DNA of 60,426 bases, taken from NCBI GenBank assembly GCA_028696995.1, contig JAQVFY010000004.1, forward strand, positions 1 to 60,426. The letters are read 5' to 3'. The notes beneath the pieces were generated by a model, which was not told the DNA's origin, ran no database searches, and worked only from the letters and a program-made list of their open reading frames with translations. The stretch comes from Patescibacteria group bacterium. GTDB lineage: Bacteria > Patescibacteriota > Patescibacteriia > Patescibacteriales > UBA12465. Numbering within the stretch: the first letter of the stretch is position 1; each line of letters opens with the position of its first letter. The position numbers were made by a program, and so were the translations under genes. This document shows, in pieces, positions 1 to 60,426 of this stretch.

Positions 1-1244
1 GCTGTTTCACCATCTATCACCTCCCCTTTTTCAGAAATTAAATTTAAAACTCGCTCCCCTTTTTCTATAGTTTTACTAAACTTTTCCTCTTCTTCGCTAA
101 TTGATTTTAAAATAAAATCTTTATTTCTTTCCAACTCCTTATAATCCTCCTTATAGAAATCAATAATTATCTTAGAAGTTTCAGTGATAAAACCCCCTTG
201 AGTAATACCCAATTGACGAGCTGAACGTAAAGCCCGACGAATTAAACGACGAATAATATAGCCTTGATCGGTATTAGAAGGGCTAAGTTTCTTATCGTCA
301 CCCAATAAAAAAGTAGATGACTTAATATGATCAGAAATTATTTCAAAGTATTTCTTATTATTTTCATATTTCTTACCAGATAATTCTTCAATTTTTTTAA
401 TAACATTATTTAAAGAATCAATTTCAAAGATATTATCTAGATTATTAACAGCCATAACCAATCTTTCTAATCCGCCACCAAAATCAACATTTTTATTCTT
501 TAATTCCTCCCAGCCATTAGATGTTTTTTGATATTGCATAAAAACGGAATTGCCAATTTCGATAAAACGGCCGCATTCGCAATTTAAATGACAATGAGGC
601 CCAAATTTAGGATCATGCTTCTTCCCAGTATCATAAAAAGTTTCGCTATCTGGCCCACCCAACTCTCCAACAGCATCGCCCCTTTGCCACCAGTTTTTAT
701 CACGATAAGCAAAAATTTTTTGTTTGGTAAAATCTAGTTCTACTTCTGGCCCAGCATCACCCTCTAAGGTATTTTCCGGACCTTCTTGTGCCTCTATGCC
801 ATATTTTTTATAAATATTCTTCAGAATTTGAACAGATTTATTGTCTTTGGAAATCTTTTGACCATCACCAACATAAACAGTTTGATAAATTTTATTAATA
901 TCTAAATTCAATTTTTCAATAATAAACTCAAACCACCAATTAAGTTGTTCTTCTTTAAAATAATCCCCCAAACTCCAATTACCTAACATTTCAAAGAAGG
1001 TATTGTGTCGCCCATCTCCAACATCATCAATATCTTCACTACGAAAACATTTCTGGCTATTAGTTAATCTAACACCAGCCGGATGATTTTCACCTAATAA
1101 ATATGGAACCAATGGAGACATCCCGGAATTAACAAAAAGTAAGCTAGGGTCATTTTCAGGAATCAAAGAAGAGCTAGAAATTACTTGATGTTTCTTTTCA
1201 GCGAAAAATTCTAGGTATTTTTGACGTATTTTTTTAGTGGTCAT
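1..1244 (-). CDS. alaS: alanine--tRNA ligase, N-terminal part (the gene's 3' end runs off the window start)
   Basis: This ORF is not in the ORF track because no stop lies in the window. Reverse translation from the ATG at 1244-1242 gives MTTKKIRQKYLEFFAEKKHQVISSSSLIPENDPSLLFVNSGMSPLVPYLLGENHPAGVRLTNSQKCFRSEDIDDVGDGRHNTFFEMLGNWSLGDYFKEE. That is the conserved AlaRS catalytic N-terminus. Confidence 0.9.
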   Translation of the reverse strand, partial: MTTKKIRQKYLEFFAEKKHQVISSSSLIPENDPSLLFVNSGMSPLVPYLLGENHPAGVRLTNSQKCFRSEDIDDVGDGRHNTFFEMLGNWSLGDYFKEEQLNWWFEFIIEKLNLDINKIYQTVYVGDGQKISKDNKSVQILKNIYKKYGIEAQEGPENTLEGDAGPEVELDFTKQKIFAYRDKNWWQRGDAVGELGGPDSETFYDTGKKHDPKFGPHCHLNCECGRFIEIGNSVFMQYQKTSNGWEELKNKNVDFGGGLERLVMAVNNLDNIFEIDSLNNVIKKIEELSGKKYENNKKYFEIISDHIKSSTFLLGDDKKLSPSNTDQGYIIRRLIRRALRSARQLGITQGGFITETSKIIIDFYKEDYKELERNKDFILKSISEEEEKFSKTIEKGERVLNLISEKGEVIDGET

Positions 1245-1265
1245 TTGTTTATATAATTAAATTTT

Positions 1266-1982
1266 TTATTTAGAATAAACAGTAATATAATTTTTCAACA
1301 CAAAAATACAATCTTTTTTTAAATTACTTTTAATCCAAGCCTTTTCTTTTTCGCTGTCAACCAATTCACCCAACCCCTGTAAGATTTTATTATCTCCTAT
1401 TTTTTCTATAAAATCAACACAATCTCTTAAATAATCTACCACTTTTTTGTCCGTCCATTTTTTAATAATATCAACATCGATGTCCCAATTATTTTTAGCA
1501 AAATAATAAATATCATAAACATCTCTCATGGCTAGCTTTTTTCTAGAAGTAAGAGCAACAAGTTTACTGGCAAATAAATATTCTTTTTTAGCAGTCAAAA
1601 CACTAATACCCAAATAATCATTTAATTCGTAATAATTATTAATATTATCAACTATCTTTCTGGTATTTATTTCTATTTTAATATTGTGATCGTCTGGACC
1701 ATAGGAAAGTAAAGCAAAAATCGTAAATCTTTTAATATAATAATTTTTAACCTCTCCGTAGTTGGATAAAATTTCCACAATTTTTTTAAATATCAATTCT
1801 TTTTTCTCTTCATCAAAGACTAATAAATCAAAATCTAAGTCCACTGAAAATCTTGTTAAATTATAGAAAAAATAAACGCAGGTTCCGCCCTTAAAACCCA
1901 AAATAGAACTAATATTTACATCAGTATAAATATCTCTCAAAATCTGACCCATCAATAATTGATGTTTTTCTTTATTGAGCAT
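1266..1982 (-). CDS. AbiEii/AbiGii-family nucleotidyltransferase toxin (type IV TA, DUF1814-like)
   Basis: The 238-aa product has an N-terminus LGFKGGTCVYFFYNLTRFSVDLDFDL typical of the family. It overlaps the upstream AbiEi-like gene by 11 nt, which is classic TA coupling. Confidence 0.75.
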   Translation of the reverse strand: MLNKEKHQLLMGQILRDIYTDVNISSILGFKGGTCVYFFYNLTRFSVDLDFDLLVFDEEKKELIFKKIVEILSNYGEVKNYYIKRFTIFALLSYGPDDHNIKIEINTRKIVDNINNYYELNDYLGISVLTAKKEYLFASKLVALTSRKKLAMRDVYDIYYFAKNNWDIDVDIIKKWTDKKVVDYLRDCVDFIEKIGDNKILQGLGELVDSEKEKAWIKSNLKKDCIFVLKNYITVYSK

Positions 1983-2544
1983 AATCTTTCTTATAATTAA
2001 TTAACCTCCTTTCCAATTCTTTATTATTATAAACCTTTAATAAATCCTCGCACTTATCCCAATTGATACTACTAAGATTATCAAAATAATAATCTGGAAA
2101 TAAATAAATCATATCCAAAAAAGCTCTCTCAACCGTGGCGATGCTATAATTATTTTCATTGATAATACCACTGGGATTAAATAAAATTATATTTTTCAAT
2201 CTTCTAAAATTAAAAATATTCTTCCCTATTTTTATTTTTTTAGGCCATTTAGAGGCAATAAAAATACTATCGTAGTGCTGAAAAATTACCCCTTGTTCTC
2301 GCAAAACGGTTTCAAAGCTAATATAGGAAGGAACATAAATGCTAGTAGCTAATTCTTTTGGGCTATAATCTTTGTTTTTAGCAAAGACACCACGAGTCAA
2401 TCTTATCAATACTCCCTTCTTAACATAATAAGCTATTTTGTTGTATAAGCTCTCTTTATTGCTATTTTGCCAAATTAAAGCTAGATCTTTGGTGCTTAAA
2501 ATCGTTTTGGGAGATTTATATAATTTTGTTATTAAATTATCCAT
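1972..2544 (-). CDS. AbiEi-family antitoxin / transcriptional regulator
   Basis: The 190-aa product has an N-terminal segment ILSTKDLALIW...KIAYYVKKGVLIRLTRGVFA that matches the AbiEi_4-type winged-helix pattern. It lies directly upstream of, and overlaps, the AbiEii-like gene. Confidence 0.7.
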   Translation of the reverse strand: MDNLITKLYKSPKTILSTKDLALIWQNSNKESLYNKIAYYVKKGVLIRLTRGVFAKNKDYSPKELATSIYVPSYISFETVLREQGVIFQHYDSIFIASKWPKKIKIGKNIFNFRRLKNIILFNPSGIINENNYSIATVERAFLDMIYLFPDYYFDNLSSINWDKCEDLLKVYNNKELERRLINYKKDYAQ

Positions 2545-2556
2545 ATAATAATATCA

Positions 2557-2587
2557 AATGGAACTATTAATATTTCATAGTTCCATT
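2557..2587. promoter_or_regulatory. 11-bp perfect inverted repeat, candidate AbiEi operator; may also act as terminator of the upstream 1005-aa gene
   Basis: AATGGAACTAT (2557-2567) and ATAGTTCCATT (2577-2587) are separated by 9 nt. The repeat lies 13 nt upstream of the abiEi ATG. Confidence 0.5.
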
Positions 2588-2629
2588 ATACATTATTGGA
2601 ATAAAAAGGTCAAATTTAGATTATTACTC

Positions 2630-5600
2630 CTATTTTTGAGCTAACCAGACAACAAAATGCCGTTCAGATTTTAAATTTAATTTATTTACCTTAAAACCAA
2701 CCTCTTTTAGGAGGGTCTCCATTTCGTCTTCGGTTAAATCGTAGGCCATATTGGGCAAACCGGACTCATTATCAAACTTATCACGTAATAACATACCTGC
2801 ATACCTAACGTTATTTTCCGGACGTCTTTCAGTATAAAAAATTATATCTTTTTGTTCTTTAGTTTTATTAATTTTCAAGCTCGCAACTATTTTTTTGGAA
2901 GGAATTTCATCATCTTTATATTTATCTACATATAGATAGCCACCTTTTTTTAGAAGGTTATAGTATATTTGTAATGTTGCCTTAATTTTTTCTAAACTTT
3001 TCTTTTTGTCTATTTTAATCTCCTCATTCCAGCCACCATTTGCATATATAATTGTATTCCCACGATTAAATAAAAAATCAAATGAATTTTTCTTAAAATA
3101 TTTCTCCAAATCTAACCAAGGAGAAATTATAATCTCATGCTTAAGCCCTATCTTTTCTAAATCTTTTTTAAACGGCTTAGTCATAAAAACACTTTTATCC
3201 GCAATTTTAAAATTATACCCCTTTATGAGCATTTCTTTAACAAAAAAACCTGGGCCAACCGAAGTGTCTAAAAATCTTGATTTTTTATTTAAACCACAAT
3301 CTTTGAATAAATCTTCAATTTCGCCTACGTACTCATCAACATCATAAAGAAGATTATATTCACACATCTTCCATAATTCAGGAAAATCAGGTTCTTTCTC
3401 AACTTCAATTTCTTGAAGCAAGTCTTTATCACTAATATATTTAATTTCAGCCCCCGTTGCTAAATACCTGGCTGAATCTGGTCCCAGGGGAATATTAAAA
3501 AATTTAAAACTACCCAGATTTTTTTCTTGAAGCATTGTTTTGACATACAACTCAGCTCCTCTCGTAACCGCATCATCACACATAGCGGGGGTTAGCATGA
3601 TAAGAATCTTGTTTTTTGATTTAATCTTGGGTTTTAAAACCTTTTCTGAAACATAATTAAAGTCAATAATATCAGTCTTGCCAAATAATTCTGCTATAAA
3701 TTGACAAACCTCAACTATACAAAATTTTCCACCTGTTTTAGAGTTAAATGTGTTAAAAGTGCATGTTTTTATTTCTTGATTATCAAGAATCTTTATAGAC
3801 AAATCCCAAGTCTCTTTATTAAAAGAATAATTAATCATTCCATTAAAATACTCCTTATTTTTACTAATAAAGTTTTTAAATCTAGCCCGAAGAGCAGTTT
3901 CGCATATATATTTATTCCTATCAAAATTCAAAATATCGTCCTTAATTAATCCTCCTTTGTCTAATATTTCTTGATATATATCCGGTATTTTATTTTTAGA
4001 GTATCTATCCAATAACTCAACCCTATACTCTTCCGCGCTTTTATTATTATTTCTTTTTAATAGCCTTAACTCATTTATTCCTGTAGTATCATTTGCAATT
4101 GTTGTCAATTTGGCAGAAACTCCTTCGCTCTTAAGAAATGAACAAATTTCAACACCCAGTTTCCAGCTATAAATAGGAAAGGTTGTCATGCCCAGCTCAT
4201 CTAAATATTTATGTAAATTTTCAGGCATCAAATCTTTTATACTGGGATAAAAAGTGTTTCCATCTAAATCAGGTACGGCCATAAAATGACCGGCCATAAT
4301 AATAACTTCTGTATTTTTTTTATCATGAATACTATCTATAATTTTGCTTAAAATTTGTTTTTTTGAATTAACTAAAATATTTCTTTTATAATAAACAAAA
4401 TTCCTAAACCTCTCTAAATTCTCATTCTTGATAAGCCCTTTCTTTTTGTCAAGATAAAACTTCAATTCCTGAACAAACCTCTCTATATCATCCTCATCAT
4501 TATAACACCCTAGACTAACCCTAATTGTCTCTGAGCCCAATTCATCACTCAGTGGAAAGGCGCAATGAGATCCATATCGGATACAAATCTTTCTCTTATT
4601 AAAATGATCACCAATATCCTTAACGGACTCATCTTTAATAGAAAAAGAAACCAAACCTATTTTATCTTCTATCCTCTTTGGTCCATAAATACTTAGACCC
4701 TCTATTTCACTCAATTTATCAATAAGAGATTTTAATAATTCCAATTCATGTTTTCGTATTTCTAGATAAGACACTGAACGAATAAAATTAACTGCTTCTG
4801 ATAAAGCAATAATATTAGAAACATTAGGAGTGCCTCCCTCTAATCCGGCTAATCCCGGTAATAGATCTAGCACCAAATCATCCTTCTTTTTCCCTTTAAC
4901 AATAGAGGCATCACTTACTACTCCCCCACCAATACGAACCATTTTCATAAGTGGCCAAACATTTTTTGAGGCAAATAATACTCCAACTCCATCAGGGCCA
5001 TACATTTTATGAGAAGAAAAAGCACAGAAATCACATTTAGCCTTTTTAGTATCTACCGGAATATGGGAAATGGAATTAGCTGAATCAATTATATAGATAA
5101 TATCTTTATTAAACTTCTTTATTAGAGCTCCTATTTTTTCAATTGGATTAATCCCTCCTAGAACATTGGATGAATGTTGTAGAGACACTATTTTTGTCTT
5201 AGATGATAATTTTTCCTTTAAATCATTTACATCGATTAGCCCATCCTTTAAACCAACAACTCGAAAAATTGCTCCTCTTTCTATCATTTTCTTAAAAGGA
5301 AGCATATTAGAGTGATGCTCAGCAATAGAGATAATTATTTCATCGCCCTTTTTTATCTCGTCTAAAATGGTGTCCACAGCCAAATTAATTGAATCAGTGG
5401 TATTTCCGGTAAAAACAATTTCTTCTTTTTGACAATTTATGAAACGAGCAATATTCTCTCTAGCCAAATCAATTTTTTCTTCGTTTTTAGTGGCAATAGA
5501 GTGAGAACTTCTGTGTGGATTACCCTTATTCTCTAAACCAGAATGAGCAACATTAATAACTACAGCTGGAGTCTGCGTTGTAGCAGCGCTATCCAAATAC

Positions 5601-5647
5601 ACTAAAGAATTATTTCTAAAAAATGGAAACCTAGCTTTTAGATTCAT
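2630..5647 (-). CDS. three-part fusion protein: class-V aminotransferase/cysteine desulfurase (aa 1-~400) + unassigned middle module (~440-750) + class I SAM-dependent methyltransferase (~790-1005)
   Basis: The N-terminal part carries SSHKMYGP (PLP lysine at about aa 214) and GSHCAFP (active-site Cys at about aa 362). The C-terminal part carries FLDTSVGPG, a glycine-rich SAM motif I. I recognise no motif in the middle region. Confidence 0.75.
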   Translation of the reverse strand: MNLKARFPFFRNNSLVYLDSAATTQTPAVVINVAHSGLENKGNPHRSSHSIATKNEEKIDLARENIARFINCQKEEIVFTGNTTDSINLAVDTILDEIKKGDEIIISIAEHHSNMLPFKKMIERGAIFRVVGLKDGLIDVNDLKEKLSSKTKIVSLQHSSNVLGGINPIEKIGALIKKFNKDIIYIIDSANSISHIPVDTKKAKCDFCAFSSHKMYGPDGVGVLFASKNVWPLMKMVRIGGGVVSDASIVKGKKKDDLVLDLLPGLAGLEGGTPNVSNIIALSEAVNFIRSVSYLEIRKHELELLKSLIDKLSEIEGLSIYGPKRIEDKIGLVSFSIKDESVKDIGDHFNKRKICIRYGSHCAFPLSDELGSETIRVSLGCYNDEDDIERFVQELKFYLDKKKGLIKNENLERFRNFVYYKRNILVNSKKQILSKIIDSIHDKKNTEVIIMAGHFMAVPDLDGNTFYPSIKDLMPENLHKYLDELGMTTFPIYSWKLGVEICSFLKSEGVSAKLTTIANDTTGINELRLLKRNNNKSAEEYRVELLDRYSKNKIPDIYQEILDKGGLIKDDILNFDRNKYICETALRARFKNFISKNKEYFNGMINYSFNKETWDLSIKILDNQEIKTCTFNTFNSKTGGKFCIVEVCQFIAELFGKTDIIDFNYVSEKVLKPKIKSKNKILIMLTPAMCDDAVTRGAELYVKTMLQEKNLGSFKFFNIPLGPDSARYLATGAEIKYISDKDLLQEIEVEKEPDFPELWKMCEYNLLYDVDEYVGEIEDLFKDCGLNKKSRFLDTSVGPGFFVKEMLIKGYNFKIADKSVFMTKPFKKDLEKIGLKHEIIISPWLDLEKYFKKNSFDFLFNRGNTIIYANGGWNEEIKIDKKKSLEKIKATLQIYYNLLKKGGYLYVDKYKDDEIPSKKIVASLKINKTKEQKDIIFYTERRPENNVRYAGMLLRDKFDNESGLPNMAYDLTEDEMETLLKEVGFKVNKLNLKSERHFVVWLAQK

Positions 5648-5676
5648 ATTATTATAATTTTTTATTATATTTAATA

Positions 5677-6699
5677 TTATAGCACATTAACCTCCTCTTC
5701 CAAATCAATATCAAACCTGTTTTTCACCTCTTGTTTTATATTTTCTACCAAACCCAAAACATCCTTCTGCTTCGCTCCACCGTGATTTACGATTATCAAG
5801 GCCTGTTTTTCATAAATTCCCACCGGTCCAAAAGTCTTTCCTTTAAAACCACATTGCTCTATTAACCAACCAGCTGGAATTTTAAATCCCTGCTCATCCA
5901 CAAAACTTTTTATATCCGGAAACTTCTCTTTTAAGACCTTAAAATGTTCGGGATTAATTATGGGATTTTTAAAAAATGATCCAGCATTAGCTAAAACTGC
6001 CGGATTAGGCAATTTACTATCACGAATTTCTCTAATAATTTCCGTTAACTCCCTTAAACTTGGCTCCTTAATTCCTCTCTCCTCCAAGACTCGCTGAACA
6101 TCGGGATAATTTAAATTTAATTTCCCACTACGACTAAGTTTAAATTCCACCCAAAGAATAAAGTATTTTCCTTTTAATTCTTTTTTAAAAACACTATCAC
6201 GATAGGAAAAATTACAATCCTCTAAATTAAAAAATCTCCCCTCCCCTGTTTTTATATCAACTGCTTTTAGATTATAAAAAACGTCTTTGATTTCCGTACC
6301 ATAAGCTCCGATATTTTGTATCGGAGAGGCTCCAACCGTCCCAGGGATATAAAAAGTGTTTTCTAAACCATATAAACCATTTTCAATAGTAAAATAAACC
6401 AATTTTGACCAAATTTCTCCACTATAGACTCGAACAATTACCTCACTCTCATTTTCTGATACTATCTCTAAACCCTTAATTTCATTTTTTATCACCAATC
6501 CATCATAACCATCATCAGAAAACAGTAAATTAGAACCACCTCCCAGAACAAAAATTTTTTCATCTTTTTTATTGGCCCAATTAATGGTCGCAAATAATTC
6601 TTCTTCACTTTTAACTACTACAAAATATTTAGCTAAACCGCCAATTTTAAAAGTAGTATAATCAGATAATTTTATATTTTCTAAAATTTTTATATCCAT
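5677..6699 (-). CDS. murB: UDP-N-acetylenolpyruvoylglucosamine reductase
   Basis: The 340-aa product has the FAD-binding N-terminus LSDYTTFKIGGLAKYF...VLGGGSNLL. It sits in a mur cluster. Confidence 0.9.
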   Translation of the reverse strand: MDIKILENIKLSDYTTFKIGGLAKYFVVVKSEEELFATINWANKKDEKIFVLGGGSNLLFSDDGYDGLVIKNEIKGLEIVSENESEVIVRVYSGEIWSKLVYFTIENGLYGLENTFYIPGTVGASPIQNIGAYGTEIKDVFYNLKAVDIKTGEGRFFNLEDCNFSYRDSVFKKELKGKYFILWVEFKLSRSGKLNLNYPDVQRVLEERGIKEPSLRELTEIIREIRDSKLPNPAVLANAGSFFKNPIINPEHFKVLKEKFPDIKSFVDEQGFKIPAGWLIEQCGFKGKTFGPVGIYEKQALIIVNHGGAKQKDVLGLVENIKQEVKNRFDIDLEEEVNVL

Positions 6700-6703
6700 C
6701 TTT

Positions 6704-8128
6704 TTATTTTTTTAATAAACCCTCCCCCACTCGAAAAACATCACCAGCCCCTAGAAGTAAAATAATATTATTACTTCCTTTAATCTTTCTTAATTCTCTT
6801 TCAACTGCTTTCATGTCTTTAAAATATTTAAGATCCTGATCAATTTTGTTTTTCATATTATATTGCCCTATTTTAGCCATTAAATCAAGGCTAGAAAGCC
6901 CCCCGGCCTTTTCCCGGGCCGAAGTATAAATTTCCAATAAATAAACCCGATCTGACTGAGTAAAGCTTTCGGCAAAATCATTTATTAAGGCCTTGGTACG
7001 AGTAATGGTATGAGGATGAAAAACAGTAATAATCTTTTTATTTTTATACTTCTGCTTAACAGCCTGTAAACAAGCCTTAACCTCAACCGGATGATGAGCA
7101 TAATCATCAATAATAATATTACCCCGATATTTACCTAAAACTTCAAAACGACGAGCTGAGCCCAAAAATGAGTATAAGGCTTTTTTAAGATCCTCCAACT
7201 TGACTCCCAGTTTTAAAGACGTAGAAATAACGGCTAAGGCATTGGAAACATTATGTCGCCCAAATAACTTTATTTTAAATTCCCCCAAACTTCTATTATT
7301 CTCAAAAACTTCAAAAATCTGGTATCCAGATTTAAATTTCAGATTTCTAGCTAAATATACTTTAGAAGCAATATCCCTGAAATTATTTTTATTACCAAAA
7401 TCATCAATATAATATCCAATTATCTTAGCAGAAGAATTTTTAGAAGCCCTAACCGCTAAAGCATTTTCTAAATTTACAACCACAAAACCACTTGCTGGAA
7501 TTTTTTTTATAAACTCCGCAAAAACTTGAAAATAGGCTTTCTCATCTTTAAAATAATCAGGATGATCAAAATCAATATTATTTAAAACAATAGCTTGAGG
7601 ATTAAAATATTGAAATTTATTCTGATACTCATCGGATTCGGCAATAAAATATTTCGATTTACCAAACAAAGCACTTCCTTTAAATTGTCGAACATAAGAA
7701 CCGGTTAAAACATTAGGAGAAAGACCACTTTTTTGTAAAACATAACCCAACCAGGAAGTCACCGTAGTCTTACCATGACTACCGCAAACTGAAATACCAA
7801 AATAATCATCAAATAAATAACCCAAAGCTTGAGCATAAGAAATTGTGGGAATATTTTTATTACTAAAATATTTTAACTCGATATTCTCCTTATCATTATA
7901 GGCGGAAGAATAAATTATTAAATCAATTTTTTTAGGAAAATCTTTTAAAGAAAAACCATTTTTAAATTTAATTTGAGAATTAATTAAAGTTTTATCAGTT
8001 GGAAAAACATCTTTAATATCAGAACCACTAATAGTAAATCCTTTACTCTTTAAAAATTGGGCTAACATCGCCATCCCCACCCCCTTTATTCCAACCATAT
8101 AAATATTTTGGTAATCTTTTAATTTCAT
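6704..8128 (-). CDS. murC: UDP-N-acetylmuramate--L-alanine ligase
   Basis: The 474-aa product has the N-terminus MVGIKGVGMAMLAQFL and the Mur ligase P-loop GSHGKTT. It lies between murG and murB. Confidence 0.9.
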   Translation of the reverse strand: MKLKDYQNIYMVGIKGVGMAMLAQFLKSKGFTISGSDIKDVFPTDKTLINSQIKFKNGFSLKDFPKKIDLIIYSSAYNDKENIELKYFSNKNIPTISYAQALGYLFDDYFGISVCGSHGKTTVTSWLGYVLQKSGLSPNVLTGSYVRQFKGSALFGKSKYFIAESDEYQNKFQYFNPQAIVLNNIDFDHPDYFKDEKAYFQVFAEFIKKIPASGFVVVNLENALAVRASKNSSAKIIGYYIDDFGNKNNFRDIASKVYLARNLKFKSGYQIFEVFENNRSLGEFKIKLFGRHNVSNALAVISTSLKLGVKLEDLKKALYSFLGSARRFEVLGKYRGNIIIDDYAHHPVEVKACLQAVKQKYKNKKIITVFHPHTITRTKALINDFAESFTQSDRVYLLEIYTSAREKAGGLSSLDLMAKIGQYNMKNKIDQDLKYFKDMKAVERELRKIKGSNNIILLLGAGDVFRVGEGLLKK

Positions 8129-8134
8129 AAAATC

Positions 8135-9211
8135 TTAATTTAAAATTTCTTTAATTATATTCATCATCTCCTTATTACCGTTTTTAATAACCAAAGAAAT
8201 ATTTTCACTTAATCTCTTTTTTAGATCTGGATTATTTAAAATGTTTTTCACTTCATTAATAAAAATATCAGGTCGTAAAGTATTTTCTTCTAAAATTTTA
8301 GCTGATTTTAACTTGGCAAACTCTTTAGCATTTTCTTCTTGATGAGAATTGGGCATCGGAATTAAAATGGCTGGTTTTTTAAAGAAAGATAATTCTGTTA
8401 AAGCTCCTAGACCACAACGAGATACTACTAAATCGGACTCCAACATCAGGTTTAATAAATCTTGGTGATAAATAAAATCAATTTTTTGATAATTATTATT
8501 TATTATTTTTTTATCATCACTTCTATCTATTTTTCCACTAACATGAAAAACTCTAGTAAAAATAAGGAGGTCTTCGATAGATTGGGAAATTAATTGATTA
8601 ATAAAAGATGATCCCGTTCCACCACCAACCACTAACATTAAAGGCAAATGAGATTTTTTAATATTATATTTTTTTAAAATATCGTCCCGATCAGCTGAAA
8701 AATTTTTTAAATCTGGACCCAAATTACCAATCCATCTAGCCTTATTCCCATAATCACACAAAGAACTCTCAAAAGTAACTGTTACAACTTTAGCAAATCT
8801 AGCCATAATCCTATTAGCCAAACCAGGAACAACATCCTGCTGATGAACTATAATTGGAATACGCCAAAACCAGGAAGCAATAGAAAGAGGAACGGCCACA
8901 AATCCGCCAGCACTAATTATCAAATCAGGCTTTTCTTTTTTTAATAAAATTAAGGACTGCCAGAAAGCAATAAATATTTTAAAAATATCAATAAAATTTA
9001 ATAAAGAAAAATAGCGACGAAGCTTGCCACTTGAAATAGCCCGATACTCAATAGCCTCTTTTTTAACCAAATCTCTTTCAATACCTCGATAAGTTCCAAT
9101 AAATAAAAAATTAAACTCATATTTAAACTCTTTGTAAATCTGTAATAGCGGAGTAACCGAGCCACCAGTTCCTCCTCCACTCAAAATAATTTTTTTATTC
9201 AAATTATTCAT
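8135..9211 (-). CDS. murG: undecaprenyldiphospho-muramoylpentapeptide beta-N-acetylglucosaminyltransferase
   Basis: The 358-aa product has the SGGGTGGSVTPLL N-terminal glycine loop. Its position between ftsW and murC fits murG. Confidence 0.85.
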   Translation of the reverse strand: MNNLNKKIILSGGGTGGSVTPLLQIYKEFKYEFNFLFIGTYRGIERDLVKKEAIEYRAISSGKLRRYFSLLNFIDIFKIFIAFWQSLILLKKEKPDLIISAGGFVAVPLSIASWFWRIPIIVHQQDVVPGLANRIMARFAKVVTVTFESSLCDYGNKARWIGNLGPDLKNFSADRDDILKKYNIKKSHLPLMLVVGGGTGSSFINQLISQSIEDLLIFTRVFHVSGKIDRSDDKKIINNNYQKIDFIYHQDLLNLMLESDLVVSRCGLGALTELSFFKKPAILIPMPNSHQEENAKEFAKLKSAKILEENTLRPDIFINEVKNILNNPDLKKRLSENISLVIKNGNKEMMNIIKEILN

Positions 9212-9217
9212 AAAAAA

Positions 9218-10447
9218 TTAATTAATTCTTTTCACCTTTTTATTATTATAATAAACTCCTTGACGAGAAATATTCAAAAGAACCCCACAAGAAGCTAAGA
9301 GAATCAACAGAGAGCTCCCCCCAGCACTAACAAAAGGTAAGGGTACTCCAGTCATTGGAACAAGATTTATCATCCCCGCAATATTCAAAAAAGCCTGAAA
9401 AAATATCCAAACCGATATTCCCACTGCCAAAGAACGACCATACATATCTGGTGCTCTTCTAGCTATCGTCATTCCTTTGATAAATATAAACAAATAAATC
9501 AAAATAAGTAAAATAGCCCCCACAAAACCAAGTTCTTCGGCAATTACCGGAAAAATAGAATCAGCCCAAACTTCTGGCAAATAATTAAATTTCTGTCGAC
9601 TATTACCTAGTCCGAGACCAAAAAGGCCCCCAGAACCAACAGCAATAAGAGATTGATTAACCTGATAACAAGCATCTCTGTCAAAATCTGGATCTTGTAA
9701 ACATCTAACCCTATTTAATTGATACTCTTTAACTATACCCGAAGACTCTTGTTTTTCAGCTTGAGCAAAGACGTAAATAACACCTGTTAACAAAATCAAA
9801 GATAATATTACAATTTGTTTCATATTACCTTCCGCTACAAAATATATTGATAGAGCAATTATAAAAACCAATATAAAGGTTCCTAAGTCTGGTTGCTTAA
9901 GAAGTAAAAAGGCAATAAGAAACATAACAAGCAAAAAAGGCAAAAAACCAGTTACAAACACTTTTAAATCATCCTTTCGACTCTCTACCCAAGCCGATAA
10001 ATAAAAAATCAAAAATAATTTCATAAATTCCGCTGGCTGAAGAGATTGCCCAAAAATTACAATCCAACTACGAGAAGTTCCGTGTTTAGCACTAAGACCA
10101 GGAATAAAAACTAAAATCAAAGAAATAAAAGCTAAAATTAAAAAAATAAAAGAATATTTTCTAAAAAAATGATAATCTATTTTTGATAATAAAAATAAAA
10201 AAATTAAACCTAAGAAAAGAGGAATTAATTGACCCTTAATATAATGATAAGCATTACCGGTATTAGAGTGAGCCGTAACCAAGGAAGCGCTAAATAGAAG
10301 CACTAAACCAAAAACGACAAGAAATAAAATAGCACCTAACAAATATTTATCTAAGGGATTTTTAATAATAGTCATTTTCTCGTCTTTATTCTTAAAATTA
10401 TTATTAAGACGATTACTATTATTTTTTGATTGCTCTCTTTTAAACAT
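9218..10447 (-). CDS. ftsW: SEDS-family peptidoglycan glycosyltransferase FtsW/RodA
   Basis: The 409-aa product is polytopic and carries the conserved C-terminal NLVPMTGVPLPFVSAGGSS. It lies between mraY and murG. M25 is an alternative start. Confidence 0.8.
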   Translation of the reverse strand: MFKREQSKNNSNRLNNNFKNKDEKMTIIKNPLDKYLLGAILFLVVFGLVLLFSASLVTAHSNTGNAYHYIKGQLIPLFLGLIFLFLLSKIDYHFFRKYSFIFLILAFISLILVFIPGLSAKHGTSRSWIVIFGQSLQPAEFMKLFLIFYLSAWVESRKDDLKVFVTGFLPFLLVMFLIAFLLLKQPDLGTFILVFIIALSIYFVAEGNMKQIVILSLILLTGVIYVFAQAEKQESSGIVKEYQLNRVRCLQDPDFDRDACYQVNQSLIAVGSGGLFGLGLGNSRQKFNYLPEVWADSIFPVIAEELGFVGAILLILIYLFIFIKGMTIARRAPDMYGRSLAVGISVWIFFQAFLNIAGMINLVPMTGVPLPFVSAGGSSLLILLASCGVLLNISRQGVYYNNKKVKRIN

Positions 10448-10457
10448 GTATAAAAAA

Positions 10458-11507
10458 TTATTTAAAAGTTTTATCAGCTAAGAAAATAATTAACCCAACG
10501 GTGGCCATAACCCCGGCTATCAACCAAAAACGCATCACAATTTTACTCTCCGACCAAGATCGAGCCTGAAAATGATGATGTATTGGGGCTGATAAAAATA
10601 CTTTTTTCTTTCTTAGCTTTCTTGATAAAATTTGTATAATAACCGACAAAGATTCAACCACAAAAATAAAACCAATAAAAGGTAAAATCAAGACATTATT
10701 AGTTAAAAGTGCGATAATACCCAAGGTAACACCCAAACTCATTGAACCAGTATCTCCCATATAAAAACGAGCGGGAGGAATATTAAACCATAAAAAAACT
10801 AATAAAGCCCCAATAATAACAGCGCAAAAAGAAGCTAAGTCATAACGACCAATAACAAAGGAAATAATAGCGTAAGAAGCGAAGGAAATAAGTAATGTCC
10901 CACCAGCCAAACCATCTAAACCATCAGTTTCATTAACCGAAAATGAAGTCGACACAATCACAAAAATAAATACTGGAATATACCACCAAGAAATTTGAAA
11001 ATATCCCAAAAATGGAATATGAATAGTAGTCCAATCTAATTTAAAATAAAACCATAAGGCTCCAATAATAGCAATAAGAGTATAAATAAGTAAACGATGA
11101 CGCATCTTTAAACCACCCCCACCAAAAACTCCTTTACCCCTAATATCCAACCAATCATCCACTAAACCAATCAGAGCTGAAGCAATAAGCGCTCCCAAGG
11201 GTAATAAAGTTTCTTTTTGCGATAGAAAATTTAAAGTAGAAGTAAAATCATTTGGAAAAAAATAATACAAAAAATAAAAGACTAATATAAAAACCAACAC
11301 TGTCCCCCAGATCAATACTCCACCCATAGTTGGCGTCCCAGCCTTATGGGCATGGAGCTCACTAAAAATAGGAGTATCGCCGGAATTTCTAATTTTTTTA
11401 CCCAATTTGTGTTTGTATAAAAAATTGGTTAAAATCGGGGTCCATAAAATAGTAAAAACAAAGGCTAAAGTGGCTAAAAATAAGATTTTAATAATTTGCA
11501 ATTCCAT
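10458..11507 (-). CDS. mraY: phospho-N-acetylmuramoyl-pentapeptide transferase
   Basis: The 349-aa product carries the motifs GLVDDW, NETDGLDGLA and SAPIHHHF. Confidence 0.9.
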   Translation of the reverse strand: MELQIIKILFLATLAFVFTILWTPILTNFLYKHKLGKKIRNSGDTPIFSELHAHKAGTPTMGGVLIWGTVLVFILVFYFLYYFFPNDFTSTLNFLSQKETLLPLGALIASALIGLVDDWLDIRGKGVFGGGGLKMRHRLLIYTLIAIIGALWFYFKLDWTTIHIPFLGYFQISWWYIPVFIFVIVSTSFSVNETDGLDGLAGGTLLISFASYAIISFVIGRYDLASFCAVIIGALLVFLWFNIPPARFYMGDTGSMSLGVTLGIIALLTNNVLILPFIGFIFVVESLSVIIQILSRKLRKKKVFLSAPIHHHFQARSWSESKIVMRFWLIAGVMATVGLIIFLADKTFK

Positions 11508-11518
11508 ACTAAAAATAT

Positions 11519-11932
11519 TTAAAAATTAATTGAATAAACAGAATATTGGGCTAAAACTAGAAAAATATGTAATAATAATAAAAAGGATAATATAAAATAA
11601 GCTAAAAATTTAAAATTATTTCTCTTTAATAAAAATAATAGAATTATTTTATCAATTAAAATAAAAATCAAACCAAATAAAGGAATAATAAAAAATAATT
11701 TTTTATCACCAATAAAATCAATTCCAAAATCAACATTATAATGTAAAATAGCAATATCCTGACTTATATTACTATACATATAATAAGTCGCTAACCATAA
11801 AAATAAATTTATCAAAATAATTGAGATAAAATAAATCTTAATAAAAGAAAACCTAAATAAATTATTTAAGAGTATTTTGTACTTTCTTAAAAAAACAGAC
11901 AAACGATCATAAATTTTAATAAAAAAATCCAT
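11519..11932 (-). CDS. small polytopic membrane protein, function unknown (first gene of the mur block)
   Basis: The 137-aa product has about 4 hydrophobic helices. I recognise no motif. Confidence 0.45.
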   Translation of the reverse strand: MDFFIKIYDRLSVFLRKYKILLNNLFRFSFIKIYFISIILINLFLWLATYYMYSNISQDIAILHYNVDFGIDFIGDKKLFFIIPLFGLIFILIDKIILLFLLKRNNFKFLAYFILSFLLLLHIFLVLAQYSVYSINF

Positions 11933-12026
11933 AAAATTTAGTAAATTCTCTTTATAATATCAAAGATATTTAATTCCCTTTCATTTTAGCATATTTCAAT
12001 ATAATATAAAATATGCTACTATTCTA

Positions 12027-12746
12027 ATGAAAATTAATCAAGTCGATATGAAAACATTTTGTGTTATTCCCGCCTATAATGAAGAAAAAAACATTTTTAC
12101 TACTATTTCCCAAGTTCTGCCTCGGGTTGATTTTTTGGTAATTGTCGACGATTGCTCCAGAGACCAAACCTACGAACAATCCTGCCGGATATTAAATTCG
12201 GAAAATATTAGCTCGGAATTGAAGAATAAATTAAAAATATTGCGTCATCCTATAAACCTAGGACAAGGAGCATCACTACAGACCGGAAACGAATACGCTC
12301 TTAAAAATGAAGCAGATATAATTATTCACTTTGATGCTGACGGCCAATTTTTAGCTGAAGAAATAGAAAAAGTAATAAACCCAATAAAACAAGGTAAGGC
12401 TGATATTGTTTTTGGCTCACGTTTTTTAGATATTAAATCAGAAATTCCATCTTTTAAAAAAAATATTATTATGCCCTTGGCTAAATTATTTAATTTAATA
12501 TTTTTTGGTATTAAAACCAGTGATCCCCAAAGTGGTTTCAGGGCCATGACTAAAGAGGTAACTCAAAAAATTAAAATTGAAAATAATCGTATGGCTCATT
12601 GTACTGAAATTCTAGCCAAAGCTCATAAATATAAATTTCGTATTGCAGAGGTCCCTATTACTGTCGTCTACAAAAAATTCGGACAAAAATTTTCTGGTGG
12701 ATTTAAAATAATCAAAGATTTGTTTTTTAGAAAAATTAGTGGATAG
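12027..12746 (+). CDS. family 2 glycosyltransferase (polyprenol-phosphate sugar transferase-like)
   Basis: The 239-aa product starts CVIPAYNEEKNI, followed by VDDCSRD and DADGQ (DXD region), a typical GT2 fold signature. Confidence 0.8.
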   Translation: MKINQVDMKTFCVIPAYNEEKNIFTTISQVLPRVDFLVIVDDCSRDQTYEQSCRILNSENISSELKNKLKILRHPINLGQGASLQTGNEYALKNEADIIIHFDADGQFLAEEIEKVINPIKQGKADIVFGSRFLDIKSEIPSFKKNIIMPLAKLFNLIFFGIKTSDPQSGFRAMTKEVTQKIKIENNRMAHCTEILAKAHKYKFRIAEVPITVVYKKFGQKFSGGFKIIKDLFFRKISG

Positions 12747-12824
12747 TTTTAAAATGTTAATTATAAATTATAAAATGTTTTATCGCGTGACGACAAAGTC
12801 GCTTTACGCAATAATTATAAAAAT

Positions 12825-13142
12825 ATGATACAACAAGTAATTGCAATTTTAATTTTAATTTTCTTTGTTTTTAAATTGGGGAGAGAGTGGAAAAAAAAAT
12901 CCATTACTATCAATGAATTTATTTTCTGGTTAATTTTTTGGATAATTGGAATTGTGGTAATAGCTTTTATTAAGCCAATCGATAAATTAGTAATGAGTTT
13001 GGGTTTTTCTTCTTCGGGTATAAATTTAGTCTTCTATGTAGCGGTTTTAATTCTGTTTTATTTGATCTTTAGGATGAGGTTAAGAATGGTAAAGATGGAT
13101 AAAGATATTACGGAGCTGAGTAGGAAAATTAGCTTAAAATAA
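12825..13142 (+). CDS. DUF2304-like small membrane protein (usual GT2 partner)
   Basis: The 105-aa product has 3 TM helices and a basic C-terminal tail. It lies immediately downstream of the GT2 gene. Confidence 0.6.
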   Translation: MIQQVIAILILIFFVFKLGREWKKKSITINEFIFWLIFWIIGIVVIAFIKPIDKLVMSLGFSSSGINLVFYVAVLILFYLIFRMRLRMVKMDKDITELSRKISLK

Positions 13143-13148
13143 AAAAAA

Positions 13149-13892
13149 TTACTTTCTACAATAATAGGTTCGGCTTTGAACACGAGGCCCACAATAGGTG
13201 TCTTCTTTTATTGCCAAAACCTCAAAACCACTGTCTCTCAAAAATTTCCTCATATCACTTTCAGGAATAAAACTCATTTTAATAGGGTAAAGCCCTATTT
13301 TTTGATATAAAAACTTTTCTGAAAAACCGAGAAATTTTAAAAAATTGTATAAACGTCTAACGGGCTGAAAGCGATAAGTCCAAGGGATTTTACTAGGAAC
13401 TTGAAAAACCAAAACTCCCTGAGCTTTTAAAATTCTTTTAAATTCCAAAATATATTTTTTTATAAATTCTTTATTTGGCAAATGCTGTAAAACAATGCCC
13501 GAATAAATAAAATCAAATTTATTATCAGGAAATATTTTTAGATCGGCATAGTTAACAAAAAATTCAGTATTATAAGCGCTATTTATTTCTCTGGCTTTTT
13601 TTATCATGTTTTCTGAAATGTCAGTACCATTATATTTTTGAAAATATTTTAAAAAATAACGAGCCAAGCGTCCAACACCGCAACCAAAGTCTAGCATCTC
13701 TTCCCTATTTAATTCGGGAACCAAGATTTTTAATTGATTTAAAACATTCCCCACCTCTAGCTCGCCGGTTTTTATAAAATCATCTAGGTCCCAATTATTA
13801 AAACGCTTAGAATTGTCAGATAAAACCGCCCATAAAGGATCAACCTCGCCGAGAGTCTCCCAATTTTTTTTATGTTGTTCAATTTTCCTCAT
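13149..13892 (-). CDS. class I SAM-dependent methyltransferase
   Basis: The product carries LDFGCGVGRL motif I. I prefer the start at M20 (MRKIEQHKK) because the longer ORF (to 13949) overlaps the upstream gene by 47 nt. Confidence 0.75.
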   Translation of the reverse strand: MRKIEQHKKNWETLGEVDPLWAVLSDNSKRFNNWDLDDFIKTGELEVGNVLNQLKILVPELNREEMLDFGCGVGRLARYFLKYFQKYNGTDISENMIKKAREINSAYNTEFFVNYADLKIFPDNKFDFIYSGIVLQHLPNKEFIKKYILEFKRILKAQGVLVFQVPSKIPWTYRFQPVRRLYNFLKFLGFSEKFLYQKIGLYPIKMSFIPESDMRKFLRDSGFEVLAIKEDTYCGPRVQSRTYYCRK

Positions 13893-13902
13893 ATTTACAA
13901 TT

Positions 13903-14466
13903 TTACAAATCATAATTAAAATTCTCCATCCTGGAGATAGCTTCATCAATATTTAAAATTGGTAAAGAATCTAACTTTAATTGTTTTTTATATGTAATAT
14001 CTTTATCAATAGACTCATTACCAACAAATCCAGCACCATCCTTATCATATACAAAAATTGCTTTTTCTTTTAAATAAGAAGAGGGATCTTGTTCCATTTC
14101 TTTTAAGTCCGGACTATTAGCAAAATAACTATCACTTTGACTTAAACAATAAATAGGAATTGGTATTTCCCTAATAATTCCGTTTGTTTCCGGATAAGTT
14201 AATTCTTCTTTAGGTGCTAAAAATGTTTTACTACTCATTTCTCCCCAACCCAATTTAACTAACATCTCTTTCCCATTATCATTTTTTACTAAAGTATAAT
14301 AACTAGCAGCATCAAAAGAAAAATGCTCATCACCAAAACGCCCCGCCACACAAGGAGCCATAACTCTTTCTAATTTTTCTCTGATAATCCTTTCTAATTT
14401 TTTTATTTTTTCTAATCCTTCTGATTCAAAGGGTCTTTTTTGTGAATAATATTTAGCCTCTTCCAT
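13903..14466 (-). CDS. hypothetical protein (187 aa)
   Basis: The ORF is long and has local codon composition. I recognise no motif. A promoter-like element lies directly upstream. Confidence 0.5.
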   Translation of the reverse strand: MEEAKYYSQKRPFESEGLEKIKKLERIIREKLERVMAPCVAGRFGDEHFSFDAASYYTLVKNDNGKEMLVKLGWGEMSSKTFLAPKEELTYPETNGIIREIPIPIYCLSQSDSYFANSPDLKEMEQDPSSYLKEKAIFVYDKDGAGFVGNESIDKDITYKKQLKLDSLPILNIDEAISRMENFNYDL

Positions 14467-14475
14467 AATGTTAAT

Positions 14476-14503
14476 ATTATAATTAAATTTTTAAAACTCT
14501 CAA
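14476..14503 (-). promoter_or_regulatory. sigma70-type promoter, TTGAGA-16-TATAAT, with the -10 ending 9 nt from the ATG
   Basis: On the minus strand, TTGAGA is at 14503-14498 and TATAAT is at 14481-14476. The ATG is at 14466. Confidence 0.45.
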
Positions 14504-14556
14504 TATAATAATAACCAAATTAATTATTTTTTTCAATATATTAATCTAAAATCTCT

Positions 14557-14588
14557 AAATAAAAAACCGGCTCTTAGTTGAACCGGTT
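14557..14588 (-). terminator. rho-independent terminator closing the GC-rich two-gene cassette
   Basis: The minus strand reads AACCGG-N12-CCGGTT followed by TTTTTATTTA. A second small hairpin, GTCGC-N7-GCGAC, lies at 14591-14607 immediately after the stop codon. Confidence 0.7.
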
Positions 14589-14607
14589 GAGTCGCCTTAT
14601 CAGCGAC

Positions 14608-15465
14608 TTATAAGTGAACGAACAGGTAGGCGTTGATAGCCTTGCTCTCATGCTTGTAGCCAAGAGCAATAAGTCCACTACCGAATTTTTGGAATTTGAA
14701 TCCTTTAATGAAGCCGAACTCCATCCTTGGAAATTCGGCAGACACGGATTCATATCCGGCGTCGAGGTAGATACTCATGTCATTTCCAATGTCAACATTG
14801 GAAAAATTGGCGATTACGTTAGATTCACCAATTCTCTCGAAAGAGATGACATTATATAATCTCCCAACGGAGAAAACGGTGGCCGCGCCAATCCTTTCAT
14901 TAAAGACAGAGTAGTATGAAACGAATTCCGCTTTTTTAAAATATAATTTGGCGTGATACTCGGCCTTATCTCCCCTTTCGGCAACACCAAGGCCCAAACA
15001 GATGCCATTTTTGAGGCGGTAGGTAGCCTTAGCACCCAGGGCTCCTCCGGGAATCCTGGAATGAGTCCAGGTCTCAAAATGACCGTCACCAGTCGGAGGT
15101 AATGGTCTCAATTCCGTGGATAAAGTAGCCATACGACCGATTTCCAAACCCATTCTTTCTTTATAGGAATGGAACTTGATCGAAACTGAATTCATCGGTA
15201 ATCCGTTGCCATCCGAATAATCGAACGTCGCAAAGGATTTCACCCTCATGAACGGCAATGCTTGCCAGGCGAGAATGCTTCCGACGCGGAAGCTATAGAA
15301 AAACTCCTGAGCGGATTCATCCACCGAAAATGCGGTGGTGTTCAATACGCCGGCATAAACGCTGGCAGTGATGCTACTGTCCTTAGAGGTCAAGCCTGAA
15401 ATCTGAGCCTGAGAAATCTGAACAAACAACAAAGAAACAAAAACAATAATAAAAAACTTTTTCAT
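14608..15465 (-). CDS. secreted beta-strand-rich protein, outer-membrane-barrel-like, in a GC-rich island
   Basis: The 285-aa product has the signal peptide MKKFFIIVFVSLLFVQISQAQ. It shows many alternating hydrophobic/polar stretches and G/Y/F-rich segments. G+C is far above the flanks. Confidence 0.6.
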   Translation of the reverse strand: MKKFFIIVFVSLLFVQISQAQISGLTSKDSSITASVYAGVLNTTAFSVDESAQEFFYSFRVGSILAWQALPFMRVKSFATFDYSDGNGLPMNSVSIKFHSYKERMGLEIGRMATLSTELRPLPPTGDGHFETWTHSRIPGGALGAKATYRLKNGICLGLGVAERGDKAEYHAKLYFKKAEFVSYYSVFNERIGAATVFSVGRLYNVISFERIGESNVIANFSNVDIGNDMSIYLDAGYESVSAEFPRMEFGFIKGFKFQKFGSGLIALGYKHESKAINAYLFVHL

Positions 15466-15486
15466 GATCTAATTTTTTTGTTTTAA

Positions 15487-16113
15487 TTAATTTATTTTCC
15501 AATTAACTCCCAACCTCAGAAGCTGGGTTTTGTTTGTGATGTCATAAGCGATATCGGTGTAAGCCGAAAAATCGCTGCTGACTTTTTGGGTGTACCTCAG
15601 GCACGAAACGTGCTTAGGCGCATCCTTTTGAAAACTGATCACCGTATGCGACACTCGGAATCTCCAGATATCATAATTTACAACATTTACCAAAAAAAGA
15701 AATGAAGGCTCGACGTCCCAACTACCTTCAGGTTGACCGAATGAACAGCCAGCCCAATGAAGAGTTGAAAAACCCTTAAAAGGACTTGTTGTCATAATTG
15801 CCCCAGCGTAAGGGACATTTTTGAAATAACCGGCGCTAGGTCCGAGATGAATCTTCTTCTTTCCTCCGATGGAGAAAAAATGATTAATCAGGATCTTGTC
15901 CTGGGCGAAGGTTATCTGCGACGCCCCATACTTCTGCGAACTGGAATTAAAAATAATATAAATTCCGGATCCCAGAGCACTGCGCCCCGAAGAGAAATCA
16001 ATATTTTTCAATTGAAACCCGGAGGCTGTCTGAGCCACCGAAGAATCAACCTGAGCTTGAGCAAAAAAAATTGCTCCAAAAATAAAAAAACAAATAGCAA
16101 TAGCTTTTTTCAT
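15487..16113 (-). CDS. secreted small beta-barrel-like protein (about the size of an 8-10-stranded OMP) in a GC-rich island
   Basis: The 208-aa product has the signal peptide MKKAIAICFFIFGAIFFAQAQ and the C-terminal strand LLRLGVNWKIN. The lines at 15541-15660 count 28/60 and 30/60 G+C. Confidence 0.6.
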   Translation of the reverse strand: MKKAIAICFFIFGAIFFAQAQVDSSVAQTASGFQLKNIDFSSGRSALGSGIYIIFNSSSQKYGASQITFAQDKILINHFFSIGGKKKIHLGPSAGYFKNVPYAGAIMTTSPFKGFSTLHWAGCSFGQPEGSWDVEPSFLFLVNVVNYDIWRFRVSHTVISFQKDAPKHVSCLRYTQKVSSDFSAYTDIAYDITNKTQLLRLGVNWKIN

Positions 16114-16139
16114 GATGGTGATGGTTTATTAGGTTAGTT

Positions 16140-16208
16140 ATTAAATTGTCTATAAACCCCACCTAAAAACATCTAATGATGTCAGATGAATTTAATAGAC
16201 AATTTAAT
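16140..16208 (-). promoter_or_regulatory. long 5'-leader hairpin with a 14-bp perfect inverted repeat
   Basis: ATTAAATTGTCTAT (16140-16153) pairs with ATAGACAATTTAAT (16195-16208). An inner hairpin CATCT-N9-AGATG lies at 16170-16188. The element sits between the promoter and the ATG at 16113. Confidence 0.5.
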
Positions 16209-16246
16209 TTTTTAAACCTTTTTGTCAAAGAACCAAATAACCACAT

Positions 16247-16275
16247 ATTATATCACATTTAAAATAAAATGTCAA
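16247..16275 (-). promoter_or_regulatory. consensus sigma70 promoter TTGACA-17-TGaTATAAT (extended -10)
   Basis: On the minus strand, TTGACA is at 16275-16270, the spacer is exactly 17 nt, TG is at 16255-16254 and TATAAT is at 16252-16247. Confidence 0.75.
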
Positions 16276-16369
16276 TGATTTGCATAAAAAAACACTAAAA
16301 TATACTTGAAAATCAAAAAAACACCCAAAATTGATGTTTTATAAATAAAAATATTAATACTTAAAAAGA

Positions 16370-18337
16370 CTAGGGTTTAAAATAAAAAACCATGATTCTA
16401 CCATCAGCTACACTATAAACCATATTAGCTTCGACTCTAGCTTCTTCTATTATTCTATCAAAAGCCCACCAATAATCATTAACTACAAAATAAACACCCT
16501 CAGCTCCAATTTCCGACATTAAATCTAACATCAACTCCCTATCAGGCGCTTCAATCATCTTCAAATAATAATCATACAACAACCCTCCAGTTTGAACCGA
16601 ATAATAAAGCCAGGGTCCGTAATATCTTTTAAAGCCATACTCCTTGATGGCACTAGCTCCGACCTGTTGATTAGCCAAAACAATATAATTATCATTCTCC
16701 TTAACACTATCAATAAAACCAACCGCCATGAAATCAGCTGATGAAACCGAATAAGAACGAGAATTAAAATAATTATCTTTGCGAGGATAATTTAGATATA
16801 GTGAAGTTAAAAGGAGAAGTGATAAAAATATTATAACAATAATTTTAAAAGGTTTTTTTTCTTGACTTATTTTTTTCATCAAACAAATAAACATCTCATA
16901 AAAAATCGGAATTAAAAACAAAAATGATAAAATAAAAATCCTATTAGCATAACTATTTTTATCAATTTGGCTTAGAAACGGAAAATCAATAAAGATACTA
17001 ATAAAATATGACAACATTAAAGCAGTGGAATTAAAATAAAAAATCTTTAAATCTCGACGCTTGAATTTAAAAACAAAAACCGTAGCAAGGATAAATAATA
17101 TTAACAAGCAAATATTTTTATTTAAGCCAAATAAATAGATAAAATTAAGGAAAATATTTTCCTGACCCAATAATCGTGGAATCCAATTAGAAAAATCCAT
17201 ACTAAAAGATGCAAAACGCCCCCCCGATAATATTAAAAGTGTTGGTAAAATAATAATTTGGCCTAAATAGGCTATGATTTTTAAATAATAAGAACTGGAT
17301 TCCCGCTTTCGCGGGAATGACAAGGGGTGCGAGAATGACAAGGGGTTATGAAATGAAGTGAATAGTATAAAGGTAAAAATAATGGCTGGGACTCCCGCTA
17401 AAGGATGAATAAAAAATATTGCTAAAGACAAAGAAAATAAAAAGAAAAAATTAAAACGATTTTTTACAAAGTACTTATTAAAAGAAAACAGCAATAAAAT
17501 AATTAAGAATAAAAAAGATAAATTTTGTGGAACAGTATAAGTAAAAATAGAGAAAGGTAAAACCAGAAAAATAACTAATGGCCAAATTGTCTTATCAAAT
17601 CCCCTTCTCTTAAAATTATGAATAAAAGTTACTGGAATTAAAATCACTGATAAAATAGGTACCAACATTTTATCTAAAATCTCTGGAGAAAATGGCCAAA
17701 TTTTTAAAACAAATAACTCTAAAGTATATTGTCCAATATAATAAATAGTTTTGGGTTCAATTAAACCAAATTTTAAAATATCGGAGATAGCTCTTTGATG
17801 AAGTAATTGATCATAACCAAAAGCTATCTTGTAAACAAAAAATGAAATCGAAAAAAATAAGAAATAAAATAAAAGAAGAAATAAATAAGACCACCTGTTT
17901 TTAAAATAAAAATTTACAAACAATGTTAATAATAAAAACCATAAAAATATCCAAAAATATGTGGGTAAAAAATGCCAAGGAGAGGCAATGGCTGAAAAAC
18001 TACCAAATTTAAATAATATTTGAAATAGAATAAAAAATAAGCTTAAAGTTATTAAGGGTAAAATAATTTTTAAGATAATTCCACCACCCCTAACCTCATC
18101 GCCAGACTGTCGCCCTTGAGAAATCGGCAAAGCTTGTTGATTAGACCTATAAATGCTAAAATAAACAAAGATATAAGTTAAAAACAAAGCCAAAAAAAAG
18201 ATAATTACTAGCACTAAATCATTAAACTTGTAAAAATAATAAAAAACCGAACCAATATTTATAATCAGCGATAAAAATAACAGAAAAATAGTCAAAAAAT
18301 TTGTCTTTAAATATTTCGAAAAATTGTTTAAACTCAT
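16370..18337 (-). CDS. large polytopic membrane protein with a C-terminal soluble domain, possibly a GT-C-type glycosyltransferase or polymerase
   Basis: The 655-aa product has more than 12 hydrophobic helices followed by a soluble tail of about 150 aa. It is adjacent to glycosyltransferase genes. The functional call is by context only. Confidence 0.5.
   Translation of the reverse strand: MSLNNFSKYLKTNFLTIFLLFLSLIINIGSVFYYFYKFNDLVLVIIFFLALFLTYIFVYFSIYRSNQQALPISQGRQSGDEVRGGGIILKIILPLITLSLFFILFQILFKFGSFSAIASPWHFLPTYFWIFLWFLLLTLFVNFYFKNRWSYLFLLLFYFLFFSISFFVYKIAFGYDQLLHQRAISDILKFGLIEPKTIYYIGQYTLELFVLKIWPFSPEILDKMLVPILSVILIPVTFIHNFKRRGFDKTIWPLVIFLVLPFSIFTYTVPQNLSFLFLIILLLFSFNKYFVKNRFNFFFLFSLSLAIFFIHPLAGVPAIIFTFILFTSFHNPLSFSHPLSFPRKRESSSYYLKIIAYLGQIIILPTLLILSGGRFASFSMDFSNWIPRLLGQENIFLNFIYLFGLNKNICLLILFILATVFVFKFKRRDLKIFYFNSTALMLSYFISIFIDFPFLSQIDKNSYANRIFILSFLFLIPIFYEMFICLMKKISQEKKPFKIIVIIFLSLLLLTSLYLNYPRKDNYFNSRSYSVSSADFMAVGFIDSVKENDNYIVLANQQVGASAIKEYGFKRYYGPWLYYSVQTGGLLYDYYLKMIEAPDRELMLDLMSEIGAEGVYFVVNDYWWAFDRIIEEARVEANMVYSVADGRIMVFYFKP
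17297..17345. repeat. GC-rich palindromic element inserted in frame in the CDS
   Basis: An 8-bp hairpin ATTCCCGC-TTTC-GCGGGAAT lies at 17299-17318. It is followed by two copies of GAATGACAAGGGG (17315-17327 and 17333-17345, period 18). The element is translated as HNPLSFSHPLSFPRKRESS. Confidence 0.7.
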
Positions 18338-18366
18338 ACCTATAATATAGCAAAAAAAAGAAATAT

Positions 18367-19464
18367 ATGAAAATTGCCCAAGTAGTCTGTGTCTACCCCC
18401 CTTATGCCGGAGGGATTGGCATAGCTAGCCAAAAATTGCAAAAAACATTATTACCAAAACATGAGTCTTTTGTTTTTACTAGCCAACATAAAGACGGATA
18501 TTCTAATAATGATCAAAAAGAAAATATAATTAGATTAAAACCATTATTAAAACTAGGACATGGAGCGGTTTTATTTTCTCTACTTAAAAAATTAAAAAGT
18601 TTTGATGTTATTTATTTCCACTACCCTTTCTTTGGAACTGCTATAATAATATGGCTATTTAAAATCTTAAACCCAAAAAAAAGATTAATTATTCATTATC
18701 ACATGGACGTTCATCATAAAAATATCTTTTTTAAAATCCTAAGCTGGCCCGAGGAAATTATTAAAAAATCTCTATTTAAAAAAAGCGAAAACATTGTGAG
18801 CGCCTCATTTGATTATATTAAAAATAGTAATATAAAAAATATATACAATAAATATCCAAACAAATTCAGAGAAATACCCTTTTCGGTTGATACTAACACA
18901 TTTAAACCCGGTAAAAAGTCATCAGAGAATACCATCCTATTTGTCGGCGGACTAGATAAGGCTCACTATTTTAAAGGAGTTGATATTTTAATAAAAGCTG
19001 TCAGCGAAATCAAAGACCTAAGCTGGAAATTAAAAATAGTCGGTGATGGCGAACTTAAAAATAATTTAAAAGATTTAACCAAAAATTTAAAAATAGAAGA
19101 TCGAATTATTTTTAGTGGTAAATTAGAAAAAGAAGATTTTATAAAAAGCTTTCAAGAAGCAAAAATGCTAGTCCTGCCGTCAATTAACAGCAATGAAGCT
19201 TTCGGAATTGTTTTAATAGAAGCGATGGCCTGTGGGACTCCGGTTATTGCCTCTAATTTGCCAGGAGTCAGAACTGTTTTTGAAAATGAAAAATCGGGCT
19301 TAATGGTAAAACCAAAAGATATTGAAGACTTAAAAAACAAAATTAAAACAATTTTACAAAATCCAGAAAAACTAGAAAATATGAGTAGCGAAGCTCACAA
19401 ACTAGTACTAGAAAAATATTCGGAAGAAATAATCAATGATAAAGTTTTAGAATTATTCAAATAA
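18367..19464 (+). CDS. family 4 (GT-B) glycosyltransferase
   Basis: The 365-aa product carries the C-terminal EAFGIVLIEAMACGTPVIASN, an E-X7-E-type motif. Confidence 0.85.
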   Translation: MKIAQVVCVYPPYAGGIGIASQKLQKTLLPKHESFVFTSQHKDGYSNNDQKENIIRLKPLLKLGHGAVLFSLLKKLKSFDVIYFHYPFFGTAIIIWLFKILNPKKRLIIHYHMDVHHKNIFFKILSWPEEIIKKSLFKKSENIVSASFDYIKNSNIKNIYNKYPNKFREIPFSVDTNTFKPGKKSSENTILFVGGLDKAHYFKGVDILIKAVSEIKDLSWKLKIVGDGELKNNLKDLTKNLKIEDRIIFSGKLEKEDFIKSFQEAKMLVLPSINSNEAFGIVLIEAMACGTPVIASNLPGVRTVFENEKSGLMVKPKDIEDLKNKIKTILQNPEKLENMSSEAHKLVLEKYSEEIINDKVLELFK

Positions 19465-19466
19465 TA

Positions 19467-19519
19467 GATTCCCCACGTATAGCTCCGCTACGTGGCTCGC
19501 GCCTTCGCGGGAGTGACAA
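19467..19519. repeat. second, intergenic copy of the GC-rich palindromic element
   Basis: The sequence reads GATTCCCC...GCGCCTTCGCGGGAGTGACAA. It shares both ends (GATTCCC and TTCGCGGGA.TGACAA) with the copy at 17297-17345. It contains an extra hairpin CCACGTA-N9-TACGTGG at 19473-19495. Confidence 0.6.
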
Positions 19520-19534
19520 AATAAAATAAAAATC

Positions 19535-20635
19535 ATGAAAATAGGCATTATTAACAATTTATACAAGCCATATCATAAAGGTGGAACTGAAAAAGTTTGT
19601 GAAAATATTATAAACCAATTAGAAAAAAATGGTCATTCTTGTTTTATTATCACTACCAAACCACAAGAGTTAAGTGAAATGAACCAAAACCCTAAAACAT
19701 ATTATCTCAATTCTAATTACTATAATCTCGGACAAAAAAATATTCTCTACCGATTTTTTTGGCAAATAAATAATTTTATCAATCTTTATCAAAAAAAAGA
19801 AATAAAAAAAATATTGATAAATGAAAAACCTGATTTAATTTTGACTCATAATTTAATGGGAATTAATTGGAAAACTTTTAAAATTATAAAAAGGTTAAAG
19901 ATAAAACATCACCATTTTTTGCATGATATTCAATTAATTCATCCTTCGGGACTGATGATTTATGGAAAAGAAAAAAAAATTAATTCACTAATATCTAAAA
20001 TTTATCAAAAAATAATTAAAAAAATAATTGACTCCCCGGATTTAATTATTTCTCCTTCTGATTGGTTACTACAAGAACATAAAAAAAGAAATTATTTTAA
20101 AAACAGCAAAATTAAAGTTCAAGCCAACCCCCAACCATTTACTGATATAAAAAAAATAGATCAAACCACATTAGAGAATTATAAAAAAAATAAAAACACT
20201 ATTGATTTTTTATTTATCGGACAAATAGAGGAACATAAGGGTATTATTTTTTTAATTGAAACTTTTAAGAAAATAGGAGATAAAAACATTAAATTAAAAA
20301 TTATTGGAAATGGTAGCTTAATAGATAAAATAAGAAAATATTCTGAAGTAGATAATAGAATTGAAATATTAGAACAAAGAAATAAAGAAGAAATCGCTAT
20401 AGAATTACAAAAAAATGATTGCCTGATAGTACCATCCCTCTGCTATGAAAATTCCCCCACTGTTATCTATGAAGCTAAGGCCTTTTCCCTACCAATAATC
20501 GCCTCTAATTTAGGAGGGATACCAGAATTAATAACAAACAAAGAACGATTATTTGAACCCGGTAATCAAATTAATCTGATTGATAAAATTAATAATTTTA
20601 TAGAAAATAATAAAAATAATCTACAAAACCTTTAA
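19535..20635 (+). CDS. family 4 (GT-B) glycosyltransferase
   Basis: The 366-aa product carries the C-terminal ENSPTVIYEAKAFSLPIIASNLGGIPE motif. Confidence 0.8.
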   Translation: MKIGIINNLYKPYHKGGTEKVCENIINQLEKNGHSCFIITTKPQELSEMNQNPKTYYLNSNYYNLGQKNILYRFFWQINNFINLYQKKEIKKILINEKPDLILTHNLMGINWKTFKIIKRLKIKHHHFLHDIQLIHPSGLMIYGKEKKINSLISKIYQKIIKKIIDSPDLIISPSDWLLQEHKKRNYFKNSKIKVQANPQPFTDIKKIDQTTLENYKKNKNTIDFLFIGQIEEHKGIIFLIETFKKIGDKNIKLKIIGNGSLIDKIRKYSEVDNRIEILEQRNKEEIAIELQKNDCLIVPSLCYENSPTVIYEAKAFSLPIIASNLGGIPELITNKERLFEPGNQINLIDKINNFIENNKNNLQNL

Positions 20636-20668
20636 TTTAAAGTATTTTTTGTTAATTATATAAAACTA

Positions 20669-20697
20669 TTGACAAAAATATAATAATATTATATAAT
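20669..20697 (+). promoter_or_regulatory. consensus sigma70 promoter TTGACA-17-TATAAT
   Basis: TTGACA is at 20669-20674, the spacer is 17 nt and TATAAT is at 20692-20697. The ATG lies 17 nt downstream. The -35 context AAAACTATTGACA is identical to that at 42762-42774. Confidence 0.75.
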
Positions 20698-20714
20698 AAA
20701 TACCTAATAAAAAT

Positions 20715-21593
20715 ATGAACGACACAAAAATCAAAAATATAAAAAATAATACAACCCCAGAACGAGTTGCCTCTTCTTTATCAGAAAATGAAAAAGAAGG
20801 AAAATTAATAGAAAAAGGTTGTTTAGGCAGTATTAATAAAAAAAATTACCAAGAAAATGTCGAAAGGGATTTATATAGTTTTTATATTAAAAAAATAAGT
20901 CAGGATTTAGATGATTATTTTAATGACTACATGGACCAGAACCCGAATAAAGACCCCTATTCTTTTTTATTAGAAATACAAAAAGAAAACCCAGCTCGAT
21001 TAGAAGAATTAAAAAGAATACAACAAAGAGTTAAGAAAATAATGAATGAAAGAGTTCGAAGCGAGCGTCTTAGATTTTTAGGACAAATTGAAATCGAAGA
21101 TCAATTTGAAATTGTAGAAGAGTCTCAAGGAGAAGATTTTGAGCCTAGTGAACCAAAAACAAAATTTGCCTACGATCTACACGCCACTATCGCCGAAAAA
21201 CTAAATCTAGATAATTTTGAAGATTTGGAATATTACACCGCCGTAGGAACACATCTGGATAATTGTGGAGTCGATGCTTTTTTTAAATTTAAATATCAAG
21301 ATGAAAAAGGTAAAGAAAAATTTATTAGAGTTTGTTTCGATATCACAATAAATACTCCCGAAGAAAAAAGAAGACAAGAAACAGAAAAAAGAAGAGCCGG
21401 AGAAACTATTTTAACTGATTTAGTTTTATTTCTAAGTAATGACGAAATCGAAACAATTAAAGAACTTTATAGCAACAGAAACAAAAAAGAAGAAAAAAAT
21501 GATGTTCGATTTCAAAAAATGAGAAGAGAATATAAATTCATTTTAAATGATTTTGCAAATAAAATAATTAACCAATACAAAAAAAGGAGATAA
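20715..21593 (+). CDS. hypothetical, highly charged protein (292 aa)
   Basis: The ORF is long and lies behind a consensus promoter. The product is K/E/R-rich and I recognise no motif. Confidence 0.55.
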   Translation: MNDTKIKNIKNNTTPERVASSLSENEKEGKLIEKGCLGSINKKNYQENVERDLYSFYIKKISQDLDDYFNDYMDQNPNKDPYSFLLEIQKENPARLEELKRIQQRVKKIMNERVRSERLRFLGQIEIEDQFEIVEESQGEDFEPSEPKTKFAYDLHATIAEKLNLDNFEDLEYYTAVGTHLDNCGVDAFFKFKYQDEKGKEKFIRVCFDITINTPEEKRRQETEKRRAGETILTDLVLFLSNDEIETIKELYSNRNKKEEKNDVRFQKMRREYKFILNDFANKIINQYKKRR

Positions 21594-21596
21594 AAC

Positions 21597-21908
21597 ATGA
21601 AAAAAGAAGACAAAATCTTCTTATTGGGTTCAGTCAGGACCCATACCCCAAGCCTCGAGGAATTAAAAAAACCCTTGAGCGCCGGTAAAATCGCCAAAGT
21701 TTTCTGCACCAAATGCGGAAACGTAAGCGAAGTTGATAAAAACGGTGTTTTCGTCCTTTTGGTACTAGCTAAGGAGGAGGAAATGGACCGCCATCTTGAT
21801 GGCAACATTGACTGGAGTAAAAACTACATCCAGGCCAACCATTGCCACCACTGCCCCAACAGTCCCAAAAGCTATCGGGCAGAAATAAAAAACTTGCCAC
21901 CATATTAA
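21597..21908 (+). CDS. hypothetical small protein with two CxxC pairs (zinc-ribbon-like), GC-rich
   Basis: The 103-aa product carries CTKCGN and CHHCPN. It starts 3 nt after the previous stop. By eye its G+C is clearly above the flanks. A strong terminator follows. Confidence 0.55.
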   Translation: MKKEDKIFLLGSVRTHTPSLEELKKPLSAGKIAKVFCTKCGNVSEVDKNGVFVLLVLAKEEEMDRHLDGNIDWSKNYIQANHCHHCPNSPKSYRAEIKNLPPY

Positions 21909-21915
21909 AACCACA

Positions 21916-21940
21916 AGGCCCCACCAAGGGGCCTCTTTTA
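21916..21940 (+). terminator. rho-independent terminator
   Basis: The hairpin AGGCCCC-ACCAA-GGGGCCT lies at 21916-21934 and is followed by CTTTTA. It may also serve the convergent hisS gene. Confidence 0.7.
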
Positions 21941-21996
21941 AAATAAAAAATCAAATCAAAATTGAACTGTTTTTATTTCCTAAGATTATTAAAAAA

Positions 21997-23277
21997 TTAT
22001 AATTTAAAATTTTCCTCTACTCCACTAACCATATCTTTAACTTTATATTCCCCTTTCTTTAATTCCTCTTCCCCTAAAATAACAACATGACCAAAGCCAT
22101 TTTTATCAGCCTGCTCTAAAGCACGAGAAATTTTTACGACATCAAAACCGAGCTCTACTTTTTTCCCCTCAACTCGAAGTTTTTTAGCCAAAGAAATAAT
22201 CTCACTTTTTAAACTATCAGCTAATAAAGGTAAAAAATAAACATCTTTCCTTAAATTAACTTTTGGCAAAAGACCCCAAGCCTCTAAAAACAATTTAAAG
22301 GTTTCATCTCCGGGAGCAAATCCAATAGCTGGAAAATTGTTTACACCAAAAACATCAGCCAATCCATTATAGCGCCCACCACCAAACATAGCCCTATTAT
22401 TATCAGGATGCTTATCAAATAATTCAAACACTAATCCGTCATAATAATCAAAGCCACGAATGATATCCGGGCTAAACATTATATATTCTCCATAAAACAT
22501 TTCAATAAACTCATCAATAATCTTAATTAATGAGGAAAAAGCCTCACTATTCTTTAAATTTGGAATTTTGTCAACTAAATCATCTAAATTTTTAGATGAA
22601 ATAAATTTAATAACCTGATCAATCTGCTCATCTTTTAACTTTAGATCCTTTAAGGCTAAAATAAAATTATCGGCTGACATTTTATTATACTTATCCATTA
22701 AACGAAGTAACATTATTTTTTGCTCTTTCTTTATTTTTATACTATCAAACAAAAAATCTATTAAACCCCGATGATTTATTTTTAAAACAAAAGAATCTTT
22801 AGGTGGGTTAAAAGCCAAGACCAAGTCCACACTCATTTGCAAAATCTCCAAATCTGATAAAGGACTGTCACTACCAAAAATATCACAATTCAATTGCCAA
22901 AATTCACGATTACGACCTCGTTGAGGTTTTTCATTACGAAAAAAATTAGCAATAGAAAAAAGTTTTATTGGCTTAGGAGAGGTTTGATAAATTTTGGAAA
23001 CCATCCGAACAACACTAGGAGTCATTTCTGGTCTAATAGCTAACTCTCGACCACCCTGATCAACAAAAATCATTAATTCTTTATTACCAACATCCTCACC
23101 TGATTTAGCTCGATAAATATCAGCATTTTCCAAAAGCGGACTAAGATATTCAAAAAAACCATAAGACAAACAAACCTCACGCCATTTATCAAAAATATAT
23201 TTACGAATATTAAATTCCTCAGGAAACCAATCTTTAGTCCCCTTAAGCTCTTGATTGGAAATATTTTTTACAGCCAT
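21997..23277 (-). CDS. hisS: histidine--tRNA ligase
   Basis: The 426-aa product carries the class II motifs LAIRPEMTPSVVRM, FRNEKPQRGRNREFWQ and GGGRY. Confidence 0.9.
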   Translation of the reverse strand: MAVKNISNQELKGTKDWFPEEFNIRKYIFDKWREVCLSYGFFEYLSPLLENADIYRAKSGEDVGNKELMIFVDQGGRELAIRPEMTPSVVRMVSKIYQTSPKPIKLFSIANFFRNEKPQRGRNREFWQLNCDIFGSDSPLSDLEILQMSVDLVLAFNPPKDSFVLKINHRGLIDFLFDSIKIKKEQKIMLLRLMDKYNKMSADNFILALKDLKLKDEQIDQVIKFISSKNLDDLVDKIPNLKNSEAFSSLIKIIDEFIEMFYGEYIMFSPDIIRGFDYYDGLVFELFDKHPDNNRAMFGGGRYNGLADVFGVNNFPAIGFAPGDETFKLFLEAWGLLPKVNLRKDVYFLPLLADSLKSEIISLAKKLRVEGKKVELGFDVVKISRALEQADKNGFGHVVILGEEELKKGEYKVKDMVSGVEENFKL

Positions 23278-23303
23278 ATTATTAAAATTATAATTTAAAA
23301 TAA

Positions 23304-24029
23304 TTAGATAACCATTTTATCTTGTAATTTTTCCTTAGATAAAATTTGAGCCTCTAACAAACTATCAAAAGTACCGGCGTCAATCCAAGCTCCCTCAACC
23401 ATGGCGACATCTAATTCTCCTTTTTCCAAATAAATTCTATTAATGTCAGTAATTTCTAACTCACCTCGACTTGATGGTTTTAGATTTTTAGCAATATCTA
23501 CTATTTTATTATCATAAACATATAGACCAGTAACGCAATAATTTGATTTGGGCTGAGCTGGCTTCTCTTCAATAGAAATTGCTCTTTTGTTTTCATCAAA
23601 TTCGACTACTCCAAAACGATGTGGATCAGGAACTTCTTTAGCAAAAACTTTAGCCCCCGACTTAAAATTTCTAATATCATCTGAAAAATCATCTTCAAAA
23701 ATATTATCACCCAAAATCATACAAACACTATCCTCATCAATAAATCTTTCTCCAATAATAAAAGCCTGGGCCAAGCCCTCGGGTTTATCTTGAATTTCAT
23801 AAGTAAATTTAACACCAAATTCTTTACCACTACCTAATAAATTTAAGTAATGACCAGCCTGTTCAGGGGCTACAATTATTAAAATATCTTTTATCCCAGC
23901 TTTAATCAGAGTATTTAGGGGATAATAAATCATCGGACGATTATAGACCGGGAGTAATTGTTTAGATGTAACTTTAGTACAAGGTCGAAGGCGAGTAGCA
24001 CTTCCCCCAGACAAAACTATTCCTTTCAT
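23304..24029 (-). CDS. rmlA: glucose-1-phosphate thymidylyltransferase (short form)
   Basis: The 241-aa product starts [16 protein letters not shown]...[16 protein letters not shown]. It sits in an rml cluster. Confidence 0.8.
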
Positions 24030-24035
24030 ATTTTT

Positions 24036-24956
24036 TTATAAATTAATTTTTATATATTCTTTTAAAGCCTCTTTCCAGCTACGAAGTTCAGGTAATTTGG
24101 TATTAGCCAAAACTGAATATTTTGGTCTTTTAGCGGGACGAGGAAATTTATCACTTAAAACTGGCTTCACTCGAACTCCAATTTTTTTCAACCTAAATAA
24201 TTCACGCGCTGCATCATACCAAATAGCTGGATCATTATTTCTGACATGATAAAATCCAAAATCTTTTTTCTCTTCTAAGATTTCTCTAGTTCTTTTGGCT
24301 AAATCAGGGGTATAAGTAAAACAACTCAATTCCTCACTAACAACCGCTATTTCTTTTCTTTCGTTAGCTATTTTTAACATTAAGTCAAAAAAATTTTCTT
24401 TAGAATCCTGAGACTTCCCCTTTGGTCCAAATAATTTAGAAGTTCTAATAATATAATATTTCAATTTTTTATTAGCTAATCTCTGAAGTTCAATTTCTCC
24501 GGACATCTTTGTTAGTCCGTATTTATTTATCGGACATCTCTCATCATCCTCTCTAAAACCGCCCTTTTCTTTAAAATTCAATAGACATTCGGCTCCACAG
24601 CCCTCTTCTTGGCAAACATCTCCCCCAAAAACATAATCAGTAGAGTAATGGACCAATATTGAATCATTTTTAATAGCTGCTTTACCTAAATAACGCAAGG
24701 CCTCACCATTTATTTTATGAGCTAGTTTAAACTCATCTTCAAATTCTTCACATTTATCAACATTATTATAGGCAGCAGTATTGATGATAATATCTGGTTT
24801 AATCTTCGATATTTTTGGTATTATCAAATCAAATTCCGTCAGATTTAAATCTTTTTTAGTGTATCCGATAACTTTAAAATCGGGAAAATTGGAGAATTCA
24901 TTAACCAACTGATCACCTAAATTACCATCAGACCCCAAGAGTAAAATCTTTTTCAT
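24036..24956 (-). CDS. rmlD: dTDP-4-dehydrorhamnose reductase
   Basis: The 306-aa product has the Rossmann N-terminus ILLLGSDGNLG and the STDYVF motif. It sits in an rml cluster. Confidence 0.8.
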   Translation of the reverse strand: MKKILLLGSDGNLGDQLVNEFSNFPDFKVIGYTKKDLNLTEFDLIIPKISKIKPDIIINTAAYNNVDKCEEFEDEFKLAHKINGEALRYLGKAAIKNDSILVHYSTDYVFGGDVCQEEGCGAECLLNFKEKGGFREDDERCPINKYGLTKMSGEIELQRLANKKLKYYIIRTSKLFGPKGKSQDSKENFFDLMLKIANERKEIAVVSEELSCFTYTPDLAKRTREILEEKKDFGFYHVRNNDPAIWYDAARELFRLKKIGVRVKPVLSDKFPRPAKRPKYSVLANTKLPELRSWKEALKEYIKINL

Positions 24957-24969
24957 ATTTATGATAAAA

Positions 24970-25938
24970 TTATTTTTTTAGTTTTTGCCACCAATCAGGA
25001 TTATTTTTATACCACTCAACTGTATTTTTCAATCCTTCGATAAAAGAGATTTCCGGTCTCCAGCTTAAATCTTTTTCAGCTTTGGAAAAATCGATAGCAT
25101 AACGTAAATCATGACCTAAACGATCTCCAACATATTCAATCATCTCCTCACCTTGATTCATTAGTTTTAATATATTTTTAGTAATATCAATATTTTTTAT
25201 TTCATTATCCCCTCCTAAACAATAAGTCTCACCAATTTTTCCTTTTTTTATAATCATCTCTACTCCACGATTATGATCATCAACATGTATCCAATCACGA
25301 ATATTTTGGCCACTACCATAAACCGGAACTTTTTTTCCTTCTATTAGGTTAGTTATAAAAAGTGGGATTAGTTTTTCGGGATATTGATAGGGGCCGTAAT
25401 TATTGGAGCAATTGGAAATAGTGATGGGTAGTTTATGGGTGTGAAAATAGGCTCGGACTAGATGATCGGAAGACGCTTTAGAGGCACTATAAGGAGAACG
25501 GGGGTCATAGGGAGTTTTTTCATTAAATTTAGGATCATTTAAATCTAAAGAACCAAAAACTTCATCAGTAGAGACATGATGAAAACGGATATTCCCGTTA
25601 TTCTTAGCACAATCTAATAATATCCTAGTACCCTCAACATTGGTTTTTATAAAATCAGCACTGTTTTCTATAGATCTATCAACATGGCTTTCGGCCGCGA
25701 AATGTACAATCAGATCAATATTTTGACAAATATCATTAACCAAAGAAAAATCACAAATATCACCTTGAATGAATTTATAATTTTCTTGGCTTTCAATGTC
25801 TCTAAGGTTGTCTAAATTGCCGGCGTAAGTCAATTTGTCTAGATTAGTAATACTATCTCCAGGGTTATTTTTTAGCCAGTATCGAATGAAATTGGAGCCA
25901 ATAAAGCCGGCTCCACCGGTTATCAATATTTTTGCCAT
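24970..25938 (-). CDS. rmlB: dTDP-glucose 4,6-dehydratase
   Basis: The 322-aa product carries ILITGGAGFIGSNF, the YSASKASSD catalytic motif and HVSTDEVFG. Confidence 0.9.
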   Translation of the reverse strand: MAKILITGGAGFIGSNFIRYWLKNNPGDSITNLDKLTYAGNLDNLRDIESQENYKFIQGDICDFSLVNDICQNIDLIVHFAAESHVDRSIENSADFIKTNVEGTRILLDCAKNNGNIRFHHVSTDEVFGSLDLNDPKFNEKTPYDPRSPYSASKASSDHLVRAYFHTHKLPITISNCSNNYGPYQYPEKLIPLFITNLIEGKKVPVYGSGQNIRDWIHVDDHNRGVEMIIKKGKIGETYCLGGDNEIKNIDITKNILKLMNQGEEMIEYVGDRLGHDLRYAIDFSKAEKDLSWRPEISFIEGLKNTVEWYKNNPDWWQKLKK

Positions 25939-26003
25939 ATATAAATTTCAATAATAACAAGTATATTTATTATACTATAATAGAAGTTTGGAGTAAAGCA
26001 GAA

Positions 26004-26456
26004 TTAAGAAATAGAATAAGGAGAGTCTTTATCCTCCTCCCAACGAATTTCATCAATTTCTTCTTTCTTACCTTCACCTTTATATAATTTATCTGGGAAA
26101 TTTAAGCAATATGAGTCTCCAGGACCAAGAGCTTTATAACCATGAACTACCCCCGGTGGAACAATTACTAAAGTCGCTTCCCCTTCTCCAGCCTCTAAGC
26201 TTAAATATTCGCCCTTAGTTTCACTATCTTCTCGTCTATCCCAAAGATGTAAGGCAAATTTTCCAGGACCAACAAAAACAAAACAATCGCTTTGATATTT
26301 ATGTTCATGGGGGCCACGAACAACTCCCGGTTTAGTAACGCTAATATAGGACATTTCCGGCTTGTAATTTAGCTCATCGGAGCGATAAATCTCGCTTAAC
26401 CAACCACGATCATCGTGATATTGGTTTAATTTTTTAATAATTACGCCATTAATCAT
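26004..26456 (-). CDS. rmlC: dTDP-4-dehydrorhamnose 3,5-epimerase-like cupin (short form)
   Basis: The 150-aa product carries DDRGWLSE and VRGPHEHK motifs. It sits in an rml cluster. Confidence 0.7.
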   Translation of the reverse strand: MINGVIIKKLNQYHDDRGWLSEIYRSDELNYKPEMSYISVTKPGVVRGPHEHKYQSDCFVFVGPGKFALHLWDRREDSETKGEYLSLEAGEGEATLVIVPPGVVHGYKALGPGDSYCLNFPDKLYKGEGKKEEIDEIRWEEDKDSPYSIS

Positions 26457-26538
26457 ATTTTTTGTGTTAATTTTAATTATTTAATTCTAACATTAAAATT
26501 ATTAGAAAACAAGCTAAAAATAAATTTATTAATAACTA

Positions 26539-26567
26539 TTGCTTTATTTTTTATTCTATGATATCAT
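26539..26567 (+). promoter_or_regulatory. sigma70 promoter TTGCTT-17-TGaTATCAT upstream of rpmE
   Basis: TTGCTT is at 26539-26544, the spacer is 17 nt ending in TGA, and TATCAT is at 26562-26567. Confidence 0.5.
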
Positions 26568-26619
26568 CAAACACATCCATTAACCATAATGGTTTTATTA
26601 TTTACATTATACCATAAAT

Positions 26620-26892
26620 ATGAAAAAAGACATCCACCCAAAATACAACAACAAAATCAAGGCAGTTTGTGCCTGTGGTTTTGTTATGGAAACCGGATCA
26701 GTTGATTCCGAAATCAAGACCGAGCTATGTTCAGCTTGTCATCCTTTTTATACCGGAAAACAAAAATTAGTTGATACTGCCAACCGCGTTGGTAAATTCA
26801 AGGCTAAATTAGAAAAAAAAGCTGAAGCTCCAAAAGGAAAAACTGCCAAAAGAGCTGCTAAAGCTAAAAAACAAAGCGAAAAAAACCAATAA
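26620..26892 (+). CDS. rpmE: 50S ribosomal protein L31 (zinc-binding type) with a Lys/Ala-rich C-terminal extension
   Basis: The product starts MKKDIHPKY, followed by CACG...CSACHPFYTGKQK. At 90 aa it is longer than the usual length of about 70 aa. Confidence 0.9.
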   Translation: MKKDIHPKYNNKIKAVCACGFVMETGSVDSEIKTELCSACHPFYTGKQKLVDTANRVGKFKAKLEKKAEAPKGKTAKRAAKAKKQSEKNQ

Positions 26893-26965
26893 CAAATTAC
26901 TTATAAAAATAAAAGCGCCATTTTCGGGGCTTTTATTTTATCTAAAAATAAATTAAACTATAGAT

Positions 26966-28009
26966 ATGACTATTTCCGAAATAAAAACTAAATACAAAGA
27001 ACTAGAAGAAAACCTTTCTAAACCAGAAATAATTTCTGACCGAGAAAAAGCTAGTAAACTAGCCAAAGAACATGCCGTCCTAAAGAAGGCCTATACTTTA
27101 ATTTGTGAAATAGAAAAATTAGATGAAAATATTTCTGGTAATGAAGAAATTATAAAAAGCGAAACTAACTCTGAACTAGGAAAAATGGCCCAAGAAGAAT
27201 TAAGCGAATTACAAAAAATTAAGGAAAAATTAGAAAAAGAATTACACGAAGAATTAAATCCAGCTGACCCCAACGACAAAAAAAGTGTAATAGTGGAAAT
27301 AAGAGCTGGAGCCGGAGGCGATGAAGGAGCTTTATTCACAGCCGAATTATTTAGAATGTATCTACGCTTCGCTGAAAAGATGAATTGGAAAACAGAAGTC
27401 CTAAGTTCTAGTGAAATTGGAATTGGCGGTTATAAAGAAATAATTTTTTCGGTGGAAGGACTAGGAGCTTATGGTTATTTAAAATACGAAGCAGGAACTC
27501 ATCGTGTTCAAAGAGTTCCTGAAACCGAAAAGCAAGGCCGAGTTCACACCTCCACCTCAACTGTAATAGTATTACCTGAGGCCGAAGAGATTGATGTTAA
27601 AATAGAACCAAGCGATATCAGAATAGATACTTTTTGCTCTTCGGGTCCCGGTGGTCAAAGCGTTAATACTACCTATTCAGCTATTCGTATAACACATATC
27701 CCTACTGGTTTAATTGCCAGTTGTCAAGATCAAAAATCACAACACCAAAACAAAGAAAAGGCTATGCAAATTTTACGCTCTAGATTATTGGCTAAAATAG
27801 AGGAAGAAAAATCAGCTAAAAATTCTCAAGAAAGAAAAGACCAAATCGGTCGAGGTGATAGAAGTGACAAAATCCGCACCTATAATTTTCCCCAAAGTCG
27901 TATCACTGATCATCGCGCTAATAAATCTTGGCACAATATTGACGAAATAATGAGTGGGGGCATTGAAGAGATGATTAACGATATTAAATTGGAATTAAAT
28001 AAGAAATAA
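26966..28009 (+). CDS. prfA: peptide chain release factor 1
   Basis: The 347-aa product carries the GGQ motif (SGPGGQSVNTT) and a PET tripeptide at the RF1 PxT position (QRVPETEKQGRVHTS). Confidence 0.9.
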   Translation: MTISEIKTKYKELEENLSKPEIISDREKASKLAKEHAVLKKAYTLICEIEKLDENISGNEEIIKSETNSELGKMAQEELSELQKIKEKLEKELHEELNPADPNDKKSVIVEIRAGAGGDEGALFTAELFRMYLRFAEKMNWKTEVLSSSEIGIGGYKEIIFSVEGLGAYGYLKYEAGTHRVQRVPETEKQGRVHTSTSTVIVLPEAEEIDVKIEPSDIRIDTFCSSGPGGQSVNTTYSAIRITHIPTGLIASCQDQKSQHQNKEKAMQILRSRLLAKIEEEKSAKNSQERKDQIGRGDRSDKIRTYNFPQSRITDHRANKSWHNIDEIMSGGIEEMINDIKLELNKK

Positions 28010-28022
28010 AAAAACCCCAAAA

Positions 28023-28355
28023 TTAATTGGGGAATACTTCAAAAATTTCTTCTATTTTTTCACCCAAGATTACAATAACCTTCGAATTTTTCTCCTTAAA
28101 AAAGGATACTATATCTTCAAAATATTTCTCGGATAATTTTTCATAATAAGGCAAAATATTAACCAAACTACAGGTAAGAGAAGGATTTAGTGATCCATCA
28201 ACCTCATAATATAACATCACCACACTACAATCCTCAATATCGCCAAATTTTTTAATTAAAAATTCAGCTATTTCCTCCTTTTCTATATTCAAGGTTTTAT
28301 TTACATCAAAAACCTTTAAATAAATCAACATATAACCTCCTTTTTTATTTAACAT
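28023..28355 (-). CDS. hypothetical small acidic protein
   Basis: The 110-aa ORF (or about 102 aa from M9) lies on the opposite strand between prfA and prmC. I recognise no motif. The hairpin CCCCAA-N6-TTGGGG at 28014-28031 spans its stop codon. Confidence 0.4.
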   Translation of the reverse strand: MLNKKGGYMLIYLKVFDVNKTLNIEKEEIAEFLIKKFGDIEDCSVVMLYYEVDGSLNPSLTCSLVNILPYYEKLSEKYFEDIVSFFKEKNSKVIVILGEKIEEIFEVFPN

Positions 28356-28390
28356 TTTTTAAAAAACAATCATAAGATAATAATACAAAA

Positions 28391-29284
28391 ATGACAATAA
28401 ATCAAGCCCTAAAAAAATCTCAAGAAAAACTAAAAGAAAATATCAATAATTATCAAAAAGAAGCTCTATTAATTGCTTCCTTTGTTTTAAATTTGTGCCC
28501 CGAAAAAATAATCACCCAATTAGATAAAAAAATAAGCTTATCCCAATTTAAAAAAATAATTAAACTATCAAAAAAAAGATCGCAAAATTGGCCCCTAGCT
28601 TATTTAACGGGAATAAAAAGTTTCTATAACCTAGATTTTATGATTAATAAAAACACCTTAATTCCTCGCCCAGAAAGCGAATTAATAATAGACCAAATAA
28701 CTAAAAATAATTTCAACGCCTCTGATCAAAAAAAGATCATAATTGATATTGGAACTGGGTCAGGTTGCTTGATTATTAGTATAGCTAGCATCTTAAAAAA
28801 TAAAAAAAATATTTTCTTTTATGCTATTGATGTTAGTAAAAAAACCTTAAAAATGGCCAAGAAAAACGCTAAAAAACATAAGCTAAGAAAAAATATAAAA
28901 TTCTTAAAAGGAGACTTACTAAAACCTATCAGAAAAAAATTAAGAAATATAAAAAAAGAAAACCATATAATTATAATGGCCAATCTTCCCTATTTAACCA
29001 AAAAAGAAATAGAAAAAGAAGCTAGTATTAAAAAAGAACCTCGACGGGCCTTATATGGCGGAAGAGATGGTCTAAAATATTATAAAGAATTATGGTCACA
29101 AATTAAAAAAATAAAAAACAAAAACAACAATATCAATTTCACAGTTTATCAGGAAATAAATGATTGGCAAAAAGAAGACCTGGAAAAAATGATTATAAAA
29201 AAAATGAAAGGTTTCAGCCTTCAAAATGAAATAATAAAAGATTTAAAAAATCAACAGAGATTATTGATAAGTAAAATCCAATAA
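28391..29284 (+). CDS. prmC: release factor glutamine N5-methyltransferase
   Basis: The 297-aa product carries DIGTGSGCL motif I and NLPY, a variant of the NPPY catalytic motif. It lies close to prfA. Confidence 0.8.
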   Translation: MTINQALKKSQEKLKENINNYQKEALLIASFVLNLCPEKIITQLDKKISLSQFKKIIKLSKKRSQNWPLAYLTGIKSFYNLDFMINKNTLIPRPESELIIDQITKNNFNASDQKKIIIDIGTGSGCLIISIASILKNKKNIFFYAIDVSKKTLKMAKKNAKKHKLRKNIKFLKGDLLKPIRKKLRNIKKENHIIIMANLPYLTKKEIEKEASIKKEPRRALYGGRDGLKYYKELWSQIKKIKNKNNNINFTVYQEINDWQKEDLEKMIIKKMKGFSLQNEIIKDLKNQQRLLISKIQ

Positions 29285-29294
29285 AAACTAATCC

Positions 29295-30422
29295 TTAAAA
29301 ACTAAAATTATCAATCTCAACCGAAGTTCCCTCATCAATCAAATGTATCCAAGTTTTTCCGATATTAAAAATAAGCTCCTCGTTATTATCATAATAATAA
29401 ATAGTTCTATCACTATTTTTTATTTTTTCCCAATATCCATTTTGGCAAAAACCATCAAGACAAATAACGGCCTCACCCCGCCCCAACAAATCTATCTCTA
29501 ACCTCAGCTCACTATCTAAAATTTTAGTATCAACAAACTGTAAAATCAAATTATCGGCTGAAATAATCTCACCGCTATCATCAGTTTGATCCTCTTGAGA
29601 TATTTTTTTTAAATAAATATTATCTCTATAATTATATTGCCACTTAGTATCATATTGATGTTGGCCATTTTTTATATTAATCTCAGAATTATTTTTTTCA
29701 TTTTTAAATTCAAAATTATCTTCTTCAAAAACAAATTCTGATTTAGTTTTAAATTTCCAAGGAAGAAAATTAGAATTACTTAAATTTTTATCTTGCAAAT
29801 ATTCTTTTATCTTCTGATAGTCGGCTAACACATTATGCGGGGCAATATATTTATCGTATCTAATAAAATAATAGGAATTATAAAATTCATTGAGGGTTAA
29901 TAATTTCTCCTTAATTATTCTGGCCAAGGACGCCGGACTGCCTCCACAATGGAGCATTAAAGCCTGATACTCTAAAGATATGTCCAAAAAATAAGGACGA
30001 GCACTTCTGATTGGCCCTATTTTAAAATCACCCTCTAAATCAGATCGAAAAAAAGCCAAATATCTATTTATCCCTCCCTCAGCTGGAACATCATAAACCA
30101 AACTAGCCCGACTTAAACCAAACTGAGGACGAGCGTCACTATGATTATCTAAAACAGCTGAAACTAAAAAGGGATTCTCCTCCCCCGAAAGAACCAAAGC
30201 CCCATCTATCAAGCGATTTTGACAAGAATCAACGCACACTTCATCTAATATTATATCATCACTTTCCTTCCCATAATTATCAAAACCTTCTTGAGAATTT
30301 TTTTTAATCAAAATTACAGAAAATAATATTACTAATAATAAAATAACAAAAAAATAAAAAAACATTTTATATTTTTTAAAAATGTTCTTGGCGCTATTAA
30401 TTTTATTTTTAATAAAAACCAT
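29295..30422 (-). CDS. DUF3048-family membrane-anchored or secreted protein
   Basis: The 375-aa product has an N-terminal TM helix. It carries RPQFGLSRASLVYDVPAEGGINRYLAFF, typical of the YerB/DUF3048 family. Confidence 0.65.
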   Translation of the reverse strand: MVFIKNKINSAKNIFKKYKMFFYFFVILLLVILFSVILIKKNSQEGFDNYGKESDDIILDEVCVDSCQNRLIDGALVLSGEENPFLVSAVLDNHSDARPQFGLSRASLVYDVPAEGGINRYLAFFRSDLEGDFKIGPIRSARPYFLDISLEYQALMLHCGGSPASLARIIKEKLLTLNEFYNSYYFIRYDKYIAPHNVLADYQKIKEYLQDKNLSNSNFLPWKFKTKSEFVFEEDNFEFKNEKNNSEINIKNGQHQYDTKWQYNYRDNIYLKKISQEDQTDDSGEIISADNLILQFVDTKILDSELRLEIDLLGRGEAVICLDGFCQNGYWEKIKNSDRTIYYYDNNEELIFNIGKTWIHLIDEGTSVEIDNFSF

Positions 30423-30432
30423 TTTTATAAAT

Positions 30433-31650
30433 TTACAAACTATTAATTTCGGCTAAAGTCTCTCTAGCACATTTTTCCCAACTAAAGTTCTTAGAATGGG
30501 ATAAGCCCTTAGATATTAATTCTCTACGCAAATCTTCGTTATTTAAAATGTTACTTATTTTCTCAGACAAATCTATCGGATCAAAACGATCAAAAAATAA
30601 AGCATTATCTTGAGCCACTTCTTGTAAAACCTCAATATTAGACAAAAGAACCGGAGCTCCACAAGCCATGGCCTGAAGAACCGGAATACCAAAACCTTCA
30701 TACAAGGAAGGAAAAATAAAGATTTGGGCCTTATTAAATATAAAAGGTAAATCAACTTCATCTACCCAGCCCAAAATAATAACATCATTTTCTAGACATA
30801 GCTCTTCTATCATATAGCGCATTTCATCATAACCAAAACCGGCGCTACCAATTAAAACTAATTTTTCTCGACTATCTTTGTTGTTTTCTTTAAAATAAGC
30901 AAATCCTTCTATTAAATTATAAATATTTTTCTTTCTTTCCATCCTACCTATATACAACAAAAAAGGTTCTTCAATTCCATAGCGCCTCAAGACATTATTC
31001 ATCGAAGCCTCATCACTAATTAAGTGATAGATATTATTAGGAAAACCATTATATACAACCTTTATTTTATCCACCTTAACTTTTTTATAATTTTTTAAAA
31101 TATCATTTTTAGTGAAGTGAGAGACGGTAATTATTTTTCGAGCCCTTTTCAAAGCAAACTTAGTCGACCATTTTAAATAATCAATTGATTTAAAATTATA
31201 TCGACCTAAAGTAAAAATTTTTACTAAAAATCTCAAAAATTTATCAACTCGATTAGAGCTACTTGATAAAACTTCTTGCCCATAAATAGACTGGTTACTA
31301 ATAAAGGCAATGTCATGAATAGTATTGATAGTTTTTTTAGGAAAAAACAATGGTAAAGAATGAGCTGGAACAAAAAGAACATCAGGACGACGAAAAATCA
31401 TTTCTAAACTCAGACGACCCATGGTCCAAAAGTATTTAAAGGGCCACTCCAAAACCTTAACTTTAACATTTTTATTATTGTCTAAATCTAAATCATTTAA
31501 AAAAGCCCGGTTTAAAGGCTTATCAGAATACAAAATATATTTATTTTCTTTATCAATCTTAACTAAATTAGTAATCAAATAATAGGAATACCATTCGGTT
31601 CCAGTTTTAAAATCACGATTAGCTCGCGAAGCATCTATTCCGATAGTCAT
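30433..31650 (-). CDS. family 4 (GT-B) glycosyltransferase
   Basis: The 405-aa product carries the C-terminal YEGFGIPVLQAMACGAPVLLSN motif. Confidence 0.8.
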   Translation of the reverse strand: MTIGIDASRANRDFKTGTEWYSYYLITNLVKIDKENKYILYSDKPLNRAFLNDLDLDNNKNVKVKVLEWPFKYFWTMGRLSLEMIFRRPDVLFVPAHSLPLFFPKKTINTIHDIAFISNQSIYGQEVLSSSSNRVDKFLRFLVKIFTLGRYNFKSIDYLKWSTKFALKRARKIITVSHFTKNDILKNYKKVKVDKIKVVYNGFPNNIYHLISDEASMNNVLRRYGIEEPFLLYIGRMERKKNIYNLIEGFAYFKENNKDSREKLVLIGSAGFGYDEMRYMIEELCLENDVIILGWVDEVDLPFIFNKAQIFIFPSLYEGFGIPVLQAMACGAPVLLSNIEVLQEVAQDNALFFDRFDPIDLSEKISNILNNEDLRRELISKGLSHSKNFSWEKCARETLAEINSL

Positions 31651-31651
31651 A

Positions 31652-32665
31652 TTATTTAGTAGCTAAAATACTCCTTTTATAAGAATCTAGATTATCTAAA
31701 GCAATGCCAGTTCCCTTCGCTACACATAAAAGTGGATCATCGGCTATATAGGCCGAAACTCCTAAGGCTTGGGCAAATAATTGATCAATATTCCTTAATA
31801 TAGCGGTTCCCCCGGTTAAAACAATGCCCTTATCAATAATGTCAGCTACTAACTCGGGTGGAGTTTGTTGAAGTATTTTTTTAGCTGTATTTAAAATTAT
31901 TTCTAATTCTCCAGAAATAGCCGAAGTAACATCATTACTATTAACCTCAATAGTTTTGGGTAAACCACTAACCCCGTCTCTTCCATTTATTTCCATAAAT
32001 AATCGGCTTTCATCATCTAAAAACATAGCTGATCCTACTTTTATCTTCATTTCCTCAGCTGTTCTCTCCCCAATAACTAAACCATATTTTTTTCGAACAT
32101 ATTCCAAAATAGCTAAATCTAATTTATTACCACCTACTCGAACCGAAGTAGAAGAAACTACTCCCCCTAAGGAAATAACCGCCATCTCCGATGTTCCACC
32201 GCCGATATCGACCACCATATGCCCAGTAGCAGAACTAATGGGAATATTAGCGCCAATAGCAGCAGCTACTGGTTCTTTAATAATATAAGCAGCCTTGGCT
32301 CCAGCGGCGATGGTTGCCTCAATAACAGCGCGTCTTTCGGTTGAAGAAATTCCAGCAGGAACAGCCACCATAACCTCAGGACGAAAAATTCTAATTTTAC
32401 CTAAAGTTTTATTGATAAAATAACGAATCATAGCTTCAGTAGTGCGATAGTCAGCAATAACCCCCTCCTTTAATGGTTTTAAAGCAATAATAGTATCAGG
32501 AGTGCGACCCAACATATCTTTAGCCTCATTTCCAACCGCCAAAACCTTATTATCATCAATAGAAACAGCCACGACGCTTGGTTCGTTAATAACTACACCT
32601 CTTTTTGGCAGATAAACTAAAGTATAAGTTGTTCCTAGATCTATTCCAATTCGTTTTACCATCAT
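31652..32665 (-). CDS. mreB: rod shape-determining actin homolog MreB (paralog 1)
   Basis: The 337-aa product carries IGIDLGTTYT, NEPSVVA, DIGGGTSE and GIVLTGGTA. Confidence 0.9.
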   Translation of the reverse strand: MMVKRIGIDLGTTYTLVYLPKRGVVINEPSVVAVSIDDNKVLAVGNEAKDMLGRTPDTIIALKPLKEGVIADYRTTEAMIRYFINKTLGKIRIFRPEVMVAVPAGISSTERRAVIEATIAAGAKAAYIIKEPVAAAIGANIPISSATGHMVVDIGGGTSEMAVISLGGVVSSTSVRVGGNKLDLAILEYVRKKYGLVIGERTAEEMKIKVGSAMFLDDESRLFMEINGRDGVSGLPKTIEVNSNDVTSAISGELEIILNTAKKILQQTPPELVADIIDKGIVLTGGTAILRNIDQLFAQALGVSAYIADDPLLCVAKGTGIALDNLDSYKRSILATK

Positions 32666-32725
32666 ATTTTTATAATTTTAGTATAAATACATAATAACGA
32701 TTTATTGGATTTTAGTCAATAAAAC

Positions 32726-33982
32726 TTAATCCTTTCTCAAAGCCTCAACCGGGTCTAGTCGGCCAGCCTTTCTAGCCGGAAGAAGACCAAACAGAACCCC
32801 AAAAAATAAAGCAAATAATATAGAAACCACAAAAGCCTTGAATGGCAAAACAAATTTCCATTCCAGACCAAAATAATTAGCCCCCAAACAAATCAAGAAA
32901 GAAAATAAAATTCCCAAAATTATTCCAAAAAAAGCCCCAATCAAAGTTATTAAAATCGATTCGATTAAAAATTGACGCATAATATCAGAAAATTTAGCTC
33001 CCACCGCCTTGCGCAAACCAATCTCCGGAGTTCTTTCAGAAACTATTACATACATAACATTTAATATTCCCACTCCGCCAACTATCAAAGAAATTGTTAC
33101 TATTAAAAGTAATAAGATAGTAATACTATTAGTAATATTCTTAGAAGTCTTTAACATTTCTCCCATTGTAGTCACTCTAAAATCATCTCTATCGGGATTA
33201 GGAATATCATGATTTTCTCGAAGAATCTCTCTCATAATTTCAGCAGTTTCCTCTGATTGATTAGGATCAATTATTTTATGAACCATATACATAAAATAAT
33301 CTATACCCATTATTTTCTTCTGTAAAGTTTTAACTGGTAAAAAAACCATGGAATCAAAATCAAGACCCACGGTTGCTCCGCGCTCCTCCAATACCCCTAT
33401 CACCTGATAACGTCCTCTTTTAATAGTAACAGTTTTCCCAACAGGATCATCTTCTTGAAAAATGTCCTGTGCAATTTTAGAACCCAAAACTATTACTTGA
33501 GACAAGGAATTATTATCACTATCAGTAAAAAAATAGCCACTACTAACTTCGGACTTATCAATATTAATATAATCAGGACCAACTCCGAATAAAAAAACTT
33601 TCTTAGTTTCGCTGAGATAAGTCAATGTTTCCTGACTGAGAATAGCCCCATAACCAGAAGAAACATTATCTATCTTTTTTATATCTTCCAAATCTTTTTC
33701 CTTCATAGTAGTAACCTGCACCCCACTAGCAATAGCTCCAGCACTATCTGTTTCGGCTTCCATGCCTTTTTTAGAACTAGGAACTCGCACCTCAGTCTGA
33801 ATAATATTAGTACCAAAAGCCTCAATTTGACCAATTATCAAACTTCGAATGCCTTCTCCCGCTGAAAAAACAATAATAATACTAGCGATGCCAATAACCA
33901 TGCCTAATACAGTCAGGGTCGTTCTCATTTTGTTTTTAATCATCGCTATCAGCGATAATCGGACAACTTCTTTTATTCTCAT
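32726..33982 (-). CDS. MacB/FtsX-type ABC transporter permease
   Basis: The 418-aa product has an N-terminal TM helix, a large extracytoplasmic domain and a C-terminal FtsX 3-TM bundle. It ends in GLLPARKAGRLDPVEALR. Confidence 0.85.
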   Translation of the reverse strand: MRIKEVVRLSLIAMIKNKMRTTLTVLGMVIGIASIIIVFSAGEGIRSLIIGQIEAFGTNIIQTEVRVPSSKKGMEAETDSAGAIASGVQVTTMKEKDLEDIKKIDNVSSGYGAILSQETLTYLSETKKVFLFGVGPDYINIDKSEVSSGYFFTDSDNNSLSQVIVLGSKIAQDIFQEDDPVGKTVTIKRGRYQVIGVLEERGATVGLDFDSMVFLPVKTLQKKIMGIDYFMYMVHKIIDPNQSEETAEIMREILRENHDIPNPDRDDFRVTTMGEMLKTSKNITNSITILLLLIVTISLIVGGVGILNVMYVIVSERTPEIGLRKAVGAKFSDIMRQFLIESILITLIGAFFGIILGILFSFLICLGANYFGLEWKFVLPFKAFVVSILFALFFGVLFGLLPARKAGRLDPVEALRKD

Positions 33983-33994
33983 ATATTAGAAAAA

Positions 33995-35251
33995 TTATTC
34001 ATAACTCAAGGCCTCCACCGGCTCCAATTTACTAGCTCGTTTAGCTGGATAAATTCCAAAAACTAAACCTACTAAAGCCGAAATACTAACTGCTAATAAT
34101 ACTGAAATAGGACCAACCACAAAAGCCCAATCATAATTAAGAGAAACCATTATTAATGATATCAACCAAGAAATAATGACCCCTAAAATAATACCGATAA
34201 TTCCCCCTATTAAAGTTAAAAAAACTGATTCTAATAAAAATTGACTAATAATATTTCTATTAGAAGCTCCAATAGCTTTTCTAACTCCGATCTCCCTAGT
34301 TCTTTCATTGACACTAATAAGCATAATATTCATTATCCCGATTCCACCGACTACTAGAGATAATCCGGCCATTAAGGCTAGAAAATATTTCAAAGCATCA
34401 GTAATTGTTTTAATTAAATCCAATAACTCTGTTAAGCTACGAACAGAAAAATCATCACTATCGCCACTCTGATCAAGAATTCCATGATTAGTTCGTAAAA
34501 TAATTTCAACTTCATTTATCACTAAATCGACATCGGCTGATTCTTCTGGCTTGATAGTGATCATATTTAAATAATCAATGCCAGCAATATTTTTTTGCAT
34601 GGTTTTCAGCGGTAATAATACCTTATCATCATAATTACTAAAGGCCACCTGCCCTCGCTCTTCTAAGACTCCAATGATATTAAAAATTTGTCTATTTATT
34701 TTAACCCTTTGGCCAACCGCTATGGAGTCACCAAATAATTCCTCTTTAACAGTGCTACCTAAAACAACCACCTTAGCCAAGCTATCATTTTCCTCTTCTG
34801 TAAAAAATCTTCCTGAAGATAATTCCCCTCCTTCAGTATCTAAATAAGCTTCAGTTACTCCCTCTAAATTAGTATCATAAGAATTGTTTTGAAAAGAAAC
34901 AGTTCCTACACCATTAACATAAGCAGTTAGAGCTGAAATCCCAATATCATTTTTAGATCTTTCTATAGAATTTAAATCATCTAAACTAAGAGAGGTTACT
35001 ACTATTCCTAAAACTGAAGTTGGTGGACCACTATCATCTGATTTTCCGGGAGTAACAGAAATAGTATTAGAGCCAATGCTTTCAATTTGTCCCAAAATCA
35101 AACTCTGAGCCCCAGCTCCAACTGACATAATAACTATAACAGAAGCTACACCAATTATAATTCCCAGCATAGTTAAAAAGCTCCTAGTTTTATTAGCCTT
35201 AAGAGCTTTAATTGAAGTTCTAAATGATTGTTTAAAGTTTAAGATATTCAT
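33995..35251 (-). CDS. MacB/FtsX-type ABC transporter permease (paralog)
   Basis: The 418-aa product has the same architecture as its neighbour and ends in GIYPAKRASKLEPVEAL. Confidence 0.85.
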   Translation of the reverse strand: MNILNFKQSFRTSIKALKANKTRSFLTMLGIIIGVASVIVIMSVGAGAQSLILGQIESIGSNTISVTPGKSDDSGPPTSVLGIVVTSLSLDDLNSIERSKNDIGISALTAYVNGVGTVSFQNNSYDTNLEGVTEAYLDTEGGELSSGRFFTEEENDSLAKVVVLGSTVKEELFGDSIAVGQRVKINRQIFNIIGVLEERGQVAFSNYDDKVLLPLKTMQKNIAGIDYLNMITIKPEESADVDLVINEVEIILRTNHGILDQSGDSDDFSVRSLTELLDLIKTITDALKYFLALMAGLSLVVGGIGIMNIMLISVNERTREIGVRKAIGASNRNIISQFLLESVFLTLIGGIIGIILGVIISWLISLIMVSLNYDWAFVVGPISVLLAVSISALVGLVFGIYPAKRASKLEPVEALSYE

Positions 35252-35263
35252 ACCAAATAATAA

Positions 35264-35977
35264 TTACTTTAAGAGCTCGGCCTCTTTAGCAAACCTCCTA
35301 TTCTTAACAACCTCGTCACTCAATATCAGGCCATCCTTAACCCTAATAATCCTCTTAGCGTGTTCGGCTGTAAAAGTCTCGTGAGTAACTAAAATAATAG
35401 TATTGCCCTCTTCGTTCAATTTCTGTAAAATATTCATAATTTGAGTACCCGACTTAGAATCCAAATTCCCCGTTGGCTCATCAGCAAAAATAACCGAAGG
35501 ATTATTAACCAAAGCTCGAGCAATAGCCACTCTCTGTTTTTCTCCTCCCGAAATCTGATTAGTGTAATAATTCAAACGATGCCCCAAACCAACACTATCT
35601 AGAACTTTTTTAGCCCTGTCACCCATATTTTTCCGATTATCCGAATAAGTCAAAGGTAAAATAACATTATCTAAAACAGAAGTCTTGGGTAGTAAATTAA
35701 AAGATTGAAAAACAAAACCAATTTTTTTATTACGAAAACCAGCTAACTGATCATCGTCTAACTCATTAACATTCTGTCCATCAAATTCATAAGAACCATC
35801 ACTAAGACGATCGAGTAACCCTAAAATATGCATCAAAGTTGATTTACCTGAACCAGAAGGACCCATAATAGAAACAAATTCCCCCTTATCAATATCAAAA
35901 GAAACTCCATGCAAAACTCTGGTGACAACATCACCAGAGTTAAATTCTTTTTTTAGATCTCTAATTTTTATTAACAT
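35264..35977 (-). CDS. ABC transporter ATP-binding protein (MacB/LolD class)
   Basis: The product carries Walker [10 protein letters not shown], the signature [14 protein letters not shown] and Walker [13 protein letters not shown]. Confidence 0.9.
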
Positions 35978-35983
35978 ATCAAT

Positions 35984-37894
35984 TTATTTTTTAATAGCCG
36001 TTATCACTAAAAAGCCTTCTTGCAATTCGTCAGAAGAAACCTCGGCCATAGCTTGATCACCGGATATTCCCAAGGTGACAGGAATTTCACGAACATTTTT
36101 GCCTTCTAATACTCGAATATAACGATCTCCACCATTGCGCAATAAAACAGCGCGAGCTGGAACAGCAAAAACATCCTTCTTAGAATTAGCAACAATATCA
36201 ACATTAGAAGTCATGCCAGATTTAATAATAAAACCATTTTTTTTCAGCTCATCCTCAGTAAAACTTATTTTTATCTTATAATAAATAACATCAGAAATAG
36301 CAGTAGAAGCCGGCTCAATAAAGTAAACTTGACCCTTAACCTTATAATCATCACCAAAAGCATCGAAGGTTATATCCGCCTCATTCCCTATTTTTAATTT
36401 AGAAATATTAGACTCAGAAATAAAAACCTCAATTTCAAAATTATTTTCAGTTAATAAACTAATAACTGGGCTAGTCCCACTAATCTGCTCCCCAACCTCA
36501 TAATTTATCTTGACCACCTTGCCATTAATAGGGGCTTTTATAGTATTATCTTCAATTTGTTTTTCTATTAAACTCAAATTGGCATTAGCAGAATCAACCT
36601 GAGCCTGAGCTAATTTTAAATCATCTGCTTTAGCTGGAGTTTTTAATTTAGCTAATTGTAATTGAACTACCTCATAATTTTTCTTAGCTGAATCAACTCG
36701 GGCCTCAGCTGATAATTTTTGTTGATTACCATTTATCTTCGCTAAAGACAAAGTATTCTCAGCAGTATTAATAGCATCACTTAAAGCGGTTTCCGCTTGT
36801 AAAACAGCATCTTGAGCGCTAGCTATATTGGTATCATAAGCCAAAAGAGCATTAGTAAAAGCAAAATAAGAATTTTGGATAGCAGTAATAGAGGTGCTGA
36901 TAGAACTTTTGTTGGAATTAACTGTAGTCTTAAAAGCATCTAAGGAAGATTGAGGAAAAGAAGAAGAAATTATAGAATTTTCCAAAGCACTAAAACAATT
37001 ATTTAAAACCGAAAAAACATCATCTAAAAACAGATCTAATCCATCTGAAGCCTTCTTAATATTTTCCTGACTGGGATTCCTTTTAGCAGTCTCAATACTA
37101 GAATTAAGAACCGGAATCTCTTCTATAGCTTTATTATATAATCTATCAGTTTCTGATTTATAAAAATAATTTTTAACACTAAAAACATTTTCAATATCCT
37201 CATCCTCTACTATTCTATTAACAGCATCCAAAGAAGCTCTAGCCACTGAAAAATTATAATCCAAAGCAGATAATAAAGACCCTTGACTATTATTGATAGT
37301 TTGTTGAGAAGTTTTTTTAGTATTCTCTAGACCAACCTTAGCCGAATCAACTGCTTGCTTCACAGACATTGGAACTAAAAAGTTAGGGGCCTGCAAATCA
37401 CTGAGAGTTTTTTCAGCTTGATAAATATTTTCATCAACAATTTTTTGTACTTGCTCTAAATCACTCTTAGAAGAATCATAAGCACTTTTAGCTTGTTTAA
37501 CCTGAGCTTCTAAGACAGCAATATCCTCATAAGAAGCTCCTCGGATAAGCTTATCTTGATTAGTTTGAGCAATTTCCAAAGTTGCAAAAGCCTCCTCTTT
37601 TCTAATTAATAAAGAAGAATAATCTAATTCAGCTAGAACGTCACCCTCATTAACTTGATCCCCCACTTTAACATTAAGTAAATTCAATTTTCCAGCTTGA
37701 GAAAAGTTTAAAGCAATTTCTTGGCTAGCCTTAACTGTTCCAATCTCACTAACTGTTTGAACAATATCTTGTTTCTTTAATTCTGTAGTAATATATTCAA
37801 CTTTCTCCTTCCGAAAAATAATCGGAAGAATTATAATTAAAAGCAAAACCACAGCACCAGAAATAATGATAATTTTCTTTTTTTTCTTTTTCAT
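35984..37894 (-). CDS. HlyD/membrane-fusion-family adaptor with a very long coiled-coil region
   Basis: The 636-aa product has an N-terminal TM anchor, a lipoyl-like segment GDVLAELD and about 350 aa of heptad-like A/Q/S/L-rich sequence. Its C-terminal part is a beta-barrel region. Confidence 0.75.
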   Translation of the reverse strand: MKKKKKKIIIISGAVVLLLIIILPIIFRKEKVEYITTELKKQDIVQTVSEIGTVKASQEIALNFSQAGKLNLLNVKVGDQVNEGDVLAELDYSSLLIRKEEAFATLEIAQTNQDKLIRGASYEDIAVLEAQVKQAKSAYDSSKSDLEQVQKIVDENIYQAEKTLSDLQAPNFLVPMSVKQAVDSAKVGLENTKKTSQQTINNSQGSLLSALDYNFSVARASLDAVNRIVEDEDIENVFSVKNYFYKSETDRLYNKAIEEIPVLNSSIETAKRNPSQENIKKASDGLDLFLDDVFSVLNNCFSALENSIISSSFPQSSLDAFKTTVNSNKSSISTSITAIQNSYFAFTNALLAYDTNIASAQDAVLQAETALSDAINTAENTLSLAKINGNQQKLSAEARVDSAKKNYEVVQLQLAKLKTPAKADDLKLAQAQVDSANANLSLIEKQIEDNTIKAPINGKVVKINYEVGEQISGTSPVISLLTENNFEIEVFISESNISKLKIGNEADITFDAFGDDYKVKGQVYFIEPASTAISDVIYYKIKISFTEDELKKNGFIIKSGMTSNVDIVANSKKDVFAVPARAVLLRNGGDRYIRVLEGKNVREIPVTLGISGDQAMAEVSSDELQEGFLVITAIKK

Positions 37895-37909
37895 ATCTAA
37901 AATTTAATT

Positions 37910-38347
37910 TTAATCCATGACAATATCTTCAGCATCTTCCAAGTTATCGGAATCCTCAAACTCATCCTTATTGCGCGACATAACTCGCATAACCTTATTG
38001 GAAAAAGTATAGATATCAAACTCATTTTTCATAAAATAATAATTAGCCCCCAAACCAACACTACGACTTCTGCCATCCTCATCACTTAAATCAGTAAAAA
38101 TAAAAATTTCGGCGCTATTAATAAGTTCATCAGATTTAATATTTTTAATTATTTCTGCACCATCCAACTTAGGTAAAACAATATCCAAAATAATAACATC
38201 GGGCTTAAACTTTTTAATATTGTTAATCAGATCATCTAACTCTTCATTAGAATCACTAATTTCAACATCATAATCATTGGAAGAAAAAATATCTCTTAAA
38301 CCATATAAGATGTTAATATCATCTTCAATTATAAATATTCTGTTCAT
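37910..38347 (-). CDS. stand-alone response-regulator receiver protein with an acidic tail
   Basis: The 145-aa product carries the DD pair (IIEDD), the phospho-acceptor context VIILDIVLPKLDG and no output domain. Confidence 0.8.
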   Translation of the reverse strand: MNRIFIIEDDINILYGLRDIFSSNDYDVEISDSNEELDDLINNIKKFKPDVIILDIVLPKLDGAEIIKNIKSDELINSAEIFIFTDLSDEDGRSRSVGLGANYYFMKNEFDIYTFSNKVMRVMSRNKDEFEDSDNLEDAEDIVMD

Positions 38348-38437
38348 AATTTTTTATTTAATTGTAATTAATTTTAAATATTTCAACTAAAACCCAAGTC
38401 GAATTAGATAAAAGTCGAACTAAAATCTAATTCTAAA

Positions 38438-39430
38438 TTATATTTTAGTAAAATTTAATAAGCCATTTTGTGCTCCTGATTGAGAAATAACTGCTGAAGC
38501 ATTTTTTACACCTAAAAACATAGCCCTTTTAAAGTCTCCAGAATATTTCTCTAAAGATCCTACGACAGTAGAATTAAAAGCATCCCCTACCCCAGTAGTA
38601 TCAACAATTTTTTTACCTTTAATTACACCCTGATGATAAAAATTATCCCCGTCATAAAAATAAGCCCCCTGAGTTCCGTCTGTCAAAATAACTTTATCTG
38701 GCCCAAAACTTTTTAATATTTTAATTAAATTTTTACTATTATTCAAAAATTTATCATCTTTAGCAAAAACACTCGACAAATATTTTTTATTTCTTTTAAC
38801 CATTTCCAAAGCTTCGTCTTTATTGACCGCAAAAATATCAGTTTTCTTTAAAAAAGGAAGTATTTTTGATAAGTCTCCGCTCAATTGACTTAATCCCGGA
38901 TTCCAAGCTATTTTATTTTTAGAAGCAAAAATATTTTTTAAACTACCTAAACAATCAACTGGAAGTGATGATAAATAAACCCACTTATATTTTTTTATAA
39001 GCGCCTGATGCTTCTTCTCTACTTGCAAAAAATCATTAGAACCACGATAAGTAAAAATAATACGATCTTTTTTATTATTCAAAATAAAGGAAAATCCAGT
39101 ATCATTTTTTTTATCTATTATTATATTTTTAGTATCTATTTTATGTTGAGACAGATTGGCTACAACTCGCTTAGCTCGCTCATCGCTACCAACTCTAGCC
39201 AAGCAGGCAGTCTTGAATCCAGCCTTGGCCAAATTAACCGCCGAATTAGAAGCTCCACCACCAAAATAATGGCCATAATCTTTAATATTTATTTTGGCAC
39301 CATGCTCAAAGGCCAATAATCTTTGTTTTAAAATATCCCCCTTATTATCAAGTAAAATACCATCTTGGGCAAAAAAAACTATGTCTTCTGTAAGGCCGCC
39401 GATGCTTATAAAATCATTTAACATAAACAA
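38438..39430 (-). CDS. PfkB-family carbohydrate kinase (ribokinase-like)
   Basis: The 330-aa product carries the GGGASN N-terminal motif and the C-terminal DTTGVGDAF motif. Confidence 0.8.
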   Translation of the reverse strand: MFMLNDFISIGGLTEDIVFFAQDGILLDNKGDILKQRLLAFEHGAKINIKDYGHYFGGGASNSAVNLAKAGFKTACLARVGSDERAKRVVANLSQHKIDTKNIIIDKKNDTGFSFILNNKKDRIIFTYRGSNDFLQVEKKHQALIKKYKWVYLSSLPVDCLGSLKNIFASKNKIAWNPGLSQLSGDLSKILPFLKKTDIFAVNKDEALEMVKRNKKYLSSVFAKDDKFLNNSKNLIKILKSFGPDKVILTDGTQGAYFYDGDNFYHQGVIKGKKIVDTTGVGDAFNSTVVGSLEKYSGDFKRAMFLGVKNASAVISQSGAQNGLLNFTKI

Positions 39431-39466
39431 TAAATAAATAATAATTACCTATATAATAGCATAAAA

Positions 39467-39997
39467 TTAACTTTTATCAAAAGAAAGAGAATTGGAACGA
39501 TTTTTCGGTTGACGCAAGAAATAAAAGGAAATAATTATTCCCAAAAAAATCCAAAAAAACTCAATAATCCAATTAAACCAAAAAGTCCAAGACAACCACA
39601 AAACACCAGTAACGTTTTTTTCAAATAAAAAAAGAATTAGGTATAAAAATAAATTATAAAAAATAGACAAAATAAAACTCAAGGCTAAAAAAGAATAAAT
39701 AGATCTATTAGTAAAAAAATTGTTCCAAACAAAATCAGCTAAAACAACCATTAATAAGAAAGAAATAGTAAAAATACCAAAAGGATAAAAAGAAAAAATA
39801 TCTAAAATTATTCCTGACATCAGAGCGAAATACAAAGAATTTCTGAAATTATAAAAAATAAAAAGCCAGATCACTAAAAATAAAAAAAGATTAAATCTAC
39901 TAATAATATTAGAGAAAGAATTTAAAACTGACCCCTGAATTAAGAGAACCACAATAACTAAAAAAAATATTTTTATAAAAATCCAATACTTACCCAT
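39467..39997 (-). CDS. mreD: probable rod shape-determining protein MreD
   Basis: The 176-aa product is polytopic and lies immediately downstream of mreB-mreC. The call rests on position and topology. Confidence 0.55.
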   Translation of the reverse strand: MGKYWIFIKIFFLVIVVLLIQGSVLNSFSNIISRFNLFLFLVIWLFIFYNFRNSLYFALMSGIILDIFSFYPFGIFTISFLLMVVLADFVWNNFFTNRSIYSFLALSFILSIFYNLFLYLILFLFEKNVTGVLWLSWTFWFNWIIEFFWIFLGIIISFYFLRQPKNRSNSLSFDKS

Positions 39998-40023
39998 TTA
40001 TTTATTACTATTTTTATTAAAAA

Positions 40024-40851
40024 TTATTCGGGAATAATAACTGCTACGATACTCAAATTATTAATACTAAAAAGAGCTTCAGCATTAATATCTTGCCAAA
40101 CATCATTTACTTCTTGATTAACATAATTTATTTTACCAACTGCTAAACCTCGAGGAATATCTCGCTCTAAACCAGAGGTTATAATTCTATCTCCAACATT
40201 AACTACTTCATTTTGCGAAACAAAATTAACTTTAATAGACAAGCCTAAATCCCCCTCCGCCAAACCAATACTCTTAGTAGAATTACTAAGAGAAACAGCC
40301 ATTTTACAAAAATTATTATTAATTAAACAAACCCGAGAGCTTTTATCTTCAACTTCAATTATTTTACCAATAATAACCCCTGTTTCACTAACAATAGCCA
40401 AACCTTCTCGTAGACCATCGCGACCACCCTTATCTATAACTATATTTTGATTATAATGAGAAAAATTTAAAAGATTTTCCTGCCAAACAACATTGGCTAA
40501 AATATAACGAAAAGATCTTTCATTAAAAAAATTTAAATATCCTCTAAGTTGAGCATTTTCCTCTTCTAAAGAATAAAATTTTGCTAAATCAACCTCATTC
40601 AATTGCTTCTCCTCCTCTAATAAAGAAATCTCTTCTAATAATGAACTTCGAGTTTTTTTCTCATCTGTAAGCCCACTAGAACTTTCTCGAATAATTTTAG
40701 CACCAGGATTAATAATTTGAGAAAATAAACGACGACCCCAGGAAGAAAAACCGATAACATTTAAAAAAATGAGCAGTCCAAAAACTGCCAAGATTAATCT
40801 AAATTTTTTTCTATCTCCTAAAATACTCATATCTTTAAAAATATTAAACAC
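40024..40851 (-). CDS. mreC: rod shape-determining protein MreC
   Basis: The 275-aa product has a TM anchor, a coiled-coil segment (LEEENAQLRG) and the motif ITSGLERDIPRGLAVGKI. It overlaps the end of mreB by 8 nt. Confidence 0.8.
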   Translation of the reverse strand: MFNIFKDMSILGDRKKFRLILAVFGLLIFLNVIGFSSWGRRLFSQIINPGAKIIRESSSGLTDEKKTRSSLLEEISLLEEEKQLNEVDLAKFYSLEEENAQLRGYLNFFNERSFRYILANVVWQENLLNFSHYNQNIVIDKGGRDGLREGLAIVSETGVIIGKIIEVEDKSSRVCLINNNFCKMAVSLSNSTKSIGLAEGDLGLSIKVNFVSQNEVVNVGDRIITSGLERDIPRGLAVGKINYVNQEVNDVWQDINAEALFSINNLSIVAVIIPE

Positions 40852-41887
40852 TTAAAGTCGAAGTAATCTTTTTAAGTAAATCTTCATCACTAAAAAGAGA
40901 CCCCGATCCTCTAACCATAGCCGAAAGAGGATCATCTACTACTATTACTGGAATTTTGGTGGCTCGAGAAATTAATTTATCTAAACCATAAAGCAAAGCC
41001 CCGCCACCACTTAAATACAAACCATGTTCATAAATATCAGCTACTAATTCTGGAGGAGTTTCTTCTAAAGTTAATTTGATACTCTCCACGATTTTAATAA
41101 TTGTTTTTTTAATAGCATCTCGAACTTGATTATCATTAATAGTGATAGCAGTTGGTAATCCATTCATTAAATCCCTCCCCCTTATTTCCATAGTTCTTTC
41201 CTCTTCAAAAGATAAAACTGAAGCTAAATTAATTTTTATTTTTTCGGCTAATTGTTCTCCAATTAAAAGATTAAAGTTATCTCTAATATAATCTGTAATA
41301 TTACTATCTAATTCATTTCCGGCCAAACGCAAAGACTTCCAGGATACTACTCCAGTCAAAGAAATAACAGCAATATCTGTTGTCCCTCCCCCAATATCAA
41401 CTATCATATTGGCTCTAGGACTATCAACTGGAAGACCGGCACCTAAAGCCGCAGCCATAACTTCCTCTATTAAATAAACTTTGCGAGCTCCAGCTGATTT
41501 AGCTGCATCCTCAACTGCCTTTTTTTCCACCTCAGTAATATCTAATGGAACTCCAATAATAACTCGAGGACGAGGCAAAAAAGAAAAACCTTCACCATGA
41601 ACTTTATTAATAAAATGCTTCAACATTTTTTCTGTAATCTCAAAATCAGAAATAACTCCATCAACCAAAGGCTTAACAGCTTGAATATGAGCTGGAGTTT
41701 TCCCCACCATTTTTTTAGCCTCATGACCAATTTCTAAAATTTCCGTAGTCTTAGTATTTACAGCCACAACACTAGGCTCATTAATAATAATACCCTTACC
41801 ACTAACATAAACCAAAGTATTTTTGGTTCCCAAATCAATAGCAATATCATGGCTTAAATTACCAAATTTTTTAAAAATATTAAACAT
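40844..41887 (-). CDS. mreB: rod shape-determining actin homolog MreB (paralog 2, in the mreBCD operon)
   Basis: The 347-aa product carries IAIDLGTKNT, NEPSVVA, DIGGGTTD and GLYLSGGGA. Confidence 0.9.
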   Translation of the reverse strand: MFNIFKKFGNLSHDIAIDLGTKNTLVYVSGKGIIINEPSVVAVNTKTTEILEIGHEAKKMVGKTPAHIQAVKPLVDGVISDFEITEKMLKHFINKVHGEGFSFLPRPRVIIGVPLDITEVEKKAVEDAAKSAGARKVYLIEEVMAAALGAGLPVDSPRANMIVDIGGGTTDIAVISLTGVVSWKSLRLAGNELDSNITDYIRDNFNLLIGEQLAEKIKINLASVLSFEEERTMEIRGRDLMNGLPTAITINDNQVRDAIKKTIIKIVESIKLTLEETPPELVADIYEHGLYLSGGGALLYGLDKLISRATKIPVIVVDDPLSAMVRGSGSLFSDEDLLKKITSTLSV

Positions 41888-41962
41888 ATTTTAAAATATT
41901 TTCTTTTTTATATAGAAATAAACAGCAAAAAACTCGAATAATTATAATTACTGAGTACCATT

Positions 41963-41991
41963 ATCATAACTTAAAAAAATGCTTTTGTAAA
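41963..41991 (-). promoter_or_regulatory. sigma70 promoter TTTACA-17-TATGAT for mreBCD
   Basis: On the minus strand, TTTACA is at 41991-41986, the spacer is 17 nt and TATGAT is at 41968-41963. Confidence 0.5.
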
Positions 41992-42002
41992 TACTAAGTT
42001 TT

Positions 42003-42041
42003 AAATAAAAAAGAGCGGGTTTCTTGTGAAACGACGCTCTT
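42003..42041 (-). terminator. rho-independent terminator of the GC-rich lipoprotein gene
   Basis: The minus strand reads AAGAGCG..GTTTC-ACAA-GAAAC..CGCTCTT followed by TTTTATTT. Confidence 0.7.
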
Positions 42042-42064
42042 GAAAACCTTTCAATCTAATAGTC

Positions 42065-42574
42065 TTAGAAAACTATATAGAAGCCCGTTTTAAAAACGGA
42101 AACCGATCCGGGCATATAGTCATCCTTGACGATGGCCAGACTACTACGCCCTGCTATCACATTGTGATAGAGTTTGTAGTCGCCGTTGAGATCGGTCAAC
42201 GGGAAGCTCTCTTCCCCGACCCTGGGGATGCTATCTCCGTCATAGAAAGAGATTCTCAGGATGTCGTTTCCGACAAGCTGATGATTAAATTTCCAGGACT
42301 TGTCGGTGTCGCCCGACTGTATTAGTTTACCCTCGCTAAAAACGATGGCGTAATCGTTTTCCCATCCCTCTATCTGGTGATAAAAGGAGTCATGAGACGA
42401 GGAGACGACCAGATGATCATTCTTCTCGATTCTCAGTATCTTGTTATACTGATTCATGACAGAGACAAAATTACCTCTCACCCAATACTGCTCCTCCTTT
42501 TGACAGGAAGAAAAAACGGTGATAATAACAGCAATCAGGGCAACAATAAGAGAAAAGCTTTTCATTTTTTTCAT
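42065..42574 (-). CDS. putative lipoprotein of unknown function in a GC-rich island
   Basis: The 169-aa product has a signal peptide ending VFSSC, a lipobox-like Cys followed by QKEEQ. It is beta-rich and ends in F. The line at 42121-42180 counts 28/60 G+C. Confidence 0.6.
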   Translation of the reverse strand: MKKMKSFSLIVALIAVIITVFSSCQKEEQYWVRGNFVSVMNQYNKILRIEKNDHLVVSSSHDSFYHQIEGWENDYAIVFSEGKLIQSGDTDKSWKFNHQLVGNDILRISFYDGDSIPRVGEESFPLTDLNGDYKLYHNVIAGRSSLAIVKDDYMPGSVSVFKTGFYIVF

Positions 42575-42590
42575 AATCTTTTTTTGTTTT

Positions 42591-42644
42591 TTGGTTAGTA
42601 TTTACAAATATTCTACTAGTAAAACACTTGTAAATACCAACCAA
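42591..42644 (-). promoter_or_regulatory. long 5'-leader hairpin with a 17-bp inverted repeat (16/17 matched)
   Basis: TTGGTTAGTATTTACAA (42591-42607) pairs with TTGTAAATACCAACCAA (42628-42644). The loop is 20 nt. The element lies between the promoter and the ATG at 42574. Confidence 0.55.
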
Positions 42645-42676
42645 AATACTTTCAAAGAACTATCATGACAATACTT

Positions 42677-42705
42677 ATTATATCATAAATAACATAAAAT
42701 GTCAA
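42677..42705 (-). promoter_or_regulatory. consensus sigma70 promoter TTGACA-17-TGaTATAAT (extended -10)
   Basis: On the minus strand, TTGACA is at 42705-42700, the spacer is 17 nt and TGATATAAT is at 42685-42677. Both boxes and their flanks are identical to the promoter at 16247-16275. Confidence 0.75.
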
Positions 42706-42768
42706 TGACTTTGAATAAAGGTCAATAAAATATGGGCTTTTATCAATAAACACTTAAACAAAAAACTA

Positions 42769-42797
42769 TTGACATAATATTTTAAAAATAGTAATAT
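42769..42797 (+). promoter_or_regulatory. sigma70 promoter TTGACA-17-TAATAT, divergent from the previous promoter
   Basis: TTGACA is at 42769-42774, the spacer is 17 nt and TAATAT is at 42792-42797. Confidence 0.65.
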
Positions 42798-42848
42798 GAA
42801 CTGTTAATAAATAGTTCTTCAAAATATAAACAAAACCAAAAAGAAAAA

Positions 42849-43475
42849 ATGAAAACAAAAAGATTGTTTTTATCGGCAGTTGTAGTTATTGTGCTGGTGT
42901 TTAGCACCGGGTGGTCAGAAAAAAAAGATTGCCAAAATGATTACTACCGGGGATTCTGGATGGACAGCGAGATGTATGCAAGAGTGGATGGTTATAAAAA
43001 ACAGCTACTCTACATACAAAAAAAAGAGCTCCATCTAATGGTGGATAGTTTATGGTTCAAACCAGCTCCCTTCAAGCTTCCTGGCGACAGAGTTGTCTTG
43101 GAATGCGAAGAAACAGGAGAAAAAATAGTTTTCGCCTGGAGAGATGAGGATAGAAAACTATCTTCTCGTGTCCCCCTCCGAAAACGTTTTAACTGGCACG
43201 TAAGAAGCAATGACCTTATGGTCCTCTATACTAAGGGAGACACAACTATTTGCTTTATGCTTAAAAAATCAGGAGAGGGCGGATGGTATGCAAAGGATGC
43301 AGAGGGCAAATTTTTTCTGAGCACTGGCGGATATGAACTTGCTGAAACCCGGTTCAGATATGCCGAAGAAGAAGAAATCAATATTCTCAAAAAAAGAACC
43401 ATTGACATCTTCTACAATATACTCCAGGAACAAGGATCGTTGCTTCCCAAGAAATTAAGGAGAGTGAAGCATTGA
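42849..43475 (+). CDS. secreted or membrane-anchored protein of unknown function in a GC-rich island
   Basis: The 208-aa product has the N-terminal hydrophobic signal or anchor MKTKRLFLSAVVVIVLVFSTG. I recognise no motif. G+C is elevated. Confidence 0.55.
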   Translation: MKTKRLFLSAVVVIVLVFSTGWSEKKDCQNDYYRGFWMDSEMYARVDGYKKQLLYIQKKELHLMVDSLWFKPAPFKLPGDRVVLECEETGEKIVFAWRDEDRKLSSRVPLRKRFNWHVRSNDLMVLYTKGDTTICFMLKKSGEGGWYAKDAEGKFFLSTGGYELAETRFRYAEEEEINILKKRTIDIFYNILQEQGSLLPKKLRRVKH

Positions 43476-43496
43476 TCCGAAAAAATTAAAAAAAAC

Positions 43497-43523
43497 AGAC
43501 CCCTAAATAACTGGGGTCTTTTT
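43497..43523 (+). terminator. rho-independent terminator
   Basis: The hairpin AGACCCC-N9-GGGGTCT is followed by TTTT. Confidence 0.75.
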
Positions 43524-43546
43524 AATTCTTCTCTTGTGTTTAAATA

Positions 43547-44125
43547 CTAATTCTTTGATAACTTTTTTAAAGCCTCTCTAATACGCTGACCACTATCAAC
43601 AACATCCTTATCAACCTGATTAAGTGCTTCACGGGCTTCTGGCAAAGAATAACCCAAAACCATTAAGGCGTCAATTTCATCAGCCGAAAATCCTCCTCCG
43701 CTTGATAAATCATAATCACCACCCATTTTAAATAATTTGTCTTTTAATTCCAAGACTACCCTCTCAGCAATTTTTTTACCAATACCAGAAACCTTAGTTA
43801 AGAGATGCGAATCACCGCGGACTATCGACTCCTTAATATCAGACAATTTAGCGATAGCTAAAACTGATAAAGCTGATTTTGGGCCAATACCAGAAATGGA
43901 AATGAGCAACTCAAAAAATTCTAACTCTTCTAAAGTTTTAAAACCGTATAAATCTAGGGCCTCTTCTCTGACGTATTGATGGGTGAATAATTGTAATTCT
44001 TGACCAACTTTCAATTCATTAAAAAAATTTTCACTAACAAAAACAGAGTAACCGATATTATTCACCTCCACTATTATTGTATTTTTTAATTTGTAGGAAA
44101 TTATTCCTTTTAAATATGAAATCAT
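43547..44125 (-). CDS. ruvA: Holliday junction branch migration complex subunit RuvA
   Basis: The 192-aa product starts MISYLKGII, followed by the helix-hairpin-helix segments ISGIGPKSAL and VSGIGKKIAERV. Confidence 0.9.
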   Translation of the reverse strand: MISYLKGIISYKLKNTIIVEVNNIGYSVFVSENFFNELKVGQELQLFTHQYVREEALDLYGFKTLEELEFFELLISISGIGPKSALSVLAIAKLSDIKESIVRGDSHLLTKVSGIGKKIAERVVLELKDKLFKMGGDYDLSSGGGFSADEIDALMVLGYSLPEAREALNQVDKDVVDSGQRIREALKKLSKN

Positions 44126-44246
44126 ATATTTTTTATGCTACTTTTTTAACAAAAGCTTCTTTATGGCACTTTTTTAAAAAAATACCCAAAAACTTAGCGA
44201 ACATTAAAACAATTACATTTTCAAATTATAAAAAACAAAGGATATA

Positions 44247-45485
44247 TTAAACAACTAATCTTCTCAATACTGACAATTCTGGGATTTTTTTGTTTGATAG
44301 GATTTCTAAAGCAATTTCCTGCCCTCCTCCACCGCCATGGGCTTCGGTCATTTTTTTGCCAGTTTTGACATCTGTTATATCTCTTAAACCTAACTTTATT
44401 ATATCATAATTTGGTAAAATTATCTCTATTTTATCACCAGCCTTAATGGTATTATGAACTTTAATTCGCAAAATATTCAAAAATTTATCGCCTTTTCTAA
44501 TAATCTTAGACCCCACAATTTGCCCACAAAACTCCCACTCCGGAATAAAATGAGAATTCTTAATATTTTGTTCCCCCTTTTTACCCAATAAAAAACCAGT
44601 AGTATATCCACGATGAGTTATTTTACTCATCAGCTCTTTGTATAAAAAATTTATTTTTTCGGAACTCTCCATAGCTCTTTTATAAATACCAACAATATTA
44701 GCTAAATAATAAACGCTCTTAGCCCGTCCTTCAATTTTGAAACTGGTCACTCCCGCCTTTATTAATTCTGGCAAGCTTTTTATCAAACACAAATCTTTAG
44801 AATTTAATAAATATGAACCGTGTTCTTCTCTAACTAATTCTAACTCCTCCTTATGACCCTTAGCTTTAATAAAAACATCATACTCCCAGCGACAAGGCTG
44901 AACACAGTCACCTAAATTAGCACTACGATCAATAAAATCCTTAGATAAAAAACAGCGCCCTGAATAAGACATACACATAGCGCCATGAACAAAATATTCT
45001 AATTCCATTTTTGGACATTTTTTATGAATTTCCTTAATTTCCGATAAAGTTACCTCTCGACCTAAAATTATTCTTTTTACCCCCTGTTTATACCAAAACC
45101 TAACAGCTTCATAATTAGTGCAGTTAGCTTGAGTGGATAAATGAATGTCAATTTTCGGACAATACTTTTTAACTAAAGACAAAATACCAGGATCAGAGAT
45201 AATCAATCCGTCTGGCTTAATACCTTTTAAAACCTTTAAATATTTAGGCAATTTTTTAATATGATTATTGTGAGCAAAAATATTTATAGTAATATAAATT
45301 TTCTTTTTTTGAGCATGGACATAAGCCACAGCCTCCTTTAAGGATTTCAAATTAAAATCATTTATTCTAACCCGTAAAGAAAAATCAGGAATACCTAAAT
45401 AGACCGCATCAGCCCCGTGAGCTAAAGCGGTCTGCATTTTCAAAAAATTTCCAGCTGGAGCTAATAATTCTAATTTTTTAGACAT
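44247..45485 (-). CDS. peptidase U32 family protein
   Basis: The 412-aa product starts LELLAPAGN...GADAVY and carries the U32 signature region E.FVHGAMC.SYSGRC. Confidence 0.85.
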   Translation of the reverse strand: MSKKLELLAPAGNFLKMQTALAHGADAVYLGIPDFSLRVRINDFNLKSLKEAVAYVHAQKKKIYITINIFAHNNHIKKLPKYLKVLKGIKPDGLIISDPGILSLVKKYCPKIDIHLSTQANCTNYEAVRFWYKQGVKRIILGREVTLSEIKEIHKKCPKMELEYFVHGAMCMSYSGRCFLSKDFIDRSANLGDCVQPCRWEYDVFIKAKGHKEELELVREEHGSYLLNSKDLCLIKSLPELIKAGVTSFKIEGRAKSVYYLANIVGIYKRAMESSEKINFLYKELMSKITHRGYTTGFLLGKKGEQNIKNSHFIPEWEFCGQIVGSKIIRKGDKFLNILRIKVHNTIKAGDKIEIILPNYDIIKLGLRDITDVKTGKKMTEAHGGGGGQEIALEILSNKKIPELSVLRRLVV

Positions 45486-45506
45486 AAACCTAAAGACAAT
45501 AAAAAA

Positions 45507-46457
45507 CTATTTAAATCTTTTTACTCTAATTAATCCTCCTAATGGAATAATTTCTATTCCCCTCTTCTCAATTTCATCTAAGAATAAATTCATTCCCAAA
45601 GAATCCGAAGCCATGTGACCCGCAATAATCACATTGATGTGATATTTTTCAGCTTCTTTGCGATGCTCCTCATGCATATGCATACCAATAATCGTTCCTA
45701 TACCATATTGCGACATTTTCTCATAAATATCTTTCGACCCCGAAGTCCCTCCAGTAAATTCAGTAATAACTATTTTACCACAACGATTATCAGGGCTCCC
45801 AGAAAAAAGCATCGGACCGGCTTTTATTTTTCTAGCTTCAATATATTCTGGAATTTTATTAAATAAATCCAAAATATCTTCTACATACTCCAAATTTTTT
45901 TCTTGTTTCTTGATTAAATCAAATAAAAATCTAGCTCCTAGATTATCAGCAATGGTATGGGTACACATATAATCAAGTTTTAAGATTTTAGCTATATCCA
46001 CAAAACGATTATGATTCGCGCCAGAAATACTACGTCCAACTTCACTAATTCTAAGTTTGGTAATAGATTCGGCAATATTTATTGGTAACCCATACATAGC
46101 TAAAACTTCAGCCTGCAAATCTATAACACTATGAAGATCAGCTAAACCCACCCCCTCGGGATGATGAGAAATAACTAAATCGGCTTGCAAATCCTTAGCT
46201 AATAATAATTCTGCTCCCTCAGCATCAATTCCCGCTACTATTTTCTTTAAATCTTTTTTATTATTATCAACCAAAATCCTAGTATCACTATAAGGATTGC
46301 TTAATTTTTCCTGATCAAAAGATTCTTGCTCTTCTTTTTTTAATTTATCAAACTTCTCCTTCTGCCTTTTTAAATATTTTAAAACCTGATTCTCACCTCG
46401 CAAATCAGATTTTATACCTAGATCAATGGCTAATTTATAAATTTCTTTGGTAGTCAT
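45507..46457 (-). CDS. NIF3-like dinuclear metal-centre protein
   Basis: The 316-aa product carries LVISHHPE and a C-terminal GH..SD / metal-ligand pattern. Confidence 0.65.
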   Translation of the reverse strand: MTTKEIYKLAIDLGIKSDLRGENQVLKYLKRQKEKFDKLKKEEQESFDQEKLSNPYSDTRILVDNNKKDLKKIVAGIDAEGAELLLAKDLQADLVISHHPEGVGLADLHSVIDLQAEVLAMYGLPINIAESITKLRISEVGRSISGANHNRFVDIAKILKLDYMCTHTIADNLGARFLFDLIKKQEKNLEYVEDILDLFNKIPEYIEARKIKAGPMLFSGSPDNRCGKIVITEFTGGTSGSKDIYEKMSQYGIGTIIGMHMHEEHRKEAEKYHINVIIAGHMASDSLGMNLFLDEIEKRGIEIIPLGGLIRVKRFK

Positions 46458-46461
46458 ATTT

Positions 46462-47511
46462 TTATTTTTTATAAATAATATCTTTATTAGAAAAATAATT
46501 TCTATTACTAAAATATTTATCGGTTCTATTTATAATCCTATTCATAATAGCCACCGTTTCTGTCGGATATGTACCAATGGCTGTTTCATCAGATAACATC
46601 ACAGCATCAGCTCCATCAAAAATAGCATTAGCAACGTCGCTAACCTCAGCTCTAGTCGGGCGATAATGATCAACCATTGAGGCCATCATTTGAGTTGCCA
46701 CAATTGCCGGCCTATCATGCCAATGAGCATGACGAATTAGATTCTTTTGAATAATTGGCAAATCTTCTAAAGGAACCTCGATACCTAAATCACCTCGAGC
46801 TATCATAATAGCATCAGATTCCCTAATAATACTATCAATGTTTTCCAAAGCAATTCCTCGTTCAATTTTAGATATTATTTTAATATTTTTATTCTTTAAT
46901 GCCTTTCTAACCTTGATAACATCTTCAGCTCTCTGAATAAAAGAGGCAGCTACAAAATCAGGTTCAACCTCTTGAGCAAACTTAATATCAAGTAAATCTT
47001 TGGCGGTCAAAATATCTCTATTTAAAATAGTTTTAGGAACATTAACCCCTTTACGAGAAAGGAGCAAACCCCCTCTTTCTACCTTGGCCAAGAATCTTTT
47101 TTTCAATAAATCTATTTCCACCACTCTTAACTCTATAGAACCATTATCTAAAAATATAGGATCGTCTAATTTTAAGTCTTTAATTAAATCTAGGTCATCA
47201 ATTGGAACTTCTAAATTATCAATATTACCTTTGTTATACATAAAAACATAAGTTTCTCCCTCTAACATTTCTATTTCGTGCTTTAATTTTCCAACCCTGA
47301 TTCTTGGACCTTGTAAATCAAATATTATTTTAATATTCAAACTTAATTCGGAATTCAGTTTATCAATATTTTCTTTGATTTTATAATACTGATCATAACT
47401 CGCATGAGAAAAATTCAATCTAATCATATCTAAACCATTGATAGCCATAGACTTTAAAACAGAATAATCTTCTGACTTTGGTCCAATTGTTGCAATTATT
47501 TTGGTGTTCAT
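46462..47511 (-). CDS. pyk: pyruvate kinase lacking the C-terminal regulatory domain
   Basis: The product carries TKIIATIGPKS, MIRLNFSH, MIARGDLGIEVP and VATQMMASM. I prefer the start at M12. At about 349 aa it is shorter than the usual length of about 470 aa. Confidence 0.85.
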   Translation of the reverse strand: MNTKIIATIGPKSEDYSVLKSMAINGLDMIRLNFSHASYDQYYKIKENIDKLNSELSLNIKIIFDLQGPRIRVGKLKHEIEMLEGETYVFMYNKGNIDNLEVPIDDLDLIKDLKLDDPIFLDNGSIELRVVEIDLLKKRFLAKVERGGLLLSRKGVNVPKTILNRDILTAKDLLDIKFAQEVEPDFVAASFIQRAEDVIKVRKALKNKNIKIISKIERGIALENIDSIIRESDAIMIARGDLGIEVPLEDLPIIQKNLIRHAHWHDRPAIVATQMMASMVDHYRPTRAEVSDVANAIFDGADAVMLSDETAIGTYPTETVAIMNRIINRTDKYFSNRNYFSNKDIIYKK

Positions 47512-47544
47512 TTTATTATTATAAATTATTATGATTATTAGCAA

Positions 47545-48444
47545 TTATTCTTTGATTCCTCTCAAAGCTCGGATACGCTCTTCTACTGGCGGATGGGTCA
47601 TAAAAGCCTTGGCTAAAAAACCGCTTTTTCTCTTCCCTCTCAGTGGTGAAGCAATATATAAATGAGCTGTTGCTCGATTAACAGTTCTAAGTTCATGAGG
47701 ATCAGAAGAAATTTTTTCTAAAGCTCGAGCCAAGCCCTCGGGATAACGAGTCATCAAAGCTCCATCAGCATCAGCTAAAAATTCTCTTTTTCGAGAAATA
47801 GCAAATTGCATCATATAAGCAAAAAATGGAGCTAAAATAGCAAAAACTATAGCAATCACAATAATAAGAACTCCACCTTTATTATTTTCCCTAGAACTAT
47901 TACCTCTAGAATAAAAAGCCCAACGGCTAAACCAATCAGCTAACAAAACTATCATCCCGACCAAAACCGTTACTAAAGTTGCTAATAAAATATCATAGTT
48001 TTTGATATGAGATAATTCGTGAGCAATAACACCCTCTAATTCGCTCCGATCTAATTTTTCTAAAAGGCCAGTGGTCACCGCCACTACGGCATTCTTTGGA
48101 TTTCGACCAGTAGCAAAAGCATTGGGAGCGGGATCACTAATAATATATATTTTGGGCAAAGGAAGCCCAGTACTAATACATAGATTTTCTACTAAACGAT
48201 ATAGTTCTTTATTATCTTCAAATTTTAATTCCTTGGCGTTGCTCATCTTTAAAACAATCTTATCACTAAACCAATAAGCAATAAAAGAAGAAAAAATAGA
48301 AAAAGCTACAACAACATATAAGATTACTGAATTTTCCATAGCCACACTAAAGATATAGCCAACTATCATAGCAAAAATTAAAAATCCGGTAAATAAAAAC
48401 CAGGTTCTTCTTTTATTTTTATCACTATTATTATATAAAGTCAT
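47545..48444 (-). CDS. htpX: M48-family zinc protease HtpX
   Basis: The product carries HELSHIKN (HExxH) and has a 4-TM topology. I prefer the start at M14 because the longer ORF begins inside the hairpin at 48454-48484. Confidence 0.85.
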   Translation of the reverse strand: MTLYNNSDKNKRRTWFLFTGFLIFAMIVGYIFSVAMENSVILYVVVAFSIFSSFIAYWFSDKIVLKMSNAKELKFEDNKELYRLVENLCISTGLPLPKIYIISDPAPNAFATGRNPKNAVVAVTTGLLEKLDRSELEGVIAHELSHIKNYDILLATLVTVLVGMIVLLADWFSRWAFYSRGNSSRENNKGGVLIIVIAIVFAILAPFFAYMMQFAISRKREFLADADGALMTRYPEGLARALEKISSDPHELRTVNRATAHLYIASPLRGKRKSGFLAKAFMTHPPVEERIRALRGIKE

Positions 48445-48526
48445 ATATTTTAAATTGCCTTGTTGAGATTCAAAGCAAGGCAATTATATTAAAAATATTA
48501 TTTTGTTTCAATAATAAATTGCCGAA

Positions 48527-48676
48527 TTATTCTAAAAAAACCTTATAAGCAACTAAGGCAATAATAACTGCAAAAACAACAATGCCGACAATCGGCCAAA
48601 GTAATGATCCACTATTAGATGCTGTAGTAGTGGCTTGAGGAATAAAATCACTTCCCATAGGAATAGCTTGATTCAT
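48527..48676 (-). CDS. possible 49-aa single-pass membrane peptide
   Basis: I translated this by hand because it is below the ORF-track cutoff. The product is MNQAIPMGSDFIPQATTTASNSGSLLWPIVGIVVFAVIIALVAYKVFLE. It lies between lemA and htpX on the same strand. Confidence 0.35.
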   Translation of the reverse strand: MNQAIPMGSDFIPQATTTASNSGSLLWPIVGIVVFAVIIALVAYKVFLE

Positions 48677-48696
48677 AAATATAAATATAAACTTAA

Positions 48697-49263
48697 TTAA
48701 AATTTAACTTGAATGTTTTCTCTCTGAGTAGCTTCTTCAATTTCAAAAAATTGACGAGAAGAAAAACCTAATTGTTTAGCAATAATATTAGTCGGAAAAA
48801 CTTGGACCTTAGTGTTAAAATCACGAACATTACCGTTGTAAAAGCGACGAGAAGCCTGAATCTTATTTTCAGTGTCAGATAATTCTTTTTGCAATTCTAA
48901 AAAATTTTGATTAGCTTTTAAATCGGGGTAATTTTCACTAAGTGCAAAAATTGATTTCAAGGTTGAAGACAAAGCATTTTCAGCTTGAAGCTTGCCCTCA
49001 ATATCAGAACTATTTTGCATTGACATGGCAGTATTTCTGGCTTCAACCACTTTTTCTAAAGTTTCTCTTTCATGAACAGCATATCCCTTCACAGTCTCGA
49101 CTAAATTTGGAATCAAATCATAACGTCTTTTTAATTGAACATCGATGTCACTCCAAGCTTCATCAACTCGGTTTTTTAAGCGAATCAAACCATTATACAT
49201 AGATATAAGGGCGATAATAATAATTAGCACAATCGCTAAAATTATCCAAAGTATTGTGGACAT
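48697..49263 (-). CDS. lemA: LemA family protein
   Basis: The 188-aa product has an N-terminal TM helix. It carries NGLIRLKNRVDEAWSDIDVQLKRRYDLIPNLV and the C-terminal FPTNIIA motif. Confidence 0.85.
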   Translation of the reverse strand: MSTILWIILAIVLIIIIALISMYNGLIRLKNRVDEAWSDIDVQLKRRYDLIPNLVETVKGYAVHERETLEKVVEARNTAMSMQNSSDIEGKLQAENALSSTLKSIFALSENYPDLKANQNFLELQKELSDTENKIQASRRFYNGNVRDFNTKVQVFPTNIIAKQLGFSSRQFFEIEEATQRENIQVKF

Positions 49264-49321
49264 AATTTTTTTTATTAATTATAAGCTAGCTTTATTATAA
49301 CAAAAATTGACCTAAAATACA

Positions 49322-49353
49322 AGAAAAAATTTGGTTGACAGTTTACTGTCAAC
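49322..49353 (-). terminator. probable terminator of ileS
   Basis: The minus-strand hairpin GTTGACAG-TAAA-CTGTCAAC lies at 49353-49334, 3 nt after the TGA stop. A TTTTTT run follows within 5 nt. Confidence 0.5.
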
Positions 49354-49355
49354 TG

Positions 49356-52277
49356 TCAACTTAAAGCAATTATTATCTCCTTATTATCAACCCTAATCTT
49401 TACCCCCTCCTCTTCAGAGATATTACCTAAACTAATATCAGAACTTAGAGTTTCCTTCTTGATGTCTTCAGCAAATTTAGCTAAAACTTCTTTAATAAAA
49501 TCATCAGAAAAACTAATAATAACCTTGGCTTGATCATTAATAGACAATCCTAAATCTTTGCGCCTTAAGTTTATAAACCGAATCAATTCTCGTTTAGCGC
49601 CCTCCATTTTTAGCTCTGAACTGATATTAGTATCGAGCTCTACTCTAATATCACCCTCTTCCTCAATAACATCAACTCCTTTGATATTTAATTCTTCAAC
49701 TATTAAATCTAGATATTCTTTTTTACCAAAGATCTTTAAACCGTTGGCAAAAACCTTGGCCCCTCCTAGAATTTGTCTAACTTTAATTCCAGCCTTATCA
49801 CGCTCAGCCAAACCTAATTCCACAACCTTCCTAACCTCATCCATAGTCTCAATAATCTCATTCTCCCCATCTTTAACCTGATAATTGGGCCAACTTTCCA
49901 AATGAACGCTTTTCTCTGAATCAGAAAAATTTAAATTATTAACTTTCTGCCATAAATCTTCAGCTATAAAAGGCATAAACGGAGCCATAACTTTAGATAA
50001 ATTAATAAAAACAAAACGCATAACTGCTAAGGCCGTTTTCTTTTCTTCAATATCATCTCCCTTTAAACGATCACGACTACGACGCAAATACCAAGTAGAA
50101 AATTCATCAATAAATTCAGTTATCGGGCGCATTGATTTATTTAAATTATAAGCTAACATCGAATCTTCGACTATTTTAATTAAATGATTAATTTTCACTA
50201 TAATCCACAAATCTAAAACATTTTTACTGGTTTCATATTTAACATAATCAATCTCATCTAAATCTTCGGCGTACATTTGATAAAAATTATAAATATTATT
50301 TAAAAGCATAATATTTTTACGCAAAGCTTCCTCAGTCCCCTTCTCAGCAAAATTAAAATTCTCAGCCCGAACTACTGGCGAAGAAAGCAAATAGGCCCTT
50401 AATGAATCAGCTCCATATTTATCAATTATCATTATTGGGTCAGGATAATTTTGCAATCTTTTAGCCATTTTCTTACCATCCTCAGCTAAAACCATACCAT
50501 TAACTACTACATTTTTATAAGCATTTTTACCAAAAAGACCCACGGCAATAACATGCAAATAATAAAACCAAGCTCGAGTTTGATCAATGCCTTCGGCAAT
50601 AAACTCAGCTGGAAAATTTTTCTCAAACTTTTCCTTATTAGCAAAAGGATAATGAAGTTGAGCATAGGGCATAGAACCACTCTCAAACCAACAATCCAAA
50701 ACATCAGGAACTCTTTTCATTTTTCCAGCACAAACTGGACAAGGAAATTCAATTTTATCAACTACATCTTTATGAATATCAGCTATTTTTTGACCACTAG
50801 CCTCCTCTAAATCTTTAACACTGCCAAAAACTTTTCTCTCCCCACAAGCACATTCCCAAATCGGCATAACACTGGCCCAAAATCTTTGTCGAGAAATTGA
50901 CCAATCACGCGCCCCCTCTAGCCAATTACCAAAACGTCCTTCTTTCAAATAATCAGGTGACCAATTAATATTTTTAGCCTCACGCAATAAATCGTCTTTA
51001 ATTTTAGTAACATTAACGAACCAAGATGAAGTAGCATAATTTATAAGTGGAGTATCACAACGCCAACAATGCGGATAACTATGCTCATATTTAGCTTTGT
51101 CAAATAATAAATTTTTACCAGCTAAATATTTAATAATTTCAATATCAGTTGACATATGATCACCACTAGGCTTGACGTTTAGTCCTTTAAAATCAATAAC
51201 CTCGTCTTTGAAGTAGCCGTCGATATTTAAATGTTGAATAAAAGGTAAATTATTTTCCTTCCCTAAATTCATATCATCCTGACCAAAGGCTGGAGCAATA
51301 TGAACTACGCCAGTCCCATCCTCGATAGTAACAAAATCAGCTGAATAAATTTTCCAAGCATTTTCCTTTTTTTCAATTTTCTCATCATTAACATAATAAT
51401 TAAATAGAGGTTTATATTTTTTACCTAATAATTTTTCGCCCTTAAAACTATCTATAAGATCATATTTTTTTTCTTTAATAACATCCTCTAGTCTCTCTTT
51501 GGCTAAAATATATTTTTCGATTTCACCATCTTCTTTGGTATGAGAAATTTTTACGTAATCAATTTCTTGCCCCACGGCCAAGGCGGTATTTCCAATCAAA
51601 GTCCAAGGAGTAGTAGTCCAAGCCAAAACAAAAGTCCCCAGCTCATCCTCTAATTCAAACTTAGCAATACAAGACAAATCCTTAATATCGGCATAACCCT
51701 CGGCTACCTCTGATTGTGATAAAGTCGTCTCGCATCTCGGACAAACATGCATAGAACGATAATCCTTATAAATCAAATCCTTGTCCCATAAACTTTTAAA
51801 CACCCACCAAATTGACTCCATAAAACTTAAATCCATAGTATGATAAGCGTTTTTTTGATCCACAAAACGACCTAATTTATCAGAAACCCTATACCACTCT
51901 TGAGCATATTCTAAAACTTTGGAACGACAGGTTTGATTAAATTTATCTACTCCCATTTCTTCAATATCTTTTTTGGTTTTAATATTCATTTCCTTCTCAA
52001 CAATATTTTCAATCGGCAAGCCATGACAATCCCAACCCCACTTTCGTTCCACTCTATAGCCCTTCATAGTAAAAAATCTAGGAAAAACATCTTTCATGAT
52101 TTGACCAACAATATGACCATAATGAGGTGTCCCTGTAGCAAAAGGTGGTCCATCATAAAAAACATAATCTCCTTTAGGAGCTGGCCTATCAACTGATTTT
52201 TGAAAAATTTTATTATTATTCCAAAAATCCAAAACCTGCTCTTCCATTTTTATTTTTTTACCTTCTTTATTATCCAT
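49356..52277 (-). CDS. ileS: isoleucine--tRNA ligase, type 2 (archaeal/eukaryote-like form)
   Basis: The 973-aa product carries FYDGPPFATGTPHYGH (the HIGH region) and KMAKRLQN (the KMSKS region), with WDCHGLPIE in between. Confidence 0.9.
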   Translation of the reverse strand: MDNKEGKKIKMEEQVLDFWNNNKIFQKSVDRPAPKGDYVFYDGPPFATGTPHYGHIVGQIMKDVFPRFFTMKGYRVERKWGWDCHGLPIENIVEKEMNIKTKKDIEEMGVDKFNQTCRSKVLEYAQEWYRVSDKLGRFVDQKNAYHTMDLSFMESIWWVFKSLWDKDLIYKDYRSMHVCPRCETTLSQSEVAEGYADIKDLSCIAKFELEDELGTFVLAWTTTPWTLIGNTALAVGQEIDYVKISHTKEDGEIEKYILAKERLEDVIKEKKYDLIDSFKGEKLLGKKYKPLFNYYVNDEKIEKKENAWKIYSADFVTIEDGTGVVHIAPAFGQDDMNLGKENNLPFIQHLNIDGYFKDEVIDFKGLNVKPSGDHMSTDIEIIKYLAGKNLLFDKAKYEHSYPHCWRCDTPLINYATSSWFVNVTKIKDDLLREAKNINWSPDYLKEGRFGNWLEGARDWSISRQRFWASVMPIWECACGERKVFGSVKDLEEASGQKIADIHKDVVDKIEFPCPVCAGKMKRVPDVLDCWFESGSMPYAQLHYPFANKEKFEKNFPAEFIAEGIDQTRAWFYYLHVIAVGLFGKNAYKNVVVNGMVLAEDGKKMAKRLQNYPDPIMIIDKYGADSLRAYLLSSPVVRAENFNFAEKGTEEALRKNIMLLNNIYNFYQMYAEDLDEIDYVKYETSKNVLDLWIIVKINHLIKIVEDSMLAYNLNKSMRPITEFIDEFSTWYLRRSRDRLKGDDIEEKKTALAVMRFVFINLSKVMAPFMPFIAEDLWQKVNNLNFSDSEKSVHLESWPNYQVKDGENEIIETMDEVRKVVELGLAERDKAGIKVRQILGGAKVFANGLKIFGKKEYLDLIVEELNIKGVDVIEEEGDIRVELDTNISSELKMEGAKRELIRFINLRRKDLGLSINDQAKVIISFSDDFIKEVLAKFAEDIKKETLSSDISLGNISEEEGVKIRVDNKEIIIALS

Positions 52278-52281
52278 ATTT

Positions 52282-53463
52282 TTATTTTATTTTTAAATTT
52301 TTAAATTTTTTATTTTTTAATCCTGCCGGTAAATAAGTTTGCCCACTATCATCTACTTCCGGGCTATATTTATAGTCCTTACCATAACCCAATTCTTTCA
52401 TTAACTTACTAGAAGCATTACGTAAATGAATTGGTACTGGCAAATTTCCACTCTCTCTAATTTCTTCTAATGTAATATTGTATGCTTTATAAGCAGAAAT
52501 GCTTTTAGGAGATTTAGCTAGATACATAACACAATGAGCTAAAATTACCGAACATTCTGGCAAACCAATATTGCGACAAGCTTCATAAGTATTATTAGCA
52601 ACCATTAAAGCACTATTATTAGCCAAGCCAATATCTTCACTAGCAAAACGAATTAAGCGACGAGCAATAAATAAAGGATCTTCTCCGGCTTCAATCATTC
52701 GAGCTGTCCAATAAACCGAGGCCTTAACATCTCCACCACGCATAGACTTATGTAAAGCTGAAATAATATTATAATGTTCATCCCCCTTTTTATCATAATT
52801 TAATTGCGGCTTATTGATAATCTCTTTTATCAATTCAACAGAGATATCCTTACCTGATTCTACAGCCAACTCCAAAATATTCAAAGAACGTCGAGCATCA
52901 CCCTGCCCCAGTCGAGCTATAAGCTTAGCAATTTTTTTATCAATTTTCAAGTTCAAAGCCTTAGTTCCTCTATCAATTATTTTTAATAAGTCCGCTTCGC
53001 TTAAAGTCTCTAAGATTACTACTTTTAAACGAGAAAGTAAAGCCGAATTAACAGAAAAACTAGGATTTTCAGTAGTAGCCCCAATTAATATTAAAATACC
53101 ATTTTCCACCTGAGGCAAAAGAGCATCTTGCTGGGCCTTATTCCAACGATGAATTTCATCAATAAATAAAATTGTTTTTATTCCTAAACGTTTATTAGCC
53201 TCAGCTCTGTCAACTATATCTTTCAAATCTTTTTTTCCACTTTCAGTAGCAGAAATAGAACTAAACTCCGCTTTAGTTTCTTTGGCAATAATAAAAGCTA
53301 AGGTAGTCTTGCCCGAACCTGGAGGGCCCCAAAAAATTAAAGATGGGACCTGATCCCTTTCGATAGCCAATCTCAACCAAGAATTTCTCCCAATAACCCC
53401 CTCCTGACCAAAAAATGTTTTTAAATTATCGGGACGTAAAGTTGTAGCTAAAGGAATTTTCAT
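52282..53463 (-). CDS. rarA: replication-associated recombination protein A (AAA+ ATPase)
   Basis: The 393-aa product carries Walker A GPPGSGKTT and Walker B LFIDEIHRWNK. It also carries the C-terminal MgsA motifs HYNIISALHKSMRG and FASEDIG. Confidence 0.85.
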   Translation of the reverse strand: MKIPLATTLRPDNLKTFFGQEGVIGRNSWLRLAIERDQVPSLIFWGPPGSGKTTLAFIIAKETKAEFSSISATESGKKDLKDIVDRAEANKRLGIKTILFIDEIHRWNKAQQDALLPQVENGILILIGATTENPSFSVNSALLSRLKVVILETLSEADLLKIIDRGTKALNLKIDKKIAKLIARLGQGDARRSLNILELAVESGKDISVELIKEIINKPQLNYDKKGDEHYNIISALHKSMRGGDVKASVYWTARMIEAGEDPLFIARRLIRFASEDIGLANNSALMVANNTYEACRNIGLPECSVILAHCVMYLAKSPKSISAYKAYNITLEEIRESGNLPVPIHLRNASSKLMKELGYGKDYKYSPEVDDSGQTYLPAGLKNKKFKNLKIK

Positions 53464-56003
53464 TATCTTGTTATTACTAATTTATTATCTTTATTTTTAT
53501 AATACATCAACTTAACAATTTCAGAACAAATTAAATAAATAATAGCTACACCAAAGATCATCAATAAGTGCTTTCCGCTAGGAGCAATAAATTTAAACAA
53601 ATTCTGCCCCCAAGCTGTAAACGGAATTACAACAGTGATAATTACAGCAAACAACGATAAAGTAGTTACTAAGAAAGAAGGACGATAACCTTTAAAAATA
53701 GATTTTTTGGTTCTAATAGAAAATAAAAAGGCCAATTCAGTAATAATACTACCTATAAACCAATTAGTTTGCAAAACGGCTGGAGATATTTTATAGAACA
53801 TCGCAAAATACACAAAATCAAAAACAGAGCTAACTATTCCTAAAATTATAGCAATAATTATTATATCATTAACTTTATATTTCTTAGGAGAAAGCAATTC
53901 TTCCTTATCAACATTGTCGGTAGCGATTGCTATCATTGGAAAATCTGACAATAAATTTAATAATAAAATTTGTAAAGGAAGCATTGGTAAAAAATTAACC
54001 AATAAAGAAGCAACCGCTACGGCATAAAAATTTCCAAAATTAGAAGCTAAAGTAGCCTTGATATATTTACTACTATTAGCAAAAATCCGACGCCCCTCTT
54101 TTATCCCCTCAATAATAACATTCAAATCTCCTTCTAAAAGAACAATGTCGGCTGTTTCTCGAGCAATGTCAGAAGCATTTTGTACCACCAAGGAAACCCC
54201 CGCTATTTTTAAGGCCGGAGCATCATTAATACCATCCCCTAAATAACCAACATTAAAATTCTCTTGTAAAGATTTAATAATATCAAATTTTTGCTCGGGT
54301 AAAACACGAGCAAAAACATGATATTCATTTAAAACTTTCTTTTTCTCTTCTTTTGATAAGTTAATAAAATCTTTTCCTAAAAAAACTTTATCAGAACTAG
54401 ATATTAAACCAATTTGAGAAGCAACTGATCCGGCTACCTCAGGACTATCTCCAGTAATAATTTTTATACCAACATTTAAATCACGCGCCGATAAAACTGC
54501 TTGATTAACCGATTCTTTAACAGGATCAGCAAAAGAAATTAAACCTAAAAACTCTAAACCATTTTCTAGTCCAATCAAATTATTTTTTAAATCATCTAGG
54601 GCCATCTCTTTGATCTCTTTTTTAGCCACCGCCAAAACTCGACGACCTAATAATCCTTGATCTAAAATCCACTTTCTAATATCTTCCAAATCTTTAATTT
54701 TTAAATTAGAACATAAATCAAATAAAACCTCGGGAGCTCCCCTAACAACAAACTCCAGAGAACGCTCTCCCCTAAGTAAAACATTATTTCTTTGACGCCG
54801 AGGATCAAAAGGAGTATCAACTATAAATTCAAACTTAGTCAGATTATTTTTATCACTTTGATCTAGCTTATCAAATAAAGCAATATCAAAAGGTTCTCTT
54901 TTTTCGCTTAAACGAGCAACAGCCAAATTAGCATAAAGTAAAATGTCTTTTGCTGGAAACAAGGACTCATAAAAATCTAAAATAGTTAATTTATTTTCTG
55001 TTAAAGTTCCAGTTTTATCGGAGCATAAAATATCAATATTCCCTAAATCTTCCACCGAAGAAAGACGTTTAACTACTACATTTTTTTTAGCCAAGTTCAT
55101 AGCCCCCTTAGAAAAAGAAAAGGTCATAACTAAAGGCAGGGCTTCAGGGATAACTGAAATTGCCAAAGCGATAGAAAAAATAGTTAATTGCAAAAAATCT
55201 AAACCATCTTTAAAGACAGCATTAAAAACAAAAACAAAAATCAAAGTAATTAAAACTAATTTTAAAATAAAAGAGCTAAATTTACCGATTCCCTTTTCAA
55301 AATCACTTACCCGCTTAACTTGAGAAGTTAATTTAGTAACAGTGCCCAAAAAAGTATCTTTACCTACAGCAATAACAATAGCTCGGGCCCTTCCACTAAA
55401 AACTACTGTTCCAGAAAAACATAAATTAGAAGCTGAAAAACAATCAATATCTTCTTTTCTAACAATTTCGGCTTGTTTAGAAACCAAGATTGATTCGCCA
55501 GTTAAAATAGATTCATCAATATTTAAATCACTAGCTTCCAAAATCCTTAAATCCGCACTAATTTTATCACCGGTCTCCAAAACCACAATATCTCCTAATA
55601 CCAAATTCTCGCTATCAACCTCTTGCTCTATCCCGTCACGAATAACCTTGGTTTTTATTTTAATAAATTTCTTGAGTAATTTAACAGTATTTTCAGAGCG
55701 ATATTCCTGAAAAAAACCTAAAACGGTATTTATAATTATAAAAAGGAAAATCATTGCCCCCTCAACTTCTTGCCTAAAAACAAAAGATAAGAAAGAGGCT
55801 ACTAATAATAAATAAATAAAAGGAGACCTAAATTGCTTAAGAAAAATTTTCCACCATTTTAAATCTCTATCAGGGAGAATGTTTCCGCCATTAACACTTA
55901 AACGTTTTTCTGCTATAGAAGAATCTAAACCTTTTTCGATATCACTATTAAATTCTAAAACTACATCACGAATATCCTTTTTGGCTAAATTTAAAATCTT
56001 CAT
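53463..56003 (-). CDS. cation-transporting P-type ATPase (P2/P3-like; ion not assignable)
   Basis: The 846-aa product carries TGES, the phosphorylation motif CSDKTGTLT and the hinge GDGINDAPAL. It has 10-TM-like hydrophobic segments. Confidence 0.9.
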   Translation of the reverse strand: MKILNLAKKDIRDVVLEFNSDIEKGLDSSIAEKRLSVNGGNILPDRDLKWWKIFLKQFRSPFIYLLLVASFLSFVFRQEVEGAMIFLFIIINTVLGFFQEYRSENTVKLLKKFIKIKTKVIRDGIEQEVDSENLVLGDIVVLETGDKISADLRILEASDLNIDESILTGESILVSKQAEIVRKEDIDCFSASNLCFSGTVVFSGRARAIVIAVGKDTFLGTVTKLTSQVKRVSDFEKGIGKFSSFILKLVLITLIFVFVFNAVFKDGLDFLQLTIFSIALAISVIPEALPLVMTFSFSKGAMNLAKKNVVVKRLSSVEDLGNIDILCSDKTGTLTENKLTILDFYESLFPAKDILLYANLAVARLSEKREPFDIALFDKLDQSDKNNLTKFEFIVDTPFDPRRQRNNVLLRGERSLEFVVRGAPEVLFDLCSNLKIKDLEDIRKWILDQGLLGRRVLAVAKKEIKEMALDDLKNNLIGLENGLEFLGLISFADPVKESVNQAVLSARDLNVGIKIITGDSPEVAGSVASQIGLISSSDKVFLGKDFINLSKEEKKKVLNEYHVFARVLPEQKFDIIKSLQENFNVGYLGDGINDAPALKIAGVSLVVQNASDIARETADIVLLEGDLNVIIEGIKEGRRIFANSSKYIKATLASNFGNFYAVAVASLLVNFLPMLPLQILLLNLLSDFPMIAIATDNVDKEELLSPKKYKVNDIIIIAIILGIVSSVFDFVYFAMFYKISPAVLQTNWFIGSIITELAFLFSIRTKKSIFKGYRPSFLVTTLSLFAVIITVVIPFTAWGQNLFKFIAPSGKHLLMIFGVAIIYLICSEIVKLMYYKNKDNKLVITR

Positions 56004-56042
56004 ATAATTTGTCTAATTGATATTAATATAAGACAATTATAT

Positions 56043-56077
56043 AACAAAAATAAGGGCTTGTCCATCACTATAGCCCT
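56043..56077 (-). terminator. rho-independent terminator after the histidine kinase gene
   Basis: The minus strand reads AGGGCT-N13-AGCCCT followed by TATTTTTGTTAT. Confidence 0.6.
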
Positions 56078-56099
56078 ATTTAATTACTGCTAAACACTG

Positions 56100-57059
56100 T
56101 TATTTTGAAACTTTATTAGGCAGAATAATAGTGAATTTAGAACCCTGCCCCAAAACACTCTCGACCAAAATCTTTCCCGAAAACTCATCTTCAATAATCT
56201 TTTTAGCTAAAGACAAACCAATTCCACAATGTTCATTATTTAAATCGCTAAAATCCTTTTTTTTCAAAGAAAAAAAAGGATTAAAAATATTTTTTAAACT
56301 ATCAAAACTAATTCCTCGACCATTATCTTGAACCGAAATAAAAATATTATCACCACTAGTTTCTAAAACTAAAAATATTTTTCTTGAAAAACTATCATCA
56401 GAAAAAGACTCTACAGCATTACTTATCAAGTTAATTAATGCTTGACCAAACCTAATAGCATCACCAAAAATATTAACATTCTCTTTAATTTTTAAATCTA
56501 ATTCAATCTTATTTTTAATAAAACTAAAATTTAACATTAATAAAGATTTTTTAGTTTCTTCCGACAAAGAAAAAACCTCCCTAATTCCCTCTCTCCGACA
56601 TTGATGCTTAAAAGATTTAATTAAACTGTTAGCACGCTGATTAATACATTCGGCCTGCTCAATCAATTTCTTTAATTTCAAAGGATCTTCCAAATTATTA
56701 GAAACTTCATAAAGAACCAAATTTAATGCTGTTAAAATATTAGCCAAATCATGATATATTCCCAAAGAAATTTTACTAGCCTCTATTAAATTATAAGATT
56801 CGGTTATTTTAGAAAAATATTCCTCTTTTTGCCTGGCAAATTCTTCTCTTATAATTCTCTTTTTATTTTTATTATCAATTATTCTAGATAATAATTTAAA
56901 ATAAGAAAAATTAAGCACTAAAAATACCAATAAACAAGCAATTAATAAACAAGGACAATTACCAGAAGGAGAAAAATAACAAGCCAGCATAATTAAAGCA
57001 ATTAAAAAATTGACTGCAATTAACCCGAAGAAAAATTTAAAATTATAAGAGATGGACAT
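56100..57059 (-). CDS. membrane-bound sensor histidine kinase
   Basis: The 319-aa product has 2 N-terminal TM helices. It carries the H-box HDLANIL, the N-box LISNAVES, G1 DNGRGI and G2 GIGLSLAK. Confidence 0.8.
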   Translation of the reverse strand: MSISYNFKFFFGLIAVNFLIALIMLACYFSPSGNCPCLLIACLLVFLVLNFSYFKLLSRIIDNKNKKRIIREEFARQKEEYFSKITESYNLIEASKISLGIYHDLANILTALNLVLYEVSNNLEDPLKLKKLIEQAECINQRANSLIKSFKHQCRREGIREVFSLSEETKKSLLMLNFSFIKNKIELDLKIKENVNIFGDAIRFGQALINLISNAVESFSDDSFSRKIFLVLETSGDNIFISVQDNGRGISFDSLKNIFNPFFSLKKKDFSDLNNEHCGIGLSLAKKIIEDEFSGKILVESVLGQGSKFTIILPNKVSK

Positions 57060-57079
57060 AAATGATTTGACAAAAAAAA

Positions 57080-57146
57080 TAAAAATAATATAAAAATTAT
57101 TCTAAAATAATTTTAACACCCAATTAGTAAAAATAATATAAAAATT
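57080..57146. repeat. two perfect 19-bp direct repeats upstream of the histidine kinase gene
   Basis: TAAAAATAATATAAAAATT occurs at 57080-57098 and again at 57128-57146, a 48-bp period. A third partial copy, AATATAAAAAAT, starts near 57155. Confidence 0.6.
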
Positions 57147-57154
57147 TTATAAAT

Positions 57155-57190
57155 CTAATATAAAAAATGAGCAGTTTTATAACCGCCCAT
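57155..57190 (-). terminator. rho-independent terminator after the mtaB-like gene
   Basis: The minus-strand hairpin ATGGGCGG-N8-CTGCTCAT has 8 bp including 2 G-U pairs. It is followed by TTTTTTATATT. Confidence 0.55.
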
Positions 57191-57191
57191 T

Positions 57192-58550
57192 TCAAAGTTT
57201 ATAATTTACTATTTTACCAAGCATGCCCATGTTATCAATCTGCCTCCCTTCTTTATTATATTTATTAATAATTTTTTTTTCCGGAAGAAAAAGATCAAAA
57301 TAAAACTCAGTTTTCGCTCTAAGTTTATCACCAGAAAAACCTTCTATTAATAAATTAATATTTTCTTTATTTTTTTTATACTGAAATACAATTTCTTGTT
57401 GATATTTTTTTTCACTTTTTAAAGACAGAGAACGAAGTTTCACGGAGCGACTCTTAATGTCAAAGCTATCTACATGATTTGGTAAAAAATAAGCTGGAGT
57501 TTTTTCATGAGCCGAAAAAGAAAAAACATGAATCTTGGAAAATTTAATATTTTTAGAAAAATTATAAGTCTCCCGAAATTCCTTGACTCCCTCTCCCGGA
57601 AAACCCACAATAATATCAGTAGAAATAGCTATATTAGGAATTTTTTTTCTAATTTTATTAATTTTATTTAAAAAATATTTATTAGTATAAGGACGATTCA
57701 TTAATTGTAAGATTTTAGCGCTACCAGACTGTAAGGGAATATGGAGATGACGACACATTTTTCTATTTTTAAAAATCAACTCGATAAGATCATCACTTAT
57801 TTCTGTCACCTCAATAGAACTAAGTCGAACTCGACCAATATTTTTTATTTTTAAAATTTTTAACAATAAAGAATACAAATTTTCCTTTTTAAAGCTAAAA
57901 TCTTGACCATACAAACCTAAATGAATACCAGACAAAACAATTTCGGAAAAACCACTCTTAACGGCTAAAGTAATTTCTCGAACTATATCCGAAGAAGAAC
58001 GACTAAGCAAGGGACCACGCGCCAAAGGTATTATACAATAAGAACAAAATTGCCGACAACCATCCTGAACCTTTATAAAATAACGACTACGATCTTCAAT
58101 TGAATTAATTTTATTAGAACAATAAAAATTATCTTGTTTATTTTTATTTCTTTTATTATCTCGAAAAGATGATTTTAAATTCGGAAAAAATATTTTTTCA
58201 ATGCTTTTAGAAACTTTTTTTAAATCTCTCTCCTCTAATACTAAATCTACCTTTAAATCTGAAGAGATATTTTTAACTTGATAAACTTTAGGCCAGCAAC
58301 CAATTAAAACTATTTTAGACTTCGGATATTTTTTTTTATAATAATTAATTAAACGACGACTTTTAGAAATAGCAGTTTTAGTAACCGAACAAGAATTTAT
58401 TATTACTAAATCTAAATCCTTATTGTTTTTGGCTAAAATAAAATTGCCCGAAAGCAATAAATTTTTTAAAACAGCAGAATCATATTGATTAACTTTGCAT
58501 CCTAAAGTACTAATCTGGAAAATTATTCTATTTTTGCTTTTAATAGACAT
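57192..58550 (-). CDS. mtaB: radical-SAM methylthiotransferase, MtaB-like
   Basis: The 452-aa product has the N-terminal UPF0004 domain TLGCKVNQYDS and the radical SAM motif CRQFCSYC. MiaB or RimO cannot be fully excluded without alignment. Confidence 0.7.
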   Translation of the reverse strand: MSIKSKNRIIFQISTLGCKVNQYDSAVLKNLLLSGNFILAKNNKDLDLVIINSCSVTKTAISKSRRLINYYKKKYPKSKIVLIGCWPKVYQVKNISSDLKVDLVLEERDLKKVSKSIEKIFFPNLKSSFRDNKRNKNKQDNFYCSNKINSIEDRSRYFIKVQDGCRQFCSYCIIPLARGPLLSRSSSDIVREITLAVKSGFSEIVLSGIHLGLYGQDFSFKKENLYSLLLKILKIKNIGRVRLSSIEVTEISDDLIELIFKNRKMCRHLHIPLQSGSAKILQLMNRPYTNKYFLNKINKIRKKIPNIAISTDIIVGFPGEGVKEFRETYNFSKNIKFSKIHVFSFSAHEKTPAYFLPNHVDSFDIKSRSVKLRSLSLKSEKKYQQEIVFQYKKNKENINLLIEGFSGDKLRAKTEFYFDLFLPEKKIINKYNKEGRQIDNMGMLGKIVNYKL

Positions 58551-58557
58551 AATTATG

Positions 58558-58631
58558 AGCCGCCTGTCGGGTTCGAACCGACGACCTACTGTTTACAAGA
58601 CAGTCGCTCTGGCCAGCTGAGCTAAGGCGGC
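58558..58631 (-). tRNA. tRNA-Thr (anticodon UGU)
   Basis: I folded this cloverleaf by hand from GCCGCCT-TA-GCTC-AGCTGGCCA-GAGC-G-ACTGT-CTTGTAA-ACAGT-AGGTC-GTCGG-TTCGAAC-CCGAC-AGGCGGC-T. It is 74 nt and no CCA is encoded. Confidence 0.9.
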
Positions 58632-58643
58632 AGAAAGATATAG

Positions 58644-58716
58644 TGCGCCCAGCAGGATTCGAACCTGCGACCTTCTGCTTAAAAGGCAGCTGCTCTACCA
58701 ACTGAGCTATGAGCGC
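58644..58716 (-). tRNA. tRNA-Lys (anticodon UUU)
   Basis: I folded this cloverleaf by hand from GCGCTCA-TA-GCTC-AGTTGGTA-GAGC-A-GCTGC-CTTTTAA-GCAGA-AGGTC-GCAGG-TTCGAAT-CCTGC-TGGGCGC-A. It is 73 nt and no CCA is encoded. Confidence 0.9.
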
Positions 58717-58866
58717 AAAATATTATAAAAAATAAAATAAATTAGACATGGCAGTCTACTTAAACTAATTATAAATAAAAAATGAAAATAAATCAATAGT
58801 TTTTTAAAAAATAAAAAACTATGGATAAAAAGTGAATTAATAGTGGAAAAGCCCAAAACAAAATAC

Positions 58867-58895
58867 TTGAAAAATAAAAATAATTAAGATATCAT
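58867..58895 (+). promoter_or_regulatory. sigma70 promoter TTGAAA-17-TATCAT, with the -10 ending 6 nt from the dnaB ATG
   Basis: TTGAAA is at 58867-58872, the spacer is 17 nt and TATCAT is at 58890-58895. The ATG is at 58902. Confidence 0.55.
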
Positions 58896-58901
58896 ATAAC
58901 C

Positions 58902-60290
58902 ATGTCATCAGAAAACAAACAAAACAATATTGGTAAATTACCACCACAAAATATCGAAGCCGAACAATCAATCTTGGGTTGTTTATTATTAGATAAAGAA
59001 GCTGTTTACAAAGTTATGGACCTTATTAATGCTGAAGATTTCTATCAAAACAGTCATAAACACATTTTTGAGGCTATGGTTGAACTTTTTAACAACCAAG
59101 AACCTATCGATATTATCACTCTCTCTAATAAATTAGAAGAAAAGAAGTTAATACAAGAAATTGGCGGTCGTAGCTATCTAGCTCAATTATCTAACACCGT
59201 GGCCACATCAGCCAACACTGTCTATTATGCTAATTTAATTCAAAAAAAAGCAACTTTAAGGCGCCTACAAATTTCAGCTAGTGAAATAATGGATATGAGC
59301 TTTGAAGAAGAAAGAGAAATTGATGAAATCTTAGACCAAGCCGAAAAAAAAATCTTTGGAGTTTCCCGAAAGTATTTAAAAAATTCCTTCATCGGAATAG
59401 ATAATTTATTATCCGAAGCCTTTGAAAGAATTGACGAACTACATAAAAGAAGTGGGGGTCTACGCGGTCTTTCCACTGGATTCTATGATCTAGATAATTT
59501 ATTAGCTGGACTACAAAAATCAGATCTTATTATTCTAGCAGCTCGCCCTAGTGTTGGTAAAACCTCTTTAGCTATGGACATAGCCAGACAAACAGCTATA
59601 AAAAACAAAGTTGGAGTAGGAATTTTTTCTTTAGAAATGGGTAAAGAACAATTAGTTGATAGAATGTTGTGCGCCCAAGCTAACGTTAATTTATGGAAGA
59701 TGAGAACCGGCAACCTATCTGACAAAGATGAAGATAGTGATTTCTCTAAAATTGCTGAAGCCATGGGATTATTATCAGAAGCCCCTATTTATATAGACGA
59801 CTCCCCTAATGTTTCTGTTATGGAAATAAGAGCTAAAGCTCGTCGTCTACAATCAGAAAAAGATTTAGGTTTAGTAGTTATTGATTATTTACAATTAATG
59901 GAAGGACGTGGCAAACATAACGACAACCGCGTTCAGGAAATATCAGAAATAAGTAGAGGTTTAAAAGGTATCGCTAGGGAATTAAATATTCCAGTTCTAG
60001 CTCTGGCTCAATTATCTCGTGCTGCTGAACAACAAACTGGACCATCAGTCCCACGTTTATCACATTTAAGAGATTCGGGCTCTATCGAACAAGACGCTGA
60101 TGTTGTAATGTTTATTTACAGAAAAGCGGCCGACAGAGCTTTTAATGTCCAAGATCTTTCTATCGATGAAAGATATAAAGCTGAAATTTATATCGCCAAA
60201 CACCGTAACGGACCAACGGGAAAAGTTGACCTATTCTTTTCAGAAGAAACTGCTAGCTTTAAAAATATTAGCAAAACTCAAGATGAATAA
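58902..60290 (+). CDS. dnaB: replicative DNA helicase
   Basis: The 462-aa product carries LPPQNIEAEQSILG, Walker A ARPSVGKTS, Walker B VVIDYLQLM and SGSIEQDADVV. Confidence 0.92.
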   Translation: MSSENKQNNIGKLPPQNIEAEQSILGCLLLDKEAVYKVMDLINAEDFYQNSHKHIFEAMVELFNNQEPIDIITLSNKLEEKKLIQEIGGRSYLAQLSNTVATSANTVYYANLIQKKATLRRLQISASEIMDMSFEEEREIDEILDQAEKKIFGVSRKYLKNSFIGIDNLLSEAFERIDELHKRSGGLRGLSTGFYDLDNLLAGLQKSDLIILAARPSVGKTSLAMDIARQTAIKNKVGVGIFSLEMGKEQLVDRMLCAQANVNLWKMRTGNLSDKDEDSDFSKIAEAMGLLSEAPIYIDDSPNVSVMEIRAKARRLQSEKDLGLVVIDYLQLMEGRGKHNDNRVQEISEISRGLKGIARELNIPVLALAQLSRAAEQQTGPSVPRLSHLRDSGSIEQDADVVMFIYRKAADRAFNVQDLSIDERYKAEIYIAKHRNGPTGKVDLFFSEETASFKNISKTQDE

Positions 60291-60322
60291 TACTAATTAA
60301 ATAATAATTAATAAAAAAAATT

Positions 60323-60426
60323 ATGTTTGGAACATTAAAACAATTAAAAGATCTACGAAGTCAAGCCAAAACAATGCAAAGCGCCTTAGCCGAAGAAAAA
60401 ATTGATATAGAAAAAAATGGCATTAA
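60323..60426 (+). CDS. ybaB: YbaB/EbfC-family nucleoid-associated protein, N-terminal fragment (runs off the window end)
   Basis: Hand translation gives MFGTLKQLKDLRSQAKTMQSALAEEKIDIEKNGI. This matches the typical YbaB N-terminal helix pattern. Confidence 0.55.
   Translation, partial: MFGTLKQLKDLRSQAKTMQSALAEEKIDIEKNGI

What the first reader, a model, noticed from the sequence alone, without database searches (positions are those of the whole stretch)
2630..5647. 1005-aa fusion of a SufS-like cysteine desulfurase, an unassigned ~300-aa module and a SAM methyltransferase, transcribed at the tail of the mur operon
- **N-terminal part (aa 1-~400):** it has intact desulfurase hallmarks, SSHKMYGP with the PLP lysine and GSHCAFP with the persulfide cysteine.
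- **C-terminal part (~790-1005):** it has a class I methyltransferase motif I, LDTSVGPG.
- **Middle part (about aa 440-750):** it includes VIIMAGHFMAVPD, TTIANDTTG, CTFNTFNSKTGGKFCIVEVC and LTPAMCDD. I cannot match it to any family I recognise.
- **Functional idea (inference only):** a sulfur mobiliser and a methyl donor on one chain suggest a thiolation-then-methylation or methylthiolation chemistry on an unknown substrate.
- **Position:** the gene starts 29 nt after murB on the same strand, an unusual place for such an enzyme.
Basis: partly seen in the sequence, partly recalled or inferred. Interest (0 to 1): 0.75.

Follow-up and report, generated by a model that had tools for sequence, protein, structure and literature searches.

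The report
Conserved desulfurase–novel domain–methyltransferase fusion enzyme
This is a real 1005-residue enzyme, shared by some ultra-small bacteria (CPR) and archaea (DPANN), that joins a cysteine-sulfur-mobilising domain, a previously unannotated domain shaped like the core of a tRNA synthetase, and a small-molecule methyltransferase; it probably makes an unknown sulfur-containing methylated metabolite.

Summary
The ORF (2630-5647, minus strand, 1005 aa) and all quoted motifs are present. It is not an assembly artefact: about 85 clusters from independent assemblies share the three-part architecture.

- **aa 1-398:** a complete SufS-type cysteine desulfurase, with the PLP lysine K214 and the persulfide cysteine C362.
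- **aa 399-741:** a domain with no Pfam, NCBIfam or PDB-sequence match. Its AlphaFold model (pLDDT 92) most resembles class I aminoacyl-tRNA synthetase catalytic domains (ArgRS, CysRS) in two structure libraries. It has an invariant His/Glu/Cys set. Standalone "hypothetical" relatives exist.
- **aa 746-1005:** a class I methyltransferase closest to glycine/sarcosine and glycine N-methyltransferases.

SufS plus the middle domain is the constant core. The methyltransferase is absent in a roughly 745-aa form, and a second paralogous methyltransferase gene often follows the fusion. The mur-operon position is not conserved. Distribution is patchy across Patescibacteria and DPANN.

My best reading is that SufS hands persulfide sulfur to the middle domain, which binds (and possibly adenylates) an amino-acid-like small molecule and thiolates it, and that the methyltransferase(s) then tailor the product, probably on nitrogen. 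Substrate and chemistry remain inferred. No published description was found.

The parts
2630..5647 (-). Whole gene: 1005-aa SufS / novel middle domain / methyltransferase fusion (stop codon at 2630-2632)
   Evidence: ORF. 115 homologues found, of which 78 are full length (>=990 aa).
4454..5647 (-). SufS-type (group II) cysteine desulfurase domain, aa 1-398
   Evidence: PF00266 over aa 16-391, E=4.4e-100. TIGR01979 SufS at 349 bits. PDB SufS chains at E~1e-69. 33% identity to E. coli SufS with the catalytic residues aligned.
5006..5008 (-). Codon of K214, the PLP-binding lysine (aligns with E. coli SufS K226)
   Evidence: Pairwise alignment, FSSHKMYGP against FSGHKLYGP.
4562..4564 (-). Codon of C362, the persulfide-forming cysteine in RYGSHCAFP (aligns with E. 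coli SufS C364)
   Evidence: Pairwise alignment. The motif is invariant in homologues.
3425..4453 (-). Middle domain, aa 399-741: unannotated family with a class I aaRS-like (Rossmann/HUP-type) fold
   Evidence: No Pfam or PDB-sequence hit. AF2 model with pLDDT 91.7 and pTM 0.92. Foldseek PDB gives ArgRS at E=2e-4, prob 0.98, then CysRS, LysRS-I, MshC and CDPS. BFVD gives ArgRS at prob 0.96, then CysRS. The two-domain homologues end at aa 741.
4286..4291 (-). G453-H454, invariant in the fusion family and in standalone relatives, at the C-terminal end of a beta-strand
   Evidence: Conservation. Secondary structure.
3704..3763 (-). aa 629-648, CTFNTFNSKTGGKFCIVEVC: invariant C629, S636-K-T-G-G640, C643 and E646. 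Candidate phosphate-binding or metal/thiol loop.
   Evidence: Conservation. G640, C643 and E646 are also conserved in standalone relatives.
3578..3580 (-). Codon of C690 (P687-x-x-C690), invariant across the whole middle-domain family
2633..3412 (-). Class I SAM-dependent methyltransferase domain, aa 746-1005, GSMT/GNMT-like
   Evidence: Profile against PDB sequences gives GSMT 5gwx at E=2.9e-10 and GNMT at about 4e-4. AF2 model with pLDDT 91.9. Foldseek gives GSMT at E=1e-16 with TM 0.65-0.70, then GNMT, DesVI/TylM1 and CypM. Pfam PF13847 reaches only 17-19.8 bits, below its cut-off, in this copy.
3248..3271 (-). Methyltransferase motif I, LDTSVGPG (aa 793-800), the SAM-binding glycine-rich loop
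   Evidence: Aligned to GSMT 'LDVATGTG'. D794, G798 and G800 are invariant.
5648..5676 (-). 29-nt AT-rich spacer between the murB stop and the start codon. It has no terminator. A promoter-like hexamer pair overlaps the end of murB (5703..5676).
   Evidence: The number of promoter-like sites in the region is at chance level (22 found, 22.6 expected).

Best explanation
The gene encodes a trifunctional enzyme for making a sulfur-containing, methylated small molecule. The substrate is probably amino-acid-like.

1. **Sulfur mobilisation.** The N-terminal SufS domain uses PLP to strip sulfur from L-cysteine and carries it as a persulfide on C362. *Status: the catalytic apparatus is shown; activity is inferred.*
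2. **Sulfur transfer and insertion.** The persulfide passes in cis to the middle domain. This is a new family with a class I aminoacyl-tRNA-synthetase-like nucleotide-binding fold. Its invariant H454/E583/C643/C690 set (plus C629 in the fusions) forms a metal or thiol site. That site accepts the sulfur and inserts it into a bound substrate, possibly after ATP-dependent adenylation of a carboxylate or carbonyl, as in other desulfurase-plus-adenylating-domain systems. *Status: fold and conservation are shown; ATP use, sulfur acceptance and the substrate are inferred.*
3. **Methylation.** The C-terminal GSMT/GNMT-like methyltransferase methylates the substrate or product, most likely on an amine nitrogen. 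In many genomes a second paralogous methyltransferase (MT2) is encoded next door, and the two may act in successive steps. *Status: relatedness and gene linkage are shown; regiochemistry is inferred.*

SufS plus the middle domain is the obligatory core, and methylation is a variable tailoring step. The patchy distribution, exchange between bacteria and archaea, paralogue duplication and adjacent regulators all fit accessory small-molecule metabolism better than housekeeping.
For: - **Real and conserved.** 115 homologues were found, 78 of them full length, from independent assemblies.
- **SufS is complete.** PF00266 scores E=4e-100. K214, C362, H111/H112, D188, R357 and R376 align with E. coli K226, C364, H123/H124, D200, R359 and R379.
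- **Middle domain.**
  - The AF2 model is confident.
  - Class I aaRS catalytic domains top two independent structure libraries. In the PDB these are ArgRS (three hits at E<1e-3), CysRS, LysRS-I, MetRS, LeuRS, MshC and CDPS. In BFVD they are ArgRS, CysRS and GluRS.
  - The conserved residues sit at the C-terminal ends of beta-strands.
  - G-H, E, C and P..C are invariant even in distant standalone relatives.
  - The only domains found fused to this family are SufS and this methyltransferase.
- **Methyltransferase.** GSMT is the best match by sequence profile (E=2.9e-10, with the acceptor-site 'GN' of CLGNSF aligned to NRGN), by structure (E=1e-16) and in NCBIfam for MT2.
- **Modularity.**
  - Roughly 745-aa SufS+middle forms exist (24 clusters).
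  - MT2 sits directly downstream in 12 of the 25 full-length loci, counting this window (MT2 fragments lie in two more), and in 2 of 9 short-form loci.
  - In L042 the methyltransferase lies upstream, and L026 carries tandem divergent copies.
- **Accessory character.**
  - The pattern scan found only 30 loci among 185,579 species representatives. All are Patescibacteria or DPANN.
  - A bacterial copy (this window, with a mur operon) and an archaeal copy (L003, beside RNA polymerase Rpb2/Rpb5) share 56-64% identity per module.
  - A divergent TrmB-family regulator lies upstream in 8 loci.
Against: - No substrate is identified, and no conserved biosynthetic neighbour other than MT2 was found.
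- The aaRS likeness is at fold level only. TM-scores are about 0.3, identity is 8-14%, and hhalign against E. coli ArgRS and CysRS gives probability below 1%. Canonical HIGH and KMSKS motifs are not recognisable, so ATP use is unproven.
- I could not see coordinates, so clustering of H454/E583/C629/C643/C690 into one site is not verified.
- The methyltransferase fold class also contains C-methyltransferases, and Te/Se methyltransferases appear among the weak sequence hits.
- The window encodes an Fe-S enzyme (MtaB) and no other desulfurase within its 60 kb. This SufS could therefore also, or instead, serve general Fe-S supply.
Confidence: 0.4

Rival explanations
1. It is an RNA (tRNA or rRNA) modification enzyme. 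The aaRS-like middle domain binds and adenylates a nucleobase or acceptor end, SufS supplies the sulfur, and the methyltransferase adds a methyl group to the same or a neighbouring nucleotide.
For: - The best structural matches are tRNA-binding enzymes, and the top hit is an ArgRS-tRNA complex.
- Desulfurase-plus-adenylating-enzyme logic is the rule in tRNA thiolation (reviews listed).
- Several neighbourhoods are rich in translation and RNA genes, such as the CCA-adding enzyme, S15, EF-P, S6/S18 and TyrRS.
Against: - There is no anticodon-binding or other RNA-binding domain. The domain is only about 340 aa.
- There is no PP-loop SGGxDS motif (sequence).
- Distribution is very patchy, with only 30 pattern-scan loci among species representatives. 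The methyltransferase is optional or duplicated. Both are unusual for a core tRNA modification.
- The methyltransferase is nearest to small-molecule N-methyltransferases, not RNA methyltransferases.
Confidence: 0.15
2. The middle domain is simply a dedicated persulfide acceptor or scaffold for this group II desulfurase, doing the job of SufE or SufU. It feeds general Fe-S cluster and thio-cofactor synthesis in organisms with minimal genomes, and the methyltransferase is functionally separate.
For: - Group II SufS enzymes need an acceptor partner (established knowledge; E. coli sufE lies beside sufS).
- The fusions have three invariant cysteines.
- The window encodes the Fe-S enzyme MtaB and no second desulfurase or sufE/sufU-like gene near the fusion.
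- The SufS+middle pairing is constant.
Against: - A domain of about 340 aa with an enzyme-like fold and many invariant polar residues (H454, D460, N519-D-T-T-G, E526, E583, R587, N597, S-K-T-G-G, E646, E653) is far more than an acceptor loop needs.
- Relatives occur standalone, away from any desulfurase.
- Linkage to one or two methyltransferases is recurrent.
- The family is rare even within CPR and DPANN, so it cannot be their general Fe-S route.
Confidence: 0.15
3. It is a low-molecular-weight-thiol type pathway. The middle domain is an MshC-like ATP-dependent cysteine ligase (a CysRS paralogue without a tRNA domain) that joins cysteine to an acceptor, and the methyltransferase(s) N-methylate the cysteinyl amine, as in N-methyl-bacillithiol. 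SufS would modulate cysteine or persulfide supply.
For: - CysRS chains and MshC (3c8z) are among the structural matches.
- A conserved Cys/His/Glu set recalls the zinc site that recognises the cysteine thiol in CysRS and MshC. This is from my own knowledge and was not tested here.
- The methyltransferases are amine-N-methyltransferase-like.
Against: - A desulfurase destroys cysteine, so fusing it to a cysteine ligase makes little sense.
- MshC ranks only 34th, with probability 0.25.
- There is no sequence similarity to CysRS.
- No glycosyltransferase or deacetylase partner genes are conserved nearby.
Confidence: 0.1
4. It is a selenium or tellurium handling enzyme. The SufS/CsdB-type domain acts as a selenocysteine lyase, the middle domain activates or carries selenide, and the methyltransferase volatilises or detoxifies it.
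For: - Group II desulfurases are good selenocysteine lyases. PDB names such as 1i29 and 1jf9 are 'selenocysteine lyase', and JGI labels several homologues that way.
- TehB appears among the weak methyltransferase hits.
Against: - The TehB hits are much weaker than the GSMT/GNMT hits.
- No selD or other selenium genes lie nearby.
- Nothing in the middle domain resembles SelD.
Confidence: 0.05
5. It is an artefactual join of separate genes, through misassembly or a sequencing frameshift.
For: None beyond the unusual length.
Against: - The same uninterrupted architecture occurs in about 85 clusters from different samples and assemblers and in 24 further sequenced loci.
- The linker residues are themselves conserved (K401, K402, G404, N408, E412).
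Confidence: 0.01

Closest known systems
SufS / CsdA group II cysteine desulfurases (E. coli SufS, B. subtilis SufS)
   Same: The N-terminal 398 aa have the same fold family, the PLP lysine, the RxGxHCA persulfide cysteine, and the supporting His, Asp and Arg residues.
   Different: - It scores below the NCBIfam SufS cut-off (349 against 475 bits).
- Q203 of E. coli SufS is Asn in this copy.
- No SufE, SufU or SufBCD genes are adjacent.
- It is covalently fused to two further domains.
Desulfurase plus ATP-dependent activating-enzyme sulfur-insertion systems (IscS with ThiI/MnmA, LarE, YcfA/YcfC for 6-thioguanine, Uba4/MOCS3); also the CysH-SufS fusions reported in Methanomicrobiales (PMC11237513)
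   Same: The logic is the same. A PLP desulfurase supplies persulfide sulfur to a Rossmann-type nucleotide-binding domain that acts on the final substrate. A SufS fusion to a Rossmann-type domain has precedent.
   Different: - The partner here is not a PP-loop or E1-like domain. It has no SGGxDS motif, and the structure search returns class I aaRS instead.
- ATP use is unproven.
- A methyltransferase is added.
Class I aminoacyl-tRNA synthetase catalytic domains and their tRNA-independent paralogues (ArgRS, CysRS, MshC, cyclodipeptide synthases)
   Same: These are the best and only consistent structural matches for the middle domain, in two libraries.
   Different: - There is no detectable sequence similarity.
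- HIGH and KMSKS motifs are not recognisable.
- There is no anticodon-binding domain.
- TM-scores are only about 0.3.
- It has its own invariant Cys/His/Glu set.
Glycine/sarcosine N-methyltransferase (GSMT, with SDMT) and glycine N-methyltransferase (GNMT)
   Same: - The C-terminal domain and MT2 are nearest to these by sequence profile, structure and NCBIfam.
- Motif I and the acceptor-site G-N align.
- Two paralogous methyltransferases encoded together recall the GSMT/SDMT pair.
   Different: - Identity is only about 20%.
- Scores are far below the family cut-offs (42-45 against 350 bits).
- The glycine-binding residues were not verified.
- The domain is fused to sulfur-transfer domains.

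Membership tests
SufS-type (group II) cysteine desulfurase | Aminotransferase class V fold (PF00266) over the full domain | tested here: met
   aa 16-391 match profile positions 1-371 of 371, at 335.7 bits against a cut-off of 21.5.
SufS-type (group II) cysteine desulfurase | PLP-binding lysine, and a catalytic cysteine in the RxGxHCA motif | tested here: met
   K214 and C362 align with E. coli SufS K226 and C364. H111/H112, D188, R357 and R376 are also kept.
SufS-type (group II) cysteine desulfurase | Score above the curated NCBIfam SufS family cut-off (TIGR01979) | tested here: not met
   349.1 bits against a cut-off of 475.1. It is a divergent SufS-like branch, not a curated SufS.
SufS-type (group II) cysteine desulfurase | Partnership with SufE or SufU and the SufBCD scaffold | tested here: inconclusive
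   None is present beside the gene in the window or in the other loci. Whole genomes could not be inspected.
SufS-type (group II) cysteine desulfurase | Cysteine desulfurase activity (alanine plus persulfide) | not testable with these tools
   This needs an enzyme assay.
Class I aminoacyl-tRNA synthetase / HUP nucleotide-binding domain | Rossmann-type catalytic fold similar to class I aaRS | tested here: met
   In Foldseek PDB the top 20 are dominated by ArgRS, CysRS, LysRS-I, MetRS and LeuRS, with a best E of 2e-4 and prob 0.98. BFVD gives ArgRS at prob 0.96. TM-scores are only about 0.3, so the similarity is at fold level.
Class I aminoacyl-tRNA synthetase / HUP nucleotide-binding domain | HIGH and KMSKS signature motifs | tested here: inconclusive
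   Neither motif is canonical. The invariant G453-H454 and S636-K-T-G-G640 are candidates only. hhalign to E. coli ArgRS and CysRS does not align them.
Class I aminoacyl-tRNA synthetase / HUP nucleotide-binding domain | Sequence-profile membership (Pfam tRNA-synt_1 families) | tested here: not met
   There is no Pfam hit at E<=10 for the domain or for 61 standalone relatives.
Class I aminoacyl-tRNA synthetase / HUP nucleotide-binding domain | Anticodon-binding domain | tested here: not met
   The domain ends at aa 741 and is followed directly by the methyltransferase or by a stop codon.
PP-loop ATP pyrophosphatase thiolation enzymes (ThiI, MnmA, TtuA, LarE) | SGGxDS PP-loop motif | tested here: not met
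   The motif is absent from the translated sequence. The only PP-loop structure among the Foldseek hits is NAD synthetase, at rank 35 with prob 0.11.
Radical SAM superfamily | CxxxCxxC cluster motif and a Pfam PF04055 match | tested here: not met
   There is no CxxxCxxC motif (cysteine positions). PF04055 scores E=0.037, 14.6 bits against a cut-off of 29.5. The Elp3 stretch scores E=0.46. No radical SAM structure appears in the Foldseek top 50.
GSMT / GNMT small-molecule N-methyltransferases | Class I SAM methyltransferase fold with a glycine-rich motif I | tested here: met
   The AF2 model has pLDDT 91.9. Foldseek gives GSMT at E=1e-16, TM 0.65-0.70. LDTSVGPG aligns with GSMT LDVATGTG.
GSMT / GNMT small-molecule N-methyltransferases | Score above the curated family cut-offs | tested here: not met
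   PF13847 scores 17-19.8 bits against 27. The fused domain has no NCBIfam hit. MT2 scores 42-45 bits against 350 for GlySarMtaseBact.
GSMT / GNMT small-molecule N-methyltransferases | Acceptor-site residues (the G-N of CLGNSF; the glycine-carboxylate Arg and Tyr residues) | tested here: inconclusive
   G863-N864 of the invariant NRGN motif aligns with the GSMT 'GN'. The carboxylate-binding residues lie outside the aligned stretch.
Dnd / Ssp DNA phosphorothioation defence systems | DndA/SspA together with DndC/SspD-type partners | tested here: not met
   Only the SufS part hits SspA and DndA, and more weakly than it hits SufS. No other PADLOC model matches.

The most novel reading that the evidence does not exclude
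The middle domain founds a new enzyme family: an aaRS-fold, possibly ATP-dependent, sulfur-inserting enzyme that takes a persulfide directly from a fused SufS. With one or two GSMT-like N-methyltransferases it would make a previously unknown N-methylated thio-amino-acid, thioacid or thiol-betaine type metabolite. Such a metabolite could be an antioxidant, an osmolyte or an interaction molecule. The pathway has been exchanged between ultra-small CPR bacteria and DPANN archaea.
Probability: 0.25. Interest if true: 0.85.

Novelty: new variant of a known kind. Interest (0 to 1): 0.65.

Why it matters
- CPR bacteria and DPANN archaea have tiny genomes with few biosynthetic pathways. A conserved 1000-residue three-activity enzyme that moves between the two groups is therefore likely to matter for their lifestyle.
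- The middle domain is an unannotated family of at least about 117 clusters at 50% identity, with a confident predicted fold and a clear invariant residue set. It is directly testable.
- If the proposed chemistry holds, it would add a new type of sulfur-insertion enzyme, a class I aaRS-like rather than PP-loop, E1 or rhodanese partner of a desulfurase. It would probably also add a new sulfur metabolite.
- At the least, databases should stop labelling these proteins as plain 'aminotransferase class V' or 'cysteine desulfurase'.

Tried and rejected
- **Sequence assignment of the middle domain.** Pfam at E<=10, PDB sequences with a single sequence and with two profiles, and Pfam and NCBIfam on 61 standalone relatives all gave nothing.
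- **First PDB profile search.** I used an untrimmed alignment, so it only re-found SufS. That search was wasted.
- **hhalign of the middle-domain profile against E. coli ArgRS and CysRS** gave no alignment. My idea that SKTGG is the KMSKS loop and G-H is a remnant of HIGH therefore stays unverified.
- **Radical-SAM/Elp3-like reading of 'VIIMAGHFMAVPD'**. I rejected it: the scores are sub-threshold, there is no cluster motif, and there is no structural support.
- **Defence-system reading**, prompted by the adjacent AbiE pair. PADLOC hits only the generic desulfurase part.
- **Phage carriage.** No relatives were found on viral contigs.
- **Search for informative fusions with the standalone-family profile**. 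It returned only 4 hits, none with an added domain.
- **The PLP neighbour of the Flavobacteriaceae standalone relative.** It scores just above the Pfam cut-off for Cys_Met_Meta_PP. It has no PDB relative and no similarity to the fusion. This is a weak lead only.
- **Conserved operon partners.** ORF clustering over 39 loci found only MT2 and a TrmB-family regulator.
- **Literature.** Four searches found no description of this architecture.
- **Coordinates.** The AF2 model coordinates are not exposed, so residue proximity could not be measured.

Full report
**1. Observation**

The window has one ORF at 2630..5647 on the minus strand, 1005 aa.

The gene follows murB, which is confirmed by PF02873 and PF01565, after a 29-nt AT-rich spacer with no terminator-like site. 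Upstream on the same strand lie murC, murG, ftsW and mraY. Downstream lies an AbiEi/AbiEii toxin-antitoxin pair. GC content is about 30% throughout.

**2. It is a real, conserved protein**

A search with aa 400-1005 alone returned 115 proteins. Of these, 78 are full length (>=990 aa) and share all three parts at 52-71% identity. They come from JGI, ENA, NCBI and Logan assemblies. Public sources call them only 'aminotransferase class V-fold PLP-dependent enzyme' or 'cysteine desulfurase/selenocysteine lyase'. A misassembly or frameshift is therefore excluded.

**3. N-terminal domain (aa 1-398)**

- PF00266 matches end to end, at E=4.4e-100.
- The best NCBIfam model is SufS, TIGR01979, at 349 bits. 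This is below its cut-off of 475.
- PDB SufS chains match at E~1e-69.
- Aligned with E. coli SufS (33% identity), the following residues correspond: K214 to K226, C362 to C364, H111/H112 to H123/H124, D188 to D200, R357 to R359 and R376 to R379. Only Q203 differs, being Asn here.

The desulfurase machinery is intact. Activity is inferred.

**4. Middle domain (aa 399-741)**

*Boundaries.* Two-domain homologues of about 742-750 aa stop at query residue 741.

*No sequence assignment.* There is no Pfam hit even at E<=10, and no PDB sequence hit with a single sequence or a profile.

*Invariant residues.*
- G453-H454 and P459-D460
- N519-D-T-T-G523 and E526
- E583, R587 and N597
- C629, S636-K-T-G-G640, C643, E646 and E653
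- P687 and C690

*Structure.* An AF2 model built on 57 sequences is confident, with pLDDT 91.7 and pTM 0.92. The conserved residues sit at the ends of beta-strands.

*Fold matches.*
- Foldseek against the PDB gives class I aminoacyl-tRNA synthetase catalytic domains almost exclusively at the top. E. coli ArgRS scores E=2e-4 with prob 0.98. Other ArgRS, several CysRS, class I LysRS, MetRS and LeuRS follow, with MshC and cyclodipeptide synthases lower down.
- The independent BFVD library again returns ArgRS (prob 0.96), CysRS and GluRS.
- TM-scores are only about 0.3 and identities 8-14%.
- hhalign against E. coli ArgRS and CysRS finds nothing.

I therefore call it class I aaRS-like at fold level only. 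ATP use and any HIGH or KMSKS equivalence are hypotheses. A weak Elp3/radical-SAM-like stretch has no structural support, and I rejected it.

**5. The middle domain is a wider, unannotated family**

An exhaustive profile search found 117 cluster representatives at E<=1e-3. They include standalone proteins of 250-360 aa, all labelled 'hypothetical', from a Flavobacteriaceae MAG, candidate division KSB1, Paceibacteria and a Nanoarchaeota-labelled MAG. None has a Pfam or NCBIfam match.

Across this wide family G-H, E583, C643, P687 and C690 stay invariant. That points to a metal or thiol active site.

The contexts of the standalone members vary:
- a weak Cys/Met-family PLP enzyme nearby (L005);
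- a Liv-type ABC permease in an operon (L013);
- a B12-binding-domain protein and a solute symporter (L011);
- a cytidylyltransferase-like gene (L012).

**6. C-terminal domain (aa 746-1005)**

- Pfam methyltransferase models are sub-threshold in this copy, at 17-19.8 bits against a cut-off of 27.
- A family profile hits glycine/sarcosine N-methyltransferase at E=2.9e-10 and GNMT at about 4e-4. Motif I and the acceptor-site 'GN' are aligned.
- The AF2 model (pLDDT 91.9) matches GSMT best, at E=1e-16 and TM 0.65-0.70. GNMT, the amino-sugar N,N-dimethyltransferases DesVI and TylM1, the peptide N-terminal methyltransferase CypM, and some C-methyltransferases follow.

This favours a small-molecule acceptor, most likely an amine. 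It gives no specific support to S-methylation.

**7. Modularity and context**

I collected 39 non-redundant loci, counting this window, and clustered their ORFs. Only two neighbours recur.

- **A standalone paralogue of the methyltransferase domain (MT2, 260-290 aa).**
  - It lies directly downstream in 12 of the 25 full-length loci and 2 of the 9 short-form loci, often overlapping the stop codon.
  - It forms its own clade. Identity is 46% among standalone copies, 60% among fused copies, and 39% between the two.
  - The L003 copy aligns over its full length at hhalign E=9e-59.
  - In L042 a methyltransferase, split into two ORFs, lies upstream of a short form.
- **A divergently transcribed TrmB-family regulator**, present in 8 loci.

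L026 carries two divergent full-length copies in tandem.

The mur-operon position is not conserved. Only two other loci have a murC-like gene nearby, and in a different arrangement.

So SufS plus the middle domain is the constant core, with no, one or two methyltransferases.

**8. Distribution**

A pattern-limited scan of 185,579 species-representative genomes found 30 loci. All are from Patescibacteria or from Woesearchaeota and 'Nanoarchaeota'. The Patescibacteria include Paceibacterota, Andersenbacteria, Falkowbacteria, Vogelbacteria and Peregrinibacteria.

The window copy is in a bacterial context, with mur genes, ftsW and dnaB. L003 is in an archaeal context, beside RNA polymerase Rpb2 and Rpb5. 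The two share 56-64% identity per module.

In a distance tree, four archaeal-labelled copies form one clade, and most short forms form another. No copy was found on viral contigs.

The patchy, cross-domain distribution argues for an accessory function spread by horizontal transfer.

**9. Mechanism**

The best-supported reading, at confidence about 0.4, has three steps.

1. SufS makes a C362 persulfide from cysteine.
2. The middle domain accepts it at its Cys/His/Glu site and inserts the sulfur into a bound, probably amino-acid-like small molecule, possibly after adenylation.
3. The GSMT-like methyltransferase(s) then tailor the molecule, probably on nitrogen.

| Shown | Inferred |
|---|---|
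| Domain identities | Sulfur hand-over |
| Intact SufS residues | ATP use |
| Fold class of the middle domain | The substrate |
| Conservation | Methylation site |
| Gene linkage | |

Rivals, with my confidence in each:

| Rival reading | Confidence |
|---|---|
| RNA thiolation and methylation | 0.15 |
| A SufE/SufU-like acceptor for general Fe-S supply | 0.15 |
| An MshC-like cysteine ligase pathway | 0.10 |
| Selenium or tellurium handling | 0.05 |
| Assembly artefact | 0.01 |

The Fe-S supply rival is worth noting because the window encodes MtaB, an Fe-S enzyme.

**10. Comparison and novelty**

The logic resembles known pairings of a desulfurase with an activating enzyme. A CysH-SufS fusion has been reported in Methanomicrobiales (PMC11237513). 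Here, however, the partner is neither a PP-loop nor an E1-like domain. It is an unannotated family with a class I aaRS-like fold, and it is joined to GSMT-like methyltransferases.

Four literature searches found no description of this architecture. I rate it a new variant of a known kind of system, containing a new domain family. Interest is 0.65.

Noticed in passing
window 1266-2544 (-): An AbiEi antitoxin (1972-2544) and AbiEii nucleotidyltransferase toxin (1266-1982) pair lies immediately downstream of the fusion gene, with overlapping reading frames. PADLOC scores are E=2.5e-58 and 2.1e-63.
   Followed up: partly
window 57192-58716 (-): An MtaB-type radical-SAM methylthiotransferase scores 368.7 bits on TIGR01579, above its cut-off. 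tRNA-Thr(TGT) and tRNA-Lys(TTT) genes lie just upstream of it on the same strand. The organism therefore needs Fe-S clusters and a sulfur supply.
   Followed up: partly
window 11519-11932 (-): A 137-aa hydrophobic ORF lies upstream of mraY, in a stretch with only 16% GC. It may be a small membrane protein of the division/cell-wall cluster. It was not analysed.
   Followed up: no
window 16370-18337 (-): A 655-aa ORF has no Pfam match at E<=1e-5.
   Followed up: no
L026:4804-10969: Two full-length copies of the fusion gene (1008 and 1006 aa) sit in tandem. They belong to different subclades, and the second groups with the window copy.
   Followed up: partly
L042:1321-4592: Here a methyltransferase of the same family lies upstream of a short (745-aa) SufS+middle gene. 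It is split into two ORFs (200 and 103 aa), so it may be a pseudogene or a sequencing frameshift.
   Followed up: no
L004, L009, L012, L022, L037, L039, L040, L041 (upstream of the gene): A divergently transcribed TrmB-family HTH regulator of about 260-285 aa recurs immediately upstream of short-form, standalone and one full-length member. It is a likely dedicated regulator. It is absent from the window.
   Followed up: partly
L016, L017, L021, L026-L028, L030, L034, L036, L037, L041: Several MAG records carrying this gene are titled 'uncultured Gammaproteobacteria', 'Bdellovibrionales' or 'Saccharibacteria'. Their proteins nevertheless interleave with Patescibacteria copies in the tree. The taxon labels look unreliable.
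   Followed up: no
L011:4433-7857: In a KSB1 MAG, a distant standalone relative of the middle domain overlaps the start of a gene for a B12-binding-domain protein, and it follows a sodium:solute symporter gene.
   Followed up: no
window 32726-37894 (-): There is a MacB/FtsX-type permease (32726-33982), a second ORF of equal length (33995-35251), and a HlyD-family membrane-fusion protein (35984-37894). Together they suggest a tripartite efflux system, which is unusual for a bacterium expected to lack an outer membrane.
   Followed up: no

Follow-up and report, generated by a model that had tools for sequence, protein, structure and literature searches.

Probable rRNA-style leaders with boxA-like elements and long hairpins ahead of secreted-protein genes in a Patescibacteria contig

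Two genes for exported proteins, lying about 26 kb apart in a 60,426-nt stretch of DNA from a Patescibacteria group bacterium (the whole stretch that was analysed, here called the window), are each preceded on the minus strand by almost the same promoter, the same short leader box, and a long inverted repeat. The question that these loci raise is what such an arrangement is for. The original prediction took it for a common regulatory cassette or regulon signal, such as an operator, an attenuator, or a stem that stabilises the mRNA or gates its translation. Here we examine each element of the two leaders and propose that they are probably built like the leader of an rRNA operon.

The two loci and their promoters

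The window, which comes from a landfill metagenome, is 31% GC, and MAGs named Patescibacteria or Candidatus Falkowbacteria have isoleucyl-tRNA synthetases that share 76-78% identity with the one encoded in it. A Shine-Dalgarno-like sequence precedes only one of 49 window genes and, therefore, the missing Shine-Dalgarno sequence was dropped as a mark of special genes. The features of the two loci and of a divergent third unit are listed in Table 1.

Table 1. Features of the transcription units, with positions counted from the first letter of the window
Feature	Position	Strand	Details
Terminator-like hairpin and T-run, end of two-gene unit	14565..14588	-	AACCGGTTCAACTAAGAGCCGGTT then TTTTATTT
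285-aa second gene, same unit as 208-aa gene	14608..15465	-	Signal peptide; GC 0.44; GC3 0.50
208-aa secreted protein gene	15487..16113	-	ORF; start codon 16113-16111; GC 0.42; GC3 0.42
A-rich linker before 208-aa gene	16129-16114	-	No Shine-Dalgarno sequence
5'-UTR RNA hairpin, 208-aa gene	16130..16220	-	Outer helix AGGUU/AACCU, 15-bp main stem, apical stem; 32 pairs
boxA-like element, 208-aa gene	16223..16233	-	GTTCTTTGACA; 10/11 against GYTCTTTAANA; orthologues carry GTTCTTTAACA or GTTCTTTGACA
Sigma-70 promoter, 208-aa gene	16247..16275	-	-35 16275-16270; TG 16255-16254; -10 16252-16247
A/T-rich upstream element, UP-element-like	16276..16293	-	GTTTTTTTATGCAAATCA; adjoins -35 on its upstream side
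Intrinsic terminator, end of monocistronic 169-aa unit	42002..42040	-	AGAGCG...CGCTCT then TTTTTTATTT; read from sequence
169-aa lipoprotein-like gene	42065..42574	-	Start codon 42574-42572; signal peptide ends FSSC; GC 0.435; GC3 0.55
5'-UTR RNA hairpin, 169-aa gene	42589..42646	-	26-27 consecutive pairs, several conserved G·U
boxA-like element, 169-aa gene	42650..42660	-	GTTCTTTGAAA; 10/11 against GYTCTTTAANA; invariant in five orthologous leaders
Sigma-70 promoter, 169-aa gene	42677..42705	-	-35 42705-42700; TG 42685-42684; -10 42682-42677
A/T-rich upstream element, UP-element-like	42706..42723	-	GACCTTTATTCAAAGTCA; aligns with the 16276-16293 element and orthologues
Divergent third unit	42769..42824	+	Promoter TTGACA-17-TAATAT (42769-42797); one-mismatch boxA GTTCTTCAAAA (42814-42824); no hairpin
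Second 208-aa secreted-protein gene, third unit	42849-43475	+	GC 0.41
Candidate boxA RNAs			GGUUCUUUGACAAA, AGUUCUUUGAAAG

The 208-aa protein encoded at 15487..16113 is predicted to be a 12-strand beta-barrel from its AlphaFold model (pLDDT 85.6), which gave KdgM/NanC-like fold matches, and its few homologues were found only on Patescibacteria-like contigs. The gene for the 285-aa protein begins 21 nt past the stop codon of the 208-aa gene, and the gap contains no promoter. The 169-aa protein has seven homologues, all on Patescibacteria-like contigs and syntenic between ruvA and mreB; its structure model is too poor to read (pLDDT 58). None of the four downstream proteins gave a Pfam or NCBIfam match. 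The downstream genes are, as had been predicted, GC-rich (0.42-0.44 compared to 0.31 for the window) and carry signal peptides. The AQAQ and SSC signal peptides and the GC content had prompted the idea of a recent transfer from Bacteroidetes, which the homologue searches did not support, as they brought up only Patescibacteria-like contigs. Related strains keep both loci, as seen with aligned Logan contigs that are too noisy for indel mapping.

The near-identity of the two promoters, each with a 17-nt spacer, was borne out. The string TCATTGACATTTTAT-N8-TGATATAAT matches the window exactly twice, at 16247-16278(-) and 42677-42708(-), while allowing up to three mismatches added no third copy, and no match turned up in 100 shuffles. 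Both promoters have TTGACA, the 17-nt spacer, the TG of an extended -10, and TATAAT, which is a 12/12 match to the sigma-70 consensus, and they are the sole 12/12 promoter-like sites within two 10-kb scans. Transcription is predicted to start near 16241-16239 in the 208-aa unit and near 42671-42669 in the 169-aa unit; neither locus turned up in RNA sequencing runs. A more generic form of the promoter, TTGACATTTTAT-N8-TGATATAAT, has more than 120 matches in unrelated Clostridia, Ruminococcus, and Saccharibacteria genomes, where it precedes genes of all kinds, and thus this part is a plain strong promoter. Orthologous loci, which were fetched via protein identity, are syntenic and keep TTGACAT and TG.TAT.AT, and the extra bases that are common to both window promoters (TCA, TTTTAT, and the A of TGA) vary among them. 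Read against the sigma-70 consensus, the near-identity of the two promoters is mostly one of consensus bases. Upstream of the -35, a sequence of the type TTTTTAT[T/G]CAAA[T] is common to both loci and to two orthologues (L123 and L127), and this A/T-rich tract would be an UP element. The promoter of the 169-aa gene is 83-97% identical among orthologues compared to 56-60% for the 100 nt further upstream.

The leader box as a candidate boxA

The 9-mer GTTCTTTGA lies at 16225-16233(-) and 42652-42660(-), and there is one unrelated coding copy at 52881. It had been correctly recognised as the same at both loci, although its distance from the -10 is 13 nt at the 208-aa locus and 16 nt at the 169-aa locus and not the 14-17 nt that had been given. 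The box is on the coding strand, at what would be about +7 to +10 of the predicted transcript. We think that this 9-mer is best read as the core of an 11-nt boxA, the NusB/NusE (S10) site of rRNA antitermination. The boxA consensus in gamma-proteobacteria is GYTCTTTAANA (Baniulyte et al. 2017, PMC5725501). The only mismatch in both window boxes, GTTCTTTGACA and GTTCTTTGAAA, is at position 8, which is G instead of the A in this consensus from another phylum, and orthologue boxes of the form GTTCTTTAACA or GTTCTTTAAAA match it at 11 of 11 positions, as in L123, L136, and L137.

Further copies were sought by scanning metagenomes with the pattern TTGACAW-N13-TGNTAYRMT-N8-18-GTTCTTTRA, and at least 120 loci matched this promoter and box. 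Among the matches listed are four rRNA operons (L156, L195, L196, and L242) that have the same 9-mer 41-77 nt upstream of 16S. In both operons for which there is spacer sequence, the box comes again downstream of the spacer tRNAs and shortly ahead of 23S, at position 2040 in L156 (22 nt before 23S) and at position 104 in L242, and this pre-23S position was not selected by the scan pattern. Placement in the 16S leader and again in the spacer is the canonical arrangement of boxA. The boxA-like element of the 169-aa gene is identical to the leader and spacer boxes of these four operons. This link to rRNA comes from contigs of other uncultivated bacteria and not from the lineage of the window, and the window itself has no rRNA operon. 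Among the remaining matches, boxA was seen ahead of tRNAs (L216), phage-like genes, and a c-di-GMP-I riboswitch (L253), and also ahead of structured leaders that do have a Shine-Dalgarno sequence.

Position 11 of the box, which the scan left unconstrained, is A in 85 of the 113 distinct matches listed compared to a background of 32% (p = 1e-20). As a control, the box was found within 60 nt of only one of the 120 generic promoters listed. Within the window, the only intergenic perfect matches are the two behind the two perfect promoters. It had been asked whether matches of this kind would be expected by chance in DNA of this composition: a promoter followed after 8-20 nt by GYTCTTTRANA occurs twice in the window and not once in 1000 Markov-simulated windows. 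The 11-mer by itself is not enriched, with three found and 1.7 expected. The significance of the box lies in its position. The box persists in homologues with about 50% protein identity that are in different genomic contexts (L136 and L137), and a variant of it persists in L138, a 39%-identity homologue that has no hairpin. Genes for nusB, nusE, rho, and rnc were not recognised in the window, whose genes were annotated in part and via synteny. In the literature, GTTCTTTGA and GUUCUUUGA matched nothing but unrelated primers and siRNAs, and no paper was found that links boxA with Patescibacteria.

Hairpins, recurrence and base composition

The inverted repeats had been described as stems of 14 and 16/17 bp ending 17-27 nt before the ATG. 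They are real, and are larger than described, with 32 pairs at the 208-aa locus and 26-27 at the 169-aa locus, and they end 17 nt and 14 nt before the ATG, respectively. Their sequences differ between the loci and each sits between the box and the ATG, as had been noted. Both leaders fold strongly: the 208-aa leader has an MFE of -33 kcal/mol (z = -4.3) in a fold that includes the 14-bp perfect run, and the whole 169-aa leader has an MFE of -38.4 kcal/mol (z = -9.1). In the 208-aa family 94% of the cells of the hairpin alignment are paired, five of the 32 pairs show compensatory changes, and there are several A-U/G-U switches. The covariance analysis that had been suggested for this family gave a score of 0.213 compared to 0.147 in shuffles, a score that none of the 500 shuffles reached, and slid controls collapsed. 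The stem of the 169-aa family is nearly invariant, with conserved G·U pairs and A-U/G-U switches among orthologues. In this family the leader is 85-89% conserved, compared to 74-76% for the coding sequence and 56-60% upstream of the promoter and, judged by these values, the leader is under selection.

Each stem opens 2-5 nt past boxA, some 20-30 nt from the predicted 5' end, a distance that processing of the leader could alter. At the 169-aa locus the 26-27 consecutive pairs exceed the roughly 20 bp of near-continuous double-stranded RNA that is the length for RNase III, and the other locus has a 15-bp main stem with extensions. Neither stem resembles boxB of the lambda type, as the stems have 26-32 pairs and their sequences and loops differ between the loci and among the metagenome examples; no boxB or boxC was recognised. 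Rfam searches assigned neither leader to a family: the hits at the gathering threshold were all tRNAs, and the E-value threshold brought in generic hairpin noise alone.

The order of boxA, long hairpin, and start codon was found in at least 30 metagenome leaders. Of 32 metagenome leaders without a Shine-Dalgarno sequence that were folded, all had long stems, and about 30 have a stem of 20-51 pairs that opens 0-9 nt past the box and closes about 0-17 nt short of the ATG. Low-GC contigs carry most of the folded leaders, and about half of them head genes for proteins with a signal peptide or a lipobox. Short boxA leaders without a hairpin were seen in L138, L182, L189, L210, and L255.

The genes behind these leaders are also distinct in base composition. 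The boxA-led genes of the window (n = 4) have a GC3 of 0.41-0.55 and a C3 of 0.20-0.32 compared to 0.17-0.28 and 0.04-0.12, respectively, for housekeeping genes, and the C content of their mRNAs is about doubled. At 54 metagenome loci the boxA-led ORF exceeded neighbouring ORFs, which are crude controls, by medians of 0.029 in GC and 0.023 in C (p = 4e-4 each), and against the same crude controls the excess in GC was greater than 0.10 at 16 loci. Since this GC richness is not shared by the more distant homologues of the 208-aa protein, the amino acid content does not dictate the bias. A foreign origin would account for it, as would selection on codons in highly expressed genes. Rho prefers C-rich RNA, and each of these two origins of the bias would fit a need for protection from Rho.

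Proposed function, rival readings and significance

We propose that each locus is probably a high-output transcription unit that is built like an rRNA operon leader and uses Nus-dependent antitermination. From its upstream end, such a unit has the UP-like A/T tract, TTGACA, the 17-nt spacer, TG, and TATAAT; the 11-nt boxA-like element, GUUCUUUGA(C/A)A, comes next and would lie about 7-10 nt into the transcript; the long hairpin begins 2-5 nt past it and fills most of the predicted 5' UTR; and an A-rich stretch of 14-17 nt leads to the AUG. NusB-NusE (S10) would bind boxA in the nascent RNA and, together with NusA and NusG, would convert RNA polymerase to the fast and termination-resistant form that is known from rRNA. 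The modified polymerase may then shield these unusually C-rich mRNAs from premature termination of the Rho type. The outcome would be very high expression of secreted and surface proteins, that is, activation rather than repression. The hairpin would bring boxA beside the start codon and may be long enough to serve as an RNase III substrate or as a stabiliser. The most likely function, as far as it can be read from sequence, would therefore be Rho-resistant, Nus-dependent high expression. At 0.7 and 1.7 kb the two units are short, and each is closed by an intrinsic terminator; therefore, read-through of long operons is not the purpose.

An unlikely but serious alternative is that boxA has a negative effect, in which the tethered Nus complex loops the leader and blocks the ribosome at the start codon until RNase III cleaves the stem. 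The same small chance attaches to its corollary, that expression of these proteins is tied to the status of Nus factors or of ribosome assembly. There is precedent for it in that the leader boxA of E. coli suhB represses and does not activate (Baniulyte et al. 2017, PMC5725501); suhB shows boxA-dependent translational repression followed by Rho termination, and the same authors draw a parallel with lambda nutL and the N gene with its highly structured, RNase III-sensitive leader (PMC5725501). In the loci described here, the hairpin brings boxA spatially close to the AUG, at a distance of no more than about 20 nt, and 5' UCAUGA of the 169-aa family is able to pair with the start-codon context. 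However, the perfect promoter, the UP-like tract, and the codon and GC features of a special class of highly expressed or foreign genes fit high output better, the downstream genes are neither Nus nor translation genes, and with a Shine-Dalgarno sequence in only 1 of 49 genes the logic of occlusion is not directly transferable. It is quite improbable that the 9-mer is no Nus site at all, being a start-site-proximal preference or a coincidence, and that these are conserved structured 5' UTRs that stabilise the mRNA or gate its translation. It is true that the sense strand forms strong and conserved stems, that in each family conservation covers the entire leader and is thus not diagnostic for the box alone, and that the 11-mer is not enriched across the window. 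But such a reading leaves aside that the same 9-mer is in rRNA leaders and again before 23S, that A is enriched at position 11 in the 113 independent matches listed, and that the box survives without a hairpin in L138 and ahead of the third window gene. In addition, with the predicted 5' end about 20-30 nt away, the stems are not protective stem-loops of the 5'-terminal type.

Two readings remain, and both are very improbable. One is that a duplicated or mobile promoter-leader cassette was copied before both genes, so that the identity is by descent. This would account for the 24 identical specified bases in the promoter region, for a similarity that runs about 45 nt upstream of the -35, for pieces of the GC-rich genes that occur at 91-97% identity in unrelated metagenomes, and for a break in L261 that falls exactly on the predicted start site. 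Against it, the shared non-consensus bases are lost in orthologues of either gene, the spacing from -10 to the box differs by locus (13 nt and 16 nt), the hairpin sequences are unrelated, and both loci are syntenic in relatives with 70-84% protein identity. This last finding indicates that each leader is old at its own locus, and the varying extra bases, the unequal gaps, and the unrelated stems together argue for a common design and not for a recent duplication. What holds of the original prediction is a shared cis-signal before these accessory genes, with stems that are conserved RNA structures; a copied cassette is not supported. Equally improbable is a reading in which the transcription factor of a regulon uses the inverted repeats or the box as DNA operators, or in which the stems are terminator-type attenuators or riboswitches. 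In its favour, both loci have these elements in the stretch from promoter to gene, and the inverted repeats are long. The inverted repeats, however, differ between the loci and the box that they share is not palindromic. Moreover, what the G·U pairs and compensatory changes maintain is pairing in the RNA rather than a palindrome in the DNA, and folding is much poorer for the antisense strand, with -30.6 kcal/mol for the sense and -21.0 kcal/mol for the antisense strand of the 208-aa hairpin and -29.8 and -15.8 kcal/mol, respectively, for the 169-aa hairpin. A difference of 10-14 kcal/mol, along with these pairs, shows that the stems are RNA structures of the sense strand, and the proposal of an operator is thereby made unlikely. 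The proposal of an attenuator did not hold because the sequence after both stems is A-rich and without a U-tract, and riboswitches are disfavoured in that Rfam gave no family beyond the generic noise. Of the three functions that had been suggested, a stem that stabilises the mRNA or gates its translation may still apply.

Our preferred reading of rRNA-style leaders has to be set beside several known systems. Control by boxA and Nus factors was long held to be specific to rRNA and lambdoid phages, and a few enterobacterial mRNAs were added in 2017. Like the boxA of rRNA leaders and spacers, the window boxes are 11-nt motifs fitting GYTCTTTAANA that lie on the sense strand soon after a strong UP/-35/-10 promoter, and the identical 9-mer is in the 16S leader and pre-23S spacer of the metagenomic operons. 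They differ in that they head short secreted-protein units without a recognised boxB or boxC and are followed by a local long hairpin instead of the long-range processing stem of 16S. The mRNA boxA elements of gamma-proteobacteria (suhB, rpsJ, and ParE-like toxin genes; PMC5725501) also lie less than about 100 nt upstream of a protein start, and widespread boxA regulation of non-rRNA genes has been proposed (Baniulyte et al. 2017, PMC5725501). In contrast to those, the examples here are from Patescibacteria with a genome nearly without Shine-Dalgarno sequences, their targets are secreted and lipoprotein genes and not translation genes, and a long stem separates boxA from the AUG at both hairpin loci, while the known examples are repressive. 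The lambda nutL-N leader shares the order of promoter, boxA, structured RNA, and start codon, and has a long double-stranded stem after the Nus site. Unlike in lambda, there is no short conserved boxB hairpin and no evident N-like protein here, the sequences and loops of the stems differ between genes, and the context is cellular and syntenic and not that of a phage. Stabilising stem-loops of the ompA/aprE type, found in mRNAs for highly expressed secreted or surface proteins, are at the very 5' end of the mRNA and have no boxA. As in the present leaders, the promoter is strong, the 5' UTR is long and structured, and the product is exported and probably abundant. The stems described here, however, come behind boxA, with some 20-30 nt between them and the predicted 5' end. 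As a boxA, the element is of a kind that is already known, also from mRNA leaders of gamma-proteobacteria. What appears to be new is the phylum, the target class of secreted, lipoprotein, and porin-like products, and the recurrent layout of boxA, hairpin, and AUG without a Shine-Dalgarno sequence.

A wider and only tentative proposal, which we hold with low confidence, is that boxA together with a long hairpin ending at the start codon is a widespread, dedicated class of leader in C-poor, Shine-Dalgarno-less, ultra-small Patescibacteria. These leaders would shield C-rich and possibly horizontally acquired host-interaction genes, such as those for porin-like beta-barrels and lipoproteins, from silencing by Rho, and they may hand the Nus-modified polymerase to the initiating ribosome. 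If this is the case, then a boxA leader would identify the genes that make up the surface and host-interaction set in uncultivated episymbionts. The signature of promoter, about 8-18 nt, and GYTCTTTRANA could be used to find surface or host-interaction proteins that are probably abundant in genomes like this one, and the leaders are candidate expression signals for future genetics in Patescibacteria. They also offer a testable link between C-rich genes in C-poor genomes, Rho, and antitermination. More generally, these findings suggest that Nus-dependent control of elongation is used far more broadly than has been thought and that unculturable lineages use it in an architecture that can be recognised.

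Leaders and translation starts

Across the window, a Shine-Dalgarno-like sequence was found in only 1 of 49 genes, and A/T-rich sequence lies directly before the start codons. In the leader (the predicted 5' UTR) of the 169-aa lipoprotein-like family, the start-codon context U(C/U)AUGA has its complement in a 5' UCAUGA, and a mini-ORF, ATG ATA GTT CTT TGA (MIVL*), overlaps boxA, the NusB/NusE-site-like element that follows the promoter. The complementarity and the mini-ORF are kept in five orthologues of this family, but the leader is conserved there over its full length as well. One Logan contig, the metagenome locus L261, retains this leader from TGTCATGATAG on with unrelated sequence upstream, and the breakpoint coincides exactly with the predicted transcription start. 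Either promoter replacement or an assembly chimera would account for this break.

A short UAAACC(A/U)AA element, 15-25 nt upstream of the AUG, recurs across leaders in the window and at the metagenome loci L136, L137, L141, L168, L176, L189, L210, and L255. It often supplies the 3' half of a closing helix (GGUU/AACC) and is found in hairpin-less leaders too.

Features of the window and of two metagenome loci
Feature	Sequence	Position	Strand
208-aa beta-barrel gene	window	15487-16113	-
Matched part of 285-aa gene	window	14663-14861
Matched region of (+)-strand 208-aa gene	window	42760-43495
UCAUGA with mini-ORF, and complementary start-codon context	window	42652-42668 and 42572-42577	-
Four secreted-protein genes	window	14608-16113 and 42065-43475
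Depth spike in 655-aa membrane-protein gene	window	17274-17490
169-aa family leader with upstream break	L261	1-235
boxA upstream of c-di-GMP-I riboswitch	L253	1605-1703

boxA at other metagenome loci

A recurrent unit, found at L142, L143, L166, L170, L197, L198, L204, and L256, consists of a promoter, boxA, a leader of ~120 nt, a Shine-Dalgarno sequence, and a gene of 60% GC for a roughly 290-aa protein, the N-terminus of which includes ...GQIKQINRFGSDAIEKVL.... The leader is highly structured, at -50 to -60 kcal/mol. The contigs that carry the unit are 40-50% GC, and at L143 a LOOT RNA lies 1.2 kb from the unit. boxA was also seen upstream of a c-di-GMP-I riboswitch and, on the marine contigs L153, L185, L188, and L215, upstream of a conserved 121-aa phage-like gene.

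Secreted-protein genes and the porin-like product

The four adjacent secreted-protein genes have a GC3 of 0.41-0.55 and a C3 of 0.20-0.32, compared to 0.17-0.28 and 0.04-0.12, respectively, in housekeeping genes. This bias was not seen in the remoter homologues L134 and L136-L138. In ordinary genes of the window, G strongly outnumbers C on the sense strand, where C makes up just 10-12%. Fragments of the 285-aa and (+)-strand 208-aa genes with 91-97% nucleotide identity were found in unrelated bovine, freshwater metatranscriptome, soda lake, food, and wastewater samples, in which the genome flanking them was not detected. These matches suggest that the two genes are mobile or conserved to an unusual degree. 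Separately, all four landfill runs show a spike of contig depth inside the 655-aa membrane-protein gene: depth there is about 1,200 to 10,000, whereas elsewhere it is about 20-40. The spike is probably low-complexity sequence common to many organisms.

The minus-strand 208-aa product had no match in a Pfam search. In a confident structural model (pLDDT 85.6) it has a signal peptide and a 12-strand beta-barrel, and the structures in the PDB that match it best are KdgM and NanC, both outer-membrane porins (TM 0.52-0.65). A porin-like barrel is unexpected in the genome of a member of the Patescibacteria, which are thought to be without an outer membrane. The target of this barrel could be the membrane of the host.

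Follow-up and report, generated by a model that had tools for sequence, protein, structure and literature searches.

The 60,426-nt stretch of DNA analyzed here (the window) carries a strain-variable accessory slot that separates ruvA from the (proS-)mreBCD promoter, and in this genome the slot holds two separate monocistronic genes, both for exported orphan proteins. The clade carrying the slot is a genus-level, uncultured group of Falkowbacteria-like Patescibacteria. Taken as a whole, the region is probably best explained as a variable slot with old, exchanged alleles of a lipoprotein gene, an RNA leader in front of them, and a separate gene of 208 codons. A preliminary description of the window had placed a GC-rich pair of ORFs between ruvA and the mreBCD promoter, with divergent consensus promoters between them and terminators on the outside, and each of these elements was seen:

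40844..41887, minus strand: mreB, first of the mreBCD genes and conserved as the left flank (ORF and relatives)
41963..41991, minus strand: mreBCD promoter, TTTACA-17-TATGAT (promoter scan)
42005..42041, minus strand: intrinsic terminator of the lipoprotein gene (fold, -14.6 kcal/mol, with U-tract)
42065..42574, minus strand: orphan lipoprotein gene, 169 aa (ORF)
42677..42705, minus strand: lipoprotein promoter, TTGACA-17-TATAAT with extended -10 TG (scan, 12/12)
42769..42797, plus strand: promoter of the 208-aa gene, TTGACA-17-TAATAT (scan, 10/12)
42849..43475, plus strand: orphan gene, 208 aa, with an N-terminal signal or anchor helix (ORF)
43497..43524, both strands: bidirectional terminator common to the convergent 208-aa gene and ruvA (fold)
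43547..44125, minus strand: ruvA, the conserved right flank (ORF)

The ORFs from 38.4 to 47.5 kb comprise pfkB, mreDCB, the lipoprotein gene, the 208-aa gene, ruvA, and genes for a U32 peptidase, a Nif3-like protein, and pyruvate kinase; the RuvA homolog of L001 (L numbers denote loci) has the Pfam domains RuvA_N, HHH_5, and RuvA_C. The ancestral order is ruvA-proS-mreBCD or ruvA-mreBCD. Among more distant relatives, the slot is empty, with ruvA directly beside the proS/mreB promoter, in L011 and L033, and 13 loci have an aminoacyl-tRNA synthetase gene alone. The slot contains the lipoprotein gene alone in L001 to L005 and together with proS in L007 and L089; both the 208-aa gene and the lipoprotein gene are found in the window, L008, and L090, and L009 has a deletion remnant, a diversity-generating retroelement (DGR), and proS. 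In relatives, the mreBCD promoter also drives proS-mreBCD, and its AGTATTTACAAAAGCATTTTTTTAAGTTATGAT is kept in L001, L007 to L011, and L089 to L091, with or without the lipoprotein gene. The pair had been described as one symmetric and complete unit; it consists instead of two monocistronic modules with separate histories, which occur independently of each other.

The segment 42121-42180 was said to contain 28 G+C in 60 nucleotides, and it does. GC content and third-position GC (GC3) are 0.435 and 0.553 for the lipoprotein coding sequence and 0.408 and 0.416 for the 208-aa coding sequence, against a GC3 of 0.226 ± 0.027 (maximum, 0.283) in 39 native ORFs; the GC content of the intergenic spacer is 0.20. 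All lipoprotein alleles have a GC3 of 0.50 to 0.60, and a distant homolog has 0.47, with C at 0.30 to 0.39 of third positions in the alleles versus 0.04 to 0.08 in native genes. Among amino-acid-invariant degenerate codons, 81% vary at position 3 among alleles, yet GC there is 0.49 to 0.64 per allele. The preliminary description had weighed its island against finding the same genes in relatives, at the same place and with native composition. The lipoprotein gene was found at the same place, in seven or more independent datasets (the SRR309498xx series, SRR29699985, SRR22315506, SRR29243437, JGI 3300078335 and 3300037067, and the window), but the composition there is equally anomalous. Because place and composition recur in this way, the lipoprotein gene is neither a chimera nor a recent gain, and on the evidence of its alleles the GC-rich composition is a stable property of the family, not that of an unameliorated recent import. 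Candidate causes are an old foreign origin kept by selection and recurrent gene flow from an unsampled pool. A common donor with the GC-rich island 1 (14557-16275), which had been raised as a point for comparison, found no good evidence, since correlations of relative synonymous codon usage among the four genes are 0.05 to 0.35.

That the contig is an assembly chimera, with another organism's GC-rich sequence joined into Patescibacteria DNA, has a negligible chance of being correct. The jump in composition is the sole point for it, whereas the junctions of ruvA, the lipoprotein gene, and the proS/mreB promoter recur in more than 10 independent contigs from at least seven independent datasets and assemblers, and the promoter, leader, and terminators, all AT rich, form part of the genes themselves.

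Independently of the lipoprotein gene beside it, the 208-aa gene is polymorphic by insertion or deletion. The window, L008, L090, and L092 have it, L009 retains a remnant of 33 aa, and L001, L007, and L089 lack it; L001 and L090 differ in it although their mreB genes are 97% identical. Its only relatives form a single cluster at 90% identity with 4 sequences, and dN/dS is 0.11 to 0.15. The promoter is conserved in L008 and L090, and the bidirectional terminator (-15.2 and -15.5 kcal/mol, with a U-tract on each strand) is kept in L009.

A 10-bp direct repeat, TAAATACTAA, had been reported just outside both terminators, at 41988-41997 and 43541-43550, and interpreted as a possible target-site duplication or att-like core. 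Both copies are present, along with two more:

41751-41760: copy within mreB codons V-N-T-K
41988..41997, plus strand: copy 1, overlapping the -35 element of the mreB promoter
42595..42604, minus strand: copy 3, in the 3' arm of the leader hairpin
43541..43550, plus strand: copy 2, overlapping the ruvA stop codon TAG (43547-43549)

We consider it very unlikely that both genes form one mobile cassette that inserted at TTAGTATTTA and duplicated a 10-bp target or att core. Such a cassette would account for the repeat directly outside both terminators, for the atypical composition, and for the remnant in L009, which implies that an ancestor had both genes side by side. It would also fit the empty site that the preliminary description proposed to look for: L011 (empty) and L010 (proS only), which lack both genes, hold exactly one TTAGTATTTA between ruvA and the next gene. 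That single copy, however, belongs to the -35 and upstream part of [CT]TAGTATTTACAAAAGCATTTT, a promoter sequence conserved in every relative with or without slot genes. Copy 2 overlaps a stop codon, and every locus in which it was seen (the window, L008, and L092) has the 208-aa gene; the lipoprotein-only loci L001, L007, and L089, in which ruvA ends AAC TAA or AGT TAA, have no copy there, and L009 has TTAGTATTTG at this site. A further copy serves as a hairpin arm in the leader. The 10-mer might have been frequent genome-wide, which would make the flanking match a chance one; it occurs 4 times in the window versus 0.85 expected, and all copies lie near the slot, inside 41751-43550. Among pairs of 60-bp segments 1.55 kb apart in the window, 2.0% share a direct repeat of at least 10 bp, as do 5.7% of AT-rich pairs, so the bracketing repeat alone is not beyond chance.

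Nor do the genes behave as one unit, since one can be present without the other even among loci of a single mreB group (L001 versus L090); L001, L007, and L089 have the lipoprotein gene but no 208-aa gene. No recombinase or integrase gene was found among the ORFs from 38.4 to 47.5 kb, in agreement with the preliminary description, and no terminal inverted repeats were found; viral contigs, plasmids, and phages yielded no relatives. The region resembles islands inserted by a site-specific recombinase that duplicates a target or att core, in its atypical composition, its accessory gene content, and a short direct repeat near both ends that is single in L010 and L011. It is unlike them in having neither integrase nor terminal inverted repeats, in that its genes come and go separately, and in that the repeat is a conserved promoter -35 element. 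What remains of the island is its accessory nature and foreign-looking composition, not a single mobile cassette with a target-site duplication. The apparent bracket would be promoter-derived sequence recurring at slot junctions; an original insertion at this 10-mer is still conceivable, given the single copies in L010 and L011.

The lipoprotein transcription unit consists of a sigma-70-type consensus promoter, a leader of ∼100 nt, the coding sequence, and an intrinsic terminator. The promoter is conserved in six of seven loci and replaced in L091, and the terminator is kept in all seven loci and in the deletion remnant of L009. The lipobox that had been pointed out is present in the 169-aa protein as VFSS-C; the N terminus reads MKKMKSFSLIVALIAVIITVFSS-C, FSSC is invariant in the seven alleles, and the distant homolog has LGSC. 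From the signal peptide and lipobox, the product is predicted to be a lipidated, surface-located lipoprotein. The family comprises the seven alleles, at 70 to 77% amino acid identity, and one homolog at 26 to 30%; the mature domain is GC rich and variable among alleles. Neither this protein nor the 208-aa protein matched a sequence in Pfam, NCBIfam, PHROG, or the PDB. AlphaFold models of the two had pLDDT values of 58 and 49, and Foldseek searches with these models gave nothing below E = 1. The preliminary description had recognized no motif in either protein, and the homology and structure searches it called for likewise gave neither protein a function.

Comparison of the window with L008 delimits the divergence of the lipoprotein gene. 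Nucleotide identity is 95 to 100% over mreBCD, the spacer, the 208-aa gene, and ruvA and 60 to 80% between ∼42037 and ∼42570, with sharp edges. Synonymous divergence (dS) is 0 for mreD, 0.06 for mreC, 0.16 for mreB, and 0.20 for the 208-aa gene, and it reaches 1.55 for the lipoprotein gene, at a dN/dS of 0.12. The mreB groups {window, L008} and {L001, L090, L091} are 96 to 99% identical, and their lipoprotein alleles only 73 to 85%; the L008 allele is nearest to that of L001, with up to 92% identity in the center. Neighboring sites showed better compatibility than distant ones (0.516 versus 0.587 ± 0.011 permuted, with 0 of 2000 as low). These comparisons establish, at the level of sequence, that the coding part of the gene consists of old, mosaic alleles under purifying selection. 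Homologous recombination probably exchanges alleles within the clade, between species as well as strains, and the near-invariant leader and the terminator and promoter could serve as its flanking homology. Such a pattern would be expected of a cell surface protein under balancing or frequency-dependent selection by phage, host, or competitors, and the allele pattern suggests that the lipoprotein gene may be subject to balancing selection. Turnover of the alleles is not rapid, since allele P0003 was identical in six samples of one study.

The small lipoprotein genes ospC and vlsE of Borrelia also lie in an AT-rich, reduced genome and have deeply diverged mosaic alleles with conserved flanks; vlsE has GC-rich cassettes and a promoter-proximal inverted repeat, and its variation depends on RuvAB. 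The likeness extends to diverged mosaic alleles between near-identical strains, to variation confined between conserved edges, and, for vlsE, to the higher GC content of the gene and an inverted repeat next to the promoter. Programmed antigenic variation of this kind, in which an expressed gene is rewritten by gene conversion from silent cassettes, is nonetheless highly improbable here. The contrast between a GC-rich lipoprotein gene and its reduced, AT-rich genome, a variable region of mosaic alleles with conserved edges, a long inverted repeat beside the promoter, and the adjoining ruvA would all suit it. Searches of the rest of the 60-kb window with all alleles (blastn and tblastn), however, gave no credible match to a silent donor cassette, in DNA or peptide; the gene has no GC skew, and one allele was unchanged in six samples. 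A dN/dS of 0.12, with differences gene-wide, fits old alleles and not ongoing cassette shuffling, and gene-averaged positive selection was not seen. There is also no sequence or detectable fold similarity to the Borrelia proteins, and the carrier here belongs to the Patescibacteria.

A different diversifying system occupies the slot of L009, the nearest reference genome, where the DGR comprises a target gene, bAvd, and a reverse transcriptase. Its presence implies that the slot recurrently hosts diversifying exported proteins, and in this the locus resembles DGR-diversified surface proteins of Patescibacteria. The lipoprotein was considered as a DGR target and rejected: the window contains no reverse transcriptase, Avd accessory protein, or template repeat, and the differences among alleles are gene-wide and, unlike those in DGR targets, not adenine specific.

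The alleles share a leader that is far more conserved than the sequence it precedes, with the following elements, all on the minus strand:

42571..42670: conserved 5' leader (alignment of seven loci and fold)
42589-42646: leader hairpin, 27 bp (fold)
42663-42668 with 42571-42576: outer stem, including the ATG (42572-42574) (fold)
42652-42666: leader uORF, 4 codons

Column identity in the leader averages 92% over the seven loci, whose coding sequences differ by ∼27%. The predicted fold has a minimum free energy of -38.4 kcal/mol (z = -7.8). Paired cells make up 98.7% in the seven loci, with 3 cells unpaired; the other pair changes are one-sided and wobble compatible, and no two-sided compensatory change was found within these seven close loci. 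The 26 to 30% homolog, on the truncated contig L094, has a hairpin in the corresponding position, which also includes four G.U pairs; both partners are changed in 5 of its 17 pairs, and all five compensatory pairs come from this one contig. The motif is known from only 8 loci. No Rfam family reached its gathering threshold with the leader; the best were miRNA-precursor models, at 16 to 26 bits versus thresholds of 43 to 140.

The leader probably acts as RNA. Its 5' end, UCAUGA, would pair with the start codon region, AUCAUGA, and so close the 27-bp hairpin; with this pairing over the start codon, translation would be occluded until the structure was opened or cut. RNase III typically acts on duplexes as long as these 27 bp. 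A rather unlikely alternative is that the 54-bp palindrome works as DNA, for instance as the operator of a regulator that is dimeric and recognizes the similar sequence at the proS/mreB promoter as well. The 14-mer TTAGTATTTACAAA is common to the hairpin arm and the -35 region of the mreB promoter, the seven close loci lack two-sided covariation, and the compensatory changes in L094 are equally expected of a DNA dyad. On the other hand, the 8 imperfect pairs, four each in the window hairpin and in L094, are without exception G.U on the sense strand, where the other strand would have C.A mismatches, and the polymorphic one-sided changes are likewise G.U on the sense strand. The palindrome also lies inside the transcribed leader, nested in the second helix, formed between the 5' end and the start codon. 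The RNA so predicted is similar to start-codon-occluding leaders, such as those processed by RNase III and RNA thermometers, in that its 5' end pairs with the start region across a long duplex, an architecture kept across lipoprotein alleles, here as a predicted fold. At -38 kcal/mol it is far too stable for an RNA thermometer, and its lack of an Rfam match sets it apart from known leader families.

The residues directly at the lipobox cysteine, C-QKEEQ, are invariant in all seven alleles, and P0010 has C-QKNEE. The lipoprotein export signal (LES) of Bacteroidota is K-(D/E)2 or Q-A-(D/E)2 directly after the +1 cysteine, with a consensus of QKDDE at positions +2 to +6 in Capnocytophaga canimorsus (PMC5080379). 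The motif thus resembles that of Bacteroidota LES surface lipoproteins (Lauber et al. 2016, PMC5080379) in its Q-K-E-E after the cysteine. Signal peptides of the island 1 ORFs end in SQA-Q and AQA-Q, fitting the Bacteroidetes Q-rule, a Q at +1 after the signal peptide (PMC5837995), and among putative donors to Patescibacteria, Bacteroidota are reported to be relatively frequent (PMC12455944). These resemblances, and a GC content of 41 to 44% with C-rich third positions unlike the host genome, would fit foreign DNA from a Bacteroidota donor, possibly the host of the episymbiont, acquired once in the clade ancestor or repeatedly, but we hold such an origin to be doubtful. Homologs of the lipoprotein outside the clade's slot context, from Bacteroidota or otherwise, were absent from 5.8 billion proteins and 1.84 billion representatives, and every carrier has AT-rich flanks with Patescibacteria genes. 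The promoter is of the canonical sigma-70 type (TTGACA/TATAAT) and conserved with the locus. Had there been one ancient transfer, amelioration would be expected, given that 81% of synonymous positions have turned over; codon usage correlates weakly among the four GC-rich genes (r = 0.05 to 0.35), and the motif matches are resemblances judged by eye. Patescibacteria are not known to have an outer membrane or an export pathway that reads an LES.

At the far end of what these signals might mean, and improbably in our estimation, the lipoprotein, and possibly the two proteins of island 1, would belong to the envelope of a Patescibacteria episymbiont and be either derived from its host or directed at it, with Bacteroidota-type signals and codon usage, polymorphic and leader gated. 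Bacteroidota-like codon usage would then be kept through recurrent gene flow with the host or by selection, the polymorphism would be kept by host-symbiont interaction, and translation would be gated by the new leader RNA. Were this the case, it would indicate which phylum hosts this uncultured Falkowbacteria-like clade and which molecules lie at the contact surface.

The window is AT-rich (overall GC content of 0.311), and the interval between ruvA and the promoter of mreBCD holds two divergent open reading frames (ORFs) with third-position GC contents (GC3) of 0.553 and 0.416, compared with 0.226 ± 0.027 and a maximum of 0.283 for 39 native ORFs. The features of the region are as follows:

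40844-41887, minus strand: ORF of mreB; pfkB, mreD and mreC are also on the minus strand
42005-42041, minus strand: terminator
42065-42574, minus strand: lipoprotein gene, an ORF of 169 amino acids, GC3 of 0.553
42849-43475, plus strand: ORF of 208 amino acids, GC3 of 0.416
43497-43524: bidirectional terminator
43547-44125, minus strand: ORF of ruvA
Around the region, minus strand: genes for a U32 peptidase, a Nif3-like protein and pyruvate kinase
Lipoprotein-gene promoter: TTGACA-17-TATAAT with an extended TG, 12 of 12 in the promoter scan
208-aa-gene promoter: TTGACA-17-TAATAT, 10 of 12 in the promoter scan

Every element of the preliminary description is present, and the observation is real: the count of 28 G+C among the 60 nucleotides at 42121-42180, the two GC-rich ORFs, the divergent consensus promoters, the terminators on both sides, and the SSC lipobox, the 169-aa protein opening with MKKMKSFSLIVALIAVIITVFSS followed by C, a signal peptide with a lipobox. 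The spacer between the two ORFs has a GC content of 0.20. In the neighboring operon, the listed GTG start of mreC and the mreB stop overlap by 8 nt (40844-40851), which suggests translational coupling inside mreBCD. The nearest relatives of MreB come from MAGs labelled Candidatus Falkowbacteria, Patescibacteria or Parcubacteria (the closest, at 96%, on contig CAYPAP010000001.1, here L009), so the organism belongs to the Patescibacteria and is Falkowbacteria-like.

Six relatives of the lipoprotein were found, at 70 to 77% identity and all on metagenome contigs. When 1.84 billion representatives were searched in full with a HMMER profile, a single true distant homolog was added, P0010, at 26 to 30% identity; a further match, P0009, was spurious, being a low-complexity repeat protein. 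The sole group of relatives of the 208-aa protein is a 90%-identity cluster of four sequences. Every contig with the lipoprotein gene has it flanked by ruvA on one side and, on the other, by the promoter ahead of proS or mreB; proS is the aminoacyl-tRNA synthetase gene of this slot (TIGR00409, E = 6.8e-135). We surveyed the slot in 23 loci with both ruvA and mreB on the contig:

Empty: L011 and L033
Class-II aminoacyl-tRNA synthetase gene alone: 13 loci
Lipoprotein gene alone: L001 and identical copies
Lipoprotein gene and proS: L007 and L089
208-aa gene and lipoprotein gene: L008, and also the window and L090
208-aa remnant, diversity-generating retroelement (DGR) and proS: L009

The ancestral order is therefore ruvA-(proS)-mreBCD, with both orphan genes accessory. 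The two genes do not form a single unit: the 208-aa gene is missing from L001 and present in L090, although the mreB genes of these loci are 97% identical. In L009, a deletion has fused what is left of the two genes: the 3' end of the 208-aa ORF runs into the final ~10 nt and the terminator of the lipoprotein gene, so the ancestor of L009 had both. Seven or more independent datasets show the ruvA/lipoprotein/promoter junctions, which excludes an assembly chimera. What lies here is a slot for exported proteins that is old and syntenic and varies between strains.

Other occupants of the slot vary as well. In most relatives proS lies between the promoter (compared over window positions 41888-41962) and mreB (L007, L009, L010 and L089 were compared); it is cleanly gone from the slot in the window, L001, L008, L090 and L091, and was not found anywhere in the 60-kb window. 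In L009, the nearest reference genome, the ruvA-mreB slot is occupied by the DGR at contig positions 675-4655, with a target gene product of 700 aa, a bAvd (PF22296, E = 1e-18) and a reverse transcriptase split into two ORFs. Its variable repeat (~2644-2776) and template repeat (~3096-3228) are 88% identical over 133 aligned nt, with mismatches mainly at template adenines.

A 10-bp direct repeat, TAAATACTAA, had been proposed to bracket a single cassette at 41988-43550. Both of its positions were confirmed, but the window holds four copies, all within 1.8 kb:

41751-41760: mreB codons V-N-T-K
41988-41997: overlaps the -35 element (TTTACA) of the mreB promoter
42595-42604: hairpin arm within the 169-aa gene's leader
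43541-43550: at the end of ruvA, including its TAG stop codon

Direct repeats of at least 10 bp are shared by 2.0% of 60-bp window pairs placed 1.55 kb apart in this window, and by 5.7% of AT-rich pairs, so the bracket alone is unremarkable. In every relative the promoter preceding proS or mreB reads [CT][CT]AGTATTTACAAAAGCATTTT...TATGAT, and in L010 (proS only) and L011 (empty slot), where both genes are absent, it lies 25 to 28 bp past the ruvA stop and holds exactly TTAGTATTTA. The single copy predicted for an empty site is thus found, but as a functional promoter element rather than a neutral target. The window, L008 and L092 have the copy beside ruvA, and L009 a version of it with one mismatch; loci without the 208-aa gene have a different ruvA end and lack it. 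The DGR cassette of L009 is flanked by a duplication of 25 to 40 nt of the proS/mreB promoter, one copy on each side, so promoter-derived sequence recurs at slot junctions. These repeats may be a recombination substrate, or merely a duplicated expression signal; a single island with a target-site duplication lacks support.

As the preliminary description had it, the two proteins carry no recognizable motif: neither rose above noise in Pfam, NCBIfam or PHROGs, and sequence searches of the PDB gave no match for either. AlphaFold models are of low confidence (pLDDT of 58 for the lipoprotein and 48.6 for the 208-aa protein); that of the lipoprotein is predicted, at this low confidence, to be mostly beta, and a Foldseek search with it returned nothing below E = 1. 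What can be said concerns topology: one is a predicted lipoprotein, and the other starts with a signal or anchor helix at its N terminus. Purifying selection acts on both. Paralogy between them was rejected: a BLASTP value of E = 0.002 was confined to the window allele, the hhalign probability was 0.9%, and in a shuffle test one allele reached z = 2.4 with the remaining seven at ~0. A tblastn match at 5327-5452 was a chance CQKEE in a cysteine-desulfurase-like ORF.

Comparison of the window with L008 localized the variation to the lipoprotein gene. Identity is 95 to 100% in every 60-nt block of mreBCD, the mreB promoter, the terminator, the whole spacer, the 208-aa gene and ruvA; from ~42037 to ~42570 it is 60 to 80%, with sharp edges. 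Nei-Gojobori dS is 0 for mreD, 0.06 for mreC, 0.16 for mreB and 0.20 for the 208-aa gene; for the lipoprotein gene it is 1.55, with dN of 0.19 and dN/dS of 0.12. The lipoprotein alleles thus long predate the strains and evolve under purifying selection; positive selection in situ or targeted hypermutation is not the explanation. In a second species-level group (L001, L090 and L091), mreB is 97 to 99% identical and the lipoprotein genes 73 to 85%, and allele relationships cross the mreB groups. The L008 allele is closest to that of L001 (84% overall, 91 to 92% in the center); towards the 3' end its closest relative changes to L007 and then to L089/L091. A PHI-type test found higher compatibility between neighboring than between distant informative sites (0.516 versus 0.587 ± 0.011; none of 2000 permutations was as low), which is a signature of recombination. 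From these sequence comparisons we infer that lipoprotein alleles have probably been exchanged homologously between strains and species; the leader and terminator, both conserved, would anchor such exchange, which resembles that at surface-protein loci under balancing selection. Allele change is not rapid, since six samples share one identical allele.

The atypical composition proved to be a stable property of the lipoprotein gene, not the mark of a fresh import. GC3 is 0.50 to 0.60 in all seven alleles, and 0.47 in the distant homolog P0010, the short flanks of which are AT-rich. Third-position C makes up 0.30 to 0.39 in the alleles versus 0.04 to 0.08 in native genes, and RSCU correlates with native usage at r = -0.03, compared with 0.61 to 0.79 for 200-codon native controls. 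Equilibrium GC3 estimated from polarized singleton third-position changes was discarded: control genes gave 0.45 to 0.76 against actual values of 0.13 to 0.21, an absurd result that makes polarization unreliable at this saturation. We used instead the composition of demonstrably variable synonymous sites. The third position varies among alleles at 81% of amino-acid-invariant codons, and GC at those positions is 0.49 to 0.64 in each allele; synonymous sites have thus turned over while composition stayed foreign, which is the most unusual feature of the locus. Two explanations remain: selection or a biased process holds the composition in place, or it reflects repeated entry of alleles that had diverged in a GC-richer pool. 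Searches of 5.8 billion proteins, viral contigs, plasmids and phages turned up no pool of this kind. GC-biased gene conversion at a recombination hotspot is a minor possibility, as its reported effect is a few percent and 30 points are needed.

The lipoprotein mRNA has a leader of ~100 nt, from ~7 nt past the -10 box to the start codon, that hardly varies among the seven loci: its mean column identity is 92%, compared with differences of ~27% between the coding sequences. Upstream of the promoter, the DNA is unalignable between loci with and without the 208-aa gene. The predicted fold is a 27-bp hairpin (42589-42646, loop CUAG) enclosed by an outer helix in which the 5'-end UCAUGA (42663-42668) pairs with UUAUGA at 42571-42576, start codon included; the latter element reads AUCAUGA in other loci. 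The minimum free energy is -38.4 kcal/mol (z = -7.8). The palindrome has four imperfect pairs, each of them G.U when read on the sense strand, and the polymorphisms in pairs are A-U to G.U, U-A to U.G, G.U to A-U and G-C to G.U, leaving only three unpaired cells. Two-sided covariation was absent among the seven close loci. The contig of P0010 (L094, 724 bp, ENA) is cut inside a hairpin (positions 1-60) just 5' of the start codon, in the same position as that of the family and again with four sense-strand G.U pairs; in alignment, both partners differ in 5 of 17 pairs and 97% of cells are paired, all five changes stemming from this single sequence. The leader matches no Rfam family, and a covariance model run on the window and 51 loci (553 kb) recovered only the seven known loci and the cut-off L094 hairpin; when metagenomes were scanned with the leader's invariant 21-mer, the lone match, L093, was unrelated coding sequence. 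We infer that the leader is an RNA that would occlude translation initiation, and RNase III may open the structure. Action of the palindrome as a DNA operator is a live alternative, favored by a 14-mer, TTAGTATTTACAAA, common to the hairpin arms and the mreB promoter. The 14-mer lies at 41984-41997 (mreB promoter) and, in opposite orientation, at 42595-42608 (3' arm of the hairpin, the 5' arm being GGTATTTACAAG), and its sharing may reflect a common operator or a promoter-derived duplication.

The leader also contains an invariant upstream ORF of four codons (42652-42666, minus strand; ATG ATA GTT CTT TGA, encoding MIVL and a stop), which begins ~4 nt from the predicted transcription start and whose ATG forms part of UCAUGA, the pairing partner of the main start codon. 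In L091, positions 1-214 are unrelated sequence 5' of the first conserved leader base (TGTCATGA...), the promoter is lost, and the breakpoint coincides with the predicted transcription start. Either a real rearrangement or an assembly join could account for this replacement; positions 1-214 gave no tRNA or Rfam match.

Sorting motifs offer a lead on origin. Q-K-E-E after the lipobox cysteine is invariant and matches the lipoprotein export signal of Capnocytophaga canimorsus, with a consensus of QKDDE (PMC5080379). The other GC-rich region of the window, island 1, has two minus-strand ORFs (14608-15465 and 15487-16113, GC3 of 0.50 and 0.42), the signal peptides of which end in SQA and AQA, each followed by Q, and fit the Bacteroidetes Q-rule (PMC5837995). 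These ORFs are singletons at 90% clustering, with no match in Pfam, NCBIfam, PHROG or PDB. Their codon usage correlates weakly with that of the lipoprotein gene (r = 0.18 to 0.35), and the comparison with island 1 run as a check gave RSCU r of 0.05 to 0.35 among the four GC-rich genes, too weak to support or exclude a common donor. Bacteroidota are reported to be relatively frequent among putative donors to Patescibacteria (PMC12455944); a Bacteroidota homolog was not present in the databases searched. The Bacteroidota-type motifs are resemblances rather than tests.

A transcription unit for an orphan lipoprotein forms the core of the slot; its alleles are probably exchanged, its foreign-looking composition is stable, and its structured leader is conserved. 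The kind of locus, a polymorphic surface-protein gene, is already known; to our knowledge, such loci have barely been described in this phylum, and we know of almost nothing on the surface proteins with which Patescibacteria face hosts and phages. Atypical composition and a short flanking repeat here mimicked a fresh mobile island, and relatives reveal an old syntenic gene; its stable foreign-looking composition is unusual and bears on the dating of transfers by amelioration. The conserved leader is a candidate for a new cis-regulatory RNA of narrow distribution. The locus provides a concrete surface-protein candidate: a clade-restricted lipoprotein with probable trans-strain allele exchange, in a slot that holds a DGR in a sister genome.
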